Part shown: positions 1 to 64,000 of the stretch, piece by piece | Layout of the letters: the number at the start of each line of letters is the position of its first letter | Numbering within the stretch: position 1 is the stretch's first letter | DNA from: a virus | Length of the DNA: 64,000 nt | Strand: one strand, 5' to 3' | Virus record (IMG/VR): IMGVR_UViG_3300027573_000964 | Program-made: the position numbers and the translations under genes | The notes under the pieces: model-generated | What the model saw: only the letters and a program-made list of their open reading frames with translations | Told to the model about the DNA's origin: nothing | The model's database searches: none

Positions 1-182
1 ACACCACGCAAATCCGTTGGTTCTAGCTGAGCTAGACGTAAATCTACAACGGTACGGGTTAGCTCATCAGATATCTGATGAATGATAGAGCTCTTCCCAA
101 TGCCTGGAGGACCCCAAAGCATGACGGGAATATTGCTCTTAATCGCATTACGAACGATTTTTTGTGCATCTGAAAGTTTCAT
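1..182 (-). CDS. AAA+ ATPase (MoxR/AAA_5-like), N-terminal fragment; gene continues beyond window start
   Basis: Minus-strand ATG at ~182 (ATGA overlap with downstream gene); translation MKLSDAQKIVRNAIKSNIPVMLWGPPGIGKSS... contains Walker A GPPGIGKS. Confidence 0.55.
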   Translation of the reverse strand, partial: MKLSDAQKIVRNAIKSNIPVMLWGPPGIGKSSIIHQISDELTRTVVDLRLAQLEPTDLRG

Positions 183-364
183 TTTTTCTTACTTCTCCTT
201 TTAAAGTGAACAACACGATCACATCTTTCTTTTAATACTTCTTTTTTTACTGATAAAACGGTGACACGAGAGCAGTCATCACATTCTATTCCAACATTGG
301 TTTTGACAACGGAATAACTGCCACACTTATCACATTTCAAGCTCGGAACCTTTTCTATTAACAT
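179..364 (-). CDS. hypothetical zinc-ribbon protein (CxxC..CxxC)
   Basis: 61 aa ORF, CDKCG...CDDC motif. Confidence 0.45.
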   Translation of the reverse strand: MLIEKVPSLKCDKCGSYSVVKTNVGIECDDCSRVTVLSVKKEVLKERCDRVVHFKRRSKKK

Positions 365-367
365 AGA

Positions 368-622
368 TTAGAGTTCTACGTCATCATCTTTGGCAAGGCC
401 ACCTAATAGTAAGGTTAGGACTTCTTGCTTTCTATATTCTTCACTTTCGTTCAACATCTGTTCGACGTTGTAATTATTTTTGTGAAGTAACATAATATGC
501 TTATGTCCCTCAAGATGATTCTCACAAACAGGAACCTTTAGTTGTCCACCGAAGAAAGGTCTGATTTCAGTCTTCCCACCACAAGGACTGCCTAGGTGCC
601 ATACACATTTTACATCTGCCAT
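368..622 (-). CDS. small conserved protein, paralog family A (CxW-GxPCxG...VPxC-xH-xEH), copy 1 of 4
   Basis: 84 aa; shares motif with ORFs 16010..16258, 26537..26806, 31358..31633. Confidence 0.6.
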   Translation of the reverse strand: MADVKCVWHLGSPCGGKTEIRPFFGGQLKVPVCENHLEGHKHIMLLHKNNYNVEQMLNESEEYRKQEVLTLLLGGLAKDDDVEL

Positions 623-627
623 ATTTC

Positions 628-1032
628 TTAACTCCTTTTCTTGTTCTTATTATACACTTTAATGTATTGTGCGATTAAACGCTTTGGTAATTTAATAGTG
701 ACTAATTTTGCTCTCATAACATCACGATACCATTCAGTATCTAATCCCTCGAAGGGTAATTCATAGTATTCCCACATACTTGGAGTGTCTTCTCTGACAT
801 CCATAGCCTCTCCATCTATGCCGGTATACCAATCTTTTTCTTGATCATCTGGTCCAAAATAATCTAACATTCCGTCAAACTCTTTTGTCCAGTGTGTAAT
901 TAAGCGAGAGGCAAATTTTCTTGTTTCCCCGCCTAACTCTGTAGTGAGTGCTAAAAATTCTTTAGTGAATTTTATTTCCCCAGAATCATCCAACTCACAT
1001 ATACTAGTCCATTCTTCATTTTTATCTAACAT
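628..1032 (-). CDS. hypothetical protein
   Basis: 134 aa minus-strand ORF, packed. Confidence 0.5.
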   Translation of the reverse strand: MLDKNEEWTSICELDDSGEIKFTKEFLALTTELGGETRKFASRLITHWTKEFDGMLDYFGPDDQEKDWYTGIDGEAMDVREDTPSMWEYYELPFEGLDTEWYRDVMRAKLVTIKLPKRLIAQYIKVYNKNKKRS

Positions 1033-1034
1033 TA

Positions 1035-1385
1035 TTAAGCCGCTTTCGTTGTTACTCGTAGTCTTTCAGGAAGAAATTCACTATCTATGTTCCTGAAATA
1101 TTCGATTAGTTGAACTACATTTGCTATCGGAACTACACCTCGAAGTCCACTTTCGTGTAAGGCTAAATTTGTTCCTTCACGCACCGCAAGGTTAGTATCT
1201 GATACGACAAGCTGCGCTCTAGAAGTTGCTATTCGCTTTCCCAAGTCTCTACTAAAAGTATCCAACTCAGAATTACAACGAGCTATTCCAAAATAAATAT
1301 TTCCATCTTGTCTAAAAGTTACTAAAGTGTTCTTTGGCTTTCTATTTTCTACACGGCCAAATCGTGTTCTAAGTCCTTCACTCAT
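1035..1385 (-). CDS. hypothetical protein
   Basis: 116 aa minus-strand ORF. Confidence 0.5.
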   Translation of the reverse strand: MSEGLRTRFGRVENRKPKNTLVTFRQDGNIYFGIARCNSELDTFSRDLGKRIATSRAQLVVSDTNLAVREGTNLALHESGLRGVVPIANVVQLIEYFRNIDSEFLPERLRVTTKAA

Positions 1386-2709
1386 CTTCTTCTATCTCCA
1401 TTTCTCTTGCTTGTGTTATAGCATCGCTCATTAAACATTCATTAATACGTTTATCACCTGTTAAGGTTCTATCAGCATTAAATACTGGGAATCTCAAAGA
1501 CCCTGTTTTGGGTTGAATTGAATCGTACTCTACACGCCAAACTCTGGGGTAAAGTGTCTTGTCCGTGTAGAAGTCTTTTTGTTTATCCGAAAGACCACCA
1601 CCACAATTTCCTAAATAAACTTCCTTTCCACCTTCGTCTAATTGATACAAAGCTGCGCTTTTTATCTTGTTATGATTTTTGCCGTTACCGTATTCGCCAA
1701 TTCCATTTTCAGGATCCCAACGGACTATAAAATCATCTTCATACTTTGGCTTGCTTTTCCACAGCACATTAGGGCGATATGCTTTGCCATTAAAAGTATA
1801 AGCACCTTTCGCTTCCATTATACCATCAGCATCCCAAACTACAAGACCTTCTAACTTTCGTTTCTGAACTTCTTTTAAGGCTTGCTTGTGCGGTTTATTT
1901 ATAACTTCTACACATTTTATGAAAGGGCTATTAACTAACTCAACTAGATCTTTTAATTTTTCTAATCTTTGTTTATAGCTCCAACTAATTAACTTATTAG
2001 AATGGTCATAAAAAGCTAAATCGAAAGCATAATAAGATACTTTACCCAGTTCTTCCTGTCTTGCTACTGCCTCTTCTGGGTCACATCTACAAATAGAACT
2101 AACTCCATTAAAGTCATCTTTGCCGTCTTTCTCTAAAATTATTTCACCTAATATAACAGTTCCATTCGGCAGGAAACCAAAAGCCTCTTTTAAGTGAGGA
2201 TATTTGTTACTTACTAAGTCCATAGTTCGTGTATATATTTCGGTATCAAATTGTTTAGAGGCTCTGATAATATGCATCATACCATCTCTTTTAACAGTAT
2301 AGATTGCTTTATTATCTTTTTCTAACGAAGCTATTTTCTTATCTTCTATTGAATTTTTAGGTTTGTAAAAGCAGAGTTCTTTGGGTAAAGATTCATCAAA
2401 GCTTATACTCTTATCTTCTAAAACATTATCAGCGTCTTCAGAATAACCGTGTTCTTTTTGTTTGGTTATTCTGCGCTCCATCATAAGCTTAGCTTGTTCT
2501 AATGGGCTAGTTTCATTGGCCTTGCCTTGATTGACGCCTTCCTTAACTGGGTCGTGCGTTAATTGCTTTTTGCCATCTGATAGTCCGTGCTCAATCCACA
2601 CCTCTGGGTATCCGCTTTCACCCTTCGGCTCCACCCAAATCGACCACTGTTGTAATTTGCCTAATCTAGTCTTTTGATATAGTATCGTCTTGCTCATTAT
2701 CGATTCCAC
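1378..2709 (-). CDS. ATP-dependent DNA ligase
   Basis: 443 aa; nucleotidyltransferase motif I KRDG (AIYTVKRDGMMHIIRAS), motif IV-like EGLVVWD, motif V LWKSKPK. Confidence 0.8.
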   Translation of the reverse strand: MESIMSKTILYQKTRLGKLQQWSIWVEPKGESGYPEVWIEHGLSDGKKQLTHDPVKEGVNQGKANETSPLEQAKLMMERRITKQKEHGYSEDADNVLEDKSISFDESLPKELCFYKPKNSIEDKKIASLEKDNKAIYTVKRDGMMHIIRASKQFDTEIYTRTMDLVSNKYPHLKEAFGFLPNGTVILGEIILEKDGKDDFNGVSSICRCDPEEAVARQEELGKVSYYAFDLAFYDHSNKLISWSYKQRLEKLKDLVELVNSPFIKCVEVINKPHKQALKEVQKRKLEGLVVWDADGIMEAKGAYTFNGKAYRPNVLWKSKPKYEDDFIVRWDPENGIGEYGNGKNHNKIKSAALYQLDEGGKEVYLGNCGGGLSDKQKDFYTDKTLYPRVWRVEYDSIQPKTGSLRFPVFNADRTLTGDKRINECLMSDAITQAREMEIEEDE

Positions 2710-3094
2710 TTAATTTCTGTATTATCCAAACCTTTTTTGATTCTTCCATACGTCTGATTTTTTCTTTCACTTCATTAATTCTTTTATCAGCATATTGTAA
2801 TTCGGAGTTTGTTCGTTTAAAACTTTCATCGGACACATGCTCTTTGCAAAACATAGACGGTGCCGGGCAAACATTATGGCACTTTTCCATACCGCCCAAA
2901 ACACACCTAAATTCTACAAATTCATATATAAACTCTATATGTTGATCACCACTTGATGAATCTGATAAACTGTAAGTTGCCCCACAATTATCACATCGAA
3001 TAGTATCCGACCTTGCGAACAATCTAATTAGATTATTGCACTTTATACAATCAGTATCTTGCATTGATATTCTACCAGATACTTTTAAAGACAA
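2666..3094 (-). CDS. hypothetical Cys-rich protein (overlaps ligase start; true start probably internal)
   Basis: 142 aa; CIKCN, CDNCG, CxxxC clusters; TAG stop. Confidence 0.45.
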   Translation of the reverse strand: MSLKVSGRISMQDTDCIKCNNLIRLFARSDTIRCDNCGATYSLSDSSSGDQHIEFIYEFVEFRCVLGGMEKCHNVCPAPSMFCKEHVSDESFKRTNSELQYADKRINEVKEKIRRMEESKKVWIIQKLSGIDNEQDDTISKD

Positions 3095-3099
3095 TTCAG

Positions 3100-3489
3100 T
3101 TACCTCGCCTTGAACAGATTTCCCATCGCAGCAAGTTCATAAATACCTGGATTGGGAGGATTTTCCATTAAATAAGTCATTTCCTTATTTAATATTTCTA
3201 ACGTGGCTTTAAGCTTTAATAAACTCTTTTCTTCTGTTGTCTTAATACCAAACAACTTGAATATTTTTAGCTTTAGTCTTGAATAGTGTCTAAATTTCTC
3301 CGCCAATGTTTTTGCGTTGTTTAATACATCTGTAATTTGTAATGATAAATTATATCTTGCATCTTCCCATTTCTTTTTATCTTCTATATAAGCACCAAGT
3401 AATAAGGCCTGTGTTGATATCGCATTGTATTCTAAATATGTATCAGTAAGTCCTTCTACTTGTTTCCTCTGTAGATTTCCATTAGACAT
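3100..3489 (-). CDS. hypothetical protein
   Basis: 129 aa ORF. Confidence 0.5.
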   Translation of the reverse strand: MSNGNLQRKQVEGLTDTYLEYNAISTQALLLGAYIEDKKKWEDARYNLSLQITDVLNNAKTLAEKFRHYSRLKLKIFKLFGIKTTEEKSLLKLKATLEILNKEMTYLMENPPNPGIYELAAMGNLFKAR

Positions 3490-4016
3490 CTATAAACTCC
3501 TAGTGTGCGCCTACAATCCACAAGGGCTGAATGCGCACCAGCATTCGAAATTTTAAAATGATCACAAAGATTTCGTAGTCCTAATCCTTCAATCTCTGTA
3601 TCACGCACCGCTGCCCAAGCCATAGACATTAATTCTAATTTTCTATGTCGTTCAAAACTTGGTTCTATTTTGAACTCGCTCATTGCAGTCTCAAGGAACT
3701 TAATATCAAATTCAACATTCTGGCCAACTATCATACAGCCACTTATTATCTTATTGAACTTTAACAACGCTAATTTTATATTTCCCTTATAGGCTTTCGG
3801 ATTTTTTGCATATCCGTTTATTTCGAGTGCCTCTTGGCTCGCTGTTTCAATATGTCTTGGGGCTATTTTCTTAACCCACTCGTCTAATATCTTGTCTTTA
3901 CTTTGGTCGTAAATTATACATCCTATCTCTATGATTTCATGGTTATCCACCGAAAGACCAGTAGTTTCAGTATCCACAAAAGCAAGTTTGATGTCCTCAA
4001 ACTTCTTACTTTTCAT
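3456..4016 (-). CDS. DnaQ-like 3'-5' exonuclease (DEDDh; RNase T / Pol III epsilon-like)
   Basis: 186 aa; Exo I motif FVDTETTGL, Exo III motif HSALVDCRRT; TAG stop. Confidence 0.7.
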   Translation of the reverse strand: MKSKKFEDIKLAFVDTETTGLSVDNHEIIEIGCIIYDQSKDKILDEWVKKIAPRHIETASQEALEINGYAKNPKAYKGNIKLALLKFNKIISGCMIVGQNVEFDIKFLETAMSEFKIEPSFERHRKLELMSMAWAAVRDTEIEGLGLRNLCDHFKISNAGAHSALVDCRRTLGVYRCLMEIYRGNK

Positions 4017-4551
4017 TTTTATATATCCAATCTTCTAGGTGATCCCAACCATAAACTCTTTCAAAACCTGTAATCGAAGCATTATATTGCTGATGCCATA
4101 ATAAACCTTTTGTGTCGGGATGTAAATCAACTAGGTTCTTATGGTCGTCATCAACTAATACATCCCCTCTTATATATTTCTTAAACTCTGGGGGCGTAGT
4201 AATTAGTGGGGCTTTTTGCCACACCTTACTAAAATAGAAATTAAGCCATTCTCTTTTTTCGTTGCCGCTGGTAGCACAATTAGTATTGACGCTTACAAAC
4301 ATTACTTTGTGCCCATCGCTAACTAATTTGGAAATAGCATCTATAGCACCTTCAGCGGGCGGCAAACCTCGTAAGAAACCTACGCTATTCTTTATACGCT
4401 TAATGGTAGGCGGGTCGAGAACAAAGTCTTCAGTCTTACGACCTCTAATTTGTTCTACCTTAATATGCTCACCAGTTAAAAAGTTATATTGGTCAATGAG
4501 AGTGGGAACGAAATCCGTCACTACTCCATCCATATCTAATAAAATATCCAT
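4006..4551 (-). CDS. 5'(3')-deoxyribonucleotidase, HAD superfamily (NT5C-like)
   Basis: 181 aa; N-terminal LLDMDGVVTDF HAD motif I, C-terminal VLVDDD motif. Confidence 0.7.
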   Translation of the reverse strand: MDILLDMDGVVTDFVPTLIDQYNFLTGEHIKVEQIRGRKTEDFVLDPPTIKRIKNSVGFLRGLPPAEGAIDAISKLVSDGHKVMFVSVNTNCATSGNEKREWLNFYFSKVWQKAPLITTPPEFKKYIRGDVLVDDDHKNLVDLHPDTKGLLWHQQYNASITGFERVYGWDHLEDWIYKNEK

Positions 4552-4704
4552 AATATTTATTATCGCCTTTTATTGGTGTTTGTCAAGCTGAATAAGAAAT
4601 TTCTTTACTGGAGTGCCTGTAAATGCACGCTCTCGGAGCTTCTTTACTGGCATATCGTAATTTAATATAACCGAGTATAATTGTCTAATTCCTTGTCCCA
4701 TTTA

Positions 4705-5760
4705 TTAACTCAGAGCATAGTCATATATAATATCACTGCACAATTCATCTAAAGCAGGCCTGTCGGGTTCTCTTGGTAGTTTAGAAGTTTCATACGCTGT
4801 TACAATCTCTGTTTCCATCTTTTCAGCGTATTCCTCTATTTGCTCATATTTCCAGGCACCATTTCGGATTGCCAAAAGTTCTTCTCTATCTGGTCGATAT
4901 ACTTGAACTTTTCCAGTCTCTAAGATTTCTTTACCCATACGCATAAGTCTAACTAAATGCGCAGCATGTTTAGTATCATATCCGTGCTTTTCTTCTAATG
5001 CCGAACGAGCCGCATTACGAGTATTTTTCCAGCTTTGATAAGAGTTCCATTTCGTAAGAGCATTTTCATACTCTTTCTCTTTAAATACAGCCTGCATTAA
5101 ACCATCTGAAAAATTCATAGTAGTCTTAAGTAATTCCATTTGTTCTGGAGTAAAACTATGAGATTGAACTAAACCGATATAGTTTAATTTTGATAGCTCT
5201 TCTTTAGCTGCGTCTGTTAATAGAGTGTATTGAACAGAGTCTTCTAACATCTTTGCGATGAGCCAATCTATGCCACCCATACCATCCTTGGAAAGTATTT
5301 TTCTATCAGGTAATCCAAAGTCGGACCGTTCTGGCTTTCCCTTTGGTGGATTTAATAAATAGCCTCTATGGTTCTTTATACGCTTTAATTGAGCAAAGGC
5401 ATAACCGGTATAGGTATAGCGGGCCTTTTTAGAAAGAAAAGCATCACGCTTGTCTAATACACGCTCCCAATAAGGTGTTATTTTTTGATAGAACTTGCTG
5501 TCTGTAAAGAGCAAATCCAGCATATTAGGGTTACAATCACTAATGAGCTTGAAGGCCTTACGGATATCGTATATAACTGTATCCTTGGTTGGGTCTTCGT
5601 ATTGCTCAAAGTGCTTTAAAAAGCCCGTGTAATAGCCTACGTCGTCCGGTATTGCGATTCCGCGGATATCTATGTCGCTGGTAGGTGTATTTGTACCATA
5701 CGCCGTAGAGCCCGTTATAGTGGAAAATATGGTACAACGCTCAATATCAGTTTTTTGCAT
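4705..5760 (-). CDS. Pol-beta superfamily nucleotidyltransferase (function unknown; minimal-NTase / class-I CCA-like head)
   Basis: 351 aa; GSTAYGTNTPTSDIDIRG = GS-x9-13-DxD NTase signature. Confidence 0.5.
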   Translation of the reverse strand: MQKTDIERCTIFSTITGSTAYGTNTPTSDIDIRGIAIPDDVGYYTGFLKHFEQYEDPTKDTVIYDIRKAFKLISDCNPNMLDLLFTDSKFYQKITPYWERVLDKRDAFLSKKARYTYTGYAFAQLKRIKNHRGYLLNPPKGKPERSDFGLPDRKILSKDGMGGIDWLIAKMLEDSVQYTLLTDAAKEELSKLNYIGLVQSHSFTPEQMELLKTTMNFSDGLMQAVFKEKEYENALTKWNSYQSWKNTRNAARSALEEKHGYDTKHAAHLVRLMRMGKEILETGKVQVYRPDREELLAIRNGAWKYEQIEEYAEKMETEIVTAYETSKLPREPDRPALDELCSDIIYDYALS

Positions 5761-6616
5761 CTAATAAACTTTCTTCTGCCTCTATTGATATTGCGCTTGG
5801 CATTCTACCGCCGCACAATATACAGCAATCTTTATATATATACCTTGATAAGTTTGTTCTTTGGAAACCCACACTGGTTCGTGTTCTTGAGCTTTTTAAA
5901 GTAAGTTCGAACTGACCACAATTACCACAGTTTCCTTTAAGAGAAACCATACCAGGCTTTCCAAGATTTATAGACTCTTGATACTTCTTCCAAATAACTT
6001 CAGCTCGCTCACGATGTCTTAATACAGAACCAAATAACAAAGTCTTAAATTCTTCGCCGTCTCCTACTTTCTCAAATATATTATAGGCCAAGTGATTATT
6101 TGATAGTAATGATTCTAGTGCCTTGAGCCTGCCTACAGATGGCAACTCTTTCAGAGCTTCTATTCTAGGAGTATATCTTGCTTGATATATTCCATCTGGG
6201 CAACTTTTGTTGTGCGCTAGAAATCTCAAAGCATTTGCTTCTTGCTCTATAGTTATACCTTCATACATAAGAGAAAGTTTGCCCACGGCTATATCTTCAC
6301 TATTTACTACAAGTTCTCTAATTTCATTTTTACTATCATATGGTATTATTTCAGTTAACAGCTTACACAATCCGTAAGATTTTGAAGCATTATAGTTTGT
6401 TCTCGAAAAAGCGGCCTTTGCCAATTCCATTTTAGTTTGCAGTTGTGGCACAGCTTTAATAAGAGTTGTAACACCATCTATATACCAATAATATCTGGAT
6501 TCACTATTTTGTTGTAAAAAGAAAGCTATGGTTTCATCCTTGTCCGCTTGGCTTGCTGCATTAAAATTTCTTACCAGCCCATAATAGTGCCAAGAGTCTT
6601 TAAATGTATAACTCAT
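5747..6616 (-). CDS. hypothetical protein with C-terminal Cys4 zinc ribbon
   Basis: 289 aa; GNCGNCG...CCILCGG; stop/start adjacent to Thg1-like gene. Confidence 0.5.
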   Translation of the reverse strand: MSYTFKDSWHYYGLVRNFNAASQADKDETIAFFLQQNSESRYYWYIDGVTTLIKAVPQLQTKMELAKAAFSRTNYNASKSYGLCKLLTEIIPYDSKNEIRELVVNSEDIAVGKLSLMYEGITIEQEANALRFLAHNKSCPDGIYQARYTPRIEALKELPSVGRLKALESLLSNNHLAYNIFEKVGDGEEFKTLLFGSVLRHRERAEVIWKKYQESINLGKPGMVSLKGNCGNCGQFELTLKSSRTRTSVGFQRTNLSRYIYKDCCILCGGRMPSAISIEAEESLLDAKN

Positions 6617-7374
6617 TATTCTGCCTTGAAGTCTAAAATCTCTTTCAGGAAGTTTCGATCCTGTGAGAATATTGGAAGGTCTTTATCTATTTCCCAAGCA
6701 GACCTTTCAACTGTTGTGCCATCATTAAGAGGAACAACGTATTTCTTTTTATAACAACCAATCCCTCGTTTAAAACTTGCGGGATAATCATTCCAGTTTA
6801 TTCCAGTTTTTTGGAATAGTAATTCTTGTAGCTCTGCACCTCGAAGCCCGTGCATGAGCTTTTGTGTCGTCTTTCTGCCTTCTTTAGCACTCACTTCGTA
6901 ATAGGCTGCTGCTTGGATACTATTTTTAGTAGCATCCCTCTGGCGCCATACTAGACAGTTAATTGCTTCGTCTAATGTAGGCACAGCAAACACTCTCGTA
7001 TCGAAGTATGCCTGTCGCCCAGTCACTTGAGATGCAAAATAAGCAGTGAATAATGAAGAGGTTATGCTAACCATCTTCTGTATTCGATTGTTGAACCAAG
7101 GCTGACTTTCATCAGACTGATCGTTTCTTAACACGAAAGTTGATTCATCCGATTGTGTATAACCGAATAAGCAACCCTCTATACTTGAAGCTGTAAATCG
7201 TGTAGTTTCGGCCATAGCTTTCATTAGAGTTTCGTCAAATGGTTTCTTAAAGCCCATCGCTTTTGTATATTTAGAGAAACCTTTGCCATCCACACGAATA
7301 ACAATAGGTGTTCGAGCCTGCATTTTAAAATCGTAGCAGTCTTCGTACGCCTTCATTCTGTCGCCAAGATTCAT
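6616..7374 (-). CDS. Thg1-like protein (tRNA-His guanylyltransferase family 3'-5' nucleotidyltransferase)
   Basis: ORF 6616..7413; likely start at second Met (ATGA overlap with upstream stop). Motifs IVIRVDGKGFSKY and GYTQSDESTFVL align to Thg1 VVVRLDGRNF / AYGQSDEYSFVF; FDTRVFAVPTL...WRQRDA matches Thg1 C-domain. Confidence 0.8.
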   Translation of the reverse strand: MNLGDRMKAYEDCYDFKMQARTPIVIRVDGKGFSKYTKAMGFKKPFDETLMKAMAETTRFTASSIEGCLFGYTQSDESTFVLRNDQSDESQPWFNNRIQKMVSITSSLFTAYFASQVTGRQAYFDTRVFAVPTLDEAINCLVWRQRDATKNSIQAAAYYEVSAKEGRKTTQKLMHGLRGAELQELLFQKTGINWNDYPASFKRGIGCYKKKYVVPLNDGTTVERSAWEIDKDLPIFSQDRNFLKEILDFKAE

Positions 7375-7679
7375 TGTGGTACCAGTGTTAAGTGTTCTGC
7401 GGGAAGGATACATTCATTATAGTAGCCGTAGTATTTTCCCCACTGCAAAGGAAGATGTCTGTTTGGTATTCCAAAAGTCATTTCCATATATTTTCTTATT
7501 CTATCGTGTCTAGCAAAAATAGTTCGGTCGAATATTACTGTATATAAATCACTATCTGCAACTCTACCAGCAATACTACCAGTAACTTCCACCGTATCCC
7601 AGTGCGAACTGCCCATTTTAGCTACATACTTTACTTTATTTCCGTATCCAAAATTACCAGGAGTCAGTGTTTGGGTCAT
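7371..7679 (-). CDS. hypothetical protein
   Basis: 102 aa ORF. Confidence 0.45.
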   Translation of the reverse strand: MTQTLTPGNFGYGNKVKYVAKMGSSHWDTVEVTGSIAGRVADSDLYTVIFDRTIFARHDRIRKYMEMTFGIPNRHLPLQWGKYYGYYNECILPAEHLTLVPQ

Positions 7680-8394
7680 ATTGTAATCCCTGTGGTTTGG
7701 GTATATAAAATCCCTTATGATGATATTTTAATACTCGTTCTACGAATGGAAGAGCTATATTGCCCTTGGTTCCAAATATGCTTTTAACTTTAGATAAGAA
7801 ACCAGAAACATTCTTTTCTATGTTCAGATGTAAGGTTCTTGTAATTAAATCAGCTATGGCTTCTCTGTTAGAATAAAAGGTATCACAATCTATAGCAAAC
7901 TTACACACACTTATATCGAAATTGTCTATAATTTCTAACGGCGAACCAAACAAACTTACTGGCGTTCCGTCATGCAGTTTCTTATTCTCTGCGTCACCGG
8001 CACCCACCACCTGTAAAATGACACCCTCTTCTTTATTAAAGAATGTTTTTGCGTAAGTCGTGTCGTTAGTTTCAATAAAATCATATTGTTCTACAAATAA
8101 AGCGAAACTGCTTGCTGCATCTTTATTTCTAAAGAAGAAATCTATATCATTACTAGAATCATCTTGCAAAAGCCAGGCTAACACAGCGCCGCCAGACATA
8201 AATCCATTGTGACTTAACAACCAATGAAGCCTTGGGTCTTCTAAACCCATTTGACTTTTAAATTCATTGTAAGGAACTATAATATTTTTATGTACAGTTT
8301 CTTTTTTATATACGCCATATGGAATATTATTGTGCTTTTTTATTTCTAAGTCGGACACCTGGCAAAGAAATTTAACTTGCTCTTGCGTTAGCAT
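7654..8394 (-). CDS. hypothetical protein, possible nucleotidyltransferase fold
   Basis: 246 aa; MSGGAVLAWLL...NDIDFFF resembles G[GS]...DxD NTase motif. Confidence 0.4.
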   Translation of the reverse strand: MLTQEQVKFLCQVSDLEIKKHNNIPYGVYKKETVHKNIIVPYNEFKSQMGLEDPRLHWLLSHNGFMSGGAVLAWLLQDDSSNDIDFFFRNKDAASSFALFVEQYDFIETNDTTYAKTFFNKEEGVILQVVGAGDAENKKLHDGTPVSLFGSPLEIIDNFDISVCKFAIDCDTFYSNREAIADLITRTLHLNIEKNVSGFLSKVKSIFGTKGNIALPFVERVLKYHHKGFYIPKPQGLQYDPNTDSW

Positions 8395-8603
8395 TACATT
8401 CCTTTAAGGATTTCTTGTTCTAATTTAACTTTAAGATTTGCCATACCCTTTATAATATCATATAGCTTATTTCGTTCTACTTGCAACATATCGTAATTAC
8501 AACAAGTGGGCATACCAAATACTTCAACTTGTCTTTCGGTGGGCTCATCCATTAAGTCACCACAATAAATACATATTCTAACTGGGTCTATCATTTCGCT
8601 CAT
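8394..8603 (-). CDS. hypothetical zinc-ribbon protein
   Basis: 69 aa; CIYCGD...CCNYD. Confidence 0.45.
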   Translation of the reverse strand: MSEMIDPVRICIYCGDLMDEPTERQVEVFGMPTCCNYDMLQVERNKLYDIIKGMANLKVKLEQEILKGM

Positions 8604-8778
8604 GAGCTTCTCCGATTCATTTAATAGTAAAGATGGAATTTTGGGTAAATAGAACGGTCTGTATATATTGCTACATACATCATTTGATAACCATCACCAA
8701 GACGTTCGTAAGGTCGAGTCTCTGTTTTAATGATTTTATTCTTAAGCAACACATAGTACAATTCTAATATATCAGGAT

Positions 8779-9438
8779 TCATTTTGCTAACAAATTTCTA
8801 GTTACCTGTTTGTGTATCCAGTGACCATCGTCTTCCATATTCTTTACGAACTCTTCTCTAACCACTTTGCCCTTCATTCCATTGCGGTGATTCCAGACAA
8901 CTATACCTTCCGCCGGTTCAGAGCCACATGCTGATGGGTCAGGGATTAAATCGAACAATTCGGTTTTATCATAATGACCTTGGCATATGAATGGGGTAGT
9001 TGCTAGTCCTATCTTGTCGCAAAGCTCTTCCATATCCATACGATGCTTAAATTCGTCCGTCTTTCTATCAACCCACGCAAACGCTAGAAAGTAATCAGGC
9101 AGCTTATCATAGAATACAGTGTGTTTAGCATACATCAATTCGCCGTATAACACTGTGCCCTCTGGTATCTGCATCAGCTTATCTTGGTTAAGCTGACTCC
9201 AAGCCTTGAAGAAGTTGAACTGTTCGTGCTCACTCATATCTACTAGAGAACCACGCTTTTGTAGCTTGAAGGTATCTTTGTGACGCACTATGCCAACATT
9301 AGCACCATCAACCTTTTCAGTAATAGTGACCGTTCCGCCTAATAGTAATTTAGTTTCTGCATCCGATAAATAGTGCTTGCCTTTAACATCAATTTGGGGC
9401 ACTAAAATGCGGTATGTCTTTTCATATTTGCGGAACAT
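8779..9438 (-). CDS. Rnl2-family polynucleotide ligase nucleotidyltransferase domain protein (KxDG-N), stand-alone
   Basis: 219 aa; TITEKVDGANVGIV matches K-x-[DH]-G-x-N motif I of Rnl2/REL ligases; no C-terminal domain. Confidence 0.5.
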   Translation of the reverse strand: MFRKYEKTYRILVPQIDVKGKHYLSDAETKLLLGGTVTITEKVDGANVGIVRHKDTFKLQKRGSLVDMSEHEQFNFFKAWSQLNQDKLMQIPEGTVLYGELMYAKHTVFYDKLPDYFLAFAWVDRKTDEFKHRMDMEELCDKIGLATTPFICQGHYDKTELFDLIPDPSACGSEPAEGIVVWNHRNGMKGKVVREEFVKNMEDDGHWIHKQVTRNLLAK

Positions 9439-9447
9439 CTTATCCCT

Positions 9448-9639
9448 TTAAGCGTAGAAAGTAAGGTCTGGAACTATAAAATTATCTATGGTAGTATCGA
9501 AGGGGTAATGCCTTTTAATAGCAGCTCTACCACCAGAATCTGAAATAACAACTATCTCATCTGAATCGAAATTAATTACAAACGAGCCGGCATCATTTAG
9601 CATAAATATGCTATATAGAAATTTAGTAATTTTGCTCAT
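9448..9639 (-). CDS. hypothetical protein
   Basis: 63 aa ORF. Confidence 0.4.
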   Translation of the reverse strand: MSKITKFLYSIFMLNDAGSFVINFDSDEIVVISDSGGRAAIKRHYPFDTTIDNFIVPDLTFYA

Positions 9640-9860
9640 TTAAACTCATAATATATTTTTATTTTATTTATTAACCCGGCCAAGCCAGGCAATATAGGTT
9701 TGTCATTAACTAAATATATTTCCATATAATTATCAAATAATTTATGATTAACTATTCTGTTATTACTGTGAAGCATCGTACTATAGAAGGCTTTTAGGTT
9801 GGCAGAAACTTCTATTTCAGAATACTTAAGCTGCCTTTGTATGTCGCCAGCCATTTTCAT
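9636..9860 (-). CDS. hypothetical protein
   Basis: 74 aa ORF. Confidence 0.4.
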   Translation of the reverse strand: MKMAGDIQRQLKYSEIEVSANLKAFYSTMLHSNNRIVNHKLFDNYMEIYLVNDKPILPGLAGLINKIKIYYEFK

Positions 9861-10107
9861 TCAACGCTACAAGATTAGCCATTAATACAAGTTGCCAGCG
9901 TTTCTTCTGACCCTTGCGTGGCTTACCGAAAAAGTTATCTAACAGGATAACTTCATCGCCGGCCGCAGTAGTCTTGCGCTGGAATACCTGCCCATTCAAC
10001 TTAACAACAGTGCCGTCTTTCTTTAGGCGACCGAGGCCACCAACGAAACGCTTTGTAGTAATCGCATAATCCACGATGTCATACATATTCTTAACCATTT
10101 TATTCAA
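9826..10107 (-). CDS. hypothetical protein
   Basis: 93 aa ORF. Confidence 0.45.
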   Translation of the reverse strand: MNKMVKNMYDIVDYAITTKRFVGGLGRLKKDGTVVKLNGQVFQRKTTAAGDEVILLDNFFGKPRKGQKKRWQLVLMANLVALNENGWRHTKAA

Positions 10108-10498
10108 TTCCTTTTCTGGGATGTATTCCCTTTGCTATTAAACGGTCGATACAATCTGCTTCCAATTCCTTGAAGCGCATTTGAGCATCAAGGTCATCAG
10201 CCTTGTAGTAGATTGTTAGCTCACAATATTTTTCTTTAATCTGACTAAACTTAATTCTATCGCCCAGTTCTTTTCGTACAGTTGTCAATAGGTCTCTAAC
10301 ATCGTCTGCCCACTTGGCTGGTATATGATAAGCGCAGGCATTATCAAATTTTGGGTATGATTTAATTTGAAATTCATTCCAAAACTCTTCTGCTCCAAGG
10401 CCACCATCTAATGGTTTGCCTTCATCATCACAATAAACTTTCTTATTCCATTCATTAAGGGTCATTTGTAAGTAATACCTTTTTACTCTATCGTCCAT
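10100..10498 (-). CDS. hypothetical protein
   Basis: 132 aa ORF. Confidence 0.5.
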   Translation of the reverse strand: MDDRVKRYYLQMTLNEWNKKVYCDDEGKPLDGGLGAEEFWNEFQIKSYPKFDNACAYHIPAKWADDVRDLLTTVRKELGDRIKFSQIKEKYCELTIYYKADDLDAQMRFKELEADCIDRLIAKGIHPRKGIE

Positions 10499-10499
10499 A

Positions 10500-11213
10500 T
10501 TAATGTCCTAAAAATACTACATTTTTATTTACGCGTTTCTTAACTACGCATAATAAACATTTTTCACAAGCACCATCAATAGCCAACTTACCACTGGTAA
10601 CTGGACAAACGAATGAATTATCTGGAATTTCCTTATCGTGCTCATAAGGCCCATAAGCATGTTTAACACCACTCTTCTTAAAGCGTCTTACGAAATGCTT
10701 TGCTGCCTTTGCATTGTATTGGTCTGTAGAAGCCCAAAGCGCGAAATTCTTTTGTTTCGTTAGCTTTGAAAAATCAAACTCAAAACTTCTTGTGTAAGCC
10801 CAGAAGGTTATGTCCTTACGCTGCTTAACTACCTCTGCCCATACGTTTACATACCATTGTGAGTAGAAGTCTCCGCTTTCGTGTATTCTAAACACCTTGG
10901 CTTCATCAGAAATCATTTCTAATAGAGCTTTAACAGCGCCAGTAGTATCTTTTTTCTTCTCGAACTTTTTAATTAACAACCAGTTTTTTGCGAACGCAGC
11001 TTGTACATTACTGAATAAATGTCTGTACTTCATGGCATAGCAATCGGTACAAGCATCCGTAGCGCCAGGGCACGAAAACAGCGGCCCGGCGGGCAAAGAA
11101 AAAGCCCTACCGTCCTTCAAGCTAATCTTGGCAGGACTGGAGGGCTTAAATTCTTCTGGAGTTTTTACGTTGTCTAAAACATTTAACATTTTAGATGCGT
11201 ATTTGTTAGACAC
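10500..11213 (-). CDS. hypothetical protein with Cys cluster (SCPGATDACTDCYA)
   Basis: 237 aa; Cys cluster loosely resembles phage Gp37/Gp68 or DUF5131-type motif (low confidence). Confidence 0.45.
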   Translation of the reverse strand: MSNKYASKMLNVLDNVKTPEEFKPSSPAKISLKDGRAFSLPAGPLFSCPGATDACTDCYAMKYRHLFSNVQAAFAKNWLLIKKFEKKKDTTGAVKALLEMISDEAKVFRIHESGDFYSQWYVNVWAEVVKQRKDITFWAYTRSFEFDFSKLTKQKNFALWASTDQYNAKAAKHFVRRFKKSGVKHAYGPYEHDKEIPDNSFVCPVTSGKLAIDGACEKCLLCVVKKRVNKNVVFLGH

Positions 11214-11310
11214 TTTCTTCTTCGTTTCTGGAAGACTAACCCCGCAGATTAGCTTCCGGTGGTGAAAATTAGCGGGTCACCTTTGTTGTACCGAAGGCAC
11301 ACCTCCGAGT

Positions 11311-11832
11311 TTAAATTATTCCTGACAATCTATTTATCAGGAATTCTGCTTTCAGTTCATCTCTATTAGTAATCATTATATCGTGGATGTGTTTGCCGCT
11401 TTGATTTGCTAGCTTCTCTATAATAGTATAACATTCTGCACAATACCAGTGGCCCTTTTGCGCAACACTAACACATTTACATTTAACGCCTTTTCTACAG
11501 CCCTTTCTTAACAGGGCTTTCATTTCAGCGCGATTTAAACCAGTGTTATTGTATTTCCTAATATCATACTTGCCTTCGTGAATTCCTGTTTTCCAGTTCC
11601 TATGCACTTGCTTGTAGTGAGATTGTTCTAAGCTCCAATAACCGGGCTTTCCGCCCCAGATGTCATCGTGCCAGCTTAATAAATAATACCACTTCCATTC
11701 TTTTGACCATACTTCAAAAATAGTATGATGCCGGCAAAACTGACAGAACTTACCGCCCTGCCATCTACCGCACCAGGGAATATCAGAGCCTGTGCCAAAT
11801 ATTCCCTCTGGAAATGAAAACTCTTGTCTCAT
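11311..11832 (-). CDS. hypothetical Cys/Trp-rich protein
   Basis: 173 aa ORF. Confidence 0.5.
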   Translation of the reverse strand: MRQEFSFPEGIFGTGSDIPWCGRWQGGKFCQFCRHHTIFEVWSKEWKWYYLLSWHDDIWGGKPGYWSLEQSHYKQVHRNWKTGIHEGKYDIRKYNNTGLNRAEMKALLRKGCRKGVKCKCVSVAQKGHWYCAECYTIIEKLANQSGKHIHDIMITNRDELKAEFLINRLSGII

Positions 11833-12431
11833 TGGAAATAGTATTCTTCTTCACTATCCTCGCATTTTACTTTGATGTGTTTTGGCTGACCAGGTAATCT
11901 TTCAACATTCTTAATTTTTTTAGCGTTTCCACAAAATGGAAGTCTAATGGCATACAATCCGAATAATTGTTCCATAGGCAGAGCGCAAGCACTTTCTTTG
12001 GTTTTACAATTACTTGGATTGTGTTTAGACCAATATATTTCTAAAAGAGTTTTGGCATAGGCCATTTTATTTTTAAGCTTTATCTGCGCTATAAATATAT
12101 GAACTGGATTTTCTGGGCGATTTATTTCTTCGGCCCACTCTACTAGCCCCTCGCTGTTTAACAAGAAAGCCATCAAACTCTCACCGGCATCATCGTATTT
12201 TTTTAAAGTATCATAACAGACATGTAAGTTCCAGTGTATGCTTATCTTGGCAAGGTCATTTAATTCATTAGCAGCTAAAGCCTTATTGAAGGTTTCAATT
12301 GCCAGCTCAATTTGACCGGCACTCATATAACCTTCCGCAAGCATCATAGTCTGGATAGCCGTTGGGGACGCTAACATTTGCGAGCCAGAAAGGACTATAC
12401 TAAAAATAATATTTATCATATGAACGGCCAA
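11829..12431 (-). CDS. hypothetical secreted protein (signal peptide, TPR-like helical repeats)
   Basis: 200 aa; hydrophobic N-terminus MAVHMINIIFSIVLSGSQMLASP. Confidence 0.5.
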   Translation of the reverse strand: MAVHMINIIFSIVLSGSQMLASPTAIQTMMLAEGYMSAGQIELAIETFNKALAANELNDLAKISIHWNLHVCYDTLKKYDDAGESLMAFLLNSEGLVEWAEEINRPENPVHIFIAQIKLKNKMAYAKTLLEIYWSKHNPSNCKTKESACALPMEQLFGLYAIRLPFCGNAKKIKNVERLPGQPKHIKVKCEDSEEEYYFQ

Positions 12432-12646
12432 CTAAATAGTTGTTTCCTTTTTATAACACCGGTTCCCATACATTTCAAACAATGAACATCTGTACCATTA
12501 CACCTATCACAATGTACAGCACAATTTCCTAATTGGTCTATTATGGCATCTTGAGTTTCTTCTATAGATTGCAAGCGGTTGTCTATCTTTTCTAGCAATT
12601 CTTTTGTCTTGTTCCTAAACATTCTTCCAATCAAAGGAAAGGACAT
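12416..12646 (-). CDS. DnaJ-type CR zinc-finger small protein
   Basis: 76 aa; two CxxCxGxG repeats (CDRCNGTD, CLKCMGTG). Confidence 0.5.
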   Translation of the reverse strand: MSFPLIGRMFRNKTKELLEKIDNRLQSIEETQDAIIDQLGNCAVHCDRCNGTDVHCLKCMGTGVIKRKQLFSWPFI

Positions 12647-13070
12647 CTCTATATACCAACTTCAGGCCGAGTTTTTCAGCCGTGTTATGGAAAAAACTTG
12701 ATGATATTGAATCCCAATTAGACACAATACAGTTCTTTTCTTTTCTTACAGAATAAATATAGGCGGCATTTAATAGTGCTTCGCCATACCCATTCTTTCG
12801 TTTATGTTTTCTAACATAGAAGTGATTAAAATACCCTTCAAGATAGTTACCACTTATGTCATTATACCAGCTTTTAACTTTAACGGCCATAGTCCATCCC
12901 ATAAGTTTATTATCTTCTAGGATATAATGAATGAATGTATTTTCATTATTAGACATTCTCAATTCACGGAGAGTTTTCTGCATCTCTCCTGACCGTCTCA
13001 TGTTCAGGCTGTATAATTTTTTATATATTTTACTGGGGATATCAATTAGTCTTTGACCGACTACTTGCAT
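12615..13070 (-). CDS. GNAT family N-acetyltransferase (putative)
   Basis: 151 aa; RKNGYGEALL matches GNAT motif A R-x-x-G-x-G. Confidence 0.5.
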   Translation of the reverse strand: MQVVGQRLIDIPSKIYKKLYSLNMRRSGEMQKTLRELRMSNNENTFIHYILEDNKLMGWTMAVKVKSWYNDISGNYLEGYFNHFYVRKHKRKNGYGEALLNAAYIYSVRKEKNCIVSNWDSISSSFFHNTAEKLGLKLVYRDVLSFDWKNV

Positions 13071-13469
13071 TTACTTCCAGCCTTTCTTTGTGAAAGCCAT
13101 AACCTTCCCAGTCAGAGAAGGCCCTGCTGCATTTTCGAACTTGTTTGTACGAGTTAATTGATTAGAATACACTGGTTTGGTATCTGGCGATGTACTAATG
13201 GTTACGTGTGGCATTTCGCTATCATACCTATCGAACCCGCTTACTACGACAGCTTGACCCTTCTCATCGAAATAGTGGGCTAACACCAGCAAATTAACTG
13301 GCTTACCCAACATCGGTTCTAACTCGTCATTAATTTCTTTGGTAGGACCAAAGGCGATAGTCATATGCTCTGCATATACTTTGGCATGCTTTGGTGGAAA
13401 GGCAGCTAATAGCTTGCCCTTACTCGCATCATCCAGTTTTACCGCCCAATAAATAACATCGTTAATCAT
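13071..13469 (-). CDS. 2H phosphoesterase (LigT / cyclic phosphodiesterase-like)
   Basis: 132 aa; two H-x-T-x motifs (EHMTIAFG and PHVTISTS). Confidence 0.5.
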   Translation of the reverse strand: MINDVIYWAVKLDDASKGKLLAAFPPKHAKVYAEHMTIAFGPTKEINDELEPMLGKPVNLLVLAHYFDEKGQAVVVSGFDRYDSEMPHVTISTSPDTKPVYSNQLTRTNKFENAAGPSLTGKVMAFTKKGWK

Positions 13470-13486
13470 CTATTCATCCTCGTACA

Positions 13487-13855
13487 TCAAGCTGGTATAG
13501 TAGCAGCTAGGTCATCCCATTCTATGTTTTCTATAACATCTAACAAGGACTTTCTTGCGAATTCCATAGTACTGCCGTGCTCTATAATAACAAGTTCAGA
13601 TCCAACTCCATCTTCACCACTAACTGGCTCGGTACTTGTGAGCCATACAGCAGCATAATAGTTTGGATATCTATTCACATTGCTCAAAATAGATGAAGTA
13701 TTTATAACAAAGGTAGGTCTATTGCCGTATTGTTGTCGGACTTCTTTCTTTACCAAATCTAATAGTTCAGTATTAGTGTGCAAATCACCATTATCTTTTC
13801 TATCTCGGCTGGCTGTCTTGCCAACGAGCATTACAGAATGTCTTATGTTTCGCAT
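13487..13855 (-). CDS. hypothetical protein
   Basis: 122 aa ORF. Confidence 0.5.
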   Translation of the reverse strand: MRNIRHSVMLVGKTASRDRKDNGDLHTNTELLDLVKKEVRQQYGNRPTFVINTSSILSNVNRYPNYYAAVWLTSTEPVSGEDGVGSELVIIEHGSTMEFARKSLLDVIENIEWDDLAATIPA

Positions 13856-13859
13856 CTAA

Positions 13860-14084
13860 TTACTTTCCCTTAAGTCTATATATGATTCTACCTTTCGTAA
13901 CATCATATTTGGAAATTGCTACAGCAACTTTGTCGCCGACAATTATATTTATGAAGTGCTGTCTTATCTTTCCTGATATATGGCACATTATCTCTGCCCC
14001 ATTCACAAGTTTAACCTTAAACATTGCATTGGGTAGCGCTACTAATACTTCGCCTTCTGTTTCTATGTAGTCTTCGCTGCTCAT
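13860..14084 (-). CDS. infA: translation initiation factor IF-1 homologue (S1-like OB fold)
   Basis: 74 aa; [61 protein letters not shown] aligns along full length of bacterial IF-1. Confidence 0.8.
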
Positions 14085-14235
14085 TTATACCTTTGAGTTC
14101 TCCTAAAAATTTATTTGATGCTACAAATTAATACAATATACACGCAAATTAAAATAAATTATCAACAATAATCAAAATAACCTGGGGTCACAAGGACCAA
14201 TCATAATATAATCAATATAATAATACTGGGTAGCA

Positions 14236-14436
14236 TCAAATACTTAAATATTTTTTAATAAAATCTAGAGTTTCTTTTTCTTTTCGGCCAACTTTTCCAA
14301 ATACTTCTCTTCTATCAATTGGCGACATGAAGATTGCTGATATATTCATATTTTTTGCTAAATAAATATAATATATAACGAATAATTCGTCGGGTACTTC
14401 ATCTTCACATTTCTTCTTGGATGTCTTTCTTCCCAT
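14236..14436 (-). CDS. hypothetical protein
   Basis: 66 aa ORF. Confidence 0.4.
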   Translation of the reverse strand: MGRKTSKKKCEDEVPDELFVIYYIYLAKNMNISAIFMSPIDRREVFGKVGRKEKETLDFIKKYLSI

Positions 14437-14989
14437 GATGATCTATTACTTCATATTGTTTCTTTTCCATTATCTTAATTACTTGTTCAATTGATACTGG
14501 AAAGTAGTTATGAACATCTACACCTACATCTAGTCGAGCGGTCTTTTCATTTAGATGATTAACATTACCGTGGCAATGTCCGTGTAACATAAAACTGCCG
14601 TGATGCGCTCTGTTCCAAGTTAGAAGAGGATAATGACACAAAACTATATGGTACGCTTTGCCTTTCACGTTTATGTCTATCTCTTTAAACTCTTGAACGC
14701 TTTCAAAGTGCGCTAGCAATTCTGGATTCTTTCGTAGTGTCTTGTCATGATTGCCAAATATAAGATGCTTGTGTCCGTTCAGCCTTTTAAGCACCCTTTC
14801 AGTGCGGTCAGGTGCCATAAATGATATATCACCCTGCATCCATACTGTGTCGTCTGGTTGTACTACGGCATTGAAATTGGCTATGAGGGCCTCATTCATT
14901 TGTATTACATCCTCAAAAGGACGATTAGAATACTTAATAATATTCTTATGTCCATAGTGTGGGTCTGATGTAAAAAATGTATTAGGCAT
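14405..14989 (-). CDS. calcineurin-like metallophosphoesterase
   Basis: 194 aa; DPHYG, GDISF, GNHD, HGHCHG motifs. Confidence 0.8.
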   Translation of the reverse strand: MPNTFFTSDPHYGHKNIIKYSNRPFEDVIQMNEALIANFNAVVQPDDTVWMQGDISFMAPDRTERVLKRLNGHKHLIFGNHDKTLRKNPELLAHFESVQEFKEIDINVKGKAYHIVLCHYPLLTWNRAHHGSFMLHGHCHGNVNHLNEKTARLDVGVDVHNYFPVSIEQVIKIMEKKQYEVIDHHGKKDIQEEM

Positions 14990-14998
14990 TACTCCTCT

Positions 14999-15514
14999 TT
15001 AGGCGTGGCAAATTATATCCAACTTGTGGATTCCTACGCTCTCAAATGATTGAAAATAACCATGCCAAGCACAATATTGCTCTGGACCATATTCTCCAGT
15101 TTCATTCTTTATGTCTTTTGCAATTTGCTCGGCTTCTTTCTTGGTTAATACTATTTTGGCAGCATCCCATGCACCATGTGTAGAACCAAAGGTATCTCCA
15201 GTGGTATATCTTACAATGACAGCAAATGCTTCGTTATATTTTGTTGGGTTAAACTTCACTTCATGGTGCCTAGCATCTTTATTATCATAATAAAGATTAT
15301 TAACATAAGCATCTTTCGATACCAAAAAGTGATACAGATTAAGCGGTGTGAAATCTATGTATTCAGGTTCGTGGCTTGAAAACTCTTCATCGGACTCTGC
15401 CTCACCGCCCGTTCTAACTTCTTTGTAATGCAAATATATATCATAAGTTGGCTCTTTAATTTTGCCATTCTTTGCTACATTCTTTTTTGTTTTGCTTTTC
15501 TTTTTAGTTTTCAT
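14999..15514 (-). CDS. hypothetical protein
   Basis: ORF 14999..15622 trimmed to internal Met (MKTKKKSK) because N-terminal 36 codons are the tRNA-Glu gene. Confidence 0.5.
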   Translation of the reverse strand: MKTKKKSKTKKNVAKNGKIKEPTYDIYLHYKEVRTGGEAESDEEFSSHEPEYIDFTPLNLYHFLVSKDAYVNNLYYDNKDARHHEVKFNPTKYNEAFAVIVRYTTGDTFGSTHGAWDAAKIVLTKKEAEQIAKDIKNETGEYGPEQYCAWHGYFQSFESVGIHKLDIICHA

Positions 15515-15528
15515 TTTCTTTATTCGTT

Positions 15529-15603
15529 TGGTGACCCCAAGGAGACTCGAACTCCTGTAGTTGCCGTGAAAGGGCAGTGTCCTAACCGCTAGACGATGGG
15601 GCC
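15529..15603 (-). tRNA. tRNA-Glu(UUC)
   Basis: RC: GGCCCCATCGTCTAGCGGTTAGGAC-ACTGC-CCTTTCACG-GCAAC...GGTTCGAGTCC...CCA; cloverleaf, CCA encoded. Confidence 0.9.
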
Positions 15604-16037
15604 TAATATTTGAACCATCCAACTAAATCACTTTTAATCTTTTTATAGTCTATTTCTTTTCTGCTTATTTTGGAACGAGCGTAATAAAAATCTCTATAAA
15701 ATTTATTTTCTGGCACTCGTGAATCTTTTTCATTACCAGGCATATCGTATCTATTTATATTACCGCAGCATAATTCGTATAAGCTTTGCCAGTATTCTTC
15801 GTGTTCAATTTGTGCTTGGCTTATTTTATATACACCGAATACTCTGTGTGTATATTTTTTATTTTCTATAAAGTAATCTTCATCATCAATGTAGAAGAAC
15901 CAATACTTTTGCCCAAGCCATTCGCACATACCATCTAATTCACCGTCATACCAGCCATCATACCAAAGCATTTTAAAGTCGATATTATTAGTTAGATTAG
16001 GGACATTTGCTAATAACTGTTTTGTTTCTTCGTGCAT
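15603..16037 (-). CDS. hypothetical protein
   Basis: 144 aa ORF; TAG stop abuts tRNA-Glu. Confidence 0.5.
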   Translation of the reverse strand: MHEETKQLLANVPNLTNNIDFKMLWYDGWYDGELDGMCEWLGQKYWFFYIDDEDYFIENKKYTHRVFGVYKISQAQIEHEEYWQSLYELCCGNINRYDMPGNEKDSRVPENKFYRDFYYARSKISRKEIDYKKIKSDLVGWFKY

Positions 16038-16258
16038 TCTTGTTCGTATAACCTTTGTCGTTCTTCTGGGCTTTTGTTCATCAGGTCAGTTATTTCAAAT
16101 CCGGCTCTGTGAAGCGCTATAATTATGTTATGTTCATTTAAATGGTTTTCACAAATATTCACTTCTAATCCAGTGGCTAATAGGCCACGGGAAAAAAGCA
16201 AGTCTCTTGTTATTTTACCACCACAGGGCGTTCCTAACACCCAAGAACAATCATTCAT
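16010..16258 (-). CDS. small conserved protein, paralog family A, copy 2
   Basis: 82 aa; CSWVLGTPCGGK...NICENHLNEH. Confidence 0.6.
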   Translation of the reverse strand: MNDCSWVLGTPCGGKITRDLLFSRGLLATGLEVNICENHLNEHNIIIALHRAGFEITDLMNKSPEERQRLYEQECTKKQNSY

Positions 16259-16523
16259 TATTTTCCAATTCTTCTAAATATGCTGTTGGGCTTTGGCCGG
16301 GCTCTAAATATACAATATTCTTAAAGCCGTTCTCTTCTGTAATAATCGATTCTTTTTCGGAGATAGCGCCAGTGTATTTCTTCCAGCCCTTCTTATGAAC
16401 GAACTCGCCGGTAGAAGGATTAATTGAACCCCATTCAACTCTCTCACGAGGCTCTATTGGCTCTACGCAATACACCTTGCCAGTCTTAAGCGACTGTATA
16501 TAAAATCGTCCCGTTTCACTCAT
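16251..16523 (-). CDS. hypothetical protein
   Basis: 90 aa ORF. Confidence 0.45.
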   Translation of the reverse strand: MSETGRFYIQSLKTGKVYCVEPIEPRERVEWGSINPSTGEFVHKKGWKKYTGAISEKESIITEENGFKNIVYLEPGQSPTAYLEELENNE

Positions 16524-16779
16524 TCTTTGCTCCCAGCGTATATTCTCTTAAAATCTCAAGAGTCCAATCTGGTCTTTCTTCTATAAAGCTTATCACCTTA
16601 TTTACGCTATATACAAAGTCAGTGTAGTCTAAACCAGCCGGCATATGAGACCTTGTAGAATAGGCATATCCAGTTAGTGCCGCGAGAAATCTTTTTGTTA
16701 GAATAACAGCGGTTTCTCGCTCTTTCTTCTCTTCTTCGCTCACAGTATTATCTACTGGTTTTGGAGGAGGTGTGGGCAT
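16516..16779 (-). CDS. hypothetical protein
   Basis: 87 aa ORF. Confidence 0.45.
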   Translation of the reverse strand: MPTPPPKPVDNTVSEEEKKERETAVILTKRFLAALTGYAYSTRSHMPAGLDYTDFVYSVNKVISFIEERPDWTLEILREYTLGAKNE

Positions 16780-16948
16780 TATTTTGTAGCTAATTCTTTC
16801 AGCGTTTTCTCGTGTTCAACAGTCCAGTTGGCAGGACTAGTCTCTTCTAATATTTTTAGAATGTTAAACTTGTCCTGCACTACTGATAACTCTAATCGAA
16901 CTTTTTGATACGCTAAATCAAATAATTCTCTATTAGTCATTTATTTGA

Positions 16949-17158
16949 TTAGACGGCTCTTACTTCTTTAGCCTCTAAGCCCTTCTTACCTTGGGCTGTC
17001 TCAAACTCTACGCGCTGGCCTTCCGCCAAACTGCGATGTCCATCACCTTGAATGCCAGTGAAATGAACGAAAACATCGTTTCCGCCTTCATCTGGGGTAA
17101 TGAACCCATAACCCTTATCATTATTAAACCACTTTACTATTCCTGTAACCATATTCAT
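16949..17158 (-). CDS. cspA: cold-shock protein, CspA family
   Basis: 69 aa; [15 protein letters not shown]...DVFVHFTGI...[10 protein letters not shown]...GKKGLEA typical CSD. Confidence 0.85.
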
Positions 17159-17203
17159 TTATTTCCTTTTATTACTAAACAACTATCCGTTGTTCTTGTT
17201 ATT

Positions 17204-17488
17204 CTATTTGGGGTCTTTCGACTTTTTCCAATTTTCTTCTGGACCAAACATTTCATTTACTAATTTCCAATTTACATTACAGCGTCTAGGATTATCCTTG
17301 GATGCTCTATATGCCGCACACTTGGTCATAAACTCTGGCCAAGATGGAACTGTGTGATCTATTTTAACACCATCGCCGAGTGTTGCCCATAATTCCTCGT
17401 CGTTTTCCCAACACATATTGTTGCCAGTCTGTTCGCGGTGTTTGCGAATAGCATCTTCTAACTGTTGTATTCGTTCTTTGTCTGTCAT
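17204..17488 (-). CDS. hypothetical protein
   Basis: 94 aa ORF. Confidence 0.45.
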   Translation of the reverse strand: MTDKERIQQLEDAIRKHREQTGNNMCWENDEELWATLGDGVKIDHTVPSWPEFMTKCAAYRASKDNPRRCNVNWKLVNEMFGPEENWKKSKDPK

Positions 17489-17634
17489 TTAGAGCTTCTA
17501 TTTATTAAGGGCTGCCAATCTTTTAAATTTTGCATATTTTCTCTTACAATCTTTTCTGTTAGATTAGCTACATCTTTTTTACCAGTTAGGGCCTCTTTAT
17601 ATATCATTTTAATTACAATGTTCATATTTCGTAT

Positions 17635-17710
17635 TGGAGCCTCTGATAGGAGTCGAACCTACAACCTCGACTTTACAAAAGTCTTGCTCTGCCAGTTGAG
17701 CTACAGAGGC
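17635..17710 (-). tRNA. tRNA-Thr(UGU)
   Basis: RC GCCTCTGTAGCTCAACTGGCAGAGC-AAGAC-TTTTGTAA-AGTCG...GGTTCGACTCC...CCA. Confidence 0.85.
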
Positions 17711-17711
17711 A

Positions 17712-17894
17712 TTAATCTTCTGCCACTATGTATGTTCCTGCTGTAACAACTTCGTCATATTCTTTGCATTTGCAATGAGCGCAGGGACGCTTTCTAAAAT
17801 CAAAATGATTATTAGGTCTATGTCCGCACTTACAGGCAAGTAAATCTAATTCAAGTGCTTCTTTACGGGTAAATTCAATAGTTATTTTTTTCAT
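17712..17894 (-). CDS. hypothetical zinc-binding protein
   Basis: 60 aa; CKCGH...CAHCKC. Confidence 0.4.
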   Translation of the reverse strand: MKKITIEFTRKEALELDLLACKCGHRPNNHFDFRKRPCAHCKCKEYDEVVTAGTYIVAED

Positions 17895-18184
17895 GGTATA
17901 TTATTATTTTCAATTAACCCAAGCGATAACAATTTTTGTCTTCCAGTATTCACATCACCATTTTCATAATTGTAGGTGCTATCCGTTAAACAACTGAATC
18001 CGTTTTGGTCCAACAGACTATCTATACCAAGCTCGTTATCTAGTAAATAGCCCTCACTATCAAAATATGACTTAGGAGTTATAGAGAAGAAATCACCGTC
18101 GCTGTATGGGTCTTGTGGATTGCCTGCGTGCATCTTAAAATAGTAATCTTTGGGCGATTCTGAAAAGTCTAAATCTTCTTCCAT
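17891..18184 (-). CDS. hypothetical acidic protein
   Basis: 97 aa ORF. Confidence 0.45.
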   Translation of the reverse strand: MEEDLDFSESPKDYYFKMHAGNPQDPYSDGDFFSITPKSYFDSEGYLLDNELGIDSLLDQNGFSCLTDSTYNYENGDVNTGRQKLLSLGLIENNNIP

Positions 18185-18205
18185 ATTGCTTATTCCTTTC
18201 TAATT

Positions 18206-18282
18206 TGGCGGGTGCGATCGGAGTTGAACCGACACCTCATTCCTCGACAGGGAATTGCTCTACGCGATTAAGCTACGCACCC
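18206..18282 (-). tRNA. tRNA-Asp(GUC)
   Basis: RC GGGTGCGTAGCTTAATCGCGTAGAGC-AATTCC-CTGTCGA-GGAAT...GGTTCAACTCC...GCCA. Confidence 0.85.
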
Positions 18283-18284
18283 AC

Positions 18285-18371
18285 TGGCGGAAGCAGAGAG
18301 ACTCGAACTCCCAAGCGCTTTTAGACGCCGCCTGCTTTCAAGGCAGGTTCCTCATCCAGCCGGATTACTTC
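18285..18371 (-). tRNA. tRNA-Ser(UGA), type II (long variable arm)
   Basis: 87 nt; acceptor GGAAGTA/TGCTTCC, anticodon arm CCTGC-CTTGAAA-GCAGG, long variable arm, T-loop TTCGAGT, CCA encoded. Confidence 0.75.
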
Positions 18372-18569
18372 CAATTCTTTCTCTGTAAGCCACCCATGTT
18401 CGTATATATTGTAGAAGTGTCTTTGGGCGGAAATATAATCTTTTGACATACTATTGCTTATAACTACTTGTGCAAATACTCCGCCAGTATTCTTACTTAC
18501 TACTAACTCGCGTATCTTCCAATCAAGACCTAAATGCATTATGTATGTTTCATATACGGTTCTATTCAT
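18321..18569 (-). CDS. hypothetical protein (3' end runs ~50 nt into tRNA-Ser gene)
   Basis: 82 aa ORF. Confidence 0.4.
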   Translation of the reverse strand: MNRTVYETYIMHLGLDWKIRELVVSKNTGGVFAQVVISNSMSKDYISAQRHFYNIYEHGWLTEKELEVIRLDEEPALKAGGV

Positions 18570-18831
18570 CCATTATATCTACTTCGACAACATAGTAATC
18601 TGTGCCGGTATAATCCATACTGATATGCTTGTCGTAAGGAGATATGAGCTGCTCTCTCGCCTCAAATACGCTCTTGCCCTCATCATCCACTTTTTCTTTC
18701 AATAGATGAGCCCATATCATTGCGTCGTCCGCGTGCTTTCTTGCGACGTCTTCGTTTCTATAGCCGCATACTGGCCACTCAGTTCTATCCGAATATTCGC
18801 CAGTTGTTCCAAATACTATATATACTTTCAT
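18562..18831 (-). CDS. hypothetical protein
   Basis: ORF 18562..18888 trimmed to internal Met MKVYIVFG; first 19 codons lie in tRNA-Ala gene. Confidence 0.5.
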   Translation of the reverse strand: MKVYIVFGTTGEYSDRTEWPVCGYRNEDVARKHADDAMIWAHLLKEKVDDEGKSVFEAREQLISPYDKHISMDYTGTDYYVVEVDIMDE

Positions 18832-18844
18832 TCTTTCTTTCGTT

Positions 18845-18920
18845 TGGTGGAGCTGATCGGGATCGAACCGACTACCTCCTGAATGCAAATCAGGCGCTCT
18901 CCCAGATGAGCTACAGCCCC
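18845..18920 (-). tRNA. tRNA-Ala(UGC)
   Basis: RC GGGGCTGTAGCTCATCTGGGAGAGC-GCCTGA-TTTGCAT-TCAGG...GGTTCGATCCC...CCACCA; G3:U70 Ala identity pair present. Confidence 0.9.
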
Positions 18921-18922
18921 AA

Positions 18923-19114
18923 CTATCGATTTGTTTTTAAGTAGTAAGGAATATCTAAGCCATAGCGAAGGCTTATAACAAATGATACTCCATCTTTACC
19001 GAGCATACAATTTTTAATACGCTCTACTCTATTTGAATTTAATCCACTCTTCTCATTAAAGTCAAGTCTTGGACGAAACATAAATCCATATACTGCTATC
19101 AAGTCTTTATTCAT
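18923..19114 (-). CDS. hypothetical small protein
   Basis: ORF 18923..19255 trimmed to internal Met (MNKDLIAVYG); upstream part spans tRNA-Val/tRNA-Gly. Confidence 0.4.
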   Translation of the reverse strand: MNKDLIAVYGFMFRPRLDFNEKSGLNSNRVERIKNCMLGKDGVSFVISLRYGLDIPYYLKTNR

Positions 19115-19122
19115 TTTCGCTT

Positions 19123-19197
19123 TGGTGGGACTAATAGGATTCGAACCTATGACTTCCTGCGTGTAAAGCAAGCACTCTACCGCTGAGTTATAGTCCC
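19123..19197 (-). tRNA. tRNA-Val(UAC)
   Basis: RC GGGACTATAACTCAGCGGTAGAGTG-CTTGC-TTTACAC-GCAGG...GGTTCGAATCC...CCACCA. Confidence 0.85.
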
Positions 19198-19203
19198 AAG
19201 AAT

Positions 19204-19281
19204 TGGTGCGGGATAAGGGATTCGAACCCTTACGTTCGACTTGGAAGGCCGACATGCTAAACCGTTAAACATCAACCCCGC
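19204..19281 (-). tRNA. tRNA-Gly(UCC)
   Basis: RC GCGGGGTTGATGT...-TCGGC-CTTCCAA-GTCGA...AAGGGTTCGAATCCCTT...CACCA; long D-loop. Confidence 0.8.
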
Positions 19282-19432
19282 ATTTATGATTTTCTTCATA
19301 ATGCTTTATCCATTTTCCCATAAATGAACAACGGAGTAGGTTGCATTACCTACAATCTCACTACAACTACAATAAAGATGGAAGTATTTCTTGCCATTTA
19401 TGTGTAGTTCTTCTATTTTATATTTCATCGTT

Positions 19433-19508
19433 TGGTGCGCGAAGTAGGAGTCGAACCTACAACATCTCGCTAATCGGGCGAGCGCTCTCCCAGTTGAGCT
19501 ATCCGCGC
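19433..19508 (-). tRNA. tRNA-Ile(GAU)-like; anticodon loop CCGAUUA (C33, U37 unusual)
   Basis: RC GCGCGGATAGCTCAACTGGGAGAGCG-CTCGC-CCGATTA-GCGAG...GGTTCGACTCC...GCACCA. Confidence 0.7.
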
Positions 19509-19739
19509 ATATATTCTTGGCTTAAGCCACTCAAATATAGGCTGACGGATTGCTGGGTGAGGTCTTGCCACTCCATTAATCCATCTATGCACTGTGGAAT
19601 TAGCTACTCCAAATTCATTGCCGATTTCTCTGTCAGTTATACCTAAATGCAAGCTGTATCTAATTATATCTCTAAAAACAATATCGTCAAGTATATTATT
19701 CAGTTCCAATGCATATATTATTCTAGCGAATTTTCCCAT
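19470..19739 (-). CDS. helix-turn-helix DNA-binding protein (3' end overlaps tRNA-Ile by ~39 nt)
   Basis: 89 aa; ITDREIGNEFGVANSTVHRWING = HTH. Confidence 0.5.
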   Translation of the reverse strand: MGKFARIIYALELNNILDDIVFRDIIRYSLHLGITDREIGNEFGVANSTVHRWINGVARPHPAIRQPIFEWLKPRIYARIAQLGERSPD

Positions 19740-20365
19740 AGTTCTTCGTTAGGCTTTCTTTCAGCAACTCGTTTAATCACTGCCCTAATCTCATTCCAGT
19801 TTTCACCAGTCGCTCTAATTACTTGCTCCGGGTGTTGTTCGACGAAACTTGCGTTATACTCATACGCCGGCATAATAACCATACCACGAGGACGCCAATG
19901 TAACCAGCGCTCGCAATATAACGGCCAATCGTCGATGAGTATCTTGCCATACATTAAACCCTTGTCTTCAGTAATCGTAACCGGCACATTAGGCAGATGT
20001 TCTCTACACCATTCCACTTTTTCTGTCCAAGCACCAGTAGTTTTATATGGCCCTTTAGTTAGAACATGTAGGTCAAAATTAAATTCTTTAAGTATCTCTA
20101 CAATTTTAAAACCAAGTTCAATCTTGGGTAATGTTCTCCAAAACCCAGGAACTCTTTTGATCATATCAACGGCAGGCTTATACTTATCCATGAACCATTC
20201 GCCGGTAGATTCTGGGCCAAACAACTCTGCCAGTTTATTCCTAACGGCACCTTCGTAATCACAAAGGGTCTGGTCCATATCTATAAGCGCTATATTCACT
20301 TGCTGTCTCTTCCAATTTGATAACCAACGTAACCAGAAACTAAAGCAACTAATGCTATAAAGCAA
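19718..20365 (-). CDS. HAD-superfamily phosphatase / 5'-nucleotidase-like
   Basis: 215 aa; IALIDMDQTLCDYEG = DxDxT motif I. Confidence 0.55.
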   Translation of the reverse strand: MLYSISCFSFWLRWLSNWKRQQVNIALIDMDQTLCDYEGAVRNKLAELFGPESTGEWFMDKYKPAVDMIKRVPGFWRTLPKIELGFKIVEILKEFNFDLHVLTKGPYKTTGAWTEKVEWCREHLPNVPVTITEDKGLMYGKILIDDWPLYCERWLHWRPRGMVIMPAYEYNASFVEQHPEQVIRATGENWNEIRAVIKRVAERKPNEELWENSLE

Positions 20366-20378
20366 ACTGCTACTAAAA

Positions 20379-20597
20379 TCATTTTATCTTCCATAAGTGA
20401 TAGGGCAAATATCTATCTATATAATATTGAATATCGTGGTATCTGTATGATTCTTCATACATTAATGAGTAGCCCTCATCATTATCCCACTCAATCTCTT
20501 CGTGTATGCCGGCGGCTGCGATATAAACTCTTAACTCTGATACCGGCACCTTTTTAGATAAGGCAAATTCATATACTTGTTTAATGTGTATGTTCAT
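20379..20597 (-). CDS. hypothetical protein
   Basis: 72 aa ORF. Confidence 0.45.
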   Translation of the reverse strand: MNIHIKQVYEFALSKKVPVSELRVYIAAAGIHEEIEWDNDEGYSLMYEESYRYHDIQYYIDRYLPYHLWKIK

Positions 20598-20601
20598 CGT
20601 A

Positions 20602-20680
20602 TGGTGGGCCAGGCTGGATTCGAACCAGCGACACCCCGCTCTTCAAACGGGTGCTCTACCTAAATCTGAGCTACCGACCC
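20602..20680 (-). tRNA. tRNA-Phe(GAA)
   Basis: RC GGGTCGGTAGCTCAGATTTAGGTAGAGC-ACCCGT-TTGAAGA-GCGGG...GGTTCGAATCC...CCACCA. Confidence 0.85.
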
Positions 20681-20697
20681 TCATTTGTTTTTCGATT

Positions 20698-20773
20698 TGG
20701 TGGGTCCTGTGGGAGTCGAACCCACGACCGTCAGATTAAAAGTCTGCTACTCTACCAGCTGAGTTAAAGACCC
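20698..20773 (-). tRNA. tRNA-Lys(UUU)
   Basis: RC GGGTCTTTAACTCAGCTGGTAGAGTA-GCAGA-CTTTTAA-TCTGA...GGTTCGACTCC...CCACCA. Confidence 0.85.
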
Positions 20774-20933
20774 AAATTGTTTATGAATTCTTGAAGATTT
20801 GTTTTCTTTGATACATTTTCAGTTAAATTAATATATGGTGAAATTCCATCTACATCATATACTATGCTCATCAAACGAGGTTGAACATGAAAATCTAATC
20901 TATAACTATATATATCGTGTATCCAATTTGGCA

Positions 20934-21281
20934 TTATTTTTTAACTCTACGACGAACCTTTTTGGTTTCGTTTTTAACATCTTTTTGTTTTGCTGCCCAT
21001 AATAAAAAGTTCTGTAGCGTAATTAGATGTTTAGCATTATAAGGCATTTTGGTTAAAGTTATGTGACGCATTTCTTTCGTCCAGCCTAATTGTCTTGCCT
21101 TATCAGTATATTCTAAAGCCACTTTACTTACATCATCTACAAGTTCGAGTTTCAAAGCACTTAAATATACCTGCTTAATTATTTCAAAAGCATCTTTCTC
21201 GTAATATGTAGCAAATTTAATATTCATATCATCGGCTCTGATATATCTTAACATGTCTTTGTCCATATGTATAAATGCCAT
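20934..21281 (-). CDS. hypothetical protein
   Basis: 115 aa ORF. Confidence 0.5.
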   Translation of the reverse strand: MAFIHMDKDMLRYIRADDMNIKFATYYEKDAFEIIKQVYLSALKLELVDDVSKVALEYTDKARQLGWTKEMRHITLTKMPYNAKHLITLQNFLLWAAKQKDVKNETKKVRRRVKK

Positions 21282-21294
21282 TTGTCTATTCGTT

Positions 21295-21372
21295 TGGTAG
21301 CGGAGGTTGGATTTTAACCAACGACCTCCTGGGTATGAACCAGGCGAGCTAAACGGGCTGCTCCACCCCGCT
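21295..21372 (-). tRNA. tRNA-Met(CAU) (elongator-type or Ile-lysidine type; A1:U72)
   Basis: RC AGCGGGGTGGAGCAGCCCGTTTAGCTCG-CCTGG-TTCATAC-CCAGG...GTTGGTTAAAATCCAAC...CTACCA. Confidence 0.8.
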
Positions 21373-21474
21373 ATATGTATTCTATCAGTAATCCATCTTC
21401 ACAAATTGTTAATATATATTTAGATAATGTTTTATCTATAAGATATGTCTTGTACAGCTCTCTTATTGTGATAT

Positions 21475-21747
21475 TCATTTTTTGTATGCAATTGAAAAGC
21501 GTATGGTTGAAATATCAAAGCCTCTTCGCTCCAACTCTTCTACAAATGTCGTTTCCCCGCCTCCGGTATCATACTTTACATAAGAGAAATAATGATTTAG
21601 AAGGTGGCCATCTACGCGTTGTTTCGGATGATAAAACATTACGTCTTTTTCTTTTTCTGACCAATATACCCTAAGTTTATTTTTGGGCTTTAATCTTTCT
21701 TTCATTATTTTACCAATATTCGTCGTAGTGTCCAGCAACATCCACAT
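21475..21747 (-). CDS. hypothetical protein
   Basis: 90 aa ORF. Confidence 0.45.
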   Translation of the reverse strand: MWMLLDTTTNIGKIMKERLKPKNKLRVYWSEKEKDVMFYHPKQRVDGHLLNHYFSYVKYDTGGGETTFVEELERRGFDISTIRFSIAYKK

Positions 21748-22066
21748 TTAACTTTTCTAAAGATATTTTTATCTTTCCATATACGGTAAATGTGTTAGGC
21801 TTCTTGCATCCTTCAACTCCGCCTCTGCTATCAAATCCGGCAGTAAGTTCCAAAAAGTCGATATCTTTGCAATCGTCTCGTTCTAAAGCGGTCAAAGTCG
21901 GACGCCCACCATATCTAAACCCACACAAGTAAAGTGTTTCGCCTTTATCTATCTTAATTTCCAGTTGATTGGTGTCGTAATCTCCACCATATCCGCCTGC
22001 TTTAATGCTCTTAATGCCTTTGATTTTAGATAGGCGTTGTATCATTTTGTTAGTTTGCCAGTGCAT
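21710..22066 (-). CDS. hypothetical protein
   Basis: ORF 21710..22141 (GTG-initiated in track) trimmed to internal ATG; upstream codons are the tRNA-like gene. Confidence 0.45.
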   Translation of the reverse strand: MHWQTNKMIQRLSKIKGIKSIKAGGYGGDYDTNQLEIKIDKGETLYLCGFRYGGRPTLTALERDDCKDIDFLELTAGFDSRGGVEGCKKPNTFTVYGKIKISLEKLNVDVAGHYDEYW

Positions 22067-22078
22067 TATCTTCCTATT

Positions 22079-22165
22079 TGGCGCACGAGGAATGGGTTCG
22101 AACCATCGGCCTCTCAATAGACTTTTACCTCTATCGAGCACTCTACCGGCTGAGCTACATCGTGC
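22079..22165 (-). tRNA. atypical tRNA-like gene (87 nt): canonical acceptor/D/T arms but 9-bp anticodon stem with 8-nt loop GGUAAAAG
   Basis: RC GCACGATG-TA-GCTC-AGCCGGTA-GAGT-G-CTCGATAGA-GGTAAAAG-TCTATTGAG-AGGCC-GATGG-TTCGAAC-CCATT-CCTCGTGC-G-CCA; sequence confirmed against overlapping ORF translations. Confidence 0.5.
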
Positions 22166-22176
22166 ATATTTTCGAT

Positions 22177-22251
22177 TGGTCTGGGTGGAGAATTTTGAAA
22201 TCTCGACCTCCTGTTCCCAAAACAGGCGCGCTGCCTCTGCGCCACACCCAG
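22177..22251 (-). tRNA. tRNA-Pro(UGG)
   Basis: RC CTGGGTGTGGCGCAGAGGCAGCGCG-CCTGT-TTTGGGA-ACAGG...TTCAAAA...CACCCAGACCA. Confidence 0.8.
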
Positions 22252-22695
22252 TTATATTACAGACAGTATATCTTTATACCATCCCATTTGTTTTATCGTT
22301 TTTAACCTGTGGCACATTAGACATCTAATTTCGCATTTATCTATTTCTAATTGTATCTTTTCTATACCACATCCGCTTCTGCTTAAATCGCTAACATGCC
22401 TTTCTTTATTATTTGTGTGGTCAAAATCTAAAAATATTGGGTTGTTTTCACCACAATCTACACATGGATGGCTACTAAGATATTCCCATACATATGCTGA
22501 GTTTCGTTTGACCCGTCCCTTGTGGGCCGCGACTTTAAGCTTTTTGGTTTTAGCATCAAGTTTCTTATAATGTGCCTTATCGTACTTACTGGCACAACTT
22601 CTACACCAAGGACTGAGCAAACCTGTTTTGCTGTTTCTAACACTGAAACAATTTGTATCCTTATCTGAATTACATTTGTTGCAATGTTTTAACAT
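22252..22695 (-). CDS. HNH homing endonuclease
   Basis: 147 aa; CVDCGENNPIFLDFDHTNN...CLMCHR HNH motif; sits inside tRNA cluster. Confidence 0.7.
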   Translation of the reverse strand: MLKHCNKCNSDKDTNCFSVRNSKTGLLSPWCRSCASKYDKAHYKKLDAKTKKLKVAAHKGRVKRNSAYVWEYLSSHPCVDCGENNPIFLDFDHTNNKERHVSDLSRSGCGIEKIQLEIDKCEIRCLMCHRLKTIKQMGWYKDILSVI

Positions 22696-22696
22696 A

Positions 22697-23005
22697 TTAC
22701 CTTGGAGGATGCAATAGATATAGCGCCTTTTGAGTTTCTCTTATCGCTTCCTGATATTCTTCTATTTTTGCTAATGCTTGTTGCTCTTCTGCTATATACA
22801 TCGAACCATGGTTTGTCAAGATTAAATGACGTTTTCCAGTAACATCTTCCATGACATAACCTTCACTGTCGCATTCCCAAGCGTGCCAATAGACCTTAAA
22901 CTCAAATATCTTCCTTAACTCGGTTGTTATTTGAGGCCCATCGCCATCTTTCCAGGTACAATCATATCTGTCACCATCTCTATAGGATATGCTTACATTG
23001 TTCAT
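22697..23005 (-). CDS. hypothetical protein
   Basis: 102 aa ORF. Confidence 0.5.
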   Translation of the reverse strand: MNNVSISYRDGDRYDCTWKDGDGPQITTELRKIFEFKVYWHAWECDSEGYVMEDVTGKRHLILTNHGSMYIAEEQQALAKIEEYQEAIRETQKALYLLHPPR

Positions 23006-23265
23006 TGCTTCATCCGTTGCGTAAGGGTTGTGAATTTTCCCTCTTTAACACCATCAAAAAATCTTTTAGTAAGTGCTGTGCTTTTAGCTTTTGGCATATA
23101 CATGGTGCCATGCTCATTAAGTATTAATACTTCATCAGGATTAAATATCCAATCCGGATCAGCTATTGAAACACCATCATCATAGAACCAGAACATCCAC
23201 TTGTATAAATCTATCATAGCTGGATGCATTATACTTTCCAATTTTCCGGTCCGACGCTCCACCAA
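23002..23265 (-). CDS. hypothetical protein
   Basis: 87 aa ORF. Confidence 0.45.
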   Translation of the reverse strand: MVERRTGKLESIMHPAMIDLYKWMFWFYDDGVSIADPDWIFNPDEVLILNEHGTMYMPKAKSTALTKRFFDGVKEGKFTTLTQRMKQ

Positions 23266-23423
23266 ATATCATTACATATAGTGCAGGTGAATTTATAGTC
23301 TTGAATTTTACCCTGTAATGCCTCCCAAACCTGATATACTACGCTTTTCTTACTGCACTTCAAGCAATAGTTGCCTACTTTTTCAGCAGGTTTAAGTGTT
23401 CCATCGTCTTCAATAAGGGGCAT
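23229..23423 (-). CDS. hypothetical zinc-ribbon protein
   Basis: 64 aa; CLKCSKK...CTIC. Confidence 0.4.
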   Translation of the reverse strand: MPLIEDDGTLKPAEKVGNYCLKCSKKSVVYQVWEALQGKIQDYKFTCTICNDIWWSVGPENWKV

Positions 23424-23436
23424 TAGTTTCCTCGAT

Positions 23437-23529
23437 TGGCGGAAGGCAAGAGATTCGAACTCTCATCCCCTTTTACGGGGAACTGGTTTAGCAAACCAGC
23501 GCAGCAAACCAGGTATCTGCCTACCTTCC
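23437..23529 (-). tRNA. tRNA-Ser(GCU), type II
   Basis: 93 nt; acceptor GGAAGGT/GCCTTCC, anticodon arm CTGGT-TTGCTAA-ACCAG, variable arm CCCC-GTAAAA-GGGG, T-loop TTCGAAT, CCA. Confidence 0.8.
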
Positions 23530-23532
23530 AGT

Positions 23533-23609
23533 TGGCGGGAGCATAAGGATTCGAACCCTAACTATTCGTTTTGGAGACGAACGTGCTGACCGTTAAACAC
23601 TATACTCCC
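23533..23609 (-). tRNA. tRNA-Trp(CCA)
   Basis: RC GGGAGTATAGTGTTTAACGGTCAGCACG-TTCGT-CTCCAAA-ACGAA...GGGTTCGAATCC...GCCA. Confidence 0.85.
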
Positions 23610-23947
23610 AGGTTGTTTTCTAGAAACGCCACGTAAATGTCACCATGACATTTGGTATCCGGTCTCTCTCTGGACTTGCAGAAGCACACAAGGTTTTTGC
23701 CTCGTAATTGAAGCACGGCCTGGTGAAACTGAACGCTTTCCATAACTTGTCGTTTAAGCGTTTCGCTAAAGGCTTCGGCGGCTTCACCTTGGGTGTGTTC
23801 AACATTGCAGACCAAGCATCTTCCGACTTTGTGGGGGTTTCCAAAGTATCCTGAGAGCCCTTTGCCGGCCCTACCAATATAAACGTAATCAGGATTAGAA
23901 CGCCAATTTTTCGGTGCATCTTTTATATGAATCACTTTGGTCTTCAT
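23600..23947 (-). CDS. hypothetical protein (DUF4326-like: YIGR-x-G...GYFGNP...CFC)
   Basis: 115 aa; TAG stop lies inside tRNA-Trp 5' end. Confidence 0.45.
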   Translation of the reverse strand: MKTKVIHIKDAPKNWRSNPDYVYIGRAGKGLSGYFGNPHKVGRCLVCNVEHTQGEAAEAFSETLKRQVMESVQFHQAVLQLRGKNLVCFCKSRERPDTKCHGDIYVAFLENNLGV

Positions 23948-24177
23948 TAGACTTTTTTGCTTAACTCGCTAAAATGTTGCTTAACCGAACATCCCATATA
24001 CACATCATCGAATTTACCTATCATCCCATTACCATCAGCAGATTTCTTAAACCATTTCTTATGCATTACGGCAGGGTCGGGTTTAGTATTCGGTTGTAGT
24101 GGATGGCATATACGAAGAGGCTTTACTCTTTCACCAGTGAATACCATAAAATATAACCAATACAATACATTATCCAA
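23947..24177 (-). CDS. hypothetical protein
   Basis: 76 aa ORF. Confidence 0.4.
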   Translation of the reverse strand: MDNVLYWLYFMVFTGERVKPLRICHPLQPNTKPDPAVMHKKWFKKSADGNGMIGKFDDVYMGCSVKQHFSELSKKV

Positions 24178-24367
24178 TGGAAGCTCGTTCTACTATTCCG
24201 TTTTTTATGTGCAGATTAATTCTATCTAATCTATAATCCATAGTTAGTATATAGCTACTGCCTTCGTAACTACTTACTCTTGGAACAAAACCAAGAACCT
24301 TTATGGCATATCTTGCCAGCCTCATATCAAGGCCTACTATTTGTTGGGCCAATTCTTTTGCTATCAT
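24170..24367 (-). CDS. peptidase inhibitor I78-like small protein, copy 1
   Basis: 65 aa; TMDYRLDRINLHIKNGIVERASIG resembles I78 domain (...DYRxDRLN...G.V.R..xG). Confidence 0.45.
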   Translation of the reverse strand: MIAKELAQQIVGLDMRLARYAIKVLGFVPRVSSYEGSSYILTMDYRLDRINLHIKNGIVERASIG

Positions 24368-25290
24368 ATATAAAGAGCCTTATCAGTTCGTTGTATTAAT
24401 TCGCATATCTCTTTGCCGCGTCGATTTAACTTTTTCCACTTTGACTTAAAGCCGTCAGAATCAATACCGCCAAACATTGTAGCATTGCTATGAAGCTCGG
24501 CTAAACCAACAATCAACAAAGTAGCGGCCTCTTTACGAGCAGCAAACTCTGGCACTTGCTCTGGCTTAATAGTATGAATATCCATATCCATTCTAATGAG
24601 CTTGCCAATTTGTTCATTGCCATCTAACGTCATCCAGGTTTGGTATGAAGTTTCGGCGTGGTGAAGAAAATGTTGCTTACCATCTTCATCTACAGTCAAA
24701 CAAAATGGCTTACCGCAGTCGTGGAATATTGTATATTTTTCAATATAGTATTCATCTAATAGGTGCTTTAATATAAGGTCTTTATACTCAAAGAACCAAT
24801 TGGGTAATTGCCAATCGAATTTGGGCTTATCGCCTTTCAATATACCAAGCAAATCAAATGTGTAGTCTCTAACGGATACACCATGGTCAAAGATAGTCTG
24901 TCCTTTGGTCTGAAAACAGGACGACATCTTCTTAACCAATTCTCTTGTTCGCTTTTCTTTATCGCAGGCAGCAGAGTTCTTATTTGCGTCGATTCTATAC
25001 GGATGTAATGCTACTGGAAAATTACCCTTGCAGAACTGTGTTGCTGCCTCGCTGGGCAACAAAGCAAGGGAAGTTAGGGCATTACCTATATCCGGCTCTC
25101 TAAACTCAATGTGGGCGATTTTAGAGGCCCTTAAAGCCTTCGCCGTATTGAATAGGTCTTTCTCTGTTGGCACTGATAACAAAACTATAGTATTGGAGTC
25201 TTTGTGCCACTGTCTCGTTTCTTCTGGGTATTGCATTAATAAGTCTGCTACTGCATGTGCGGACTGAACCGCCTGATAACCTACAGACAA
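24364..25290 (-). CDS. PTH2-like peptidyl-tRNA hydrolase domain fused to C-terminal domain of unknown function
   Basis: 308 aa; N-terminus GYQAVQSAHAVADLL...TIVLLSVPTEKDL...ALTSLALLP aligns with PTH2 GKxAAQxSHA...KVVLKV...IAPGS..VLGIGP. Confidence 0.55.
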   Translation of the reverse strand: MSVGYQAVQSAHAVADLLMQYPEETRQWHKDSNTIVLLSVPTEKDLFNTAKALRASKIAHIEFREPDIGNALTSLALLPSEAATQFCKGNFPVALHPYRIDANKNSAACDKEKRTRELVKKMSSCFQTKGQTIFDHGVSVRDYTFDLLGILKGDKPKFDWQLPNWFFEYKDLILKHLLDEYYIEKYTIFHDCGKPFCLTVDEDGKQHFLHHAETSYQTWMTLDGNEQIGKLIRMDMDIHTIKPEQVPEFAARKEAATLLIVGLAELHSNATMFGGIDSDGFKSKWKKLNRRGKEICELIQRTDKALYI

Positions 25291-25453
25291 ATCGTCTCTG
25301 GTTATAATATAAAGTTTATTTAACTACGTCATTTTTATATCTCCTTATAAAGTCATAGACTTTGTGATAATTAATACTTTTCCTAACACAATTGGTATAA
25401 AATATCTCTTGATTGCTAAAAAACATAAAAAGATATGTACCAATCACAAACTT

Positions 25454-25481
25454 ATTATAATACATTTTATTCATTTGTCAA
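25454..25481 (-). promoter_or_regulatory. sigma70-like promoter candidate (TTGACA-16 nt-TATAAT) reading toward gene 24364..25290
   Basis: minus-strand TTGACAaatgaataaaatgtatTATAAT in 327-nt AT-rich intergenic gap. Confidence 0.35.
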
Positions 25482-25617
25482 GGATTTTCGCTGCTTATCT
25501 ATTAGTTTTTGCCAATCCTTAATCTCATTTATGTGTTGTATATTGTTATAATACACTAATTGCCCTGTTAGTCCCAAACTATCTGCTGGCGAATCGAAAA
25601 CAAACAGATATACCATT

Positions 25618-26427
25618 TTAGGTAATAGTGTCATCTAACGCCTCTTTTAGATTTTTATATAATTCTTCGGCACCAATACATGATAGGCCTGACATTTGTC
25701 CATCGTTCAATTCAACAACCATCCAATGTCCATCTTCAGCTTGGGCCACATCTACTACCCAGAAATTAATACCACAATCTACCCGCAAAGCAATCTCTTC
25801 GAGGAACTCTTCTGGTATATCGTCTTCTGGCTTTGGATTTATAGTATCGTAGTGTTGCGACCAATAAAAACCCTTTGCTAATAGTTTTTCTTTATAGAAA
25901 AAACAACGGAACTCTTTAGTTATTGGTGCGCCAGTAACATCGTCCAATCCATAATTCTTGAACTTGGCAAACTCTCGTATGTAAATGCCCTGATGTTGTA
26001 TGAGTGAGTCATCTAATAACTTCACATATACATCCATCACATTTGCTCTGGTGGCCGCGAACATATGCGACTTCCAAAGTTGCTTGCGTGAATTGGTAGC
26101 TCCTTTAAGAACAAAAGAACCTTGTAGGTCGTGCGGAATATCAGAAGGCGCAAACCAAGTCTTAGGCGTAAGCTCTTCTAAATCTAGATACCAGTTTGCC
26201 AAGTCGGACACATATTGATGTTGCTTATAACTATTAACTAGTTGGGCGCCCACTGAATTAATATCTTTTTCGAGTTCTTCGTAGTATGGCAGAGCCGAAT
26301 AACGAGCAATTACTAACTCATCCGGCTTAATTTCCATACGAGACTCAACTACGCGAAAGTATTTTTTAGCGATATTAAGTTCATTTTCTTCTGCTAATCC
26401 AGCACGGAAAAGTATTACTGGTTTCAT
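25618..26427 (-). CDS. ATP-grasp fold protein (putative ligase)
   Basis: 269 aa; C-terminal GINFWVVDVAQAEDGHWMVVELNDGQMSGL resembles ATP-grasp G.DF.GVD....G..YVLEVN. Confidence 0.4.
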   Translation of the reverse strand: MKPVILFRAGLAEENELNIAKKYFRVVESRMEIKPDELVIARYSALPYYEELEKDINSVGAQLVNSYKQHQYVSDLANWYLDLEELTPKTWFAPSDIPHDLQGSFVLKGATNSRKQLWKSHMFAATRANVMDVYVKLLDDSLIQHQGIYIREFAKFKNYGLDDVTGAPITKEFRCFFYKEKLLAKGFYWSQHYDTINPKPEDDIPEEFLEEIALRVDCGINFWVVDVAQAEDGHWMVVELNDGQMSGLSCIGAEELYKNLKEALDDTIT

Positions 26428-26536
26428 TTACAGACCCTCATCATGTCCCAGACCCAATATTGGTTATCTATTAGTTTATAAGGCATCTGCCATTTGGGCG
26501 TTAAGAACATATAGTAGGCAACCTTCACCTTATCCA

Positions 26537-26806
26537 TCATTCTTTTTTAGAATCTTTTTCACTGGCTGCTTTAAGAAATGTATTTAGGTCTTCGCCTTTT
26601 AACAAATCTGCCAGCATCTTATTTCTTTCTTCCGCTGTAGCATCATTAACTTCGACTTGCTTTATGCCTCTTTCCAACAAAGAAATAACCACTAGGTGTT
26701 CATTGTAGTGTCTATCGCATATTGGGACTTTTAGTTGAGCACTAAACATTAGCCGTTCGCTTGCACTTCCTGCGCAAGTGGTGCCCATATTCCATACACA
26801 ATTCAT
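26537..26806 (-). CDS. small conserved protein, paralog family A, copy 3
   Basis: 89 aa; CVWNMGTTCAGS...VPICDRHYNEH. Confidence 0.6.
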   Translation of the reverse strand: MNCVWNMGTTCAGSASERLMFSAQLKVPICDRHYNEHLVVISLLERGIKQVEVNDATAEERNKMLADLLKGEDLNTFLKAASEKDSKKE

Positions 26807-26812
26807 TCTTCG

Positions 26813-27175
26813 TCATCCCTTACTTTGGAGCGCCACTTCTTCCGCTCCTTTTTCTTTTGTTTCGACTCCATCGCTCCCGCTGAGTTTCGGAACTTTGCGC
26901 TGACGGCTAACCAATTTCTTGGCTGCCTTGGCTTTTTTCGGGGTTTCTTCTTCGACATCTTCGTTTCTCCTGAACAAGCTCATAGTGGCTCTTGCGAGTT
27001 CCACAACTAATTTGCTATGCTCTATTGATTCATCGGCCTTACCCTTAAGGTATGCGTTAGACTGTTCCTTAAATTTTAAGTATGTGGGTTCGTCTTCCCA
27101 CTTATTCTTTTTACAGGCTACGAAGGCATTAACAAGCGCCTCTGGATATTCTTTACTCATTAACCTTCCTGCCAT
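26813..27175 (-). CDS. hypothetical Lys-rich protein
   Basis: 120 aa ORF. Confidence 0.45.
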   Translation of the reverse strand: MAGRLMSKEYPEALVNAFVACKKNKWEDEPTYLKFKEQSNAYLKGKADESIEHSKLVVELARATMSLFRRNEDVEEETPKKAKAAKKLVSRQRKVPKLSGSDGVETKEKGAEEVALQSKG

Positions 27176-27351
27176 TCTATATACTTTTTGCCATACTCAG
27201 AAGTCAGCCATTTTTGACCAACCTCTGTTGCGAGAAATTGATTGAATTGAATTATAAAGTCTGCGCTAGCGAATATTTTATCGAACTTTTCAGAATATAG
27301 TCGCCAGTTCAAATCGACCATAAACTTAAGTTGTTCCATCCTCTTTTTCAT
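27160..27351 (-). CDS. hypothetical protein
   Basis: 63 aa ORF. Confidence 0.4.
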   Translation of the reverse strand: MKKRMEQLKFMVDLNWRLYSEKFDKIFASADFIIQFNQFLATEVGQKWLTSEYGKKYIEWQEG

Positions 27352-27592
27352 TTTTTTCCTTGGCGGCCTTTATCTTCTTAGATAGTGTGTCCCAACCTTC
27401 ATCTAAAATACATTCTTTTTTACCGCAAGCACATTCAATATTAAACAATAAGTCTATCGAGGTAGGAACAAATACATAAGAAAGAGAACCACCTATGGCA
27501 CCGTGATACTTGCCACGAACAGAGCACTCATGCTCGTTAATCCATTTCTTAAGTTGCTCTTCTTGGTAATCAGTTATTACAAAGTATCTCAT
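27326..27592 (-). CDS. hypothetical protein
   Basis: 88 aa ORF. Confidence 0.45.
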   Translation of the reverse strand: MRYFVITDYQEEQLKKWINEHECSVRGKYHGAIGGSLSYVFVPTSIDLLFNIECACGKKECILDEGWDTLSKKIKAAKEKNEKEDGTT

Positions 27593-27918
27593 TCTTCACC
27601 CGACCTGTTTCTTTGTAAATTTTGCATGTTCAGCTCAAACTCTATTAAAGGCATAAATATTACATGCTTTTCTACCCAGTCATTCAATTTAAGCTGAAAT
27701 TCTTTATAGTCTATCTTGAATCTATGAGCATGAGTAGTATCATATAGGTGGTTAGTCAGAGCACTTTTAGCAGCACCGAGACCATTCCACACATACTTAT
27801 TACTTCTGGTTTTAACTCGCTGACCATCTACTAAGATAATATAGGCAACTTTTTTGCTTTGAGGGATATTGAAGCTAAATGAGCTTTGAAGCAAGACGTC
27901 TAATTCATTAGGAGTCAT
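27589..27918 (-). CDS. hypothetical protein
   Basis: 109 aa ORF. Confidence 0.5.
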   Translation of the reverse strand: MTPNELDVLLQSSFSFNIPQSKKVAYIILVDGQRVKTRSNKYVWNGLGAAKSALTNHLYDTTHAHRFKIDYKEFQLKLNDWVEKHVIFMPLIEFELNMQNLQRNRSGEE

Positions 27919-28703
27919 ACGTTATCCACACCAAACACACTGCTTAAGTGTGAAAATCTGACATACTTTTCTTTTAGTTCGTCAGTTAATAATTTATTCT
28001 GCATTTCTGGATAATATTCATTGTGCAGTTTGGCACGTCTTTCATTTGCTAATTTGTCAGCCAAGTAAGAATAACTTGCAAATACTTTCTTGCGATCTAA
28101 ATGTGAGTTATATAATTCGTCTTCACGAATCATTGCATCGACTCTACTACGGATATTAGCCATTACAGAAGAGTATTCTTCTGCCTTTTGTTTTAGACTT
28201 TCTCTTTCGTCAAATAGAGCCTTTAATTTGGGACACTCATTTATGTCTAATTTAAGTCCAGCGTGGAAACCATTACCATGTCCAGACGCGCCACCATTAA
28301 TATCCATGCCCCTCATAATTGGGCCGCCGTCGCGAGCCTCATAACCAAAATTATGTCCGCTAGTTAAAGGGTCATAACTAACATCCTTACCATCCAATGA
28401 CGAGCCCTTTACACTAAATATTATAAGATTTTTTTCTATTCTTGGAGTACGTTCCATACTAATAGAAATTTTCTTCTTATGAAATCTTTTATAAAATCTC
28501 TCTATCATGGAAGGTATATCATCTATGCTGGATAAATTGAGTCTAAACCAATCAGCTTGTTTCTTTAGTTTATCTTGATATGCTTTAGATTTCTTTTTTC
28601 TTTGCTGCTTCTTATAACAAGCACTAATACATTTAGCAGCTTTCTTTTCATCAGCAAAAACTGCTTCACAATGTTCGCATTGGTAGGCATATACTCGAAT
28701 CAT
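27915..28703 (-). CDS. hypothetical protein with N-terminal zinc ribbon
   Basis: 262 aa; CEHCE...CISAC. Confidence 0.5.
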   Translation of the reverse strand: MIRVYAYQCEHCEAVFADEKKAAKCISACYKKQQRKKKSKAYQDKLKKQADWFRLNLSSIDDIPSMIERFYKRFHKKKISISMERTPRIEKNLIIFSVKGSSLDGKDVSYDPLTSGHNFGYEARDGGPIMRGMDINGGASGHGNGFHAGLKLDINECPKLKALFDERESLKQKAEEYSSVMANIRSRVDAMIREDELYNSHLDRKKVFASYSYLADKLANERRAKLHNEYYPEMQNKLLTDELKEKYVRFSHLSSVFGVDNV

Positions 28704-28845
28704 AATTGGATAACTACCTCTTTAGTATCTTCTTTTTCTGGTTGCGGCTCTAGTTCTTCTAATGGTATTTCTATTTGTGGGCGATTATCTTCTTGTTCTT
28801 TGCGCTCTCTTTTTCTAATCTCTTCGATAATAAAGGCATCAAGCA

Positions 28846-29220
28846 TCATCTATCCAGTAGTGGAGAAGTTATTATACAATTAGCCGAACTTTCATTACAA
28901 GCTATAGGAATGTTATATACGGCAGCTATTCTAATTAATGCTTTAACATCTACGTCGTGTGGATGGGGATATAACGGATCCCAGAAGAATATAACACAGT
29001 TAATTTCACCCTCGGCTATCTTTGCTCCGGCTTGTTGGTCACCACCTAACGGACCACTTTTAAGCAGTATTACTTGTAATTCTGGATTTCGGTGTTGTAT
29101 CAGTTTGCCTGTAGTGAGAGTAGCATATAGTTTATGCTTAAGTAATATACTTAGATTTGTCTCTACCCACTTCATCATGTCTGGTTTTTTGTTGTCGTGG
29201 GCAATTAGGACTATATTCAT
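28846..29220 (-). CDS. mgsA: methylglyoxal synthase
   Basis: 124 aa; IVLIAHDNKK...LYATLTTGKLI...LKSGPLGGDQQAGAKIAEGEINCVIFFWDPLYPHPHDVDVKALIRIAAVYNIPIA aligns with bacterial MgsA along full length. Confidence 0.85.
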   Translation of the reverse strand: MNIVLIAHDNKKPDMMKWVETNLSILLKHKLYATLTTGKLIQHRNPELQVILLKSGPLGGDQQAGAKIAEGEINCVIFFWDPLYPHPHDVDVKALIRIAAVYNIPIACNESSANCIITSPLLDR

Positions 29221-29586
29221 CTATCTCAACTTGCTCGTACTTTCTTGCCGCTTCTCTTCGGCCCACGCTTCTATGTCAAATGGAGTACCGTCTTTTTTAT
29301 GTAATGGCTCTATCTTAAATATTTGAGAACTGTTATGAGTTACCCAACAGGACTTGCCATTAACACTACCGAGTCTGGTTACATTAAATACAGCCATAAA
29401 TCTTTTAAGAAAATCTACATCGACCGAATAGCCTAATCCTTGCACGCCCCAAGTATCGTACTCAAACGAACCCAATAGAACAGAAAATCCATGGTCTTCT
29501 ATTCCAAAGTCAAAACCAGAACATTTTGCTAACGAACGCTCTCTATCACTCATAGTTTCTCCTAAATCGTAAGACCGATACCCCAT
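29221..29586 (-). CDS. hypothetical protein
   Basis: 121 aa ORF. Confidence 0.5.
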   Translation of the reverse strand: MGYRSYDLGETMSDRERSLAKCSGFDFGIEDHGFSVLLGSFEYDTWGVQGLGYSVDVDFLKRFMAVFNVTRLGSVNGKSCWVTHNSSQIFKIEPLHKKDGTPFDIEAWAEEKRQESTSKLR

Positions 29587-29589
29587 CTA

Positions 29590-29728
29590 TCCGCACCACA
29601 GGACTGCCCTGACCAGCAGGCCACGGAACCCTCGGATTCATTGTCAGCAGAATCCTACACCAAAAGCACAATTAGGTGGGCAAGCTACTCGGTGTAGCCT
29701 GATTTATTGGCTTTTCGGTATCGGCAAA
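29590..29728. other. GC-rich structured intergenic element (candidate small RNA / structured leader)
   Basis: ~140 nt, ~60% GC in a ~38% GC genome; several hairpins (ggattc-N10-gaatcc; ctacacc-N29-ggtgtag; gcctgattt...aaatcagc); no T-arm so not a tRNA. Confidence 0.3.
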
Positions 29729-30160
29729 TCAGCCCTCATCTACCTTTTCGTAGACTTCAAGAAGGGCTTCTCGTGTAACTAAACTTAATCCTATTGTCTT
29801 TAATAAATTACCAGAATCAAAACACTCTAACACCATTTTATCAAGATTGATTATATAACTATATTCATTGAATAGTCCATCTTTCATAAAATCAGAATCA
29901 TCTGGAAATTGAGTCAGCACTCCGTCATACACCGCATGAAGCATTGGAGAGCCTTCAAGATTTCTAATGTCTGCATCATCGTCAATCACGCTCAAATTAG
30001 CCACCTTTGTAGCTAATTGCTTCCAACCATCTTCGGCATTCACTCTCTCAATGAAAGTAACTGTATCGATACCTAGACCATCTGGATATGAATCAGAATG
30101 ATTATATACAATATTATCTCTGCCGTTATATCTAAACCCTATTGCGCCACGAGTACTCAT
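29729..30160 (-). CDS. hypothetical protein
   Basis: 143 aa ORF. Confidence 0.5.
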   Translation of the reverse strand: MSTRGAIGFRYNGRDNIVYNHSDSYPDGLGIDTVTFIERVNAEDGWKQLATKVANLSVIDDDADIRNLEGSPMLHAVYDGVLTQFPDDSDFMKDGLFNEYSYIINLDKMVLECFDSGNLLKTIGLSLVTREALLEVYEKVDEG

Positions 30161-30600
30161 ACGGTTTTATCCTCTAGCATAGCATCATATACATCATCAG
30201 GTTTTCCCAACTCAACTGACTCTACAGTGAAGAATCTCAAATTAGAATTGTCTAGTATTCTTTTTACATCAGCATCGCTTAATTCTGGAGTAGAGTCATT
30301 TCCATCGGTTGCCACTTTAAGAGACTGCAATATCCCTTCCAGCTTACCAGTTTTATCTATGTCCTCTACACTGTAAAAATAACTAGCAATACCACCATGT
30401 CCTGATATCGCGCTTCGCATAGATTTGATATTCATATGCTCACAGTAGGTATTAGCCATACCTTCATCAGAAAAAACTTTTAAAGGCGATCCACCAGCAG
30501 CATCTGGTCTATAATTTATCTCGTCATTGTACTCAAACCCGAGTTCCATAACTACGTAGTGGCAACTATTATTGGGTAATTGATTTTTCTTTTTCTTCAT
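30157..30600 (-). CDS. hypothetical protein
   Basis: 147 aa ORF. Confidence 0.5.
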   Translation of the reverse strand: MKKKKNQLPNNSCHYVVMELGFEYNDEINYRPDAAGGSPLKVFSDEGMANTYCEHMNIKSMRSAISGHGGIASYFYSVEDIDKTGKLEGILQSLKVATDGNDSTPELSDADVKRILDNSNLRFFTVESVELGKPDDVYDAMLEDKTV

Positions 30601-31006
30601 CTGCTTCCTCGTTCATATTGTTAATTAGTTTTCTGAACATATTTTTGTTAAGTGAAAACCATAACGCTTGTTTCATGTGCTTAAAATAATCGGTAACGCT
30701 TGGTATCCAGCCCATATCTTCATATATGTGTTGCTCGGCTATGTCCCTGACACCAACTTTTTTACCATCACTATTAGTAATGTATGATGCTTTGACTATT
30801 TTTCCATCTGGTAAGGTTTCATAGTCCCCAAAGACACGCTCAACTAAAAAGCATCCAAATGCGCTGTGTAGTAAGGCACGATGTCGCATATCCGCTATAT
30901 GTGCTTTAGAGCTATCCATAAAATCATGTATTGGCATATAGTCGTATATATTGCCGCCCCACTTCTTTACACTATTCTTTGCGTGTATGTGAGAGTCCAT
31001 TTTCAT
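30569..31006 (-). CDS. hypothetical protein
   Basis: 145 aa ORF. Confidence 0.5.
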   Translation of the reverse strand: MKMDSHIHAKNSVKKWGGNIYDYMPIHDFMDSSKAHIADMRHRALLHSAFGCFLVERVFGDYETLPDGKIVKASYITNSDGKKVGVRDIAEQHIYEDMGWIPSVTDYFKHMKQALWFSLNKNMFRKLINNMNEEADEEKEKSITQ

Positions 31007-31358
31007 ATACCTGCTTTATCAAAATACCTGTGTGCTTTTCAACTACAAATATATTGTACCAAGTGTCTTTATCGAAATTATCCGGCATTCCATGAACCCA
31101 GTAGCGCCCATACGAACGAACTGTATGGTCTATACTAACCAAGCCGCCCCAGACTGTATTGCCATCTGGGTCTATTATTGTAAGCCAATCTCCAGTTTCA
31201 AGAATATTAAGACCACCATAGTCCCATGCCTTATCTACTCCATGGGACTTTTGCCATTCACTTGGCTCGATCATATATTCAAAATCTTGTAGCGCCCAAT
31301 ATACGCCTTCGGTTCCAGTTTCCCAAAAGGCATGAAGTACGCCCTTTATTTGTTTCAT
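30972..31358 (-). CDS. hypothetical protein
   Basis: 128 aa ORF. Confidence 0.5.
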   Translation of the reverse strand: MKQIKGVLHAFWETGTEGVYWALQDFEYMIEPSEWQKSHGVDKAWDYGGLNILETGDWLTIIDPDGNTVWGGLVSIDHTVRSYGRYWVHGMPDNFDKDTWYNIFVVEKHTGILIKQVYENGLSHTRKE

Positions 31359-31633
31359 TAGACTGTTGGACCAGCAGAATCTATCTCAGCCGTTTCTTTA
31401 ATTGCCGCGTCTATATCAGTAGTTAGAGTAGATAGAAGATTAAGTCTTTCGTCAGACGAAAAAGCTAAAAGATCCTCTATCTCTTTATTGAACTTACGGT
31501 TCAAAGTAAGTAAAACGAGATGTTCCCTGTAATGAGAGGCACACACCGGAACTGATATTTGATTACCAAACATACCTCTGCCGCTCACCTCTCCATCACA
31601 TGGAGAGCCTATATTCCAAACACATACGCTCAT
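31358..31633 (-). CDS. small conserved protein, paralog family A, copy 4
   Basis: 91 aa; CVWNIGSPCDGE...VPVCASHYREH. Confidence 0.6.
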   Translation of the reverse strand: MSVCVWNIGSPCDGEVSGRGMFGNQISVPVCASHYREHLVLLTLNRKFNKEIEDLLAFSSDERLNLLSTLTTDIDAAIKETAEIDSAGPTV

Positions 31634-32199
31634 TTTTTATTCCTATATTTATTCCATACTTCCAAGTCCAGTACGGCTATATCTTTATTTTGTTTGTCGG
31701 CTTCTTGGATAAACCACTGTTCTATTTTTTTATATTGTTTTCGTGTAGGCGTGTGACTTGGAACTTTATAACCCAAGTCGGACAAATAACTAAGTGCGTG
31801 TCTATCTAATCCAGCCAATCTTTGTTTAGGTCGCGAATGGATTAGAAAACATCTAGCAGTTTTTGGACCGATACCTTTTATATTCTCAAGGTCATCCACA
31901 GTACAGGTTCGTAAATTAATTCCGCTTGATGCGATGTCTTTAAAGTATTTAGACTTAACATTATAGCAACCCATCCCACATTCTCCCATCCAATAGGCCA
32001 AATCTGATTGGGACATTCTATCGACTAAAATGAATGGTCTATAGTCACCACCCATTTTTCTTAAAGTTGCTAATAGGTTATCTAAACATTTTGCGGCGGT
32101 AACACCATTCTTACCAGCAGCACTTATCCAGAATAATATATGTTCTTCAAGTTGCTCATCGGTCAAATTATAATTAGTTATTTTTGTGGGGTCAATCAT
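31630..32199 (-). CDS. HhH-GPD superfamily DNA glycosylase-like protein
   Basis: 189 aa; helix-hairpin-helix LENIKGIGPKTARCFLIHS followed by GLDRHAL (catalytic Asp position). Confidence 0.5.
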   Translation of the reverse strand: MIDPTKITNYNLTDEQLEEHILFWISAAGKNGVTAAKCLDNLLATLRKMGGDYRPFILVDRMSQSDLAYWMGECGMGCYNVKSKYFKDIASSGINLRTCTVDDLENIKGIGPKTARCFLIHSRPKQRLAGLDRHALSYLSDLGYKVPSHTPTRKQYKKIEQWFIQEADKQNKDIAVLDLEVWNKYRNKK

Positions 32200-32405
32200 T
32201 TTCTATCTAAGAAACTAAAGTCTTCATTGGGAAACATGCCTTCCATAACCTTGCGCAACTCATCAAAACCTTTTTTACTTTCTTCGAGGCCACACATATC
32301 TTCGCAAAACATTCCATATTCATTAGTCTTGCTGACTGGCTTTCCGCATTGGTCACAGTTTAACCATAAATGACCCGGTTTTGGTTCAGTAACTTTGATT
32401 CCCAT
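32196..32405 (-). CDS. hypothetical zinc-ribbon protein
   Basis: 69 aa; CDQCGK...CEDMC. Confidence 0.4.
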   Translation of the reverse strand: MGIKVTEPKPGHLWLNCDQCGKPVSKTNEYGMFCEDMCGLEESKKGFDELRKVMEGMFPNEDFSFLDRK

Positions 32406-32768
32406 TTAATAACTCAACATCCTTTTGTATATTTCTTTTACATCGTCTTTTAATTTACTACACATAGCTTGCCAATAAGTGGAAATGCCCTGGACATTAG
32501 TTCCATTCAGCCAAGGATAAACTGTATCCCAATAATCAGTAATATTGTCCATGTTGTCATTAGCCTGTATGCCAACAAATTTGTGCTCTTCTTTTCTACG
32601 ACCATCTTTAGTCTCATATAGATAAAAATATAGCTTACCTTTGCGGTCAGAATTCTTTACAGTTATGTTATCTATTACTAAAGTATGAACTAACAACCAC
32701 TTCTTTCTGCCAAACATCTCACTGATATTCCTCTGGTGGCGCGTCGCCGTTGAAGTTCCATTCACCAA
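32406..32768 (-). CDS. hypothetical protein, paralog family B (YLYE...GRR...YPW..G.N..I.YW), copy 1
   Basis: 120 aa; similar to 33669..34022. Confidence 0.5.
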   Translation of the reverse strand: MVNGTSTATRHQRNISEMFGRKKWLLVHTLVIDNITVKNSDRKGKLYFYLYETKDGRRKEEHKFVGIQANDNMDNITDYWDTVYPWLNGTNVQGISTYWQAMCSKLKDDVKEIYKRMLSY

Positions 32769-32985
32769 AATAATTAAGGAACTCTTCTGTTTCTTCTAAC
32801 ATAGGAGACTTAACTTTTTTGACCAACTCTTCCATCGTCTTTTGATCAATCTCTAACGAACAGGTTTTGCTGGGGCCATCTTTTAAAGTGATGCAATAGT
32901 TCCCTGTCTTTGTCTTTACTACAGGACCAAATATCTTTAGTCCTTCTTCAGTAACACAAACAGTATCGCTCATTAGAGTTATCAT
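32719..32985 (-). CDS. hypothetical protein
   Basis: 88 aa ORF. Confidence 0.45.
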   Translation of the reverse strand: MITLMSDTVCVTEEGLKIFGPVVKTKTGNYCITLKDGPSKTCSLEIDQKTMEELVKKVKSPMLEETEEFLNYFGEWNFNGDAPPEEYQ

Positions 32986-33114
32986 ATTATTTCCTTTTAG
33001 AACTTTCGTGTATTAAGGTTTCGATTGTATTACGTCTAATACCATTATTTTCAGTAGTATAAATATATGGTATAGTTTCTCTGTAGCCATCGAAATAATG
33101 TTTATATACTGCCT

Positions 33115-33573
33115 TCATAATTGATAGCATATCAGTGCCCTTGGGTCTAATAATTCGTCTGGCTTATTTTCGTTAAGACGCCACCAGACTGTTTTAGTGG
33201 TTCCGTGTTTATATAGCTCAAGATGAAGCATTGAAGTCGGGCGGCCCTTATCTTGCTTCAGAACTCGTTTAACTTTTCCAATCAACTCGCCAGCTTTAAT
33301 TACTTGCCCATACTTAACAAGAGGCTCGACTTCACCATACGCAACAACACCGGAATAGCTTTCAATTAGTATTGATTTGGTATCATTCCACCAAGGAGAC
33401 CCTGCTTTTTCGCCGGTAAAGTCTTCTATTGAAATAACTATGCCGTCTTCAATGGCGAATACTTCCGAACTTTCATCGCAATACAAATCTATTCCAGTAT
33501 GAATATCATACTTACGAACAGCACCAAACTGTCCATGTTCATCTGGCCATTGAAACTGCTTGAGCGGAAGCAT
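33115..33573 (-). CDS. peptidase M23 (LytM-domain) metallopeptidase
   Basis: 152 aa; HTGIDLY (HxxxD) and SMLHLELYKHG (HxH) motifs. Confidence 0.65.
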   Translation of the reverse strand: MLPLKQFQWPDEHGQFGAVRKYDIHTGIDLYCDESSEVFAIEDGIVISIEDFTGEKAGSPWWNDTKSILIESYSGVVAYGEVEPLVKYGQVIKAGELIGKVKRVLKQDKGRPTSMLHLELYKHGTTKTVWWRLNENKPDELLDPRALICYQL

Positions 33574-33587
33574 TTAATTCTTTCGTA

Positions 33588-33663
33588 TGGGGTGACCAAT
33601 GGAATTCGAATCCATGTTACCCGAGTCACAGTCGGGAGTCCTAACCGCTAGACGATGGCCACC
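33588..33663 (-). tRNA. tRNA-His(GUG) with genomically encoded G-1 and C73
   Basis: RC G-GTGGCCA-TC-GTCTAGCGGTTAGGAC-T-CCCGA-CTGTGAC-TCGGG...ATGGATTCGAATTCCAT-TGGTCAC-C-CCA; extra 5' G pairs with discriminator C. Confidence 0.85.
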
Positions 33664-33668
33664 ATAAT

Positions 33669-34022
33669 TTATTTTTTGAAACTTACATTTGGATTATTGG
33701 GAGTAAGTATAAGTTTATAAAGCCTATCTACATGTTTAGTATTCTCACCATTTATCTTATCCCAATAAGAAGGAATATCATTAAAGTTTTCACCTCTTGA
33801 CCATGGATAAACATATTTTAAGTAATACTTCATTTCTGATCCTTTGCAGTAATCCTTGCAATAACCAGTTTCTTTTATTTCGAATCGTCGGCGCCCTAAA
33901 TTACTTTCATATAGATAATAATAAATAACTTCATCTTTTTTTATATCAGTCCATTGCACTACGGCTTCTTTTGTCGCAACCAAGCGCCAATCTTCTCTTG
34001 GCTTTTTCTTAAACCAATTCAT
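33669..34022 (-). CDS. hypothetical protein, paralog family B, copy 2
   Basis: 117 aa. Confidence 0.5.
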   Translation of the reverse strand: MNWFKKKPREDWRLVATKEAVVQWTDIKKDEVIYYYLYESNLGRRRFEIKETGYCKDYCKGSEMKYYLKYVYPWSRGENFNDIPSYWDKINGENTKHVDRLYKLILTPNNPNVSFKK

Positions 34023-34615
34023 TCTGTTACAATCCCAAATGCTCTTAATTCGTCTTGCGATACGCCATCTATTGCTAAATTAAATAATTCAGTGGCCTCT
34101 TCTAAAGTAAGATTTCTTTTGGCCATATCGAAGTCATCATTACCACAGCACCATATATAATAAGTTCCGTCTTGTTGCATCTTATTATCAAGGTATTTGT
34201 AGGTCTTAAATACTCCAATTACAAAATGAGGAGCGCCATCTTTAACCCAATCGCCATACCAGCTTTCTTTTGGCGCGCACTCAACTAACTTACAAAGCAC
34301 TGCTCTGTTGGCAAATCCATTATAATATTCTTGTAAGGATGAATCGCCTCGATTGTCAGTAAGCTCACGTTTGCTTTTTTCTACAACATAGTGTAGCTTT
34401 TCTACAGCCTTTTGTATCCACTCTTTGCGCTGCTCTGTAGTGTGAATATCTTTCTCCCAAGCATTATAGTATGCATAAAGGGCATTACAAGATACCTCCA
34501 GAGTATAATATCCCTCTTTAAATCTGGGCTTGAACTCAAAAGTACATATACTTTTTATGTTATTGGGATGTTGCTCTTCCCATATTTTTATATTGGATTT
34601 TGAATCTTTTCTCAT
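34019..34615 (-). CDS. hypothetical protein
   Basis: ORF 34019..34651 trimmed to second Met (MRKDSKSN); first 12 codons overlap tRNA-Ser. Confidence 0.5.
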   Translation of the reverse strand: MRKDSKSNIKIWEEQHPNNIKSICTFEFKPRFKEGYYTLEVSCNALYAYYNAWEKDIHTTEQRKEWIQKAVEKLHYVVEKSKRELTDNRGDSSLQEYYNGFANRAVLCKLVECAPKESWYGDWVKDGAPHFVIGVFKTYKYLDNKMQQDGTYYIWCCGNDDFDMAKRNLTLEEATELFNLAIDGVSQDELRAFGIVTE

Positions 34616-34621
34616 GACGAT

Positions 34622-34713
34622 TGGCGGAAGGCAAGGGAATCGAACCCTCAATGCCCTTTTGAGGCATACTCGCTTTCCAGGCGAGCGCCACCTACCTATA
34701 TGACAAACCTTCC
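34622..34713 (-). tRNA. tRNA-Ser(GGA), type II
   Basis: 92 nt; acceptor GGAAGGT/GCCTTCC; anticodon arm CTCGC-CTGGAAA-GCGAG; variable arm ATGCC-TCAAAAG-GGCAT; T-loop TTCGATT; CCA. Confidence 0.8.
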
Positions 34714-34922
34714 TATCCTACGTAAGTTCTAACAACTAAACCATTCTCTACTATTAAGTTTATTCTATCGAGTTTAAATTCGGCTGTCATAGCAAAACTT
34801 TTACCATCTTCTTGAACTACTCTAACGGTATAGCCTTGTGCTACTAAATCGCCTTCTGCTTGTTGAACTGTTTTCCCAACGACGCTGCTCATTTGTATAA
34901 CCCTATTTTGAAATATTGCCAC
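34713..34922 (-). CDS. peptidase inhibitor I78-like small protein, copy 2
   Basis: 69 aa; EFKLDRINLIVENGLVVRTYVG. Confidence 0.45.
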   Translation of the reverse strand: MAIFQNRVIQMSSVVGKTVQQAEGDLVAQGYTVRVVQEDGKSFAMTAEFKLDRINLIVENGLVVRTYVG

Positions 34923-34982
34923 TTACTATACAGCATTACATCTATAATTTCTAGGTCCTCTGAAAATACTTCCGGCTTATAG

Positions 34983-35180
34983 TCATGTTGTAGTATCATT
35001 TGATATAGATATTTTATTTCTTTTGTGTTCATCTATCATACTTTGTACTTTAAATCTACAAGCACCACAACCGGCAGTGACGCCACTCTCAGGAATTAGT
35101 TTCTCTATGGTATTAAAACCACCGTCGATTAATTCTTCGATGTCGTCTTCGGTCTTTTCCATACACAAGCAAACATACAT
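34983..35180 (-). CDS. BFD-like [2Fe-2S]-binding domain protein (putative)
   Basis: 65 aa; CLC ... AGCGAC Cys pattern. Confidence 0.45.
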   Translation of the reverse strand: MYVCLCMEKTEDDIEELIDGGFNTIEKLIPESGVTAGCGACRFKVQSMIDEHKRNKISISNDTTT

Positions 35181-35358
35181 TATCTAAACAACCTTATCAT
35201 TCTGGGCTTGCCATAATACTTAATATTTGGGTCATAAGTAGAGAAATATACTTCTATTAGTTCTTGCTTATCAATTGATTTCTCACAATATTTATTTATA
35301 AATATCTTCTTACCTTCTGATAAGATTAGTCTATAAAAATCTACAACACCGCCATTCA

Positions 35359-35544
35359 TTATGGAATAACTATATTATGGGAGAATTCGCAATACTTACC
35401 ACCTGCATACGTATCTCTGAACCACACTTCATATATATGATATGGGTGATATATATGTGGAGGAATGCGCGTAACCTTTAGTTCTTTAAATTGTTTCCCC
35501 TTAAAGAATGAAAGATATATGCTATTCAATACATGATTAGCCAT
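35359..35544 (-). CDS. hypothetical protein
   Basis: 61 aa ORF. Confidence 0.4.
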   Translation of the reverse strand: MANHVLNSIYLSFFKGKQFKELKVTRIPPHIYHPYHIYEVWFRDTYAGGKYCEFSHNIVIP

Positions 35545-35974
35545 TAGTTACTACCTCATTAGCCCACTTCAGTATTTTCTGGATACGCTCACGCGCCAGT
35601 TCCATAGCTTCTTCGTAATTAACCCAACGATATTCGTAGTGTTCAGCCTTACCTATTTCTGGATTGAATGGGAGCTCAATTTCTTTTCGAGTAGTTTCGG
35701 CTATGTAATAAGTTGCTACCTTACCCTTGCCATAAGGTTCGGTCTCTCTACTTACCTTGCCCCATTTGAAGTTTAATTCGGCGGGTTTAATAGTCGTTTC
35801 TTCTTCAACTTCACGCAGAGCGGCTTGCATCTTTGTCTCGCCATCTTCTGCTTTTCCCTTTGGAAAATCCCAATAGTCATCATCGGCGCGCAATAAAAGA
35901 AACTTATATTCGCCTTTCTCTAATCTGACTGGAATAACGCCGGCCGATATTATATGCTTGCTCACCTTACTCAT
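35537..35974 (-). CDS. Nudix hydrolase
   Basis: ORF 35537..36112 trimmed to internal Met MSKVSK to remove overlap; Nudix box GKAEDGETKMQAALREVEEETTI. Confidence 0.8.
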   Translation of the reverse strand: MSKVSKHIISAGVIPVRLEKGEYKFLLLRADDDYWDFPKGKAEDGETKMQAALREVEEETTIKPAELNFKWGKVSRETEPYGKGKVATYYIAETTRKEIELPFNPEIGKAEHYEYRWVNYEEAMELARERIQKILKWANEVVTNG

Positions 35975-36239
35975 AATCTCTCCAGCAGTATTCATCACCT
36001 TCGGCAACAACTTCGTTAGTAGTTTTACGTGTGCCGTCTTCAAGCTCCACTCGACATAGTGTTGAAATATGGTGAGTTGGTGCGTGGCGGGTAATTTCCC
36101 TAGTACAAACAAGAACTTGTTTAACTTTCTTACAAATGACCGGCCTCGTGTATTGATAAATTAGCATTCCAATAAGGGTCGATAAGCTAACAAAGATAAT
36201 AGCTAAAAGAACCTTAATTTCATTTGGCGTTTCTTTCAT
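35967..36239 (-). CDS. hypothetical membrane protein
   Basis: 90 aa; TM helix VLLAIIFVSLSTLIGMLIY. Confidence 0.45.
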   Translation of the reverse strand: MKETPNEIKVLLAIIFVSLSTLIGMLIYQYTRPVICKKVKQVLVCTREITRHAPTHHISTLCRVELEDGTRKTTNEVVAEGDEYCWRDYE

Positions 36240-36427
36240 TTAATTATCCATGCACCGTGAGCGCTAATAACCAACTTATCGTATCTAGATGGCAAATCAC
36301 CTCTTAAATCAAAATACACAGCGCCGCTTGGAGTATGTGTTATCTTCATCTTCTTGCCACTTAAATGATGAAGATATATTATTCTAAGAACTCTATAGTC
36401 TTTCAGATTTGGAAACGGCAAGCCCAT
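36236..36427 (-). CDS. hypothetical protein
   Basis: 63 aa ORF. Confidence 0.4.
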   Translation of the reverse strand: MGLPFPNLKDYRVLRIIYLHHLSGKKMKITHTPSGAVYFDLRGDLPSRYDKLVISAHGAWIIK

Positions 36428-36707
36428 GATTGGATCCTATTTTTACATATAATTCTTCTGGTGAATAACCAGGATACGAAGTTCCTGTGGTATGAAATTG
36501 TTCTGCTTTAATATGACATTCTGGACAAAGCGATATGCCATTTTCTTTAACATATCCACCATTAGGCATCAGCGTTCTATCTGTTATATGATGTGCGTCT
36601 AACTTATCAAGTTCTTCATTCCAACCACACATTTTACATTTGTGCCCATCGCGTTTGAATACTTCACTACGGAAGTTTGCCCTGACTAATTTCTTCTTTT
36701 CGGACAC
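36393..36707 (-). CDS. HNH endonuclease
   Basis: 104 aa; CKMCGW...DAHHI...NGISLCPECH. Confidence 0.75.
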   Translation of the reverse strand: MSEKKKLVRANFRSEVFKRDGHKCKMCGWNEELDKLDAHHITDRTLMPNGGYVKENGISLCPECHIKAEQFHTTGTSYPGYSPEELYVKIGSNHGLAVSKSERL

Positions 36708-37188
36708 TCAATACCTCTATTGCTCTTTTAGCATGACGCCGCGCAATGCCTTCTGAAAAGTTAGTCTGAACTAAGAACGGCATTAAATGATCCATATCAT
36801 CACAGTCATCAATGATAACAAAACTCTCTATTTCGATGTCAGGATTTTCATTCATCCACTCTTGAATTTCACCACCACGCCCATAAGTTCCTGGTTGTTG
36901 ATGATTGGGCGTTATGCCTATAATCTCTCCAACCACACCACGAAAATGTAGATAGTCAGCAAGATAAGAATAATTTTCAAATAAAGTTCGCCACATACTT
37001 GATATAACTATTTTGGCGCCAGTCTTTAATATAACTTCGTTGAGGTTAGCGACGCACTCGACATCGAACTCTGGATATAGCTCATTGGGATTTATGGAGC
37101 CTGGCAATCTGACGCCCTTATGGTATATCTCTGTTTGGGTAATGACGTTGTTCAACACGCCATCAATATCTAGAAATAAGATTTTCAT
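36667..37188 (-). CDS. HAD-superfamily hydrolase (paralog 1)
   Basis: 173 aa; MKILFLDIDGVLNN motif I; VIIDDCDD motif. Confidence 0.6.
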   Translation of the reverse strand: MKILFLDIDGVLNNVITQTEIYHKGVRLPGSINPNELYPEFDVECVANLNEVILKTGAKIVISSMWRTLFENYSYLADYLHFRGVVGEIIGITPNHQQPGTYGRGGEIQEWMNENPDIEIESFVIIDDCDDMDHLMPFLVQTNFSEGIARRHAKRAIEVLSVRKEEISQGKLP

Positions 37189-37589
37189 TTTAACAACTGA
37201 CCGGCCAAAAAGCCTATACCAGTAAAGACATCAACTTGAGAGGCTTTGAAGGGAAACTCTATACTTATACCCTGTATATTATTAACAAATATCCTCATGA
37301 ACAAGTCTTTTTCCTCAAATTCCCAAATCCAATTTTTGTGACTTCCGGTCCAACAATAAGTTTGCTTGCCTAATTTTTCTTTAAAAAATTTTACCAAGTC
37401 TTTCACGCCACGTTTATGTATGTCGTCAGAAAGTTTCATATAGTGGTAGGCATATCTCTTTCGATATGTGTGATCTTTTAGTAAATTAATTGCTGGAGTG
37501 GTGGGTCTATGATTTAGTGAATCTTCAACTTTCATTTTAACATCTCTATAGCAACATTTACATGATGGTCTTCTAATCCATTTTGCCAA
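37185..37589 (-). CDS. hypothetical protein
   Basis: 134 aa ORF. Confidence 0.5.
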   Translation of the reverse strand: MAKWIRRPSCKCCYRDVKMKVEDSLNHRPTTPAINLLKDHTYRKRYAYHYMKLSDDIHKRGVKDLVKFFKEKLGKQTYCWTGSHKNWIWEFEEKDLFMRIFVNNIQGISIEFPFKASQVDVFTGIGFLAGQLLK

Positions 37590-38023
37590 CTCGTCTTAAT
37601 TAAAAGCGGCGAAAGATGAAGCATATCACTGTCATCATCCAGGATAACAAAGCTCTCTACCTCGCCGACAGGCTGCTCTGACAACCATTCTTGTATCTCT
37701 AATCCACGACCATATGTCATTTCACCACGGATATAAGACTTAGCAAATCTTGGCGTCTTGCCAATAATTTCACCAGTCACACCTTCGGAATGTAAATACT
37801 TAGCGAGTAATTCTACATCATCAAATAATATACGCCAGCTACTAGATATGACCATCTTGGCACCAGTAGCATTAGTAATCTTATTTAAACGAGCAACACA
37901 ATCTGGGTCTAACTTACTTACACCATATAGATTAGCGGTAAATCCTTCGGGCTGAACTCGGGGATTAGAAACACTTTTAATGGTATTAATAACGCCATCA
38001 ATATCTAAAAAGATTATCTTCAT
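37532..38023 (-). CDS. HAD-superfamily hydrolase (paralog 2)
   Basis: 163 aa; MKIIFLDIDGVINT; VILDDDSD; close paralog of 36667..37188. Confidence 0.6.
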   Translation of the reverse strand: MKIIFLDIDGVINTIKSVSNPRVQPEGFTANLYGVSKLDPDCVARLNKITNATGAKMVISSSWRILFDDVELLAKYLHSEGVTGEIIGKTPRFAKSYIRGEMTYGRGLEIQEWLSEQPVGEVESFVILDDDSDMLHLSPLLIKTSWQNGLEDHHVNVAIEMLK

Positions 38024-38105
38024 TCCATAAAACTCAAAGCAAGAAACAACATCGCCGGCCAGAAAGGTTCGGTTAAAAGAGTAAGTTCATTTAATTTAAT
38101 TAGCA

Positions 38106-38387
38106 TTAATAGCTCTCCAAGAAGTGCTTAATCTCGCAGTCTTCACAAATTCCACATTCACTCTTACCAACCTTAACACCTCTTGCTACTTGAGTCACGA
38201 AAGGTGAGCTACATTCCTGACAAGAGGCTGTAAAATTATCGTATATTTTAAGAAAAATTTCTCTTCCAAAGTAATACGAGGCTCGACGAATTTCTATTTT
38301 AAACCCAGCCGATGTAAGTTCGCACTTGTCTATGCGCCCATCACTTATAAGGATGCCTCTGTATATATTTTTAACATCCTTATCCAT
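38106..38387 (-). CDS. hypothetical zinc-binding protein
   Basis: 93 aa; CQECSS...CGICEDCE. Confidence 0.45.
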   Translation of the reverse strand: MDKDVKNIYRGILISDGRIDKCELTSAGFKIEIRRASYYFGREIFLKIYDNFTASCQECSSPFVTQVARGVKVGKSECGICEDCEIKHFLESY

Positions 38388-38398
38388 GATACATTCAC

Positions 38399-39235
38399 TT
38401 AACTACTCCAATGTAAAGCATATTTGTGTGGTTCTGTTTGCGAGAGAACCCAGTCTATCATTTCAGTAGTTATTTCTAGGGCTTTACGATACCAGGCATA
38501 TCCCTCTTCGTTTTCATATACTAAATAAAAGCAATCTTCAAACTTGCCGCTGCCATATTTATCGACAGTGCCTCTCATTATTGCAGACACTTTCATAGGC
38601 TCTGTTAGATAAAATGAGCCAATTCCATTGGTATATGATCCGCCAAACGGATGATTGCCACCACCATTCTTTTTCTTTTCATCGTTAAATATCTTTAACG
38701 CTTCTACTACGCTATTGGGCTGCCAATCTTTTCTACCGTGATTTACTGGTTCAGATGATACGAAAAAATTACCTTGTATAGCAATAAAATCATTAAATTC
38801 TTTTAAAACTTCTGTCGCGCGATATCTACAATTAATCCAGTCAGGAGTAAATGCGTAGTCTTTACCTGGGTCGAATATATAGTTAAGGTCTTTGCCTATA
38901 GTCTTTCTTAATAGACTGTTAATTCCACCATCATTATATGAACTTCTCAAATAACCAATTTTAAACATATGGTCGGGATATTTGGCAGAGTTAATTTCTA
39001 CACCTTCGCATTCACCTGCGACTTGTTTGAGGATTTCTTCTTGTTCGTTTCTAAAAATATTAACTTTTTCATGTAGTTCGTTTTGTAAATCTTTAGATAG
39101 GTCTTCGTATTTTTCTACGTTGTGAAGTTTGTATTCTTGCTCCCACATAGCCTCAACTTTTTCATCTATCTCATGTTGGGTTTTTGTATATAGTTCTTGA
39201 TTATCATACTTATATAGATGAACATCTAATCCCAT
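38399..39235 (-). CDS. hypothetical protein
   Basis: 278 aa ORF. Confidence 0.55.
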   Translation of the reverse strand: MGLDVHLYKYDNQELYTKTQHEIDEKVEAMWEQEYKLHNVEKYEDLSKDLQNELHEKVNIFRNEQEEILKQVAGECEGVEINSAKYPDHMFKIGYLRSSYNDGGINSLLRKTIGKDLNYIFDPGKDYAFTPDWINCRYRATEVLKEFNDFIAIQGNFFVSSEPVNHGRKDWQPNSVVEALKIFNDEKKKNGGGNHPFGGSYTNGIGSFYLTEPMKVSAIMRGTVDKYGSGKFEDCFYLVYENEEGYAWYRKALEITTEMIDWVLSQTEPHKYALHWSS

Positions 39236-39244
39236 TCTAAACTC

Positions 39245-39874
39245 CTAATTGTCAAACCAAAATACAAGTCGCGGCTCTGCACCGAAAGTTCGTAATCCAC
39301 GCATAGCACCAATGACAGCTTCAAGGTTTCTATGCGGCTCTATTCTTAAATGCTTAATGCTAGCTTCATACATGGACTTCCACTTAGGATCGTCTAATAC
39401 TTTCTTTTCTAATTCAAATATCTCTGAGTAGGCATATTTGGATGAAGCTTTAATATAAGCCTTTTGAACTTGTTCAAGCTCTTCTAGCGTTAGCCAGGAT
39501 GGTGTATGGGCATCTGGATCAGTAACACAGGTTTTTGCTTCATCTGCCCATTCACTTGACCCGCTCTTTACCCAACTCTCGGCACTTTCTCTAGTACAAC
39601 TGCGATTATCGCCATCAGAATCATCTTCTTCCTCGCCGTCTGCCTTGACGTTCAAACAGTAATCCCATCTGACATTCCAAGACACTTCATTTAAGTTTGG
39701 CATACCACGGGGTTGGAAAAGAGCATTAGTGGGCTCACCGCGAACTCCGGCCATAAGATTGAATAGTAGGTAGTCTCTGCCTATTCTAACATTACCAAAG
39801 CATTCTACATATGGCTTTTCTCTCTGCTCGGATGTATGTACTACTTCGATATACGAATGAATATCACAGCCCAT
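39245..39874 (-). CDS. hypothetical protein
   Basis: 209 aa ORF. Confidence 0.55.
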   Translation of the reverse strand: MGCDIHSYIEVVHTSEQREKPYVECFGNVRIGRDYLLFNLMAGVRGEPTNALFQPRGMPNLNEVSWNVRWDYCLNVKADGEEEDDSDGDNRSCTRESAESWVKSGSSEWADEAKTCVTDPDAHTPSWLTLEELEQVQKAYIKASSKYAYSEIFELEKKVLDDPKWKSMYEASIKHLRIEPHRNLEAVIGAMRGLRTFGAEPRLVFWFDN

Positions 39875-40391
39875 TAATTATTCTCCTCTTTGAACCCGGA
39901 AGCATTTTATCAGAGTCAATATACTCTGGAATACGATAATAGACCCAATCAAAAAATTTTAATTCTCCGGATTTGTGCCCATGATTATATCTCGTATCTG
40001 ATAGTATAAGTTTTTTCCAATATTTATCTAAGATATTTCTATGTGCTTTGCAGTCGTCAGGATTGTTGCACTCTTTGACTGCTTCTTGAATCAGAATATC
40101 ATTTTTATAAGCTATAGTTTTGGCAAAATATTTACGAAGGCTTTTGGGAATAGCTAGCCACTGTTCATACTCTCTAGCACATTCTCTACGACCATAAACA
40201 GAATACGAAAATTTTATTACCAATCCGTTTTTTCTATAGCATTTTTTGAATGAACCGGAGTGGAAATTCCATTTATTCTTTTCTAAGAACGATTCCAATT
40301 CGTTTGTATCGTAATTATTTTTTTCAGCAAATACCAACACTTTGTGTAAGGTGCTTTTTTGCTTCGTAGTTAAATTCTTAAGGTTAATCAT
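39864..40391 (-). CDS. hypothetical protein
   Basis: 175 aa ORF. Confidence 0.5.
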   Translation of the reverse strand: MINLKNLTTKQKSTLHKVLVFAEKNNYDTNELESFLEKNKWNFHSGSFKKCYRKNGLVIKFSYSVYGRRECAREYEQWLAIPKSLRKYFAKTIAYKNDILIQEAVKECNNPDDCKAHRNILDKYWKKLILSDTRYNHGHKSGELKFFDWVYYRIPEYIDSDKMLPGSKRRIINGL

Positions 40392-40547
40392 ATCGCTACA
40401 ATATTACCGCAATCTTTACAAACCAATGCTTCAGACAACCATTTATGATTGCCGGCAGTATTTACTACAGTCTCTTGCCTCACATTATAATGAGGACAAA
40501 ATACCCATAAGGCCGAAGCGATAAAATCTTTTATTCTTTTGAGCATA

Positions 40548-40943
40548 TTATTCTATTGCACTTCTTACATACTCTTTGGTGGCAGGATGAAGAACAAGCT
40601 TTCCTATTTGTTCTGCGTTCAGTATTTGACACAACATAAGTATATGAACGGCACTAAACACACCAAATAATTTTGCTATGTTTTCTTCAGCGCCATTTAC
40701 GCCATTGTTTAATATGAACTTTCCGACTTCATTAGCGCACACAAATCGTTCAGCGTCATCCTTTAGAGCCGGAATATTACCGCTAATAAGAATGTCTGTA
40801 GCATCATACCGTGGCTTGAACCTCGGGTCATCTACTAGGTATTTGTTGTTGGCGAGGATTGTTTCATTTTCCTCTGGGCTAACTTCTCGTTCATCTCTTT
40901 GATCTCCGCTCGTATCAGCGGGCTCACTGTTTTCTGGTAGCAT
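40548..40943 (-). CDS. hypothetical protein
   Basis: 131 aa ORF. Confidence 0.45.
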   Translation of the reverse strand: MLPENSEPADTSGDQRDEREVSPEENETILANNKYLVDDPRFKPRYDATDILISGNIPALKDDAERFVCANEVGKFILNNGVNGAEENIAKLFGVFSAVHILMLCQILNAEQIGKLVLHPATKEYVRSAIE

Positions 40944-41254
40944 TTATAAGCCTCATCAAATGTGTTAAATCTGGTTTGTTGTAAGAACTCATCTGTCCTC
41001 GAGGACGGCAGCGGCTCCCAATCCCAGCACTTTGTCTCTTTATTCCAAACTTCTCCGCGATAAAATATCACCCATTTTTTGGTATCGTCTTTTTGACGAC
41101 GGGCCTCTATATCAATATCATATTTGAAACTGTATTTCGTAGCATAAAGATTAGCAAGGATAGCTATTTTAAATAATCTATTGTTATTAATGGCAGACCA
41201 AATCGCTAACCCAATAAACAATAATATAAATACAATAGGAAATAATTCAATCAT
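40835..41254 (-). CDS. hypothetical membrane-anchored protein
   Basis: 139 aa; N-terminal TM helix. Confidence 0.45.
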   Translation of the reverse strand: MIELFPIVFILLFIGLAIWSAINNNRLFKIAILANLYATKYSFKYDIDIEARRQKDDTKKWVIFYRGEVWNKETKCWDWEPLPSSRTDEFLQQTRFNTFDEAYKCYQKTVSPLIRAEIKEMNEKLAQRKMKQSSPTTNT

Positions 41255-42375
41255 ATCTTCTGTTCCTCTGGTGATGGTCGCGAAATATATGGAACACTTC
41301 TCATAAAATTTAAGTCTTTCGCTAACACTAAAGAGCCGTGCCCTCTTAAATTAATGTAGAAGTTTTCTATGCCTTGGTCGGGAACCAAATGAACTATATG
41401 ATGAAACTCTTCTATTGCTCCACACGGAATAACATCTTCGGTTATTATAGCATCTTTAATATAAGTATGTGAATGTAAAATATATTTAATATTTGTGTAA
41501 TGGTGGAATAGCCTAATTTGAATTGGTGAATCGACAGATGGCTTTACATCACCATAATATTTAACTTGGTCAGTGTCGTATTCTTGTTGAACTCCAACAA
41601 ACCCTTCGCGACCTATAAACCGCTTGTCTATATTTCTTTGTGAAACAAATATAATGTCTTCGTGTCTGAAGCCAGGAAATCCTCTTTCACATCTAAAAGA
41701 AGCATTACCTAATAATCTATCACTATTTACAGCATGTATAAGTGTATGAAACTTTTCAGCCTGTTCTTTTACTATGCCAAAAAATTCTGCTTCGTCCGGA
41801 ACCGCAAGAGCTGGACCAACTCTAATACTCCTCATGCGCCCAAAAGAGCGTAAAGTTTCAAGCCTCTTTTCTATTGCTATACGAACTTCCCACGGGCGGC
41901 TCTCGTCAGTTAAGAATACATTGCCAAGTGGATCATGAAGCGTAGCAGTAAAGACGCCACCCTTCTTGCGAAACTCTACAAGAAGATTGCTTTTGGCATT
42001 GAGTGCGCGAGCTACCAAATCCTTATGGGTATATTTATATTCTGTGTTATTTTTAGAAGTAACCAAAAGGCACTTAGGATTAATCTTCTTTATTTCTTCG
42101 ACGAGCTTTGGCTTGTCGTTGGGTATATTGGGAAACCAATACACTGCTTCGACGCTTTCTACCAGTTCTCTAAATCTTTTTTCTAGTTCCTTCCAACTAC
42201 CGCCATTTACATAGTAGCTTGTATTTTCGCCACCAGAAAACATTTGAGACATATAGTTAGATGGCTTCCCATTGTTATCGTCAAATGTCCCACAAATTAC
42301 AAGCGTTCTCATTAATCTATCATACCTCTTCGCTTCAATCGTTGTTCTCTGCGTGTCTTGGCTTGGTCGCGCCAA
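41251..42375 (-). CDS. hypothetical protein; C-terminal region weakly class-II-aldolase-like (HSH motif)
   Basis: 374 aa; ...RLFHHYTNIKYILHSHTYI... Confidence 0.45.
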   Translation of the reverse strand: MARPSQDTQRTTIEAKRYDRLMRTLVICGTFDDNNGKPSNYMSQMFSGGENTSYYVNGGSWKELEKRFRELVESVEAVYWFPNIPNDKPKLVEEIKKINPKCLLVTSKNNTEYKYTHKDLVARALNAKSNLLVEFRKKGGVFTATLHDPLGNVFLTDESRPWEVRIAIEKRLETLRSFGRMRSIRVGPALAVPDEAEFFGIVKEQAEKFHTLIHAVNSDRLLGNASFRCERGFPGFRHEDIIFVSQRNIDKRFIGREGFVGVQQEYDTDQVKYYGDVKPSVDSPIQIRLFHHYTNIKYILHSHTYIKDAIITEDVIPCGAIEEFHHIVHLVPDQGIENFYINLRGHGSLVLAKDLNFMRSVPYISRPSPEEQKI

Positions 42376-42824
42376 CTAAGTTGCTGATGCGTCATATACA
42401 TAGGATTAAGGCTGGGGACTTCTACTGGCTTACCTTCGGTATCTACGGCAACGAAAGTAAAATAACCACTTAAACAATGTTCGATTTGTCCAGTGTGAGC
42501 GTTTTCACTTTCAACACGCACACCGACTTCCATGCTGGTTCGGCCGGTGAGATTTAGATTGGCCTTTAAAACCACTATGTCGCCTAACCTTATAGGCTTT
42601 GCGAATACTAACTCATCAACTGAAACCGTAACAGCCGGGCCTTTACAATGACGAGCAGCACAAATACCAGCTATGATATCCATCCACGCCATAATTTGCC
42701 CACCGAAAGCACTACCATAAGCATTGGTGTCTGGTGGCAAAATTACATGAGTTGTTTCAACTTGTGGTGGTTGGCCTAGTTCTAGCTTCATCTTACCCCT
42801 TCTTTTTCGTCTATTCTTCCACAC
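42312..42824 (-). CDS. acyl-CoA thioesterase (hotdog fold, YciA/4HBT-like)
   Basis: 170 aa; HVILPPDTNAYGSAFGGQIMAWMD. Confidence 0.7.
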   Translation of the reverse strand: MWKNRRKRRGKMKLELGQPPQVETTHVILPPDTNAYGSAFGGQIMAWMDIIAGICAARHCKGPAVTVSVDELVFAKPIRLGDIVVLKANLNLTGRTSMEVGVRVESENAHTGQIEHCLSGYFTFVAVDTEGKPVEVPSLNPMYMTHQQLSWRDQAKTRREQRLKRRGMID

Positions 42825-43027
42825 TTAACTGGGATAACTTGGCTTTTACTATAATCGAAATTGAGTGCAGTAATCTTTCCTGGCTTTTGAGTCTCTTGCT
42901 CTTCCATCCAAAGCCAATAGTCTTGCTCACCTTGTTCGCAGAGCCAAGATTTAAATTCTTTAGCCGCTTCTTCGGTCTCAAACTTAAAAGTAAGTTTGGT
43001 TTTATCTTCTTGTTTCTTCTCTGCCAT
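42788..43027 (-). CDS. hypothetical acidic protein
   Basis: 79 aa. Confidence 0.4.
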   Translation of the reverse strand: MAEKKQEDKTKLTFKFETEEAAKEFKSWLCEQGEQDYWLWMEEQETQKPGKITALNFDYSKSQVIPVKCGRIDEKEGVR

Positions 43028-43151
43028 AGATATATTCCTTTGTGATTTGGCTCCCGCAGCTGGATTTGCACCAACATCTCTCTGGTTAGCTCACGACCGG
43101 TCGAAGCTATCCTTGTGCGATAATAAAAGTTATACGATACGGGAATAAATT

Positions 43152-43230
43152 TGGTGGGCAGGGATGGATTTGAACCACCGACCCTCGGGCCAAAAACGCC
43201 CGATGCTCTAACAGGCTGAGCTACCTGCCC
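43152..43230 (-). tRNA. tRNA with anticodon loop GUUUUUG (UUU, Lys-like) and 6-bp anticodon stem; atypical
   Basis: RC GGGCAGGTAGCTCAGCCTGTTAGAGC-A-TCGGGC-GTTTTTG-GCCCGA-GGGTC-GGTGGTTCAAATCCATC-CCTGCCC-A-CCA. Confidence 0.6.
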
Positions 43231-43235
43231 TCGAA

Positions 43236-43442
43236 TTATAATATTGCGAATGCCACTGATAGTCTATATAAGAATAACTGCCAAGCGTATAACCCAGACT
43301 CACGATCATACACACGATTTATTGAAAATAGATGGTCTCTACGCTTTCTATTTTCGTAAGTGACCCAAGGTGTTCCACGTTCAGAGATATCGAAACCTAT
43401 AAATAGTCGGCCTATTTTAAATGTCTTAACCGTGGCTTTCAT
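43236..43442 (-). CDS. hypothetical protein
   Basis: 68 aa ORF. Confidence 0.4.
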   Translation of the reverse strand: MKATVKTFKIGRLFIGFDISERGTPWVTYENRKRRDHLFSINRVYDRESGLYAWQLFLYRLSVAFAIL

Positions 43443-43621
43443 TTTTTAGTCTCATAGTATGTTACTTCGAGCCCAACAATTTCTTCGCCGTCTTCAGATT
43501 CTACATGAGATATATAGGCGTCGTCTGGAATGTTGGGGTATGTTTTACGCAACATATCAATAACATCCTCTTTGCTTATCTCTATTATTGTCTCTATTTT
43601 TTGTGTTGTTTTAGTTTTCAT
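43439..43621 (-). CDS. hypothetical protein
   Basis: 60 aa ORF. Confidence 0.4.
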   Translation of the reverse strand: MKTKTTQKIETIIEISKEDVIDMLRKTYPNIPDDAYISHVESEDGEEIVGLEVTYYETKK

Positions 43622-43784
43622 TTAAACCACTGTGCGCTAAGCATCTCTTACAGGTGATGCTGTGATTGTCAGTTGTACTATTTTCTATTCTAACCTTTTG
43701 ACCACAAATAGTTACTGCGTAATAAAGCCTGCCGATGCCACTTGGTTCTGGTTGGTCTATGTCCATAATTTTTTTGTGTATCAT
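43611..43784 (-). CDS. hypothetical zinc-binding protein
   Basis: ORF 43611..43832 trimmed to internal Met MIHKKIMD because first 16 codons lie in suppressor-tRNA gene. Confidence 0.4.
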   Translation of the reverse strand: MIHKKIMDIDQPEPSGIGRLYYAVTICGQKVRIENSTTDNHSITCKRCLAHSGLNEN

Positions 43785-43797
43785 GTTACTCTCGATT

Positions 43798-43872
43798 TGG
43801 CGCCCCGAGGAGGAATCGAACCCCCGACGCACCGATTTAGAGTCAGCCGCTCTGCCGCTGAGCTACCGGGGC
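43798..43872 (-). tRNA. tRNA with anticodon CUA (amber/UAG-reading suppressor-type tRNA; Lys-like anticodon arm)
   Basis: RC GCCCCGG-TA-GCTC-AGCGGCA-GAGC-G-GCTGA-CTCTAAA-TCGGT-GCGTC-GGGGG-TTCGATT-CCTCC-TCGGGGC-G-CCA; U33, anticodon C34-U35-A36, A37. Confidence 0.75.
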
Positions 43873-44090
43873 AAGTGTTCTGGTGAATAACATCTCTTGT
43901 CTGCGTGTAGAACTATTTGTCCATCAGACAATCTATATATAAACTCTTGAAGAGGTATTCTGGATTCAACATATGTGTTGCCCATAGATATTCCCCATCC
44001 CTGTCTATTATAATCAACAGCTGATAATTTATTAAATGGCCATTTCTCTATAAAAAATTCCATATACAATTTGAGAACAATGTCATTCAT
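43863..44090 (-). CDS. hypothetical protein
   Basis: 75 aa ORF. Confidence 0.4.
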   Translation of the reverse strand: MNDIVLKLYMEFFIEKWPFNKLSAVDYNRQGWGISMGNTYVESRIPLQEFIYRLSDGQIVLHADKRCYSPEHLPR

Positions 44091-44365
44091 CTTATAGCGA
44101 ACCAGTATTCATTCATTTCTTTTAGAAACTTTTTACTTATAGTATAGTCGCTATCACTACCAATAACAGAATCAATACCGCACTTAGGGCATAGTGCGGT
44201 ATCTCCTGCGTCTATCCATTCTTTAATCTCACTGAACTTAAAATGGTTGCAGCAATAAAAACACCCTATAACTGCACTATTTTTTAGCTCTTCTTTATGA
44301 TTGGAAGAATGTTCATGAGCCTGTATTATCTTCTCTTGGTTCGCCAAGTTCAACCTCTGGTTCAT
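44087..44365 (-). CDS. hypothetical zinc-binding protein
   Basis: 92 aa; CFYCCNH...CPKCG. Confidence 0.4.
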   Translation of the reverse strand: MNQRLNLANQEKIIQAHEHSSNHKEELKNSAVIGCFYCCNHFKFSEIKEWIDAGDTALCPKCGIDSVIGSDSDYTISKKFLKEMNEYWFAIR

Positions 44366-45440
44366 TTAAACCAATCATTTCTTCCAATGATTTAATTTGC
44401 ATATCAGCTACATAACGCTTAAAGTCAGGCGTCTTGCCGTATTTCATTTGAAACATAGCATCGGAAAATGATTGCGTAGTGGCCATCTTTGCGAAGTCCT
44501 TGCGCTCTTCTATGTGCTTAATGCCATCATAGAAGCCTTCCATTCTACCCAACAACCGCTCATACTTATAACGAATGTTATTATATTCATCGGTAAATTC
44601 AGGATAGTAAGAAAGGAATTCGCTTCCTTCGTTGGTACGAACTAGCTCTAACAACTTGCGCCTGCTCATCCCAACACTGTCTCGTAAGTGAGATACAGCA
44701 ACGTATTGAGGAGACTTTACTTTAACGCGGTTGTAGTTGGAATCACAAACAACATAGCCTTCGCATTCCATGGGTTCAAGCGTTTTAGCAGCTTCAACTA
44801 TTTCATCCCAAGAAGTTAGAGGGAATATTTTTACACATTCCCAGCCGTAGTGGTGAGCTTCTATTACAGGATTTAATTCTTTGAAGTCGGACAAACGACG
44901 AGCACCATGCAATACTATACGATCTTCTAAGTGACGAACCACTACACGATTCTTGGCAGTCATCATCTCGAACATATAGCAAACATTAGTATCGGTAGGA
45001 AGTTTGTATCCTAACTTTTTCCAAACTTGCCAGAACAACTGAGAGAAAGTTATATCATAACCATTCACTTCACCAGCCGCATCGGGCAATCCAGAAGAAG
45101 AAACTTGCCAAGCGCCGTCATAAAAATACAACGTCATTAGCGAGCCATCTAATTTTTCATATACGCGCGCAGAAGACCAATCTATATCGTCAGCGTGTCC
45201 TTCGCCATAGTTAAAAAACTTGGAATAAGGAAATGAAACAACCTTCCAGCCTTGCGCCTCATCGAGTATTAAACCACGGCATTGCTGAACAACTTTAACA
45301 CCCATAGGAGAGTTAATTTGGTCATACTTCAATAACACAAGGTTATTATACTTACCGTGACGCTTCGCAGCTATCTCAAACTTGTCGCATAACTTATCAA
45401 GTCCGTGCGCCTTTATATAATCTACTACCTCTAAGTTCAT
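44313..45440 (-). CDS. rnlA: RNA ligase 1 (T4 RnlA/gp63-like)
   Basis: 375 aa; QCRGLIL...KFFNYGE...VYEKLDGSLMTLYFYDGAW aligns to T4 Rnl1 ECRGIMF...KFFNLNE...ILTKEDGSLVSTYLDGDE; EGYVVCDSNYNRVKVKS vs EGYVAVMKDGSHFKIKS. Confidence 0.85.
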   Translation of the reverse strand: MNLEVVDYIKAHGLDKLCDKFEIAAKRHGKYNNLVLLKYDQINSPMGVKVVQQCRGLILDEAQGWKVVSFPYSKFFNYGEGHADDIDWSSARVYEKLDGSLMTLYFYDGAWQVSSSGLPDAAGEVNGYDITFSQLFWQVWKKLGYKLPTDTNVCYMFEMMTAKNRVVVRHLEDRIVLHGARRLSDFKELNPVIEAHHYGWECVKIFPLTSWDEIVEAAKTLEPMECEGYVVCDSNYNRVKVKSPQYVAVSHLRDSVGMSRRKLLELVRTNEGSEFLSYYPEFTDEYNNIRYKYERLLGRMEGFYDGIKHIEERKDFAKMATTQSFSDAMFQMKYGKTPDFKRYVADMQIKSLEEMIGLNEPEVELGEPREDNTGS

Positions 45441-45645
45441 CCCACATTCCCTTACGAATATAAATATTAAGAAAAGATTTCATTTCTTCTTCATCAGGAT
45501 CTAAAATGTCCGTATATTTATTTAGTATTCTTTTCATATCAATTAAAGGCCGCTCTAATCCTATTTCATTAGTTAGCGCAGTAAGATATAAATCTTTATG
45601 TAATTGATTCATCTTGAAGTCGAGCGGCTTCTTCTCTAATAGCAT
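45397..45645 (-). CDS. hypothetical protein
   Basis: 82 aa ORF. Confidence 0.4.
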   Translation of the reverse strand: MLLEKKPLDFKMNQLHKDLYLTALTNEIGLERPLIDMKRILNKYTDILDPDEEEMKSFLNIYIRKGMWDELRGSRLYKGART

Positions 45646-46012
45646 GTGTCATTGTAGCTTGCATGGCTTCTAACATAACCTTGCTATCTAACTGGTCTCT
45701 TAAAACTACCTTACCCTGTTCATCACTAAAGGTTAAATATACCTTGCCCTGAAGTTCAATGCCCATACTATGTGCATTTGATTCTATTTCCGCCCGTTCA
45801 GCTTCGGTTAGCAGTTCGTTCTTAAGCCACCTAGTAAATTTTGGTGCAGCAAAACATGCAGCGCCAAGAAGAAGTCCTAGTCCTTCGGATAACTTCCCAC
45901 CAACAACGCAATATATGCATCCACCAATTAGCATCCAAACAGTTTCTTTTGGGTCATAGTCTTTCCATACCCAATTCCAAACTGCTAATGCTTTACTAAG
46001 TAACTTCTTCAT
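45596..46012 (-). CDS. hypothetical membrane protein
   Basis: 138 aa; TM segments. Confidence 0.45.
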   Translation of the reverse strand: MKKLLSKALAVWNWVWKDYDPKETVWMLIGGCIYCVVGGKLSEGLGLLLGAACFAAPKFTRWLKNELLTEAERAEIESNAHSMGIELQGKVYLTFSDEQGKVVLRDQLDSKVMLEAMQATMTHAIREEAARLQDESIT

Positions 46013-46020
46013 AAATACTC

Positions 46021-47148
46021 CTAATGAAACTCGCTGTTCTTTTTATCTAGCTTGAAGGTCTCGCTTACATATTTTAATATAACGCGACCACATCCTGGAT
46101 ATTTTCTTTCACGCTTGGGCTTTATTACTATGCCCTCACGAATGAACTTCTTTCCGTTATATTCATCAACAGCTTCGGATAATTTAGTAACAGCAATACT
46201 CCAGGGGCCTCTATAAGCAACTGATACCGTAGGCAGGTTGTGTGCCATACAGGTATAAACTACTTTGTCCCAATCCAAGTATTCTCCATCAACCATAATA
46301 TCGAATACACGAAGTTCTAATTCACCTTGAGGTATTCCATAATCATACCCAGTTTGAATACCAGGCCCAATGATTTCCCCAAAAATAGTTACTTCAGATA
46401 CACCATCAGATAACTCTTTTGTGATGTTGCGTAAATCATACTTATCAGCAACTCGCCAATAAGTATCGTTTATGTCTGTTCCTCTTTTAGACTTTTGTCT
46501 AATAGTGTTGTGAGAGCCAACAAGGGATTCCATATTAGGAACGCTAAAGCCAAAGAAAGATTTAACTTTCTCCCACCGTGTATAAGACTTTTTAGGGCGT
46601 TTGACATAGCCACACCGGAAGTTCGTTCCGTGATATTTAACGGTGGCTATGACTTCCTCGCCTTCTACGAAGTTACGAGGATACTTTTTAAAGCTTTCGA
46701 TGTCAGTATATTTCTTAAAGTTCTCGTTAGTATAGTGATGATTGATGCCCTTTGACTTAAAAGCACTCTGACCTCTTGGAGGTGGAGGCTCATATTTAGT
46801 TACGCCTAAATACTCTGTAACATCTTGGTCTTCTTTGATAAGTTCGGGCGGCAACCACGCACTGGGGGTTAAACAAAGTCCGTCAGAAAATACGCCACGA
46901 ATTTTAGTGCATCTAATACGACCCTCTTTAACTTCTATTTTTTGAGTAGTAGTTAAATAGATTCTAATATTCTCTGGAACTACACTGTTTTCTGGAATGA
47001 ATAAAGCAAGGTCGCCGCTTTTAAATTGGTCTTTGCCAACAATAGCAGCAAATCCACCTTCGCCGCCTATAGTAGCTATCTCTAACTTATCAGCGTTAGG
47101 ATGTGGAACAATCTCCACTTTTGATACTTTTACACTTACGGTACTCAT
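46021..47148 (-). CDS. Rnl2-family RNA ligase fused to N-terminal Myf/EMAP-type tRNA-binding domain
   Basis: 375 aa; N-terminus VKVSKVEIVPHPNADKL...IVGK...GDLALF...IRGVFSDGLCLT = tRNA_bind (Trbp111/CsaA-like) signature; then TVKYHGTNFRCGYV = Rnl2 motif I (KxHGxN) and EVTIFGEIIGPGIQ = motif III. Confidence 0.75.
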   Translation of the reverse strand: MSTVSVKVSKVEIVPHPNADKLEIATIGGEGGFAAIVGKDQFKSGDLALFIPENSVVPENIRIYLTTTQKIEVKEGRIRCTKIRGVFSDGLCLTPSAWLPPELIKEDQDVTEYLGVTKYEPPPPRGQSAFKSKGINHHYTNENFKKYTDIESFKKYPRNFVEGEEVIATVKYHGTNFRCGYVKRPKKSYTRWEKVKSFFGFSVPNMESLVGSHNTIRQKSKRGTDINDTYWRVADKYDLRNITKELSDGVSEVTIFGEIIGPGIQTGYDYGIPQGELELRVFDIMVDGEYLDWDKVVYTCMAHNLPTVSVAYRGPWSIAVTKLSEAVDEYNGKKFIREGIVIKPKRERKYPGCGRVILKYVSETFKLDKKNSEFH

Positions 47149-47320
47149 CTGCTAAATACTTCTCCAAAAATATCGTGAGTTCTTCTAAATAATCCACATC
47201 CATATCGTCGCCGAGCCACATGGCATCGCGTGCGTGACAGCTAAAAAATCGCATACCACACTTGCAACATTCATTGGGCCACGTTTTACGAGCTTCAGCA
47301 TATTCGGCAGGCTCAACCAC
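47096..47320 (-). CDS. hypothetical protein
   Basis: 74 aa ORF. Confidence 0.4.
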   Translation of the reverse strand: MVEPAEYAEARKTWPNECCKCGMRFFSCHARDAMWLGDDMDVDYLEELTIFLEKYLADEYRKCKSIKSGDCSTS

Positions 47321-47396
47321 ACGAAATAAATCTATTATATCTACGGGCTTTCGTTCTTGAAAGTATAATAATAGATATAGATTTCTTATATTAATA

Positions 47397-48272
47397 TCAA
47401 TATTCTTCGTCTCCCAACATTATATTATAAACATAGGACATGCTGCCTTCGTTCATATCACTATCCATTACTTTACCGGCGAGTATCTCCGAAACTATAT
47501 TATTTAACTTCATTTGAGACTTTAGATATGATGATTGAGAGCCACTACCGCACGGAGGAAATATACTTCTTCTTAAACAATTCATTCCTCTTACGAATGC
47601 CATTTGTCGCATGTGTAAAGTGGCTAAAGTTTCTACTAACTTATTGTTTTTCTTTTTAGCCTTACTTCTATTTTCTTCTACAAACGAACTTATGATATGG
47701 TCGTATTGACGAACTTCAAATCCACCAAGTCTAACTGGTATCTCATACTTGAATAAATCAGCCATTAATTTAGTCTCTCGGTCTAATTTATCCCCATATT
47801 TTTCTACGAGTTTTTGTATATCTGGGGTTTCATCTAATACAGCCGTCTTTATCTTTAGGGTAGATGCTGCTCTATCGTAGTCTTCTTCTCTAGCAAATTG
47901 TTCAACTACCAAATCAAATGCCTTCTTATGGGCCATAACATAACCCACAGGAGACTCTTCAAGTTTAGGATTGCCTACTTTTAATTCTCCTTCATGTGCG
48001 GCCGAAAGAAAATCCCCAAAGTCTTTTATTTTAGTAGCATGAAGGATAATTTTTACTGGAATGCTATGCTCATCATAATCTTCTATGGCGCCATAGTCGT
48101 TATACGCACCATCAATTGGGAAGGTAAGAGGATACGCCGCATCAGTAGCATACACAAGTCCGGTATAATTCCTGTCATTAAATTTATTAAAAGCCAACGG
48201 AATTAAAACAGTGGGCTCGCCAGCCACCAACGGAAGGTTGGTTATTACACAAGTTCCATTAAAACAACCCAT
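47397..48272 (-). CDS. hypothetical protein
   Basis: 291 aa ORF. Confidence 0.55.
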   Translation of the reverse strand: MGCFNGTCVITNLPLVAGEPTVLIPLAFNKFNDRNYTGLVYATDAAYPLTFPIDGAYNDYGAIEDYDEHSIPVKIILHATKIKDFGDFLSAAHEGELKVGNPKLEESPVGYVMAHKKAFDLVVEQFAREEDYDRAASTLKIKTAVLDETPDIQKLVEKYGDKLDRETKLMADLFKYEIPVRLGGFEVRQYDHIISSFVEENRSKAKKKNNKLVETLATLHMRQMAFVRGMNCLRRSIFPPCGSGSQSSYLKSQMKLNNIVSEILAGKVMDSDMNEGSMSYVYNIMLGDEEY

Positions 48273-48290
48273 TATCTATCCCTCTTCGTT

Positions 48291-48369
48291 TGGAGGCTGA
48301 GGTAGGATTCGAACCCACATAATCGGGCTTTGCAGGCCCGCGCTTGAAAACCAGTTCAGCCACTCAGCC
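48291..48369 (-). tRNA. tRNA-Cys(GCA)
   Basis: RC GGCTGAGTGGCTGAACTGGTTTTCAAGCG-CGGGC-CTGCAAA-GCCCG...GTGGGTTCGAATCCTAC-CTCAGCC-T-CCA; U73 discriminator. Confidence 0.8.
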
Positions 48370-48370
48370 G

Positions 48371-48949
48371 TTAATCGCCACCACCACCACCACCACCGGA
48401 ATCACCGCCTCCACCACTGTCATATCCGCCGCCGCCAGAATCATAGCTACCACCGTAGCTGCTTCCGCCATCGTATGAACTGCCGCCATAGCTACCACCA
48501 CTATCGTGTGAGCTGCTACTTCCAGTATCACAGCTGCTGCTATCACTGAGGCTTGGAGTACAGCTTTCTGGGGCTGGAGTTGTCTCAGTTGGTTGAGCTG
48601 GTTGATTCATAGAGTCCATTATGACAGCCGCAGCAAGGAAGGATGCGGAGTCATCAGAAGTGGTATCACTTGTTCTACTTGGCTGTGCATTAGTTTTAGC
48701 GGCCACAACAGAACTCGGACTTCTCGTGGATACTGGAGTTTGTCTCGTAGTGGAAGCGGAAGATTTGGTTATATTCCGTCCGGCTAAATCACCGCCGACC
48801 TTATTGCCAATTTGACGATAAGTGGTATCTTCATCGTCGTAGTCATCGTCCATATAATTAACTCTACGACTGGTTTTACCTCCGCTCAATACCATAACTG
48901 CAAATAAGCCTACAACAATTATACCACAAAATAGAAGCACTACCATCAT
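48371..48949 (-). CDS. single-pass membrane protein with Ser/Thr-rich linker and Gly/Ser/Tyr/Asp-rich repetitive C-terminal tail
   Basis: 192 aa; N-terminal TM helix, then low-complexity repeats GGSYGGSSYDGGSSYGGSYDSGGGGYD. Confidence 0.55.
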   Translation of the reverse strand: MMVVLLFCGIIVVGLFAVMVLSGGKTSRRVNYMDDDYDDEDTTYRQIGNKVGGDLAGRNITKSSASTTRQTPVSTRSPSSVVAAKTNAQPSRTSDTTSDDSASFLAAAVIMDSMNQPAQPTETTPAPESCTPSLSDSSSCDTGSSSSHDSGGSYGGSSYDGGSSYGGSYDSGGGGYDSGGGGDSGGGGGGGD

Positions 48950-48963
48950 TTTATAATTCCTTT

Positions 48964-49116
48964 TTATTCTTGTAATAAGAGTTTGAGTGTTGATTTAATT
49001 TGATTATTAGACAACACGTGATGTTCATCATCACCATAAGTATCTTGATGATACTCTTGAACAGCCTTCTTAATCTAATCAAGAAGCTTCTTATCTGTTA
49101 AGTTATTCTTCTTCAT
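48964..49116 (-). CDS. small ORF with in-frame TAG at codon 14 (13 aa to TAG; 50 aa if TAG is decoded)
   Basis: ATG AAG AAG AAT AAC TTA ACA GAT AAG AAG CTT CTT GAT TAG ATT AAG ... CAA GAA TAA; 36 stop-free codons follow the TAG in frame and fill the otherwise empty intergenic gap. Confidence 0.3.
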
Positions 49117-50044
49117 TTAATTCTTTCGGGGCCAATTTTCTAAACTCGGTCATCATGCTATTATATACTGGCTGATATTTATCTTTATAATACTGCCAGT
49201 TATTCTCAGGATTTTCTACTATTTCTCTCCAATAGTTATTTGCGGCAGAATAATCACTTATCCTACCGTCTCTGGCTATTTGGATTCCAAAGTTAATTAT
49301 CCTTAAAGAATGAAATAAGCTCTTCTTACCTATATAGGGATTGAAATCTTTTTCAACTGTTAATTTCTTTTTCGCTTTAACAAAACTATTGGAAGCCTTT
49401 TCGGATATAGAGCGACGAAGAATATCTTTCCTGAATATATAATCATTGAAATTAATACTACTATATAATATATTCTTTGTTGGAAGAAATGCACATTCTA
49501 AAGCATCTATCTCGTGCAAAGCTATTCGACTTAAAAACTCTACCAGATTATAAATATTTATATTAACTGGTAGGTTTATTTCACTTTGTTCAACTTTAAT
49601 TTCCTTATTAGGAATTGGTTCATCAACCACTAATATATAATCAAAGTCGGACTGTTCAGTGGCACATCCATACACTTGAGAGCCATATTGGTATAAGCCA
49701 AATATTTTTCTATCATCTATGCCTTCGCTATTAAGTATTTTGATAAGCGTAGATAAGGTAGGCTCTGAACTATACATATCTATAAATGGCGCTGTCCTAT
49801 TTATAAGCTTTGTTTGCCAGTAATTAGTCACATCGAATGTTTTGCTATATAGGGAATAGAAATGGGCATTCCATATATGTGATATACTACCGGGTTGATT
49901 CGCTAACAAGTATTCCCAATAGAAATTTCTAAAGTTAATTTTAGGATGAGCGTCTTGTAGAAGTCTGATTAAGTATGAGACCTTAACAGAATCTTGTAAT
50001 TCTTTATCTAAATCCATTTGGAACCAACACTTGAAGCGGCTCAC
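49103..50044 (-). CDS. Pol-beta superfamily nucleotidyltransferase (function unknown)
   Basis: 313 aa; YGSQVYGCATEQSDFDYILVVD NTase motif. Confidence 0.5.
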   Translation of the reverse strand: MSRFKCWFQMDLDKELQDSVKVSYLIRLLQDAHPKINFRNFYWEYLLANQPGSISHIWNAHFYSLYSKTFDVTNYWQTKLINRTAPFIDMYSSEPTLSTLIKILNSEGIDDRKIFGLYQYGSQVYGCATEQSDFDYILVVDEPIPNKEIKVEQSEINLPVNINIYNLVEFLSRIALHEIDALECAFLPTKNILYSSINFNDYIFRKDILRRSISEKASNSFVKAKKKLTVEKDFNPYIGKKSLFHSLRIINFGIQIARDGRISDYSAANNYWREIVENPENNWQYYKDKYQPVYNSMMTEFRKLAPKELNEEE

Positions 50045-50888
50045 CCAAATATATTTTAACTTCCGAGCCTCTATTAAATGGTCGTTCTTCCCATGAGTCT
50101 ATGCTTATGTGCCCATCATTGTCGTTTAGTGAATAGACCTTTATCTCTTCGCCTTCTTCTAACCAACCGCTATGTGGTGAACTTCTAGCACCTTGGCTAT
50201 ATGCTTCTGTAGTAAGGAATGAGGCAACCTTATCCTTAGGTTCCCAAGTAGAAGTTACTCCATCGCTGAGAGCTGATTTATACCAGCCAGTAGAACCCGC
50301 GCCAGTTGCCACTATTAGACCAGAACATTTTTGTTCTATTTCTTGTCCCTTATATACCAGCACATGACGAGACATATATTTACGCAAACGCTCACCAAGA
50401 AAATACTCACTGGTAGCTGGAGTAAGTTTTGCTCCATCCAAAGTTGCTTCTAATCTAGCCCAGCTCTCTATATTAAAATCGTTGAAGTCTAATGCTTCAA
50501 CCAAATCATATACATCTTGCTCGGTCTTGATAGCGCATCTTGTTAAACATCCAGAGCTTCTATCTGGGTCCGAATTAATACCAAGTATGGGCGTAGAATG
50601 AACGAAGTGACTTGCGTAGGTGAAGGAATTATCTCCACCTAATATAATAATCAAGTCGTATAAATTAACCGCAACTTTAGGAACATCCTCTAACATGACT
50701 ATGTTGCACTGAAAAGCGGATGTGAATAGTTTCCTAACCGCCAACTGCTTTTCGTGACTCTTTAATATAGCCTCAACATTAGCCCGCTCTTTAGAATACT
50801 TGGCTAATATTTGGTCTTGGCTTTGACCAGAGCATTTCATCTCCCATTCGAGCTTGGAATACTTGGCTACTATTAAAGCGTTCATCAT
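50004..50888 (-). CDS. NAD kinase-like protein (PpnK / DAGK_cat fold)
   Basis: 294 aa; ILGGDNSF (GGDG-like) and IVATGAGSTGWYKSA (cf. NadK ATPTGSTAYSLSAGGP). Confidence 0.45.
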   Translation of the reverse strand: MMNALIVAKYSKLEWEMKCSGQSQDQILAKYSKERANVEAILKSHEKQLAVRKLFTSAFQCNIVMLEDVPKVAVNLYDLIIILGGDNSFTYASHFVHSTPILGINSDPDRSSGCLTRCAIKTEQDVYDLVEALDFNDFNIESWARLEATLDGAKLTPATSEYFLGERLRKYMSRHVLVYKGQEIEQKCSGLIVATGAGSTGWYKSALSDGVTSTWEPKDKVASFLTTEAYSQGARSSPHSGWLEEGEEIKVYSLNDNDGHISIDSWEERPFNRGSEVKIYLGEPLQVLVPNGFR

Positions 50889-50889
50889 A

Positions 50890-51246
50890 TTATAAGTCGT
50901 CTGCCGTTACCGTATCGTTTATCTTTTTCTTGTCGAACTTCTTCTTGAGACGCAAGTATTCTCGAAGCTCATGCTCTTCTAAGTTCTTGCTCTTTGCCTC
51001 TTCCTTCGAAACACGTTCGGTTATCTCTGTCTGGTTTTCCTTGCGGACACCATACAAGAATAGGGAAGTAACCCCTAAAGCAGTTTCAATCCCGAACTCC
51101 AGGCGGTCGAATGCTTTGTGAGCATTCTTAAACCTAAGCTCCTCTAGCTTTTCTAAGAACACCTTGGACTCAACCTGAGTTCCTAGCCTCACTATCTCTT
51201 CGATTTTCTCAGAGACATCTTGAGGGTCTTTATTAACCTCTGCCAT
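50890..51246 (-). CDS. hypothetical protein
   Basis: 118 aa. Confidence 0.5.
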   Translation of the reverse strand: MAEVNKDPQDVSEKIEEIVRLGTQVESKVFLEKLEELRFKNAHKAFDRLEFGIETALGVTSLFLYGVRKENQTEITERVSKEEAKSKNLEEHELREYLRLKKKFDKKKINDTVTADDL

Positions 51247-51248
51247 GA

Positions 51249-52091
51249 CTATTTCGTCCTCCGTTTAAAACTCTTAACATAGTTCTCTGCGTCTTTTTCA
51301 GCTGCTTTTGAGTGTTCTAATTGAAACTCAATCAACCTCTTGCGTATTTTATTGCTTTCATAATCATTACAATCTGTTAGTTCTTTAATTCTATCATCAG
51401 ATACTAATGGCTGCAATGCCTGAATGGCCTTTGGGTTCATATCTAGTATCAATTGTATCATACTCATATGATATGTAAAATCGAAACTGTCAAATATGTT
51501 CCTATCCTTGCCAGAGGCATCGGCCATACTAACCAATATAGCATACTTCCAGTCGTCACCAAGATGTCTAATGAACTTACCTATGGTCTTGCGCGAAGAC
51601 GGACACTTCTCGTTAGTAGGAACATAGCTAGGATTAACCATCCTAGCACCGTCAATGAGCAGCTTCACTCTGTTAATTTCTCTTTCAGTTACATCAGAGA
51701 AACTCTTTAGAATATACTCAGCTGCCTTCAAACTATACTCTTCGTGACCAATATAAGTGGTTCTAGTCCTACCACCAACAGTTTTCTTGCCATGAACTTT
51801 GGTATTTAGCTTACCCAAATCATGGAATAAGATAGCACAATTCATAGCGAAACGGTCTTGGCTGCTAGTGTCTGGAAAGTATTTAGAATAGATTTTTTGT
51901 AGATTGCCAAGTGCCTCAAGTGAATGCTCAAACACATTCAGCTTGTGCCAAGGCGTATTCTGATCCATCTCCCAAGCCAAATAGCCTTCTGGAAACTTGA
52001 ATATATTATACAGTTGATTCTGTTCTTTGAGTGCCAATACGCTACTAACTGGGTCCTGGCTGGTCATAAGAGTTCTAATAGTCTCGGTCAT
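51249..52091 (-). CDS. HD-domain phosphohydrolase
   Basis: 280 aa; WHKLNVFEHSLE ... AILFHDLGK (HD motif, CCA-enzyme-HD-like). Confidence 0.6.
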   Translation of the reverse strand: MTETIRTLMTSQDPVSSVLALKEQNQLYNIFKFPEGYLAWEMDQNTPWHKLNVFEHSLEALGNLQKIYSKYFPDTSSQDRFAMNCAILFHDLGKLNTKVHGKKTVGGRTRTTYIGHEEYSLKAAEYILKSFSDVTEREINRVKLLIDGARMVNPSYVPTNEKCPSSRKTIGKFIRHLGDDWKYAILVSMADASGKDRNIFDSFDFTYHMSMIQLILDMNPKAIQALQPLVSDDRIKELTDCNDYESNKIRKRLIEFQLEHSKAAEKDAENYVKSFKRRTK

Positions 52092-52410
52092 GATATATCT
52101 CTACTGTCTGTTCTGGGCAAGTGAAGCTCCAGTACTTATTGTAAGCCTCTTCATACATCTTTTTCCATCTGTCTAGCACATCTGGCCCGTCGCATTTTTC
52201 GCACACTAGAGCATTACTCATACCCCATTTTTTGCCGAATATGTCTGTAAATGTACTGTTATCTGAAAAGACAAAACGCCAGTAGTCATTCAACTCAAAC
52301 TTATGGCCACACATATAACATCTAAAATGTGAATTATCTCTTTGTCCAGACCATTTCATTTTCAAGTCTTGTTCAGTAACTCGTCTTGGTTTTTGGTCGG
52401 TAAAGCTCAT
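52075..52410 (-). CDS. hypothetical zinc-binding protein
   Basis: 111 aa; CYMCGH...CEKCDG. Confidence 0.45.
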   Translation of the reverse strand: MSFTDQKPRRVTEQDLKMKWSGQRDNSHFRCYMCGHKFELNDYWRFVFSDNSTFTDIFGKKWGMSNALVCEKCDGPDVLDRWKKMYEEAYNKYWSFTCPEQTVEIYHDRDY

Positions 52411-52601
52411 TTACGTCTTTCTAAATAGGCCAATCTAGTAAGCAAAAGAAATAACAAAGTAAATCCCATAACTAATCGTGTGACTATGTTAATGTTACCG
52501 CCGATAAATAAAACAGCCATAGCACTTATAAAGTATAAGAACCTTTTTGGTTCTGGCAGTCTATCGAACCAGCGATAGAGTTTATATACTATTTCTAACA
52601 T
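52407..52601 (-). CDS. hypothetical membrane protein
   Basis: 64 aa; hydrophobic. Confidence 0.4.
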   Translation of the reverse strand: MLEIVYKLYRWFDRLPEPKRFLYFISAMAVLFIGGNINIVTRLVMGFTLLFLLLTRLAYLERRK

Positions 52602-52956
52602 GGTCTAGAAAATCTAATACCTGTTGTTGTGTTCTTCTTGCGGCGTCGTTAAAAGTCCAAAGGCATTGGAAATCATTTTTACTTGGTAGGCAACCTTCTG
52701 CATATTTACTAGCAGCATAATATACCGACTTGTCCCGCTTACCGAAAAGATTTCTAGCTGAGCGTTCAAGAGCACCGTCTAAACAAAAGTGAGTTGCCTT
52801 CTTACTTTCAATATCAACAAATCCACCATTTGCTGATTTGGCAAAACTCTTTTGGCACCAGCCCTTAACTAAAAGTTTATAGGCCCCATCATAAACTTTC
52901 TTCCAATTTTTCTGATATAATTCTGGGCTTATCTTTGTTTTCTTCTTCGTAGTCAT
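52582..52956 (-). CDS. hypothetical protein
   Basis: 124 aa. Confidence 0.5.
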   Translation of the reverse strand: MTTKKKTKISPELYQKNWKKVYDGAYKLLVKGWCQKSFAKSANGGFVDIESKKATHFCLDGALERSARNLFGKRDKSVYYAASKYAEGCLPSKNDFQCLWTFNDAARRTQQQVLDFLDHVRNSI

Positions 52957-53192
52957 AACTTCATCTTTCTATATTAAACTCGTCTTTCATAAACAAGTCA
53001 AATGGAATAACAAATTGCTTTGGTCTTTTATCGCCTTCGTGTATATGCCAAGTATTACTATCGGCACTTACAAAGTCTTTCCTAATTGTACTGCACCCAC
53101 AATACACCGCACGGCCCATCATAACCCAGACCTTTTTACTTGGTGGTCGTATTATATAATGTTCGTATAGTGCCTTGACTATATCTTTATAA

Positions 53193-53570
53193 TCAGATTT
53201 CGTATAAATGGTCTAATCCCAACGCATCTAAAATCTCACAACAATCTCTAATGCTAAAGTAATCCATTATGTCGGCGTAGAACAACATCTCTTTTATCTG
53301 CTCATCCGTTATGGTATGTGAAGACAATATCATGTAGAAGTGTTCGCCATTATAAGTTATACGAAGTTCTTTCTCAAGTCGAGTGATACCAAATTTCTGA
53401 CGGGTGGGTTCCCTTTCGGAGGTCTTTTGTCCACTCGGCGGTATAGGCAAATGAAATATTTGACCAGAAGGAGCTTTGCCATCCTTCATCGTTGCAGATA
53501 ACTCGGAAGTCGTATCCTTCTCCGTCTGCTGCGAAGAGTCCTGCTGAACCGCGGCCGGTGTTGATGGCAT
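53193..53570 (-). CDS. hypothetical protein (true start uncertain; may start at internal Met or be joined to upstream ORF by frameshift)
   Basis: 125 aa. Confidence 0.35.
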   Translation of the reverse strand: MPSTPAAVQQDSSQQTEKDTTSELSATMKDGKAPSGQIFHLPIPPSGQKTSEREPTRQKFGITRLEKELRITYNGEHFYMILSSHTITDEQIKEMLFYADIMDYFSIRDCCEILDALGLDHLYEI

Positions 53571-53736
53571 TGTCGATAGCCTCTTTTAACTTTAGTAGCG
53601 CATCCTTGTTTGCTACTATGAAGGCCTCACCATGATTATCGTATTGCGGATAAACATGCATGAGAGGCATATTGTCCTGCTCATCTTTATTTAAGTGAGC
53701 AGAAGCATTAACGAAACCGTTATCATTATCACTCAT
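53374..53736 (-). CDS. hypothetical protein (overlaps next ORF in another frame by ~200 nt)
   Basis: 120 aa. Confidence 0.4.
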   Translation of the reverse strand: MSDNDNGFVNASAHLNKDEQDNMPLMHVYPQYDNHGEAFIVANKDALLKLKEAIDNAINTGRGSAGLFAADGEGYDFRVICNDEGWQSSFWSNISFAYTAEWTKDLRKGTHPSEIWYHST

Positions 53737-54419
53737 TACATATCCATAAAAGAACGACGAGGTAAAATAGGCCCTGTCGGTAGGATGCCCTTGGGATTAG
53801 TCGTATATCCCTCGAACCATGGCGCCGTAGATGGCATTGATAGTCTAACAAACTGTCTGCTTACCGGCTTATATTGGGGTATAGATTCATGAACACATAG
53901 ACCACCCATCCAATAAGCAACATTGGCTTTGAGTTCTATTGGCTCTTTAAGCTGAGGTCGCAAATGTTCGCAGTCACCTTCATCACCGGGAAAGCCAACG
54001 AAGTCTTGGTTCCATGCTCTACAGCCAACGTGACTGGCTATTGAAATCATTCCACTTTCAACAGAACCCCAACCACCGCCGCCACCCCATGATCCTGGAT
54101 TAGTAGTGCCGCCCCAAGAACCACCTCCACCCCACGAGCCGGCTGATAGTTTAGGTCCGATGCCATCTACATGTAAGCCAGCTCGTCTATGCGTGCGACC
54201 ATCGGCAACAATCTTTTCGTCTATAGTTAAATAAGCTACGCCAGTCTTACACGGCGCAACTTTGCACAGAGCGTCATAGGCTTCACGCCAATGTGACAGG
54301 TCATCCGGTAGAGAGTCCAAGTCAGACAACAATACGGGCAACATCATAACTCTTGTGTCGGTGAAGGCGGGTAGTTGAATAGAGCCCTCTTCTCTAATAG
54401 GACTATTGAACATTTGCAT
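53736..54419 (-). CDS. hypothetical protein with SWGGGG repeats
   Basis: 227 aa; SAGSWGGGGSWGGTTNPGSWGGGGGWGS. Confidence 0.5.
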   Translation of the reverse strand: MQMFNSPIREEGSIQLPAFTDTRVMMLPVLLSDLDSLPDDLSHWREAYDALCKVAPCKTGVAYLTIDEKIVADGRTHRRAGLHVDGIGPKLSAGSWGGGGSWGGTTNPGSWGGGGGWGSVESGMISIASHVGCRAWNQDFVGFPGDEGDCEHLRPQLKEPIELKANVAYWMGGLCVHESIPQYKPVSRQFVRLSMPSTAPWFEGYTTNPKGILPTGPILPRRSFMDM

Positions 54420-55050
54420 TTAGCTTCACCAACAACGAATCGCCCTTCTCGATAATCTTTACGCCTTTTTCTTTCATTTCTGCTACGGCCTTAGCACCAT
54501 CTTCTGGTTGAAGGTTAACAGCTCTACAACCGTCTAGCACTAAATTAGTCTTGAAACCCAAGCTAACAGCATCTAATGCGGTAAATTTCACGCAGTAGTC
54601 AGTAGCTAGGCCGAGTACGAACAACTCAGTAGCACCAACATCTCGTAAATAACCAGCGAGCCCAGTTGGATGCTTACGTCCGTTGTCAAAGAAACCACTG
54701 TAGCTATCTACTTCTGGATCCATTCCTTTACGGAATATAGCAGCAAGCCTACCGCCCAACAAGTTTTTGTGGAACTCTGCGCCTTTGCTGCCCCATGTAC
54801 AATGCTCTGGCCACCACACTTGAGGTAATCCATTGAGTGTGCCTAATGTACCAACCTTAACATCTTTGTTATTAGAAGCAAAGCTCTTGTGCGTCGGAGG
54901 ATGATAGTCTTGAGTTGCTACTATCAAATCAAACTTACCCTCAACTATGAGACGGTTAGCTACGGGAACAACGGCATCACCATCTTTGACAGCCAATGCC
55001 CCGCCATTACAGAAATCGTTTTGTATATCTACGAGTACTAATGTCTTCAT
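54403..55050 (-). CDS. pncA: nicotinamidase / pyrazinamidase (isochorismatase family)
   Basis: 215 aa; LVLVDIQNDF (Asp), K, LGLATDYCV (Cys) catalytic triad context. Confidence 0.8.
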   Translation of the reverse strand: MKTLVLVDIQNDFCNGGALAVKDGDAVVPVANRLIVEGKFDLIVATQDYHPPTHKSFASNNKDVKVGTLGTLNGLPQVWWPEHCTWGSKGAEFHKNLLGGRLAAIFRKGMDPEVDSYSGFFDNGRKHPTGLAGYLRDVGATELFVLGLATDYCVKFTALDAVSLGFKTNLVLDGCRAVNLQPEDGAKAVAEMKEKGVKIIEKGDSLLVKLNANVQ

Positions 55051-55062
55051 CTTGCTTCTCCA

Positions 55063-55272
55063 TTATTCGTGTTCCAATCCCCATTTAGAATTGTTCCACA
55101 ATCTTTCATAAATATAATATGTTACGAACGCTATAGTTGTTCCCGCTATTGATATACGCAGAGATAAAGTCATATCTCCGGTAAAGGCGTATGATATTAT
55201 TGTTCCTCTTGCAAAGGCAATAACTCTCCATATTGTTGCTTTTAATAGTGTTCTCTTAATAGTCTCTTTCAT
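55063..55272 (-). CDS. small membrane protein
   Basis: 69 aa; two hydrophobic segments. Confidence 0.4.
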   Translation of the reverse strand: MKETIKRTLLKATIWRVIAFARGTIISYAFTGDMTLSLRISIAGTTIAFVTYYIYERLWNNSKWGLEHE

Positions 55273-57256
55273 TATTTACTATGGAGGGCCTATCCCACTC
55301 TCCACTCACCAGGCTTTTCAATTCTATTAATTCTTGTTCAAATCCACTTGATATAATAGGAAATCTGCACCAAGTTTTTGGATCCAAGTTCTCATCGTCT
55401 AAGTGGAAAGATGGCGCGTATCGCTCGCGCTTCCACTGGTTTCTGCACCACAACTTAAAGAATTTTTCTATCCAAGCACCAAGCTGAACCTTATCGTACA
55501 AGCCCTGCATAAGCAAAAATATTTCTGTAGGAGAGCGCTTATCTCTTATTGCGTGTTTCTCTAATTGATCTAATACACCGTAGGGCATTAAATCATCTTC
55601 ATCTCTTTGATTCTTTTCTGTAGGTCTAAGTTCAGCGGTAGGCTCTTGATTATTTACATACGATAAGGCTGGGATAGTAGTTTCTATCTGTCTCAACCAC
55701 ATACGCAAATAATTTTTATCAATACCAGCTATGGGACTTAATCCACCGCAAGTATCTCCGTCCATAGTAGCATAACCTACGGCAGCCTCTGAACGATTGC
55801 TTGTAGCCAATAGGATAGCATTCTTAATGTTGGCAAGCATCCATATTGAAGGGCCGCGAACTCTTGCTTGAATATTCTGTAGCGTTACGTCGTCTTGTTC
55901 CCAAGTAAGTTTGCGGCCGATAGATTTTTCAATCATACCAGTATATAAACTTACAGCTGCTGATATATCCAAATTATGGAACTCTGCACCAAGAGATTCT
56001 GCCACTCTTAAAGCGGCGGTATAAGTAGTGTCCGAACTGTTCTTTGAGCCTTGATATGCGCAAGTTAAGAGTTTGTTAGATATTTCTTTTAAAGCGCTCA
56101 GGTCTTGGATAGAAGATATATAAGCCAGCTTCTTTTTAAAAGCATTCAGACCTATATTATTAATAGCATCCTTGACCATTAAATACACCAGGCTAGATAC
56201 AGCTGATGAATCTGCGCCGCCACTTAAACTTACTACATAGCCATTTGATTTGGCTTTACGCATAAAGTCAAACAGCCCAAGTGATACTGCTTTCTGAAAC
56301 TCTTCGTGCTTCTTGTAAGTTCTATCTGTTCCAGATAAAAATTCTGGAACATGAAACTTCGGATTGAATGAACCACCATTTATGCATAACTCATCGTCTT
56401 CCACATTAGGAACAAAGCTGGCGGTTCTGGAACGGCTTGTGTTATTAGAATGAACATCTACAACAGCGCTGGTGACAAGAAAGTCTTCATAAGAAAATCT
56501 CTCTCCTGAACTTACTATATTGCCATTGGTGGCTATGATAGTATCACCATCATATATAACACGACCAGATTCATTGCCTAATAGATTGGCGTACACATAT
56601 ACGCAATTAAAAGCTCTGGAGCCTTCAACTACGAACCCTTTGCGTATCTCATGCTTGCCAAATGCAAAATGGCTAGCACTAGGATTTAGAATTATATCTA
56701 CACCCCGTGAAGCAAGTTGTCTGCCAGGCCTATCATATACCCAGGCATCTTCACAAATCTCAAATCCAACCTTGATAGGATTAGCATTCCCTAAAGAAAA
56801 ATATATATCACCTATGGGATACTGCCTACAATTAAAATTCAGAGTAGATTTTATTCCTTTGGGCCACGCCTTAAACCAACGAGGTTCATAGTGAATACCG
56901 TCGCCAGCAAGATATTTCTTAGCAACGAAGCCGAGTATCTGCCCGCTGTTAATCATACATGCTACATTAAAAATAGCACCGTTCAACTCAACTGGAAGAC
57001 CAACTGACACCGCCATACCTGTACTGGTGGTATGCTGTGCGATATTTAACAGACACTCACCTGCGCGACGAAGGACATCTTTAGAATGAAACATATCCTC
57101 GCAGCCGTATCCAGTAATGCAAAGCTCTGGCAAACATAACAGTTCTACACCAGTTTCTTTTGCGGACTTTATAGCTTGGATAATATTATTAGTATTGTGC
57201 TCCCAAGCCATAGGCGTTTGATTTAACGCCACAGCTGCTACTTTAATGCCCTTCAT
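55256..57256 (-). CDS. nadE: glutamine-dependent NAD+ synthetase (N-terminal nitrilase/CN-hydrolase domain + NAD synthase domain)
   Basis: 666 aa; LCLPELCITGYGCED, FEICEDAW (nitrilase E-K-C); VVSLSGGADSSAV PP-loop. Confidence 0.85.
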   Translation of the reverse strand: MKGIKVAAVALNQTPMAWEHNTNNIIQAIKSAKETGVELLCLPELCITGYGCEDMFHSKDVLRRAGECLLNIAQHTTSTGMAVSVGLPVELNGAIFNVACMINSGQILGFVAKKYLAGDGIHYEPRWFKAWPKGIKSTLNFNCRQYPIGDIYFSLGNANPIKVGFEICEDAWVYDRPGRQLASRGVDIILNPSASHFAFGKHEIRKGFVVEGSRAFNCVYVYANLLGNESGRVIYDGDTIIATNGNIVSSGERFSYEDFLVTSAVVDVHSNNTSRSRTASFVPNVEDDELCINGGSFNPKFHVPEFLSGTDRTYKKHEEFQKAVSLGLFDFMRKAKSNGYVVSLSGGADSSAVSSLVYLMVKDAINNIGLNAFKKKLAYISSIQDLSALKEISNKLLTCAYQGSKNSSDTTYTAALRVAESLGAEFHNLDISAAVSLYTGMIEKSIGRKLTWEQDDVTLQNIQARVRGPSIWMLANIKNAILLATSNRSEAAVGYATMDGDTCGGLSPIAGIDKNYLRMWLRQIETTIPALSYVNNQEPTAELRPTEKNQRDEDDLMPYGVLDQLEKHAIRDKRSPTEIFLLMQGLYDKVQLGAWIEKFFKLWCRNQWKRERYAPSFHLDDENLDPKTWCRFPIISSGFEQELIELKSLVSGEWDRPSIVNNERDY

Positions 57257-57267
57257 TCACTTTCCTA

Positions 57268-58176
57268 TTAAGCAGTTTCTTTGGCTACCGCTTGAGCTAA
57301 TAGACGTTTAACATCAGTGACACCGCCCGGAGTGTGGTCCAAGAATACCGTATTGGTCTTGGACGCAGCAGCGATGTCCTTTAGGGTATCAAAGTATTGA
57401 GTCATTAATACCAGGCTCATAACGTCAGCGGCTGTACTACCTGGAATGCTCTTCTGAAATTCATCAACAGAGGTGCGCAAGCCATCTACAATTGCCTTGC
57501 GTTGGTCAGCGATACCTTGTCCTTGGAGCTTCTTTGAGATAGCTTCGGCTTCAGCTTGCTTAACCTTGAGAGTCTTTTCGGCCTCACCCTTCTCTTCAGC
57601 AGCTTGTCTATCACGCTGTGCAGCGTTGATAGCGTTCATTGAATCCTTGACGTGCTTGTCTGGGTCGATGTCGGTCACTAGAGCCTTAACGATAGAATAG
57701 CCGAAGTCATCCATAACCTCGGACAGCTCCTTTTTAACAGCGTTAGCAACATCGTCCTTACGCTCGAATACTTGGTCAAGAGTTAGCTTTGGAATCTCTG
57801 CACGTACTAGGTCGAATACATATGAAGTAATCTGTTGCTTTGGATTATTCAACTTATAGTAAGCATCAACAACCTTCTCTGGAAGTACGTTGTATTGAAC
57901 AGATACTTTAGTATTAACGAAGACGTTATCCTTGGTCTTGGTTTCAACTTCTACATCTAACTGCAAGATACGCAGCGGCATTATGCTGACTACTGAATCT
58001 ATAAGAGGAAATTTTAAATTAAGTCCAGCGCTAGCTAACTTCTTATACTTACCAAAGCGTTCTACTACGGCTACAGTTTGCTGGCTGACAGTGAAGAAAG
58101 TTCCAAACATAAATATTAGCCCGACGATGGCCGCGACTATTCCGCCGGCGACCATTAGAATTGTATTGAGTTCCAT
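57268..58176 (-). CDS. SPFH/band-7 (prohibitin/HflC-like) membrane protein
   Basis: 302 aa; N-terminal TM, SPFH core, coiled-coil C-terminus. Confidence 0.75.
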   Translation of the reverse strand: MELNTILMVAGGIVAAIVGLIFMFGTFFTVSQQTVAVVERFGKYKKLASAGLNLKFPLIDSVVSIMPLRILQLDVEVETKTKDNVFVNTKVSVQYNVLPEKVVDAYYKLNNPKQQITSYVFDLVRAEIPKLTLDQVFERKDDVANAVKKELSEVMDDFGYSIVKALVTDIDPDKHVKDSMNAINAAQRDRQAAEEKGEAEKTLKVKQAEAEAISKKLQGQGIADQRKAIVDGLRTSVDEFQKSIPGSTAADVMSLVLMTQYFDTLKDIAAASKTNTVFLDHTPGGVTDVKRLLAQAVAKETA

Positions 58177-58185
58177 TTTATTTCC

Positions 58186-59625
58186 TTATTTACGCGCTAG
58201 TATTAGCTCGTTTCTTAATTTGTTTAATTCCTTATCTAAATAAACATTTGGACGCCTGAAGATGTTTTGGTCTATGTTTATAGATTTTGCTCTGCTAAAG
58301 TTAATATCTGGGGAAGTATATATTAAATTGCCTCTTACATATATTGGCGCAAGTAATTTGTATTCTGTATATGGTAGCGCTGAAAATCTTTGTTCAAAAT
58401 TGTCATCATCTTGGTCAGCGTCCAATGCTACAAGTTCTCCAGAAAATCCAAGCTCTGTATCATATATAACATCTCTAACTGAAGAGTCAGTTTGATTAGT
58501 TCGTCTCAATACTTGTTGAGCACCAGGAATTGAAGTCTTGATTAAACTGTCAGATAGTTTTATCTTTGGCACACTTTTGCCGGTGGAGTCTTCTAATACA
58601 GCCAACTTATAAACCCCGCCCAGAGCAGGTTGGTCATAAGATGTAATGAGCTTTGTTCCGACTCCCCATGCGTTTATCTTGGCACCATCAGCTTTTAATT
58701 TAGCTATCTGGTCTTCATCCAAATCATTGCTAGCCACAATAATAGTATTCTTAAAGTCGGCGGCATCTAACATTTGCCTGGCTATTTTGCTTAACTCACA
58801 TAAGTTTCCAGAGTCCAAGCGAATGCCATGTAGGTTATGTCCCAACTTACGAAGAGTTTTGCCAGCTTCTATAGCGGACATTACACCACCCACAGTGCCG
58901 TAAGTATCAACTAGCAAAGTTGCATTGTTAGGCATTGCTTCTACATACTTAGTCATAGCTTCTAGTTCTGAATCAAAGCTCATAATCCAAGAATGTGCAT
59001 GAGTTCCCTTGACTGGTATATTGAATAATTTACCAGCTAAGACATTCGAGGTTCCAGAACAACCACCCACATAAGCAGCGCGCGAAGCAGTTAGCGCTCC
59101 ATCGAATCCCTGCGCTCTACGCAAACCAAAATCAAATACCACGTCACCTTTAGCTGTCTTATAAGTTCTGTAAGCCTTTGTGGCGATAAGCGTATTAAAA
59201 TTAATGAGATTGAGTAGCGGGCTTTCTAATAGCTGACATTGGTCTAACGACCCAGTTATACTTAACAGTGGTTCGTGAGCATAGACAGCAGTACCTTCTT
59301 CAATAGCATTTACATCACAAGTGAATTTAAGCCCACCCAAATAATCTATAAACTCTTTGCTAAATAGAGGGCAACCATCATTACCAGTCAGGGTAGAAAG
59401 AAATTCACAATCGCTAGTATCAAACCACTTGCCCTTTAAAGTTTCTATAAACTCAATAGCAGGTTGTAGCCCACATGCTACAGCGAAACCATTATTAAAT
59501 GGAGCCTTGCGAAAGAACAAGTTGAAGGTCGCACGACGACTACTCATACCGTGTTTCCAATAACCATAGGCCATCGTAAGTTGGTATAAGTCTGTCATTA
59601 ACCCCAAAGAGGTGTTATATATCAT
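58186..59625 (-). CDS. pncB: nicotinate phosphoribosyltransferase (NAPRT-type)
   Basis: 479 aa; MTDLYQLTMAYGYWKHG..., GLRRAQGFDGALTASRAAYVGG...SNVLAGKLFNIPVKGTHAHSWIMSF closely parallels NAPRT LLTDLYQATMALGYW / GLRRAQGPDGGLTAS / SNVLAG...GT(L/H)AHS. Confidence 0.85.
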   Translation of the reverse strand: MIYNTSLGLMTDLYQLTMAYGYWKHGMSSRRATFNLFFRKAPFNNGFAVACGLQPAIEFIETLKGKWFDTSDCEFLSTLTGNDGCPLFSKEFIDYLGGLKFTCDVNAIEEGTAVYAHEPLLSITGSLDQCQLLESPLLNLINFNTLIATKAYRTYKTAKGDVVFDFGLRRAQGFDGALTASRAAYVGGCSGTSNVLAGKLFNIPVKGTHAHSWIMSFDSELEAMTKYVEAMPNNATLLVDTYGTVGGVMSAIEAGKTLRKLGHNLHGIRLDSGNLCELSKIARQMLDAADFKNTIIVASNDLDEDQIAKLKADGAKINAWGVGTKLITSYDQPALGGVYKLAVLEDSTGKSVPKIKLSDSLIKTSIPGAQQVLRRTNQTDSSVRDVIYDTELGFSGELVALDADQDDDNFEQRFSALPYTEYKLLAPIYVRGNLIYTSPDINFSRAKSINIDQNIFRRPNVYLDKELNKLRNELILARK

Positions 59626-59629
59626 TTTA

Positions 59630-60094
59630 TTAAATTACTTTGTGCCCGCAGTTAGTGCATTTATCGGCCCATAGGTCAGGCATTTTTAGTGCCATTCTCA
59701 TTTGACCTAAGGTTGGTTCTAGATTAACGGCCTTTGGATTTCCAATAGCGTTGGCCTTCCACCATTGAGCGTTAATCTTATTGGAAGAAACTTTTTCTTG
59801 AACTCTATTAAAATCTTTGACACATACGCTGCTTTGTCCAAATTGAGAGGCGGTTATATCTACTAGATAATTCTCGCACTTCACAAACCAATGGCCATAG
59901 CCAGATACAATCTTAGCATCGAGACCAGCCTCTCGTAGATTGTGAGAGAGTATAATGGATGAATGTGCGCACCAACCACCAAGATGGGGCGCTGGCTTAC
60001 CCATTAATGTCACAAGCTCTTTACTGCCTTCAACAAACTTGCGTGTTTGTCTAGCTATCTTAACAATTTGTTTGCGTATCTGTTGCTTGTGCAT
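59630..60094 (-). CDS. hypothetical protein with C-terminal zinc ribbon
   Basis: 154 aa; CTNCGHK. Confidence 0.5.
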   Translation of the reverse strand: MHKQQIRKQIVKIARQTRKFVEGSKELVTLMGKPAPHLGGWCAHSSIILSHNLREAGLDAKIVSGYGHWFVKCENYLVDITASQFGQSSVCVKDFNRVQEKVSSNKINAQWWKANAIGNPKAVNLEPTLGQMRMALKMPDLWADKCTNCGHKVI

Positions 60095-60527
60095 TTCTTA
60101 ATTCCTCTCTTAATTTCATTAGAAGTTTTCCTAAACGATTCTTTCCTGTACCGTCAGAGCCACAGCCCCAATAGTAATCAATTGGACTATCCTCTACCAG
60201 CACAGCATCGCCAGTAGAGAGAAGTATTTGCTTAGCATCTTCATTCTGTGTAAATTTAGCTAGCAATACCTTGGTCATCACATTCTCTTTCATGTGATCC
60301 CAATTTTGTTTCATGGGTAACTTGCGGTCGCGCCCCATCATAGCAGCACGCATAGGCCCATTACATTTTCTTACCTGCTCTTTTAATTCGGGGTCGTCAA
60401 ACTTTTGTGCTTGATAGTAGTGTTCTGAGGTAGGCCATGTCTTACCATCTAGCTCAACAGGATGTTTGGAAAAGTTAGATAAACATCCGTATTCAGTTTT
60501 TGTACTATAGAACTTTATGGTTTCCAT
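60060..60527 (-). CDS. NADAR (YbiA/DUF1768) domain protein
   Basis: 155 aa; FYSTKTEYGCLSNFSKHPVELDGKTWPTSEHYYQAQKF. Confidence 0.75.
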   Translation of the reverse strand: METIKFYSTKTEYGCLSNFSKHPVELDGKTWPTSEHYYQAQKFDDPELKEQVRKCNGPMRAAMMGRDRKLPMKQNWDHMKENVMTKVLLAKFTQNEDAKQILLSTGDAVLVEDSPIDYYWGCGSDGTGKNRLGKLLMKLREELRNAQATDTQTNC

Positions 60528-61072
60528 CTTTTACCAAATGCACTGATAGTTATATCTTTTTCTTTAACAAATTTGATTAGACTTTTTCTGTCATTAAACA
60601 CTAAAGCCATTTCGTTCTTATTTCGGGTTTCATTTATGATAATGAAATTTGTAGTTTCCAGCCTTCCGAAATGCTTAAATATTTTTGCTAAAGTTTCATC
60701 AGTAAGAATTAACGATGGGCGATACTCGGATGATAATTGTCTATTTAGATTGGGCTCATCATTTATATACACAGATACCATTCTATATAATACATCAATA
60801 CTTTTAACATCGAATGAAAAGAAATCTAAAATAGATGATTGTAATTTTAGTTCTATTTTAGGAATTGTTTCTTCTAACAAGTCAATTAGTTCTTGCTCAG
60901 GCCTGATATCGATTGGTTCAGGTGATGGGTTATTAAATACTCCGGCCATTACCATCATATTAAAACCGCCAATAAAACCAACATTAGGACGTAGTTTCTT
61001 TAAGTAAGCACTAGCTACCCTAAAATGATCCCAGGTATTGATAATACTTTTAGGAAGTATAGTTTTCTGCAT
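60515..61072 (-). CDS. hypothetical protein
   Basis: 185 aa. Confidence 0.5.
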   Translation of the reverse strand: MQKTILPKSIINTWDHFRVASAYLKKLRPNVGFIGGFNMMVMAGVFNNPSPEPIDIRPEQELIDLLEETIPKIELKLQSSILDFFSFDVKSIDVLYRMVSVYINDEPNLNRQLSSEYRPSLILTDETLAKIFKHFGRLETTNFIIINETRNKNEMALVFNDRKSLIKFVKEKDITISAFGKRWKP

Positions 61073-61292
61073 CTACCCACTCAGCTATAGTGTGGTCGCC
61101 GTGTCCATGGATAGCCATACAGTCTGATACTGAGTTGTGTATTTCAATAGAACGATGGGTTCCAACAGTCCATTCGATAACAACCTTACCAGATGGCAGC
61201 ACGATTCCGAAAGCGACATATCCAGTTCCACTAACACCGGAGTCGTCTACGTTCCTCTTTAGTACGAATCTCGAACCTATTTCTTTACCCAT
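61050..61292 (-). CDS. hypothetical protein
   Basis: 80 aa. Confidence 0.4.
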   Translation of the reverse strand: MGKEIGSRFVLKRNVDDSGVSGTGYVAFGIVLPSGKVVIEWTVGTHRSIEIHNSVSDCMAIHGHGDHTIAEWVDAENYTS

Positions 61293-61548
61293 TCTCCACC
61301 TGTAAGAATTTGTCGCAACAATCCCTGAGCTGTTGAACTTTCTCTTTTTCTAAAACAGTTTCTCCAAACTCACCATAAACTGAGCGATGTCCAAATATAT
61401 ACTTGATGCCAGTTATTATTCTGCGCCAAAAACTACGAGTGGTTAGATGTACTTCGACATACATTCTGTCCTTATCATCATCAAAATAACTGAACCTTAG
61501 AAGGTGCTCTGGGCTTTCACATTCACAATCCAGATACATCTTTTTCAT
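61285..61548 (-). CDS. hypothetical protein
   Basis: 87 aa. Confidence 0.45.
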   Translation of the reverse strand: MKKMYLDCECESPEHLLRFSYFDDDKDRMYVEVHLTTRSFWRRIITGIKYIFGHRSVYGEFGETVLEKEKVQQLRDCCDKFLQVENG

Positions 61549-61789
61549 TTTTTAGTTCCATCCTGCTGCATACATCATGCCAATCAACCTTATCGCCCAA
61601 GATTTCGGACAGACATTTAGCAACATCATCGAAGGTCATTCCATCTGAAGGTCTCATAGAGCGCCAACCCAACATCATTAAAGTCATAAAGTCGGTAGCT
61701 GACAGCTCATTATTTTTAAGGCGATTTATTTCTCTTTGTAATACCGGAAGGTATTTACTTAGCATCTTATCATTTGGTCGTGCGAACAA
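61523..61789 (-). CDS. hypothetical protein
   Basis: 88 aa. Confidence 0.45.
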   Translation of the reverse strand: MFARPNDKMLSKYLPVLQREINRLKNNELSATDFMTLMMLGWRSMRPSDGMTFDDVAKCLSEILGDKVDWHDVCSRMELKNEKDVSGL

Positions 61790-62106
61790 CCGCCGGGGTT
61801 AAATCCGCCACCAGAATGAATATCGTTTAATTCGGCCTGGTCGCCGGGATAGGTAGGATCTATCTCATGCTTAAATGCTGCGTTTAATTTAGCTCTAACT
61901 TTTTCAGTAGCCTCTAATGTTAGACCTTCATAACAGGAATCTAAAAAGCCCTCAAGCCAACTGGGAAATTCATTTAGCTTCTTATCCACTTTTCTGGTTA
62001 AGTCTAAATGATTCCGTATAGAAACTACTTGGTTAGTGTCTAAGCTATTAGATTTAGATAGCTCAAAAAACCCTTGAAGCCAGTAACAAAACTCTCGATT
62101 AGTCAT
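61759..62106 (-). CDS. hypothetical protein
   Basis: 115 aa. Confidence 0.5.
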   Translation of the reverse strand: MTNREFCYWLQGFFELSKSNSLDTNQVVSIRNHLDLTRKVDKKLNEFPSWLEGFLDSCYEGLTLEATEKVRAKLNAAFKHEIDPTYPGDQAELNDIHSGGGFNPGGCSHDQMIRC

Positions 62107-62656
62107 ACGTTTTCTCTTCTTTTATGTTGCCTTGTTCATCCCACCAAGTCCAATGACCTGAACGCTTGCCTTGTGAAATGGTTCCCACCATAGATTTTTT
62201 ACCATTGGAATGATAATAAACTAGCTCACCTTCGATATGTCCGTTGACCCACATTGTCTTAGCATACATCGTTCCATTTTCATAGAACATCATCCATTGG
62301 CCAACTTGCGCACCTTCACGATATGGGCCTTCCATAAATCTGACACCATTCGCGTGGAAGAATATCCAATAGCCATCTTCCTTATCGTTCTTAAAGCCGC
62401 CCTGCATTTGTCTAGCGCCAGAACGGCGGTTCCAAAACCAGTGGCCTTGCTTGACGTTTCTCTTATATTCTCCGCGAGATCGTATGTTGCCCGTGTCTAT
62501 AAAGTATTCAGTCCAGAGGCCATCAAGAACACATTCACCATCAAACTTTTTGGTATAATAAACGTACTTTATTCCATCTTGAACTTCTACATTAGATGAC
62601 AGATATTCATTACAATCAGTGGAAGAAATAAGGCTTGTTAATATCAGCGCTATCAT
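62099..62656 (-). CDS. MORN-repeat (YwqK-like) secreted protein
   Basis: 185 aa; signal peptide; repeated G-x-W-x-x-[FY]-x-x-NG motifs. Confidence 0.55.
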   Translation of the reverse strand: MIALILTSLISSTDCNEYLSSNVEVQDGIKYVYYTKKFDGECVLDGLWTEYFIDTGNIRSRGEYKRNVKQGHWFWNRRSGARQMQGGFKNDKEDGYWIFFHANGVRFMEGPYREGAQVGQWMMFYENGTMYAKTMWVNGHIEGELVYYHSNGKKSMVGTISQGKRSGHWTWWDEQGNIKEEKTYD

Positions 62657-62898
62657 TCGTTCTTCCTGTTATTTCGCCGCTCTAAAATCCAAGCAGCATC
62701 GTGCCTGCCATCCCACCCATTTTCCCAATCGGTTAAGAAATATCCCCATGCCGCTAATACTAGCCATGCAACACCGAACACACAAGTTCCAAAGGCATGT
62801 TCGTACCCAATATAATATTCATAAATACCAAGAGCCAAAGATATTAGACCTATAAAGGCTTCTGTGATAGCAAAAAAGTTTCGCATTAGTCCCACCAT
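62653..62898 (-). CDS. small membrane protein
   Basis: 81 aa; two TM helices. Confidence 0.45.
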   Translation of the reverse strand: MVGLMRNFFAITEAFIGLISLALGIYEYYIGYEHAFGTCVFGVAWLVLAAWGYFLTDWENGWDGRHDAAWILERRNNRKNE

Positions 62899-63410
62899 CC
62901 CTGAAGATACTTTCGAATATGCTTAAACAATCTATCTAAATCTTTTTCTCTGGCTTGATGTTGAGCATTATATACAGCCATCTGTTCAGTACGTTCTTGC
63001 TCTTCTAGCTCTGGAGTAGTAGCATTGGCCCGTATAACATGATATCTATAGTATCTCTCGCCATCTTTTTTGGGGTCGAAGTACTGAATAACATTACCCC
63101 ATTTTAAGTCATGGGCCGCTTGTAGCTCACCGCAATAATCATCATCCATTATTCTTTGGATAAGAAGCTCTGCGTGCCCTATTTGTTTTCCAATTTTTGG
63201 GGCAGACTCTACAAGGTCATGCTCTACGATATGCTCTCTAGTGCGCTTAAGCTTGTATTGTAAGAGAATCAATATATATGAGTAGTCAAAGTCTCTATCT
63301 TTCCAAAGCAATCTACCATACTGGAATAGCTTGGTGGCAAAGCCATACAGATTCTTAAAGAAACTAATCGTATTAAACCATAGGTCTTTAAGATTATATA
63401 TGAACTTCAT
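62886..63410 (-). CDS. hypothetical protein
   Basis: 174 aa. Confidence 0.5.
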   Translation of the reverse strand: MKFIYNLKDLWFNTISFFKNLYGFATKLFQYGRLLWKDRDFDYSYILILLQYKLKRTREHIVEHDLVESAPKIGKQIGHAELLIQRIMDDDYCGELQAAHDLKWGNVIQYFDPKKDGERYYRYHVIRANATTPELEEQERTEQMAVYNAQHQAREKDLDRLFKHIRKYLQGWWD

Positions 63411-63412
63411 TT

Positions 63413-64000
63413 TTACTTACCAACTTCTTTTGCTATCCGTTTATAGGTAGCTAAAATTTCTTCCGTATCGCAACAAAGACCACCAGGCACTTGTAGAGTG
63501 TCGTGCATTACGTTGTAATCCACAACTCGCCTAGCTAAACGCAGTAGAAACTTAACATCTTCTGCTTTCATTTCTACTGTAGGTTTAGTCTTTTCGTCCC
63601 AGTCTTTACCAAGCTCCCTATATTCAAGCTTACGCTTCTCTTTAGTAGCTCTAGCTATACCGTACTCCATACCCTTGCTAATGCCAAGGTCTGTATAAAC
63701 TACAGACCTATGCATGTACTTCCCTATAGCAAGGCCGGCTTCAATACCAAGCATACGCTCATCCGGCTTGTTATCATCAAGAACACCAATCTGTGTGTAT
63801 AATAAGTGACTAGCATATGGGGCCTCGCCGCGCAATAAGCAATCGCGCATACAGGCTCTAGCATATCTTATATTCTTATTTACATCACCAGCAAATGGAC
63901 TCTCTAATATTACTGGCTTGAGTTTTGGAGTACTCTTTGCGCTTGCCATTTTACTTCCAGTTAATCCTTGGACAATAGTTTTGTTTGGCGGCCTTAGCAT
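63413..64000 (-). CDS. nucleoside 2-deoxyribosyltransferase-like / DUF4406-like protein (start at window edge, may be truncated)
   Basis: 195 aa; ILESPFAGD ... DLGISKGMEYGIARA resembles NDT YxAGPxF / DxGTxFEIGYA. Confidence 0.35.
   Translation of the reverse strand: MLRPPNKTIVQGLTGSKMASAKSTPKLKPVILESPFAGDVNKNIRYARACMRDCLLRGEAPYASHLLYTQIGVLDDNKPDERMLGIEAGLAIGKYMHRSVVYTDLGISKGMEYGIARATKEKRKLEYRELGKDWDEKTKPTVEMKAEDVKFLLRLARRVVDYNVMHDTLQVPGGLCCDTEEILATYKRIAKEVGK

Follow-up and report, generated by a model that had tools for sequence, protein, structure and literature searches.

A tightly packed jumbo-phage gene block with a Thg1-like protein, RlaP, a Gad2-type nucleotidyltransferase and a minimal RNA ligase, and its proposed role in RNA-end repair

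Results and Discussion

Organization of the gene block

Eight consecutive genes on the minus strand, from position 9438 down to 4705 of the 64-kb stretch of phage DNA analysed here (the window), are interpreted with moderate confidence as one tightly packed transcription unit for the repair of damaged RNA, with tRNA ends that host defence nucleases have cleaved or shortened as the most likely substrate. Family membership, intact catalytic residues, packing, conserved gene order and the joint presence or absence of two of the genes were observed directly for this block. The source is a jumbo phage whose genome measures 468 kb or more. From 5' to 3', the block encodes an RNA ligase, a 53-aa protein, a 69-aa protein, a Gad2-like nucleotidyltransferase (NTase), a 102-aa protein, a Thg1-like protein (TLP), a helical-repeat protein and RlaP, with codons overlapping or abutting throughout (junctions of -26 to +17 nt from the ligase gene to the RlaP gene). 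The block is followed at its 3' side by a 153-nt gap, which carries the region's best promoter-like site. Its downstream flank, likewise on the minus strand, contains genes for an NT5C nucleotidase (4006-4551), an RNase_T/DnaQ-type exonuclease (3456-4016) and an ATP-dependent DNA ligase (1378-2634; PF01068, 1e-11), all three of which the first-pass annotation had reported next to the block. Its domain calls were all reproduced with the same or nearly the same boundaries, and all genes concerned are located on the minus strand.

Proteins encoded in the block

The Thg1 homolog (6616-7374) is, judged by its sequence, a bacterial-type TLP, i.e., a predicted 3'-5' RNA polymerase. It matches Thg1 (9e-32), Thg1C (4e-7) and phrog_4717 (6e-74), and with RVDGKGF and YTQSDESTF it contains both motifs, RxDGxxF and YxQSDExSF, that had been named for it. 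Its predicted start at 7374 is correct, since homologs begin at this position. D29, G30, S75, D76 and E77 are invariant in nine phage homologs; the catalytic residues D29, D76 and E77, whose absence had been proposed as an argument against the assignment, are thus intact. The closest solved relative is the TLP of Bacillus thuringiensis (4KGK, 4.5e-45), which is of equal length and has the same catalytic carboxylates (4KGK/4KGM; PMC3701042). As in this protein and in archaeal TLPs (5AXK; PMC4820378), a TLP-type motif, here RQRDATKNSI, is found at the position of HINNLYN in eukaryotic Thg1. The phage protein, a predicted enzyme with approximately 40% identity to its Bacillus relative, differs from the latter in being phage-encoded and set among other RNA-end enzymes. 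Members of the TLP family are described to repair 5'-truncated tRNAs in vitro (PMC3061083), guided by Watson-Crick templating (PMC3061083, PMC4820378).

The Pol-beta-type NTase noted earlier at 4705-5760 belongs to the RlaP family (PF10127, 7e-20; phrog_388, 3e-62 over the full length), carries a GS...DID motif and is a predicted RNA 3'-end extender. Orthologs with 55-58% identity occur in all relatives. RlaP is reported to add one or two NMPs at the 3'-OH of damaged RNA, to restore the aminoacylation of over-damaged tRNA after ligation, and to accept only RNA among cellular macromolecules (PMC12776372). In every lineage the RlaP gene is adjoined by the gene of a HEAT/ARM-like helical-repeat protein of 289 aa (5747-6616), for which neither a Pfam nor a PHROG match was found. 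Its C-terminal four-Cys Zn ribbon, in line with its earlier description as a Zn-ribbon protein, is invariant in 14 homologs (C230, C233, C265 and C268), and the protein is probably an adaptor or scaffold.

The stand-alone ligase domain at 8779-9438 was confirmed as a minimal RNA ligase of the Rnl2 superfamily (219 aa; PF09414, 5e-27; phrog_24030, 6e-21), which consists of the nucleotidyltransferase domain without an OB or C-terminal domain. K42 and D44 (EKVDG), G99-E100, E177-G178 and K191 are invariant in five orthologs, motifs III-V are conserved, and the top solved match of its profile is the NTase domain of T4 Rnl2 (1S68, E 0.009). HNH genes adjoin the ligase gene in L010 and L016.

The three smallest genes are situated between these enzymes. 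The gene of the 53-aa protein (8621-8782) overlaps the ligase stop codon by 4 nt; no family match was obtained for its product, and no homolog was found by tblastn in distant relatives. The 69-aa protein (8394-8603), with a CxxC...CC arrangement of cysteines, is conserved across the clade and probably binds Zn. Its homologs in L008, L016, L017, L018, L020 and L022 (tblastn, 39-45% identity) are always located just upstream of the Gad2-like or the helical-repeat gene. For the 102-aa protein (7371-7679), the stop codon of which overlaps the TLP start (ATGA), weak homologs are found at the corresponding site of L017, L018 and L020.

The second NTase-like protein of the block (7654-8394) is indeed a small Pol-beta-fold NTase and could be identified as a homolog of the N-terminal catalytic domain of Gad2 (PF26128). 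Compared with the experimentally verified Brevibacillus Gad2, it aligned to residues 21-171 with an hhalign probability of 99.3% (E 8e-21). The GG...DID...FD signature, common to both proteins as GG...DxD...FD, is invariant in 64 family members (G68, G69, D83, D85, F159 and D160). Top solved matches of its profile are structures of human TRNT1 (1OU5, 4X4W and 8CBM; E 7e-4 to 2e-3), which suggests a distant resemblance to the head domain of class II CCA-adding enzymes. With 246 aa, compared to about 400 aa in Gad2, the block protein lacks the C-terminal ~220 residues of Gad2, its 55-residue N-terminus differs, and it stands amid RNA-repair genes; the likeness is one of sequence. Gabija, the system inhibited by Gad2, is a DNA-targeting defence, and the block genes need therefore not all act on RNA. 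Gad2 itself is the anti-Gabija protein of SPbeta-like phages (Yirmiya et al., bioRxiv 10.1101/2023.05.01.538930).

Further RNA-repair genes in the window

Additional genes with a predicted function in RNA repair are located on the same strand outside the block. An Rnl1-type ligase is encoded at 44313-45440 (PF09511 RNA_lig_T4_1, 1.3e-17), as annotated before. In case of the protein at 46021-47148, the ligase assignment held, whereas its description as an Rnl2-tRNA-binding fusion was rejected: it is an Rnl5/NgrRnl-like ligase with an N-terminal OB domain (PHA02142, 3e-10; Naegleria RNA ligase 5COT, ~9e-9) followed by an RNA_ligase domain (8e-24), and it also matches phrog_968 (5e-45). The mini 2H phosphoesterase at 13071-13469 contains both expected HxTx motifs (HMTI and HVTI) with weak Pfam support (tRNA_lig_CPD, 6e-5; 2_5_RNA_ligase2, 1e-3) and is a candidate 2',3'-cyclic phosphodiesterase. 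The four HAD phosphatases mentioned by the first-pass annotation comprise two NT5C proteins and two of the "Swiss Army Knife" RNA-repair type (PF18143 HAD_SAK_2) at 36667-37188 (2e-27) and 37532-38023 (1.5e-30), the former being a candidate 3'-phosphatase. Also recovered were the additional NTase and the HD protein within 49103-52091, namely a divergent second RlaP-like NTase at 49103-50044 (phrog_388, 1.1e-15; NTP_transf_2, 5e-4, slightly under the Pfam cut-off) and the HD protein at 51249-52091. A protein with a PTH2-like peptidyl-tRNA hydrolase domain is encoded at 24364-25290 (PF01981, 2e-5; phrog_14850, 1e-61). In agreement with the earlier statement on a missing Pnk P-loop, no polynucleotide kinase was found in the 64-kb window, the sole credible Walker A motif being that of an AAA protein at the window edge.

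Conservation of the block

The order of the block is kept in three deep lineages of a clade with genomes of about 470-480 kb, which was not found among GenBank phages. The same gene order was observed in L016 (a 481-kb contig), L017, L018 and L020, with protein identities of 31-67%. TLP and ligase are jointly present in these four and in the window and jointly missing from L008/L009 and L022/L023; one was never observed without the other in the clade, a small count (five carriers versus two non-carriers) that phylogenetically amounts to at most two events. Because L008 branches from within the carriers, it represents a secondary, joint loss of both genes, which are not neighbours. Both non-carrier lineages retain RlaP together with its helical-repeat partner as well as the small Gad2-like NTase, and a block "centred on" Thg1, as first described, is thus not an adequate picture.

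A rival explanation, unlikely but the most serious one, is that the eight genes form no functional unit but are independent accessory or anti-defence genes in a conserved depot arm. In this view, the Gad2-like NTase would act against a Gabija-like defence that senses DNA, RlaP would work with its partner independently of the rest, and TLP and ligase would be carried along separately. Synteny in the clade extends over the whole region, the DNA-metabolism genes for NT5C, exonuclease and DNA ligase included, and conserved order alone is therefore no proof of a functional unit. Local clustering alone does not exceed chance either: given ~136 genes in the window, 10-12 of them counted as RNA-repair genes, three such genes in an eight-gene span are expected (P 0.5-0.7) and four are marginal (P 0.05-0.11). 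The independence of the genes is further suggested by the persistence of RlaP, the helical-repeat protein and the Gad2-like gene without TLP and ligase in L008 and L022, the latter having the Gad2-like gene on the opposite side of RlaP, by the HNH genes beside the ligase, which hint at mobile cargo, and by distant relatives: no RNA-repair neighbours were seen for the Gad2-like genes of L013 and L014, and neither RlaP nor a homolog of the block ligase was found within 6-10 kb of the Thg1 genes of the unrelated phages L001-L004. However, start and stop codon overlaps running through all eight genes, the strict co-occurrence of TLP and ligase despite their non-adjacent positions, and the fact that three of the eight proteins come from families shown or predicted to act on RNA ends argue against mere co-residence.

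tRNA genes and alternative substrates

ARAGORN predicted 18 tRNA genes in the window, 13 of which form a dense minus-strand array (15529-23609) ~6 kb from the block; the remaining ones are located at 33588-33662 (tRNA-His), 34622-34713, 43152-43230, 43798-43872 and 48291-48369. This proximity and the presence of a tRNA-His with C73 are compatible with a housekeeping role, i.e., maturation and quality control of at least 18 phage tRNAs instead of an answer to host nucleases, with the TLP securing G-1 of tRNA-His and the NTases and the ligase mending 3' ends. Bacterial TLPs can, as reported, add G-1 opposite C73 (PMC3061083). We nevertheless regard this role as rather improbable: G-1 is encoded (G at 33663), as it is in bacteria, for which Thg1 is described as not needed (PMC3061083). 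Furthermore, CCA is encoded in all 18 tRNA genes and their acceptor stems are fully paired, so that maturation requires neither 5' editing nor CCA addition, and the maturation of intron-less tRNAs offers no use for several ligases and end-healing enzymes.

Action of TLP and ligase on substrates other than tRNA, for instance on phage mRNAs or small RNAs, the 5' ends of which would be extended or marked in a cap-like manner, or on RNA-DNA hybrid nicks in replication, is very improbable: NT5C, DnaQ-type exonuclease and DNA ligase genes do come after the block and Rnl2-type ligases do seal duplex nicks, but the 153-nt gap with its promoter-like site lies in between, and all characterised TLP substrates are, to our knowledge, tRNA-like. 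Thg1-family enzymes are stated to extend any suitable 5' end in a templated manner (PMC11404450), against which stands the reported restriction of RlaP to RNA (PMC12776372).

Comparison with known systems

T4 heals and seals tRNAs against PrrC by means of Pnkp and Rnl1 and also possesses Rnl2. As in T4, the window encodes predicted enzymes for end-healing followed by ATP-dependent ligation, with homologs of Rnl1, Rnl2-type ligases and RlaP; unlike in T4, healing would need separate 2H and HAD enzymes instead of a Pnkp-type kinase, and the TLP would add 5'-end rebuilding, a step that T4 lacks. The claim that the set goes beyond T4 was nevertheless overstated, since T4 has an RlaP (NrdC.11; PMC12776372) and jumbo-phage kits have been published.

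The occurrence of Thg1, RlaP and multiple ligases in jumbo phages is not new but was described in 2010 and 2021, with a predicted role in this kind of repair (PMC7824862; PMC2904730). According to Iyer, Anantharaman, Krishnan, Burroughs and Aravind (2021; PMC7824862), such kits contain RlaP, Thg1, a CCA-adding enzyme and several ligases together with 2H, HAD and PTH2 proteins. The window resembles this set in its Rnl1/Rnl2-type ligases, in RlaP, which tracks ligases, and the sporadic Thg1, in 2H and "Swiss Army Knife" HAD phosphatases, PTH2, many tRNAs and NAD+ salvage, and in the proposed role against tRNA-cleaving host immunity. Whereas that survey describes genome-wide content, the genes reported here form a co-oriented, codon-overlapping and clade-conserved block, which adds the Gad2-type NTase and the helical-repeat/Zn-ribbon partner of RlaP, neither of them mentioned in the available text of the survey (PMC7824862).

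Anantharaman, Iyer and Aravind (2010) described bacterial neighbourhoods of Thg1 (TLP), polynucleotide kinase, in part a Macro protein, and RNA ligase, and proposed repair against host defences for the Thg1 of phage 201phi2-1 (PMC2904730). The link of Thg1 to an RNA ligase and the proposed RNA-repair role are shared with the block, but the most persistent partner, the P-loop polynucleotide kinase, is missing from block and window, and RlaP and the Gad2-type NTase are found instead. An association of RlaP with an RNA ligase is also known from the RtcB-RlaP-RtcA operons of Pseudomonas (Carruthers, Fatma and Huang 2025; PMC12776372), for which RlaP was proposed to add back, prior to ligation, what nucleases such as RloC have removed from the RNA. 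In contrast to these operons, the RlaP of the block is always paired with the helical-repeat/Zn-ribbon protein and its ligase is of the 5'-phosphate Rnl2 type rather than RtcB, so that the mismatch in end chemistry described for the latter (PMC12776372) does not arise.

Proposed role

Besides the points made above on synteny, local clustering, the small co-absence count and the Thg1 genes of unrelated phages, three further points speak against the repair reading. Ligases and TLP require a 5'-phosphate, yet the window lacks a polynucleotide 5'-kinase, and the Gad2 relative points to a DNA-targeting defence. Moreover, we know of no phage-defence nuclease that trims tRNA 5' ends. The counter-defence by tRNA repair suggested in the first-pass annotation is still reasonable, since TLPs repair 5'-truncated tRNAs and RlaP extends damaged 3'-OH ends, and it matches the published predictions; we infer the substrates of the block enzymes, their cooperation and this role.

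In the proposed pathway, RlaP would restore one or two nucleotides at the 3'-OH end. The TLP would activate the 5'-phosphate with ATP and rebuild lost 5' nucleotides in 3'-5' direction, templated by the opposite strand of the helix, e.g., in the acceptor stem, and the minimal Rnl2-type ligase would seal the resulting 3'-OH/5'-phosphate nick. The HEAT-like Zn-ribbon neighbour of RlaP may serve as an RNA- or protein-binding adaptor, and the Gad2-type NTase with its CCA-enzyme-like head may provide a further nucleotide-addition step. This kit would be completed by further products of the same genome arm, namely the 2H and HAD_SAK proteins, two more ligases, the PTH2-like protein and 18 spare tRNAs, and its best reading is RNA repair against tRNA-cutting host defences.

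Organization and conservation of the block

All genes of the window are located on the minus strand. Eight of them, from a minimal Rnl2-type RNA ligase gene (8779-9438) down to the gene of RlaP (4705-5760), a Pol-beta nucleotidyltransferase (NTase) extending RNA 3' ends, form a block with spacings of -26 to +17 nt, including ATGA and TAATG overlaps. The ligase gene is followed by genes encoding a 53-aa protein, a 69-aa Zn protein, a Gad2-like NTase, a 102-aa protein, a Thg1-like protein (TLP, a 3'-5' polymerase), a 289-aa helical-repeat/Zn-ribbon protein, and RlaP. A 153-nt gap containing the best sigma-70-like match of the first 15 kb follows the block, and a single transcription unit is the simplest reading of this arrangement. 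The exact block proteins were found on two contigs, one from JGI with 170,947 bp and one from ENA with 468,446 bp, the latter being k141_116371 of ERZ27267619. The window fits the ENA contig at approximately 279,927-343,926 and would overrun the JGI contig by approximately 20 kb. Searching GenBank phages with the nucleotide sequence of the block gave no match; its carrier is a jumbo phage with a genome of at least 468 kb and without a close relative in that collection.

When the 289-aa protein was used as profile query, relatives were found on further metagenomic contigs, including Ga0452204_000001 of JGI 3300041075 with a length of 481,011 bp. Four loci of this clade (L016, L017, L018, and L020) share the order ligase, small Zn protein, Gad2-like NTase, protein of about 100 aa, TLP, helical-repeat protein, RlaP, and NT5C, and their proteins show 31% to 67% identity to those of the window. 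The RlaP tree is composed of three deep lineages. In case of L008 and L009, which are nested among carriers, the TLP and ligase genes are both cleanly absent with their neighbours still in place, so that two genes which do not adjoin each other have been lost together as a derived state. Both genes are again absent from L022 and L023 of the third lineage, where the Gad2-like gene is situated on the other side of RlaP. None of the contigs examined carries a TLP without the ligase or the ligase without a TLP, with a small count of co-absences behind this figure. For the block genes, the analysis establishes directly to which families they belong, that the catalytic residues are present, how closely the genes are packed, and that they co-occur, and the block itself, as first noted from the sequence, is confirmed.

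In L010 and L016, an HNH endonuclease gene is located on the opposite strand directly upstream of the minimal ligase gene (L010:775-1563, L016:4290-5030). It may encode a homing endonuclease, and this could be part of the reason why the ligase is gained and lost. All relatives (L008, L016, L017, and L018) share with the window a gene located a few positions upstream of the block (13860-14084, minus strand, in the window), which encodes a 74-aa IF1/eIF-1A-type OB-fold protein (precomputed PF01176). This protein appears to be a translation initiation factor of the phage.

Synteny within the clade extends over the whole region and also covers the DNA-metabolism genes, and therefore a conserved gene order is expected with or without a functional unit. 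Considering 10-12 RNA-repair genes among approximately 136, three within an eight-gene span are expected by chance (P 0.5-0.7), and four are marginal (P 0.05-0.11). The main surviving alternative to a functional unit is that the block genes represent independent anti-defence cargo in a conserved depot, the Gad2-like enzyme being directed against a DNA-sensing defence. Best supported is a co-expressed RNA-end repair module.

The Thg1-like protein

Both Thg1 domains are present in the product of 6616-7374 (minus strand; Thg1 9e-32, Thg1C 4e-7, phrog_4717 6e-74), with 110 bits for PF04446 (cut-off 29.2) and 30.8 bits for PF14413 (cut-off 26.3). Its closest solved relative is the Bacillus thuringiensis TLP 4KGK (4.5e-45), compared to 1e-15 to 1e-19 for eukaryotic Thg1 enzymes, and the HINNLYN anticodon-recognition motif of eukaryotic Thg1 (RYVDTHINNLYN) is replaced by RQRDATKNSI. 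Due to these two features we assign the protein, on sequence grounds, to the TLP branch of the Thg1 superfamily as a bacterial type, with 3'-5' addition to 5'-truncated tRNA as its predicted activity. The catalytic Asp/Glu residues on which the first-pass annotation had made its Thg1 assignment depend are present: RVD29G and S75-D76-E77 align with 4KGK and 5XOX, leaving the metal-binding carboxylates D29, D76, and E77 intact, and all three are invariant across nine phage homologs (the numbering coincides by chance with that of the human enzyme). The start at 7374 is correct, because all homologs begin at the same methionine.

In vitro, enzymes of the TLP class repair 5'-truncated tRNAs by templated 3'-5' addition (PMC3061083, PMC3701042, PMC4820378). 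Homologs of Thg1 occur in 163 records of the phage collection. In the vicinity of Thg1 in unrelated phages (Bacillus PK-3, Staphylococcus PMBT8, Stenotrophomonas RAS14, and an IMG/VR contig), neither RlaP nor a homolog of the block's ligase was found.

RNA ligases

The minimal ligase (8779-9438, minus strand) matches PF09414 (5e-27; 95.6 bits, cut-off 27) with residues 36-183. Motifs I, III, IV, and V are kept in five orthologs as K42-x-D44-G, G99-E100, E177-G178, and K191. An accessory domain is absent, all orthologs comprise just 219-221 aa, and phrog_24030 matches the protein over its own C-terminal ligase half only; by these features the block ligase is classified as a stand-alone catalytic domain. 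Full nick sealing requires an accessory domain, which is C-terminal in T4 Rnl2 and an N-terminal OB domain in Rnl5. An NTase domain on its own would be expected to stall in step 2, when AMP is transferred to the 5'-phosphate. Two further ligases were identified by profile searches, an Rnl1 (44313-45440, minus strand) and an Rnl5-like ligase with an N-terminal OB domain (46021-47148, minus strand). The latter had been taken for an Rnl2 fusion at first, a description that has to be replaced by N-terminal OB plus ligase, matching the Naegleria Rnl5 enzyme.

RlaP and the helical-repeat protein

RlaP (4705-5760, minus strand) is matched over its full length by phrog_388 (3e-62, residues 7-344) and over residues 10-128 only by PF10127 (7e-20; 72 bits, cut-off 23). 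The Pol-beta NTase signature GS...DxD occurs as GSTAYGT...SDIDIRG. As is characteristic of the family, an RNA ligase gene is in the neighbourhood, six genes upstream in the same block, although RlaP is kept in L008 and L022 where the nearby ligase is absent. Enzymes of this family add one or two nucleotides to 3'-OH ends (PMC12776372), and homologs occur in 412 records of the phage collection. Near the best GenBank match (LR745208, a 485-kb phage), no other block member was found within 10 kb.

In every lineage sampled, RlaP is the neighbour of the 289-aa protein (5747-6616, minus strand), for which Pfam and PHROG searches gave no family match and tblastn gave no match in GenBank phages. A confident model from a 14-sequence alignment (pLDDT 83.6, pTM 0.80) displays a helical-repeat fold and a C-terminal four-cysteine Zn ribbon that is invariant in the family. 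The possibility of a hidden enzyme (kinase or ligase) was rejected, since the protein lacks Walker A and KxDG and its model contains the helical-repeat fold and Zn ribbon only; it looks like an adaptor rather than an enzyme. A weak paralog is present at L017:14221-14445 and L018:11861-12244, within a gene of about 300 aa between those of a MoxR-type AAA+ ATPase and a DUF2201 protein. The counterpart in the window's phage is located just beyond the window start (L005:18359-19267).

The Gad2-type nucleotidyltransferase

The 246-aa NTase (7654-8394, minus strand) had no match in the local Pfam copy, which lacks the Gad2 model PF26128; it and its relatives carry a precomputed PF26128 label in the public collection. 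A 64-member family alignment was compared by hhalign with the Brevibacillus Gad2 that Yirmiya et al. verified experimentally, and the family matched Gad2 residues 21-171 with a probability of 99.3% (E 8e-21). Invariant in the 64 members are G68, G69, D83, D85, F159, and D160, corresponding to the Pol-beta NTase signature. The label, the hhalign match, and the invariant GG/DxD/D residues bear out the "second NTase" of the first-pass annotation and place it as a Gad2-family catalytic domain. The full-length Gad2 architecture (approximately 400 aa with a C-terminal region) is absent from the 246-aa protein, which aligns to residues 21-171 only. It is best classified as a Gad2 catalytic domain without the C-terminal half, and anti-Gabija activity is only putative.

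The closest solved structures of the profile are chains of the human CCA-adding enzyme TRNT1 (E 7e-4 to 2e-3), matched over head and neck, and PolyA_pol is weakly matched by three of the 64 members. Compared to class II CCA enzymes, the Gad2-like NTase lacks the body and tail domains as well as the RRD and EDxxR motifs. Its resemblance to the head domain of these tRNA nucleotidyltransferases appears to be a distant one. An AF2 model from a 6-sequence alignment was too poor for use (pLDDT 45). The Gad2-like family counts 686 representatives at E <= 0.001; for distant members in Bacillus and Aeromonas phages, no RNA-repair neighbours are annotated.

tRNA genes

The window contains 18 tRNA genes within 15529-48369. 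All of them encode the 3' CCA, all acceptor stems are fully paired, and the tRNA-His encodes G-1 opposite to and paired with C73. These observations weaken a housekeeping role, according to which the TLP would provide G-1 of tRNA-His or edit the 5' ends of phage tRNAs. In amoebozoan mitochondria, 5' acceptor-end mismatches are edited; a corresponding editing of phage tRNAs was rejected due to the 18 of 18 paired stems and encoded CCA ends. Therefore, phage tRNAs do not require the TLP for normal maturation or for editing of their 5' ends and, with CCA encoded throughout, any phage CCA-adding activity would serve repair instead of maturation.

A tRNA with a CUA anticodon (43798-43872, minus strand) is an amber suppressor, termed "Pyl" by ARAGORN. 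There is no sign of associated TAG recoding, since TAG terminates 23 of the 136 window genes. Two additional Rfam tRNA-like matches at 18288-18372 and 22083-22164 (minus strand; 29.9 and 40.7 bits), which ARAGORN did not call, may represent degenerate or unusual tRNAs.

Further RNA-repair and nucleotide-metabolism genes

Profile searches reproduced every domain assignment of the first-pass annotation, including Thg1, Pol-beta-type NTase, and RNA ligase. On the low-coordinate side of the block, they identified NT5C (4006-4551) and an RNase_T/DnaQ-type exonuclease (3456-4016), both on the minus strand; a second NT5C is also encoded in the window. An ATP-dependent DNA ligase (1378-2634, minus strand) matches PF01068 (1e-11) in its 418-aa version, whereas the 443-aa version of the ORF (1378-2709) has no Pfam match.

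The healing and sealing parts of the window comprise a 132-aa 2H esterase with both HxTx motifs (13071-13469, minus strand), two "Swiss Army Knife" HAD phosphatases associated with RNA repair (HAD_SAK_2; 36667-37188 and 37532-38023, minus strand), and the three RNA ligases. A six-frame Walker A scan revealed no polynucleotide 5'-kinase in the window, the sole credible site being part of an AAA+ protein encoded at its edge (3-188); the original statement that the window lacks such a kinase therefore holds. Like T4, the phage encodes its own RlaP; unlike the T4-type healing-and-sealing system, it combines 2H/HAD enzymes and ligases without a polynucleotide 5'-kinase in the window.

A second RlaP-like NTase (49103-50044; phrog_388 1e-15), a weak NAD-kinase-like protein (50004-50888), a 118-aa protein, and an HD-domain protein identified by profile search (51249-52091) are encoded in a tight minus-strand cluster (49103-52091), which may be another nucleotide- or RNA-end module. 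Within 24364-26427 (minus strand), a profile search detected a 308-aa PTH2-like peptidyl-tRNA hydrolase domain protein, whose gene is followed by that of an R2K-clade ATP-grasp protein (25618-26427). A Preiss-Handler-type NAD+ salvage cluster (54403-59625, minus strand) contains an isochorismatase/nicotinamidase-like gene (54403-55050), a glutamine-dependent NAD synthetase gene (55256-57256), and a nicotinate phosphoribosyltransferase gene (58186-59625), as well as an SPFH/Band-7 gene (57268-58176). The cluster probably counters NAD+-depleting defences.

Proposed function and relation to known systems

In the proposed repair module, RlaP would lengthen 3'-OH ends by one or two nucleotides, the TLP would restore nucleotides of the 5' end by templated addition, and the nick would be closed by the minimal ligase. 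The helical-repeat protein might act as adaptor and the Gad2-type NTase might contribute an additional nucleotidyl-transfer step, while the same genome arm would supply healing enzymes, other ligases, and spare tRNAs. These substrates, the cooperation of the enzymes, and a role in counter-defence are inferred. The interpretation as a tRNA end-repair counter-defence kit is partly supported. As for the toolkit initially proposed, the enzymes were named correctly and the role is plausible, but the set is neither centred on Thg1 nor beyond the knowledge published in 2010 and 2021.

It is tempting to speculate on an "acceptor-stem repairosome", in which the HEAT-like Zn-ribbon protein holds RlaP, TLP, the Gad2-type mini-NTase, and the catalytic-domain ligase on one tRNA, so that both acceptor strands are rebuilt and sealed. 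The 3' strand of a chewed-back acceptor end would be restored first, the 5' strand copied from it, and the nick then sealed. By extension, Gad2 enzymes would be RNA/tRNA 3'-end NTases derived from the head of a CCA enzyme, and TLP and ligase an obligate pair. We consider this elaborate version improbable; if true, a bacterial-type TLP would for the first time be placed in a physiological context.

Thg1 beside an RNA ligase and a polynucleotide kinase was described in 2010, when a possible repair function of phage Thg1 against host defences was also raised (PMC2904730). A jumbo-phage kit of several ligases, RlaP, a CCA-adding enzyme, sporadic Thg1, 2H, HAD, PTH2, tRNAs, and NAD+ salvage was presented in 2021 (PMC7824862). 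Since the general concept is already published, the gain is one of detail and not a new principle. Compared to the portions of both papers considered here, the additions are the fixed block architecture in a clade, the RlaP/helical-repeat pair, the Gad2-domain NTase within the block, the ligase cut down to its catalytic domain, and the fact that TLP and ligase are gained or lost together. The clade offers a TLP whose genetic context is fixed and whose accompanying ligase is always gained or lost alongside, an unannotated helical-repeat/Zn-ribbon partner beside RlaP in each sampled lineage, and a short relative of the anti-Gabija protein Gad2 among RNA-end enzymes, all of which are testable leads on how phages protect the tRNA pool.

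Follow-up and report, generated by a model that had tools for sequence, protein, structure and literature searches.

The 87-nt gene at positions 22079..22165 of the window (the whole 64,000-nt stretch of viral DNA analyzed here, IMG/VR record IMGVR_UViG_3300027573_000964) encodes, on the minus strand, a tRNA-shaped RNA in which a rigid 9-bp helix takes the place of the anticodon arm. With a probability of roughly 45%, and judging from sequence, the product is a small RNA that derives from a tRNA, does not decode, and is kin to an odd tRNA-Lys-like gene of the phage; it would be matured like a tRNA and would act through its body or its A-rich loop in a tRNA-centered conflict between phage and host. 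The gene was delimited by a match to the tRNA model RF00005, by the cloverleaf predicted with RNAfold, by three assemblies that are identical in this region, and by homologues on three other contigs (L147, L148 and L156).

When read on the minus strand, to which all coordinates below refer, the 5' half of the RNA is GCACGAUG-UA-GCUC-AGCCGGUA-GAGU-G-CUCGAUAGA-GGUAAAAG-UCUAUUGAG, and the 3' half, which follows UCUAUUGAG, is AGGCC-GAUGG-UUCGAAC-CCAUU-CCUCGUGC-G-CCA; all sequence segments quoted in the original prediction were found in place. The D arm GCUC-AGCCGGUA-GAGU (22140..22155) carries the canonical A14, G15, G18, G19 and A21, and the variable loop AGGCC with the T arm GAUGG-UUCGAAC-CCAUU (22091..22112) was placed by the RF00005 alignment. 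The acceptor 3' strand CCUCGUGC, the discriminator G and an encoded CCA, which is common to all ARAGORN-called tRNAs in the window, were located by sequence reading at 22079..22090. The 5' strand of the acceptor stem, GCACGAUG, occupies 22158..22165 according to sequence reading, the ARAGORN drawing and the per-pair counts. This stem has 8 positions with a mismatch (U.C) at the seventh, that is, one extra nucleotide on each strand, so that 10 nt lead up to the D stem, and CCA follows 8 nt and the discriminator. As an acceptor stem has 7 pairs by rule, and 8 is a tRNA-Sec- or tRNA-His-like feature, the original description of a canonical body held for the D arm, the T arm, G73 and CCA, but not for the acceptor stem.

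The extended arm (22113..22138) is a helix of nine uninterrupted pairs between CUCGAUAGA and UCUAUUGAG (8 Watson-Crick pairs and one G.U), capped by the 8-nt loop GGUAAAAG (22122..22129), which begins with GG and has no U33. Sequence reading, RNAfold and RNAalifold all bore out this 9-bp stem and 8-nt loop. The minimum-energy structure given by RNAfold was the cloverleaf with the 9-bp arm, with an unexceptional energy (z = -1.53); the same cloverleaf was predicted for all three sequence variants described below, and the 9-bp arm was recovered when RNAalifold was applied to their alignment. RF00005 matched positions 22083-22164 at 40.7 bits (E=3.6e-5 for the whole window), above its gathering threshold of 29 bits, and the match required 15 nt as an anticodon-loop insertion where the model has 6 loop positions. 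This was the lowest-but-two tRNA score in the window, in which nearly all other type I (short-variable-arm) tRNAs scored 54-73 bits and an unusual tRNA-Gly alone was lower (35.1 bits). ARAGORN did not call the gene under default settings; a tRNA-like reading, the forced label 'tRNA-?(Leu|Phe)(taaa)', was returned only at a lowered threshold. Of the features of a canonical decoding tRNA, the 5-bp anticodon stem, the 7-nt loop with U33 and purine 37, and the 7-bp acceptor stem were all absent.

The combination of a 9-bp helix, an A-rich 8-nt loop and an overlong acceptor stem means that no anticodon can be presented to the ribosome, and judging from helix geometry the RNA is almost certainly unable to read codons. 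A working decoder, which would read a quadruplet, cause a +1 frameshift, or use an anticodon AAA or UAA within the 8-nt loop, had been among the original suggestions. It would account for a loop of the length found in frameshift-suppressor tRNAs, for the 4-base anticodon 'taaa' in the ARAGORN label, and for the intact body and CCA. This explanation is opposed by the absence of U33, by a stem of 9 bp instead of 5 bp (∼11 Å longer, as estimated from the A-form rise), and by the mismatched 8-bp acceptor stem; with 4 bp too many in one stem and 1 bp too many in the other, A-form geometry suggests that the distance from anticodon to CCA would not fit the ribosome. Moreover, the arm of the homologue L147 is bulged and of another length, which would shift any anticodon register, and the standard code without frameshifts explains the window, 85% of which is coding. 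Stop-codon recoding was ruled out as a context by this figure and by the use of TAG as the terminator of 21 of the 104 ORFs. Frameshift-suppressor tRNAs of the sufD type have an 8-nt loop together with U33, a purine following the anticodon, a stem of 5 bp and an acceptor stem of 7 bp; the gene described here resembles them only in an 8-nt loop on a tRNA-like body, the other hallmarks being absent. A decoding function is thus highly improbable.

The 8-bp acceptor stem, 5-bp T stem and G73 also recall tRNA-Sec. Bacterial tRNA-Sec (RF01852) combines the 8/5 acceptor/T-stem geometry with a long variable arm, a 6-bp D stem and the anticodon UCA, none of which was present in the tRNA-like gene, whose 8-bp stem is in addition mismatched. 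An E-value-thresholded cmscan of the locus returned RF00005 only, and tRNA-Sec was rejected, just the 8/5 geometry and G73 being shared.

The arm was also considered as the product of an insertion. Lak megaphages carry pseudo-tRNAs as well as tRNAs with 'enigmatic introns', and genes of this sort are suggested to be widespread among phages with large genomes (Devoto et al., bioRxiv 10.1101/356790); by analogy, an endonuclease would excise the insert together with the two phage-encoded RNA ligases. In its intron mode ARAGORN called a tRNA-Leu(GAG) with a 9-nt intron, AAAAGUCUA, and many insert-bearing viral tRNAs were present in IMG/VR, besides those on record for huge phages (10.1101/356790). 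However, all eight possible 9-nt excisions from the 16-nt region between CUCGA and UUGAG leave an A at position 33. Only U-A or C-A can come to stand at positions 32-33, and no 10-nt excision from the L147 sequence gives a 7-nt loop with U33. The loop of the proposed tRNA-Leu(GAG), UAGAGGU, likewise has A33, and a bacterial tRNA-Leu is impossible given the short variable loop of the body. Furthermore, no bulge-helix-bulge motif interrupts the perfect helix of the arm, and in L147 the 'mature' stem of 5 bp that this model predicts has lost its fifth pair. As no excision restores a normal anticodon loop, the intron-containing tRNA was rejected and is scarcely credible. Body-based patterns retrieved no insertless copies of the tRNA-like gene from IMG/VR. 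The Lak cases are similar in that they are oversized tRNA genes in the arrays of genomes of >400 kb, are left unclassified by standard finders, and are conserved between related phages; they differ in having recognizable isotypes (Phe, Gly, Thr and Tyr) and an excision point that can be deduced from insertless copies (10.1101/356790). The tRNA-like gene has no recoverable anticodon, a perfect helix extension and a longer acceptor stem.

The region of the tRNA-like gene was identical in the JGI assembly 3300009678 (171-kb contig), in ENA ERZ27267619 (468-kb contig) and in Logan SRR5468912, and such identity across three independent assemblies shows that it is not an assembly artefact. The source genome of ∼468 kb looks like that of a huge phage. 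The genes of the window all lie on one strand and include 19 further tRNAs, two of them Lys(UUU), together with an HNH endonuclease, the two RNA ligases, an RlaP nucleotidyltransferase, a PTH2-like protein and NAD-salvage enzymes; the closest relatives of the window enzymes among GenBank phage records were found in jumbo phages as well as in uncultured and smaller phages. Upstream of the tRNA-like gene, a tRNA-Pro(UGG) (22177..22251) stands in tandem with it in all lineages in which the gene occurs, and the 11-nt spacer between the two (22166..22176) is conserved in L148 and L156 and has one change in L147. Downstream, an ORF of 118 amino acids (ORF118, 21710..22066) starts 13 nt after CCA, and an AGGAAG ribosome-binding site lies between. 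Pfam and PHROGs gave no match for the flanking small ORFs beyond the HNH endonuclease and DUF4326. No local repeat was found that would explain the arm by insertion of a duplicated or palindromic segment.

Close sequence relatives were few. DNA similarity searches of GenBank phages in near and distant modes gave no match to the tRNA-like gene, and neither loop-based nor body-based patterns matched in IMG/VR. A D/T-arm pattern retrieved from IMG/VR only normal Lys, Asn, Ile, Thr and Val tRNAs, and its long-gap form retrieved more than 120 oversized viral tRNAs, which were unrelated, none being homologous. Through a neighboring protein, the sole IMG/VR relative was a distant one (L001, 49% identity, on a 359-kb contig), and no tRNAs lay near the homologue of that protein. 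In 185,579 representative genomes (one per bacterial or archaeal species), four matches were obtained, all of them due to chance and in non-tRNA sequence. A pattern scan of JGI metagenome contigs yielded seven matches, including two true homologues, L147 and L148; the pattern required the loop GGTAAAAG, so that the conservation of the loop in these two is built in. L156, which has the variant of L148, came from a separate search with a flanking protein.

The three variants of the gene were then compared position by position. L148 and L156 differ from the window at a single position, where C27 has become U and the lowest pair of the arm has gone from C-G to U.G; in its flanks, L148 shares 91.6-95.5% identity with the window. 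L147, with flanks 88% identical, has 10 substitutions and one deletion relative to the window gene, and none of these changes falls on a conserved tertiary nucleotide. Within the 4-pair extension of its arm, both strands have changed, so that U-A became C-G in a compensatory manner; the original prediction had pointed to relatives with the extended arm and to such changes as a check, and both were thus found. A one-nucleotide bulge replaces the G.U pair of the L147 arm, leaving 4 + 4 pairs. In the T stem of L147, G.U became G-C and A-U became G.U, both still paired, the mismatch of the acceptor stem stayed a mismatch (U.C to A.C), and the changes in the D-loop, T-loop and variable loop were confined to variable positions. 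All four D-arm pairs are unchanged across the three variants, and the elbow and core nucleotides (U8, A14, G18-G19, A21, T54-Psi55-C56, A58 and the 5-nt variable loop) are intact in each; the discriminator, CCA and tertiary nucleotides are likewise intact in the three lineages. Among the variants, the sequence of the arm varies while the tRNA body is conserved.

According to pair counting, 94.8% of cells were paired, as against 25-58% in slid registers. A formal covariation test was not significant, 181 of 500 shuffles reaching the observed score, a control that is uninformative with only three distinct sequence variants. In a neutral simulation, in which ten substitutions were drawn at random under the transition bias seen in the data, an outcome with at most one broken pair and no conserved nucleotide hit had P=0.021, and the chance that the four extension pairs would all be Watson-Crick can be put at about (1/4)^4 = 0.004. 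Between the window and L147, 11 changes were counted in the 87 nt of the tRNA-like gene and 7 in the 93 nt of a tRNA-Ser(GCU) located 1.3 kb away, whose differences include two compensatory pairs; the divergences were ∼12.6% for the tRNA-like gene, 11.9% for flanking coding DNA and 7.5% for tRNA-Ser. The gene evolves faster than a real tRNA and at about the rate of the surrounding coding DNA, yet in a structure-preserving manner. Selection on the fold is moderately supported.

These rates bear on the possibility that the gene is a pseudogene, a neutral relic of a duplicated Lys-type tRNA that would have lost its anticodon loop through a local rearrangement and would be young and harmless. This is consistent with the low RF00005 score, with a divergence from L147 that matches the flanking coding DNA and exceeds that of tRNA-Ser, with the lack of the gene in the close relatives L152 and L161, and with its confinement to one small clade, beyond which GenBank phages, IMG/VR and the 185,579 genomes gave no match; huge phages are also known for many pseudo-tRNAs (10.1101/356790). 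A perfect 9-bp helix, however, is a gain and not a decay, the substitutions in L147 and L148 are all compatible with the structure, including the compensatory extension pair, and CCA, discriminator and tertiary nucleotides persist in three lineages. A similar 8-nt loop also occurs on a different tRNA body in the same slot of L161. The degenerate tRNA proposed earlier is thus favored by the absence of the gene from some close relatives and by its fast evolution relative to the adjacent tRNA-Ser, but opposed by changes that preserve the fold and the extended helix, and on balance a relic seems somewhat unlikely, though it merits serious attention.

The position of the gene was compared across contigs retrieved through the flanking proteins of 102 and 118 amino acids (ORF102 and ORF118). 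In the window, the order is ORF102, HNH, tRNA-Pro, tRNA-like gene and ORF118; L148 and L156 have the same order without HNH, and in L147 ORF102, tRNA-Pro and the tRNA-like gene are followed by unrelated sequence. In L152, ORF102 and tRNA-Pro are followed by a Met-zincin-like (protease-like) ORF of 188 amino acids and ORF118, with no tRNA-like gene, and in L161 a different aberrant tRNA lies between tRNA-Pro and ORF118. This variable content indicates that the tRNA-like gene is an accessory module and not a core gene. ORF118 is not obligatorily linked to it either, as L152 has the ORF without the gene and L147 the reverse. The arm of the slot tRNA of L161 can be drawn as a 5-bp stem with an 8-nt loop, or as 6 bp with 6 nt. 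As for relatives with a normal 5-bp/7-nt arm at this position, named in the original prediction as evidence against it, L161 was a weak case: its slot tRNA differs, and the arm is also non-canonical. Its loop CGUAAUAG matches GGUAAAAG at 6 of 8 positions, a resemblance that does not stem from ascertainment, given that L161 was retrieved through a flanking protein and not through a loop pattern.

A second odd gene of the window, the 'tRNA-Lys(UUU)' at 43152..43230 (Lys2), has a 6-bp stem and the loop GUUUUUG. Among the window tRNAs, Lys2 gave the best pairwise score to the tRNA-like gene, and its body is also that of the slot tRNA of L161. The variable loop and T arm AGGUCGGUGGUU-AA---CCAUCCCU are common to the tRNA-like gene of L147, Lys2 and the slot tRNA of L161. 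This shared element and the top score of Lys2 suggest that the tRNA-like gene belongs, as a diverged paralogue, to the Lys2-type family; its probable counterpart is the aberrant tRNA-Lys-like gene that the phage itself carries.

The arrangement of the slot would also suit a cis-acting 'punctuation' element, in which the tRNA body would serve as an RNase P/RNase Z signal that separates tRNA-Pro from the downstream mRNA and sets the 5' end of the latter, the arm needing only a stable helix. Such a role fits the spacing, with tRNA-Pro 11 nt away on one side and the ATG of ORF118, preceded by its ribosome-binding site, 13 nt away on the other, as well as the conserved body with its variable arm sequence. 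It also fits the finding that in L161 another non-decoding tRNA precedes ORF118 at exactly this position. The tRNA-like gene showed neither a promoter nor a terminator signal of its own, which points in the same direction. Yet tRNA-Pro already supplies a processing site of this kind, ORF118 of L152 stands behind a protein gene with no tRNA-like element, the L147 gene precedes unrelated sequence, and the resemblance between the loops of the two genes that occupy the slot would be left unexplained. A punctuation role is accordingly judged to be distinctly unlikely.

In the preferred reading, that of a non-decoding small RNA matured like a tRNA, the gene would be transcribed within the co-directional array of tRNAs and small ORFs, 11 nt behind tRNA-Pro, and the RNA would be cut out and matured by host tRNA-processing enzymes like the neighboring tRNAs; maturation of the tRNA type is expected from the elbow, the variable loop, the acceptor end and the encoded G-CCA. 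Lacking a usable anticodon, the RNA would be confined to acting as a mimic, a sponge or a partner. Two modes of action, which do not exclude each other, are most likely. In mode (i), as a mimic of the tRNA body, it would occupy tRNA-binding factors, such as defence nucleases docking on the body of a tRNA, and would confront them with double-stranded RNA at the site in the anticodon stem-loop that they normally cleave. In mode (ii), UAAAAG of the loop would undergo loop-loop pairing with the CUUUUA anticodon loop of tRNA-Lys(UUU). Both are favored by the investment of the genome in tRNAs and RNA repair, by the Lys-type ancestry, and by the published counter-defence of phages based on tRNA-Lys. 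The decoy or mimic for a host anticodon nuclease that the original prediction had listed is compatible with all observations and would be the preferred direction. Against the preferred reading, the gene is dispensable, being replaced by the 188-aa ORF in L152 and by the other tRNA in L161. Against the mimic in particular, GGUAAAAG resembles no known anticodon loop, and a nuclease that reads the anticodon would therefore not be fooled.

The element UAAAAG of GGUAAAAG is a 6-nt Watson-Crick complement of CUUUUA, positions 32-37 of the canonical tRNA-Lys(UUU) of the phage. By a post hoc test, a random 8-mer would show such complementarity to one of the 19 anticodon loops with P of about 0.04. Real tRNA-Lys carries modifications at U34 and A37, and these would restrict kissing over 6 bp. 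As an antisense target, the complement of the loop region was not enriched in the window (3 matches versus 7.7 expected). A bolder form of the hypothesis is an 'anti-anticodon' tRNA mimic, which would make a new class among the counter-defence RNAs of phages: the body would recruit the RNA to factors that handle tRNA-Lys, and the helix with UAAAAG would either shield tRNA-Lys(UUU) by pairing with its anticodon loop or jam PrrC-, RloC- or PARIS-like anticodon nucleases specific for tRNA-Lys as an uncleavable pseudo-substrate. Under this form CGUAAUAG of L161, an Asn codon flanked by U and A, would be a second specificity. We regard it as a very unlikely reading of the locus.

Phage tRNAs are already known to take part in such conflicts. 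A variant tRNA-Lys of T5 neutralizes the tRNA-cleaving defence PARIS, whose AriB cleaves the anticodon stem between positions 40 and 41 (PMC11464382), and anticodon-loop variants of phage tRNAs have been proposed to confer resistance to tRNA-cleaving defence nucleases (PMC10264068). The tRNA-like gene shares with these resistant tRNAs a Lys-type body, an altered anticodon stem-loop and a genome rich in tRNAs and RNA repair. It differs in that the resistant tRNAs still decode and replace the cleaved host tRNA, whereas the tRNA-like RNA has no usable anticodon; replacement of the T5 type would call for a UUU anticodon, in place of which the loop bears the complement AAAA. In the papers cited here on phage tRNA variants, no demonstration of a mimic, sponge or partner mode was found for any phage tRNA. 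Among eukaryotic tRNA-like RNAs, the vtRNAs of murine gammaherpesvirus 68 and mascRNA are processed, are not aminoacylated, and have shortened or aberrant anticodon arms. The likeness lies in a tRNA body that serves RNase P/Z processing, putative in the present case, and CCA status without decoding, and there is no sequence relationship.

If functional, the tRNA-like gene would extend the tactics of phages against tRNA-cleaving defences from replacement tRNAs to non-decoding mimics, and it would provide a defined 87-nt RNA that is directly testable against nucleases targeting tRNA-Lys. If a relic, it would be a caution for the annotation of tRNAs in phage metagenomes. Huge phages carry dozens of tRNA genes, many of which are labeled 'undetermined' or 'pseudo' and then ignored; here a lengthened helix and acceptor stem stand on an intact body, in a shape that is apparently maintained across diverging relatives. 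Oversized and odd-armed viral tRNAs were numerous in IMG/VR.

Folding of the 87-nt tRNA-like gene with RNAfold and RNAalifold returned an alternative pairing (window 22076-22112; columns 55-57 with 77-79 of alignment A3), in which AGG of the variable loop and CCU on the 3' side of the acceptor stem form pairs and the inner acceptor pairs are left unclosed. This alternative is possible because the seventh acceptor position holds a conserved mismatch, and the AGG/CCU pairing may be an artefact of the prediction, or the RNA may really switch between conformations.

The closest paralogue of the tRNA-like gene in the window, Lys2 (43152-43230, minus strand), was annotated as a second tRNA-Lys(UUU) and is non-canonical. 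Its anticodon arm, as read from the sequence, is UCGGGC-GUUUUUG-GCCCGA, which can be drawn with 6 bp in the stem, placing G at position 32, U at 37 and G at 38, or as a 9-nt loop on a 5-bp stem. Four A-U and two G.U pairs make the U-rich loop of Lys2 complementary to GGUAAAAG, the A-rich loop in the tRNA-like gene.

In two related contigs, the slot of the tRNA-like gene was otherwise occupied. In L161, a Lys2-type tRNA (367-444, plus strand) was found, with the 6-nt loop GUAAUA on a 6-bp stem, and it was reported by ARAGORN as "tRNA-???" with a 2-base anticodon; in an 8-nt reading its loop is CGUAAUAG, identical to GGUAAAAG at 6/8 positions. In L152, a 188-aa ORF (2782-3348, plus strand) with a zinc-protease-like motif (HTLGLDHNH; weak Met-zincin hit) stands in for the tRNA-like gene, with tRNA-Pro on one side and the 118-aa ORF on the other.

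An HNH endonuclease ORF (phrog_2255, E=8.5e-29) is encoded at window 22252-22695 (minus strand). Its absence from the corresponding junction in five relatives (L147, L148, L152, L156 and L161) suggests a mobile homing-type insertion. Two distinct alleles of tRNA-Pro(UGG), of 75 and 78 nt, were found among these phages, and their distribution was independent of the HNH gene.

Three other tRNAs of the window, all on the minus strand, were noted. The tRNA-Ile(GAU) (19433-19508; anticodon loop CCGAUUA) carries C at position 33, where U is near-universal. The tRNA-Ser(UGA) (18286-18372), which has a long variable arm, was not called by ARAGORN and scored 29.9 bits with the Rfam tRNA model, barely at threshold, and 34.5 bits with the Sec model. 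An amber-suppressor-type tRNA with anticodon CUA (43798-43872) is encoded even though TAG is an ordinary stop, ending 21 of the 104 window ORFs, and the window is 85% coding under the standard code.

The window also contains a gene set of RNA-repair type, all on the minus strand: an Rnl1-like RNA ligase (44313-45440), another RNA ligase, with a PHA02142 OB domain (46021-47148), an RlaP nucleotidyltransferase (4705-5760) and a PTH2-like protein (24364-25290). NAD salvage is represented by NadE (55256-57256) and NAPRTase (58186-59625).

Among IMG/VR contigs, tRNA-like genes with different aberrant anticodon arms were observed in many unrelated viruses (L102, L107/L110, L123, L084/L098/L116/L030/L070 and L036), for example with 4-nt loops (GGUA, GAUG, CCAA) on 7-bp stems or U-rich 14-nt loops on 6-bp stems. 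In a 360-kb contig, the loop of such a gene holds an inserted hairpin, GGGG-GAAA-CCCC, and eukaryote-type introns were present in numerous giant-virus tRNA-Tyr and tRNA-Lys genes.

Follow-up and report, generated by a model that had tools for sequence, protein, structure and literature searches.

A predicted minimal methylglyoxal synthase with an altered phosphate loop in the genome of a huge phage

The window analysed here is a 64-kb stretch of viral DNA (64,000 nucleotides; IMG/VR virus record IMGVR_UViG_3300027573_000964), in which every real-looking ORF of at least 100 aa lies on the minus strand and the coding density is 95%. Among these ORFs is one for a methylglyoxal synthase (MGS) of the MgsA type, which begins where the stop codon of the preceding gene ends (Table 1). 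The ATGA overlap of the MGS stop codon with the start of the downstream ORF suggests co-translation in one long gene array. The 121-aa protein encoded upstream is 78% identical to the protein at the same position in a related contig, L001, and its conservation is above that of most neighbours; it had no match in Pfam, PHROG or PADLOC, and its single-sequence AlphaFold2 (AF2) model was unusable (pLDDT 39.6). A PHROGs scan of MGS and nine neighbours returned no family for MGS and was uninformative for the neighbours, a PADLOC scan of MGS and its neighbours gave no match, and a permissive Pfam scan of seven neighbours yielded nothing credible. The promoter scan stayed at background, with 24 found and 22.4 expected.

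Table 1. Positions of the MGS locus, its active-site codons and the accessory gene sets within the 64-kb window.
Feature	Position	Strand	Remarks
MGS (MgsA-type) CDS	28846..29220	-	124 aa; ATG start, TGA stop; ORF list
Upstream neighbour, 121 aa	29221..29586	-	TAG stop directly abuts the MGS ATG (...GAGATAG/ATG)
Downstream neighbour, 49 aa	28700..28849	-	ATG overlaps the MGS TGA stop (ATGA); sequence GATAGATGATG
262-aa protein	27915..28703	-	Syntenic with MGS in L001, 42% identity
H8-D9-N10-K11-K12 codons	29185..29199	-	E. coli H19, D20, K23 (catalytic and phosphate-binding by alignment); invariant
T34-L35-T36-T37 codons, phosphate loop	29110..29121	-	E. coli T45-G46-T47-T48, Gly46 to Leu; direct sequence reading; Leu35 codon CTC at 29116..29118
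S55-G56-P-L-G-G-D61 codons	29038..29058	-	E. coli S65, G66 and catalytic base D71 by alignment; invariant in 121 sequences and 80/80 IMG/VR copies
D81 to D91 codons (W-D-P-L-Y-P-H-P-H88-D-V-D91)	28948..28980	-	E. coli D91, P92, H98, D101; catalytic positions invariant
RlaP nucleotidyltransferase	4705-5760	-
Thg1	6616-7413	-
Protein with Gad2 Pfam match	7654-8394	-
RNA ligase-family gene	8779-9438	-	First of three
RNA ligase-family gene	44313-45440	-	T4 Rnl1-like
RNA ligase-family gene	46021-47148	-	Rnl2-like
NAD+ synthesis/salvage cluster	54403-60527	-	About 25 kb from MGS
Isochorismatase/PncA-like gene	54403-55050	-	NAD+ cluster
Glutamine-dependent NAD synthetase-like gene	55256-57256	-	NAD+ cluster
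Band_7 protein	57268-58176	-	NAD+ cluster
NAPRTase-family gene	58186-59625	-	NAD+ cluster
NADAR-domain protein	60060-60527	-	NAD+ cluster
Acb5-family Pfam match	~61050-61292

Eighteen tRNA genes were found in the window with ARAGORN and 19 with Rfam. Among the PHROG and Pfam matches are an ATP-dependent DNA ligase, T4-type RNA ligases 1 and 2, Thg1, RlaP-type nucleotidyltransferases and an NAD+ synthesis/salvage set, and Pfam also matched NADAR, Gad2 and Acb5. The best GenBank homologues of one window protein (24364..25290) are encoded in a 634,780-bp ‘uncultured phage’ record and in jumbo phages of Tenacibaculum, Ralstonia, Xanthomonas, Pectobacterium and Cronobacter. Furthermore, a 468,446-bp ENA contig (ERZ27267619, k141_116371) is 100% identical to the window over 10,375 bp, a 170,947-bp JGI contig is 99.98% identical to it, and one Logan contig is identical. 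No capsid, terminase, tail or other structural phage gene was found inside the window, and a megablast of 20 kb of it against GenBank phages gave no match. Judged by its genome architecture, accessory genes and relatives, the carrier is a huge phage of ~470 kb; the view of the earlier note that MGS is phage-encoded is thus upheld by the one-strand arrays, the tRNAs, the PHROG matches, the jumbo-phage homologues and the length of the ENA contig.

Several other features of this genome were observed. The tRNA genes lie among small ORFs at 15529-23609, 33588-34713 and 43152-48369 (minus strand), with Rfam extras at 22083-22164 and 18288-18372, and MGS is placed between two tRNA-rich stretches. One tRNA (43798-43872, minus strand) has a CTA anticodon of the amber-suppressor type and is labelled Pyl by ARAGORN. 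The TAG recoding hinted at by this tRNA was rejected for the window, where TAG ends 23 of 138 ORFs and the density under the standard code is 95%; recoding might occur elsewhere in the genome, for example in late genes. A large set for RNA/tRNA repair and maturation occupies 4705-9438 and 44313-47148, and an IF1-like protein (Pfam eIF-1a) and a cold-shock domain protein are encoded at 13860-14084 and 16949-17158 (all minus strand). The NAD+ set and the Acb5 match resemble phage NAD+-reconstitution and counter-defence gene sets, and an NMNAT-like gene lies just past the window end (in L009). Two paralogous HAD_SAK_2-domain proteins (36667-37188 and 37532-38023, minus strand) stand on either side of a 134-aa ORF and are followed by an HNH gene and a NUDIX hydrolase (35537-36112), an arrangement that is kept in L001; HAD_SAK_2 homologues also occur near MGS in the IMG/VR locus L023. 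The sole sizeable non-coding gap of the window is a segment of 435 nt (42376-42810) with neither a coding-strand ORF of at least 50 aa nor an Rfam match.

The lack of a capsid, terminase or tail gene in the 64 kb, together with several GenBank ‘phage’ MGS records that are possibly host-derived, would fit a bacterial mgsA brought in by misassembly or host contamination, or a carrier that is a plasmid or cellular genome. We regard this as highly improbable, since four assemblies made independently (one from JGI, one from ENA and two from Logan) show the same MGS junctions, the MGS ORF adjoins or overlaps its phage neighbours at its start and stop codons, the GC content of the gene (0.379) equals that of the phage (window, 0.386), and synteny extends to a diverged relative. 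This relative, L001, is a 7.5-kb contig from another sample; it is colinear with the window and has MGS in the matching slot at 75% amino acid identity, among neighbouring proteins of 42-88% identity. Moreover, the cellular MGS closest to the window protein is only 67% identical, and a GTDB scan revealed no close donor, its best matches (64% identity at most) coming from many phyla, including archaea.

Other relatives carry the gene as well. In L003 and L004, which have other genes in common with the window, MGS is ~62% identical and lies at a different position. Five short MGS forms fell into one group in NJ trees with moderate bootstrap support (129/200), and both truncations and a bulky residue in place of Gly46 (E. 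coli numbering) are common to all five. A metagenome-contig scan with the phage-clade alignment retrieved mostly cellular MGS; new among the matches listed was a 1.2-kb contig of P0001. Pairwise dN/dS ranged from 0.03 to 0.17, with synonymous sites at or near saturation. The abutting and overlapping ORFs, the phage-like GC content, the synteny with L001, the presence in relatives and the low dN/dS together indicate that MGS is a long-resident phage gene under purifying selection, and not contamination or a recent pick-up. A metabolic gene of cellular type, it has a central position in a 64-kb phage array whose genes share one strand and is retained in related phages, and we class it as a phage auxiliary metabolic gene (AMG).

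MGS converts the glycolytic intermediate dihydroxyacetone phosphate (DHAP) into methylglyoxal, a toxic electrophile, and free phosphate. The 124-aa ORF had been described as aligning with MgsA over essentially its entire length, and this holds: the ORF coordinates are exact, and both NCBIfam equivalogs for MgsA (EC 4.2.3.3) matched the full-length protein above their cut-offs, NF003559 over residues 1-122 (183.6 bits, cut-off 84) and TIGR00160 over residues 2-121 (160.8 bits, cut-off 146.9). The Pfam search that the earlier note had proposed as a check found the MGS family PF02142 (E 1.4e-15). A PDB search matched the window protein with 11 distinct solved MGS sequences at 43-63% identity; the best was 1vmd of Thermotoga maritima (E 1.9e-44, 63% identity), and others were 6phe (E 8.4e-37) and E. 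coli 1b93 (E 5.7e-36). Scores of this size lie well outside what chance would give and solidly identify the predicted product as a full-length MgsA.

The MGS-like fold PF02142 is common to carbamoyl-phosphate synthetase (CPS, CarB) and PurH, of which the ORF could in principle encode a domain fragment. An AF2 monomer of the window protein built on a 12-sequence alignment (pLDDT 89.4, pTM 0.84) showed the alpha/beta fold of MGS in a PDB structure search: the 26 best matches were all MGS (TM 0.81-0.87, 43-63% identity), with MGS reaching TM 0.85-0.87, whereas the MGS-like domains of CPS reached TM 0.69 at most with 14-19% identity and PurH 0.50 at most. A Pfam scan of the protein gave no CPSase or AICARFT match, and the ORF stands alone with its own start and stop. 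The equivalog scores, the residue alignment and the structure matches thus refute a CarB or PurH fragment, the chance of which we consider negligible, and agree with the original identification of a true MGS.

For the residue comparison, the window protein was aligned with E. coli MgsA and the best 120 database homologues (121 sequences compared). The window protein has equivalents of E. coli H19, D20, K23, T45, T47, T48, S65, G66, D71, D91, P92, H98, D101 and R107, and all of these except T47 and P92 are invariant among the aligned sequences; the equivalent of V111 is also kept, as seen in the PDB search alignment. The catalytic residues in E. coli numbering, which we take from the literature of Saadat & Harrison and Marks et al. 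to be Asp71 (base), His98, Asp101, Asp91, His19 and Asp20, correspond to D61, H88, D91, D81, H8 and D9 of the window protein, each invariant in the 121 sequences. The catalytic Asp and His residues, whose absence on careful alignment would have spoken against MGS, are therefore all there. PDB entries 1s89 and 1s8a carry mutations of His98. The phosphate-binding set consists of K12, T34, T36, T37, S55 and G56 (E. coli Lys23, Thr45, Thr47, Thr48, Ser65 and Gly66). Among the motifs reported earlier, H8-D9-N-K-K12, G59-G60-D61-Q-Q-A-G-A, W80-D81-P-L and P87-H88-D89-V-D91-V-K-A-L-I-R97 could be read in the protein, but ‘GTTG’ could not, this segment being L35-T-T-G. By this alignment the active site is intact, and the enzyme is probably catalytically competent.

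By the same comparison, Leu35 is the sole departure near the predicted active site. It occupies the position of E. coli Gly46, which is not itself listed as a phosphate ligand. In the cellular homologues this column holds Gly in 111 of 116 sequences, Glu in four and Ala in one, with Leu in none, whereas the five-member phage clade has L, L, Q, F and F; across the 80 IMG/VR copies examined, a bulky residue here was confined to the lineage of the window. Three of the five clade members also have Ser or Asn for Thr47. A phosphate loop altered in this way throughout a clade that is monophyletic in the NJ trees (129/200) might reflect an MGS fold with a changed function, acting on another phosphorylated substrate or as a phosphate- or ligand-binding regulator. 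However, the catalytic residues are invariant under strong purifying selection, so that loss of MGS-type catalysis is not expected; cellular MgsA homologues tolerate Glu or Ala at position 46 and Ser at 47, IMG/VR group 1 carries T47N with Gly46 intact, and the TIGR00160 cut-off is passed. A changed function is therefore improbable.

The window protein is shorter than typical bacterial MGS (124 aa against 144-160 aa), lacking ~11 N-terminal and ~21-25 C-terminal residues. The ENA and Logan assembly gene calls place its start still later, at Met15, which gives a product of 110 aa (L011, 9526-9858; L012, 4472-4804). A start at Met15 would delete the H-D-x-x-K motif (H-D-N-K-K). We favour Met1, since P0002 and P0049 show conservation of MNIVLIAHDNKK, P0029 opens with MIK but retains NIVLIAHDNKK thereafter, and the ATG abuts the upstream stop. 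MGS records truncated at Met15 could hide catalytic residues in database copies.

At its C-terminus, the protein ends three residues past the position aligned with E. coli residue 131, and the helix that bears Arg150 is missing. In the tail of E. coli MgsA, Arg150 forms an inter-subunit salt bridge that transmits cooperative inhibition by phosphate (PMC4133812). The MGS of Thermus, which naturally has no tail, is hexameric and active but shows a Hill coefficient of 1.5, compared with 3.4 for E. coli, and an Arg-bearing tail raised the Thermus value to 1.99 (PMC4133812). A second allosteric route has been proposed through P92, R107 and V111 (PMC4133812), and these residues are kept in the window protein. 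The Arg150 tail does not define MGS as a whole, since the Thermus and Bacillus enzymes lack it. By analogy with the tail-less Thermus precedent, the missing Arg150 tail and the Leu at Gly46 suggest that phosphate may inhibit the phage enzyme with less cooperativity than it does E. coli MgsA.

The earlier note had called MGS an unusual AMG. This is true for cultured and curated phages: there is no MGS family in PHROGs, and a BFVD search gave no convincing structure match (best TM 0.53 at 17% identity). A tblastn search of GenBank phages found 22 records without annotation, none of them above 56% identity. These GenBank ‘phage’ MGS records were excluded from the evidence, several being multi-contig Listeria or Enterococcus deposits that may contain host DNA. 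The description does not hold for IMG/VR: a scan with the single window protein detected no relatives there, but an alignment-based scan found at least 212 contigs that encode an MGS relative, and many of these contigs measure 160-545 kb. Nor does it fit three virome AMG lists. One records mgsA among viral AMGs, on a 120-kb Cr30-like scaffold from Lake Baikal (PMC8066274), and the gene appears in two further lists (bioRxiv 10.1101/2024.01.25.577265; PMC12397222); in all three it was annotated automatically, under propanoate or ‘methane’ metabolism, without analysis. Our literature search found no paper joining ‘methylglyoxal synthase’ with ‘phage-encoded’.

The 80 IMG/VR loci retrieved fall into several sequence groups, and the catalytic residues are kept in 80/80. 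Several of the loci lie in tRNA islands, with 30 tRNAs in 16 kb around MGS in L023, 12 in L069 and seven in L049, and others adjoin strong PHROG matches, for example to a helicase (E 2.8e-98), a DNA transfer protein (E 6.5e-148) and CobS/T-like proteins. Each viral group is closer to some cellular MGS than to the window clade, and the window clade itself is 67% identical to its best cellular MGS compared with 48-62% to the other viral groups. This suggests several independent acquisitions.

The genes around MGS were also compared. Neither in the window nor in the 80 viral loci did MGS have a glyoxalase or another gene for handling methylglyoxal nearby, and all-against-all ORF clustering of 83 MGS loci yielded no conserved partner common to the different MGS groups. 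In some loci MGS was linked with RNA ligases, but this was confined mainly to one MGS group and was read as a shared accessory-region location. Linkage of MGS with NAD+ genes was not found in the other viral loci. As neither a glyoxalase nor a conserved partner gene was found, the genomic context does not discriminate between roles of MGS.

We consider it most probable (about 0.8) that the gene encodes a minimal, catalytically competent MGS (EC 4.2.3.3) and is a stand-alone AMG of the ~470-kb phage, likely serving as a triose-phosphate overflow valve. MGS would be transcribed within the long one-directional array of small phage genes, and in the infected cell the enzyme would convert host dihydroxyacetone phosphate into methylglyoxal and inorganic phosphate, opening a methylglyoxal bypass of lower glycolysis. 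In the classical view, the MGS bypass of lower glycolysis releases phosphate when sugar phosphates pile up (PMC4133812, introduction). The most likely benefit to the phage would be an overflow valve that makes phosphate locked up in sugar phosphates available to meet a very large need for nucleotides; for a phage that has to make ~470 kb of DNA for each particle, release of phosphate and drainage of triose phosphates appear to offer the most economical explanation. Since methylglyoxal is toxic to DNA and proteins, the phosphate benefit would have to outweigh the damage to phage replication. The methylglyoxal formed would presumably be disposed of by host glyoxalases, as the phage MGS had no detoxification gene in its vicinity.

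An active enzyme might also be made for its product, with methylglyoxal as a toxin for host arrest or host takeover. Methylglyoxal is known to be toxic and to be connected with K+ handling, and the compound could stop host growth and macromolecular synthesis, cause glutathione-adduct-gated K+ efflux and acidification, or exclude competitors. An enzyme under less restraint would fit the missing Arg150 tail and the altered phosphate loop, MGS has no gene for detoxification beside it, and it is found among small early-type genes without assigned function. However, tail-less MGS is a normal housekeeping enzyme in Thermus and Bacillus, and the DNA and proteins of the phage would be damaged by methylglyoxal too. 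We therefore consider a toxin unlikely and favour the overflow valve.

A more pointed proposal is that the phage MGS, tail-less and with a remodelled phosphate loop, has been deliberately deregulated for host takeover or counter-defence and not for housekeeping, which we regard as quite doubtful. In one speculative version, the enzyme would open a route from DHAP through methylglyoxal and D-lactate to pyruvate that is independent of NAD+, Pi and ADP and releases phosphate. A bypass needing no NAD+, Pi or ADP could matter when NAD+-depleting abortive-infection systems stall GAPDH, since carbon and phosphate would continue to flow. The NAD+ synthesis/salvage cluster and other counter-defence-type genes of the same phage lie ~25 kb away. 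In the other version, methylglyoxal itself would arrest the host. If deregulation were true, the repeated independent capture of MGS by big-phage lineages would amount to a general, unrecognised infection strategy.

MGS is a control point of central metabolism at which ATP yield is traded for phosphate release and a toxic electrophile is made. An intact copy under selection in this phage, and relatives on at least 212 viral contigs that stem from several independent acquisitions, suggest that rerouting of triose phosphates is useful to large phages. Our result is incremental, as the family is a well-known one and automated AMG lists already include viral mgsA. By its sequence, the protein adds one more member to a known family of enzymes that turns up repeatedly in large phages. 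Modest interest comes from the Gly46 change, which is specific to its lineage and goes together with a missing regulatory tail, and from the fact that big phages have captured MGS more than once. At 124 aa, the gene is an easily cloned candidate for probing how phages use the methylglyoxal bypass, whether for phosphate supply, host arrest or counter-defence.

Compared with E. coli MgsA (P0A731; PDB 1B93, 1EGH and 1IK4), the phage protein has the same predicted fold and the same catalytic and phosphate-binding residues, at 52-53% identity over E. coli residues 13-131. In contrast to the E. coli enzyme, it is encoded by a phage and not a chromosome, lacks the first ~11 and last ~21 residues including Arg150, and has Leu for Gly46. 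The MGS proteins of Thermus (PDB 1WO8, 2X8W and 2XW6), Bacillus subtilis (6F2C) and Borrelia (8U2V) are likewise compact and tail-less, at about 125-135 aa, with target-normalised TM values of 0.79-0.84 but identities of only 43-50%; as far as the alignments show, these short enzymes keep the canonical Gly46, whereas the phage enzyme has Leu. The B. subtilis MgsA is regulated by Crh. The closest solved relative, TM1185 of Thermotoga maritima (PDB 1VMD; 63% identity), is a cellular enzyme with N- and C-terminal extensions (178-aa construct). The MGS copies in IMG/VR belong to the same family and reside on large viral contigs, several of them in tRNA-rich accessory regions, and the lineage of the window forms a separate clade.
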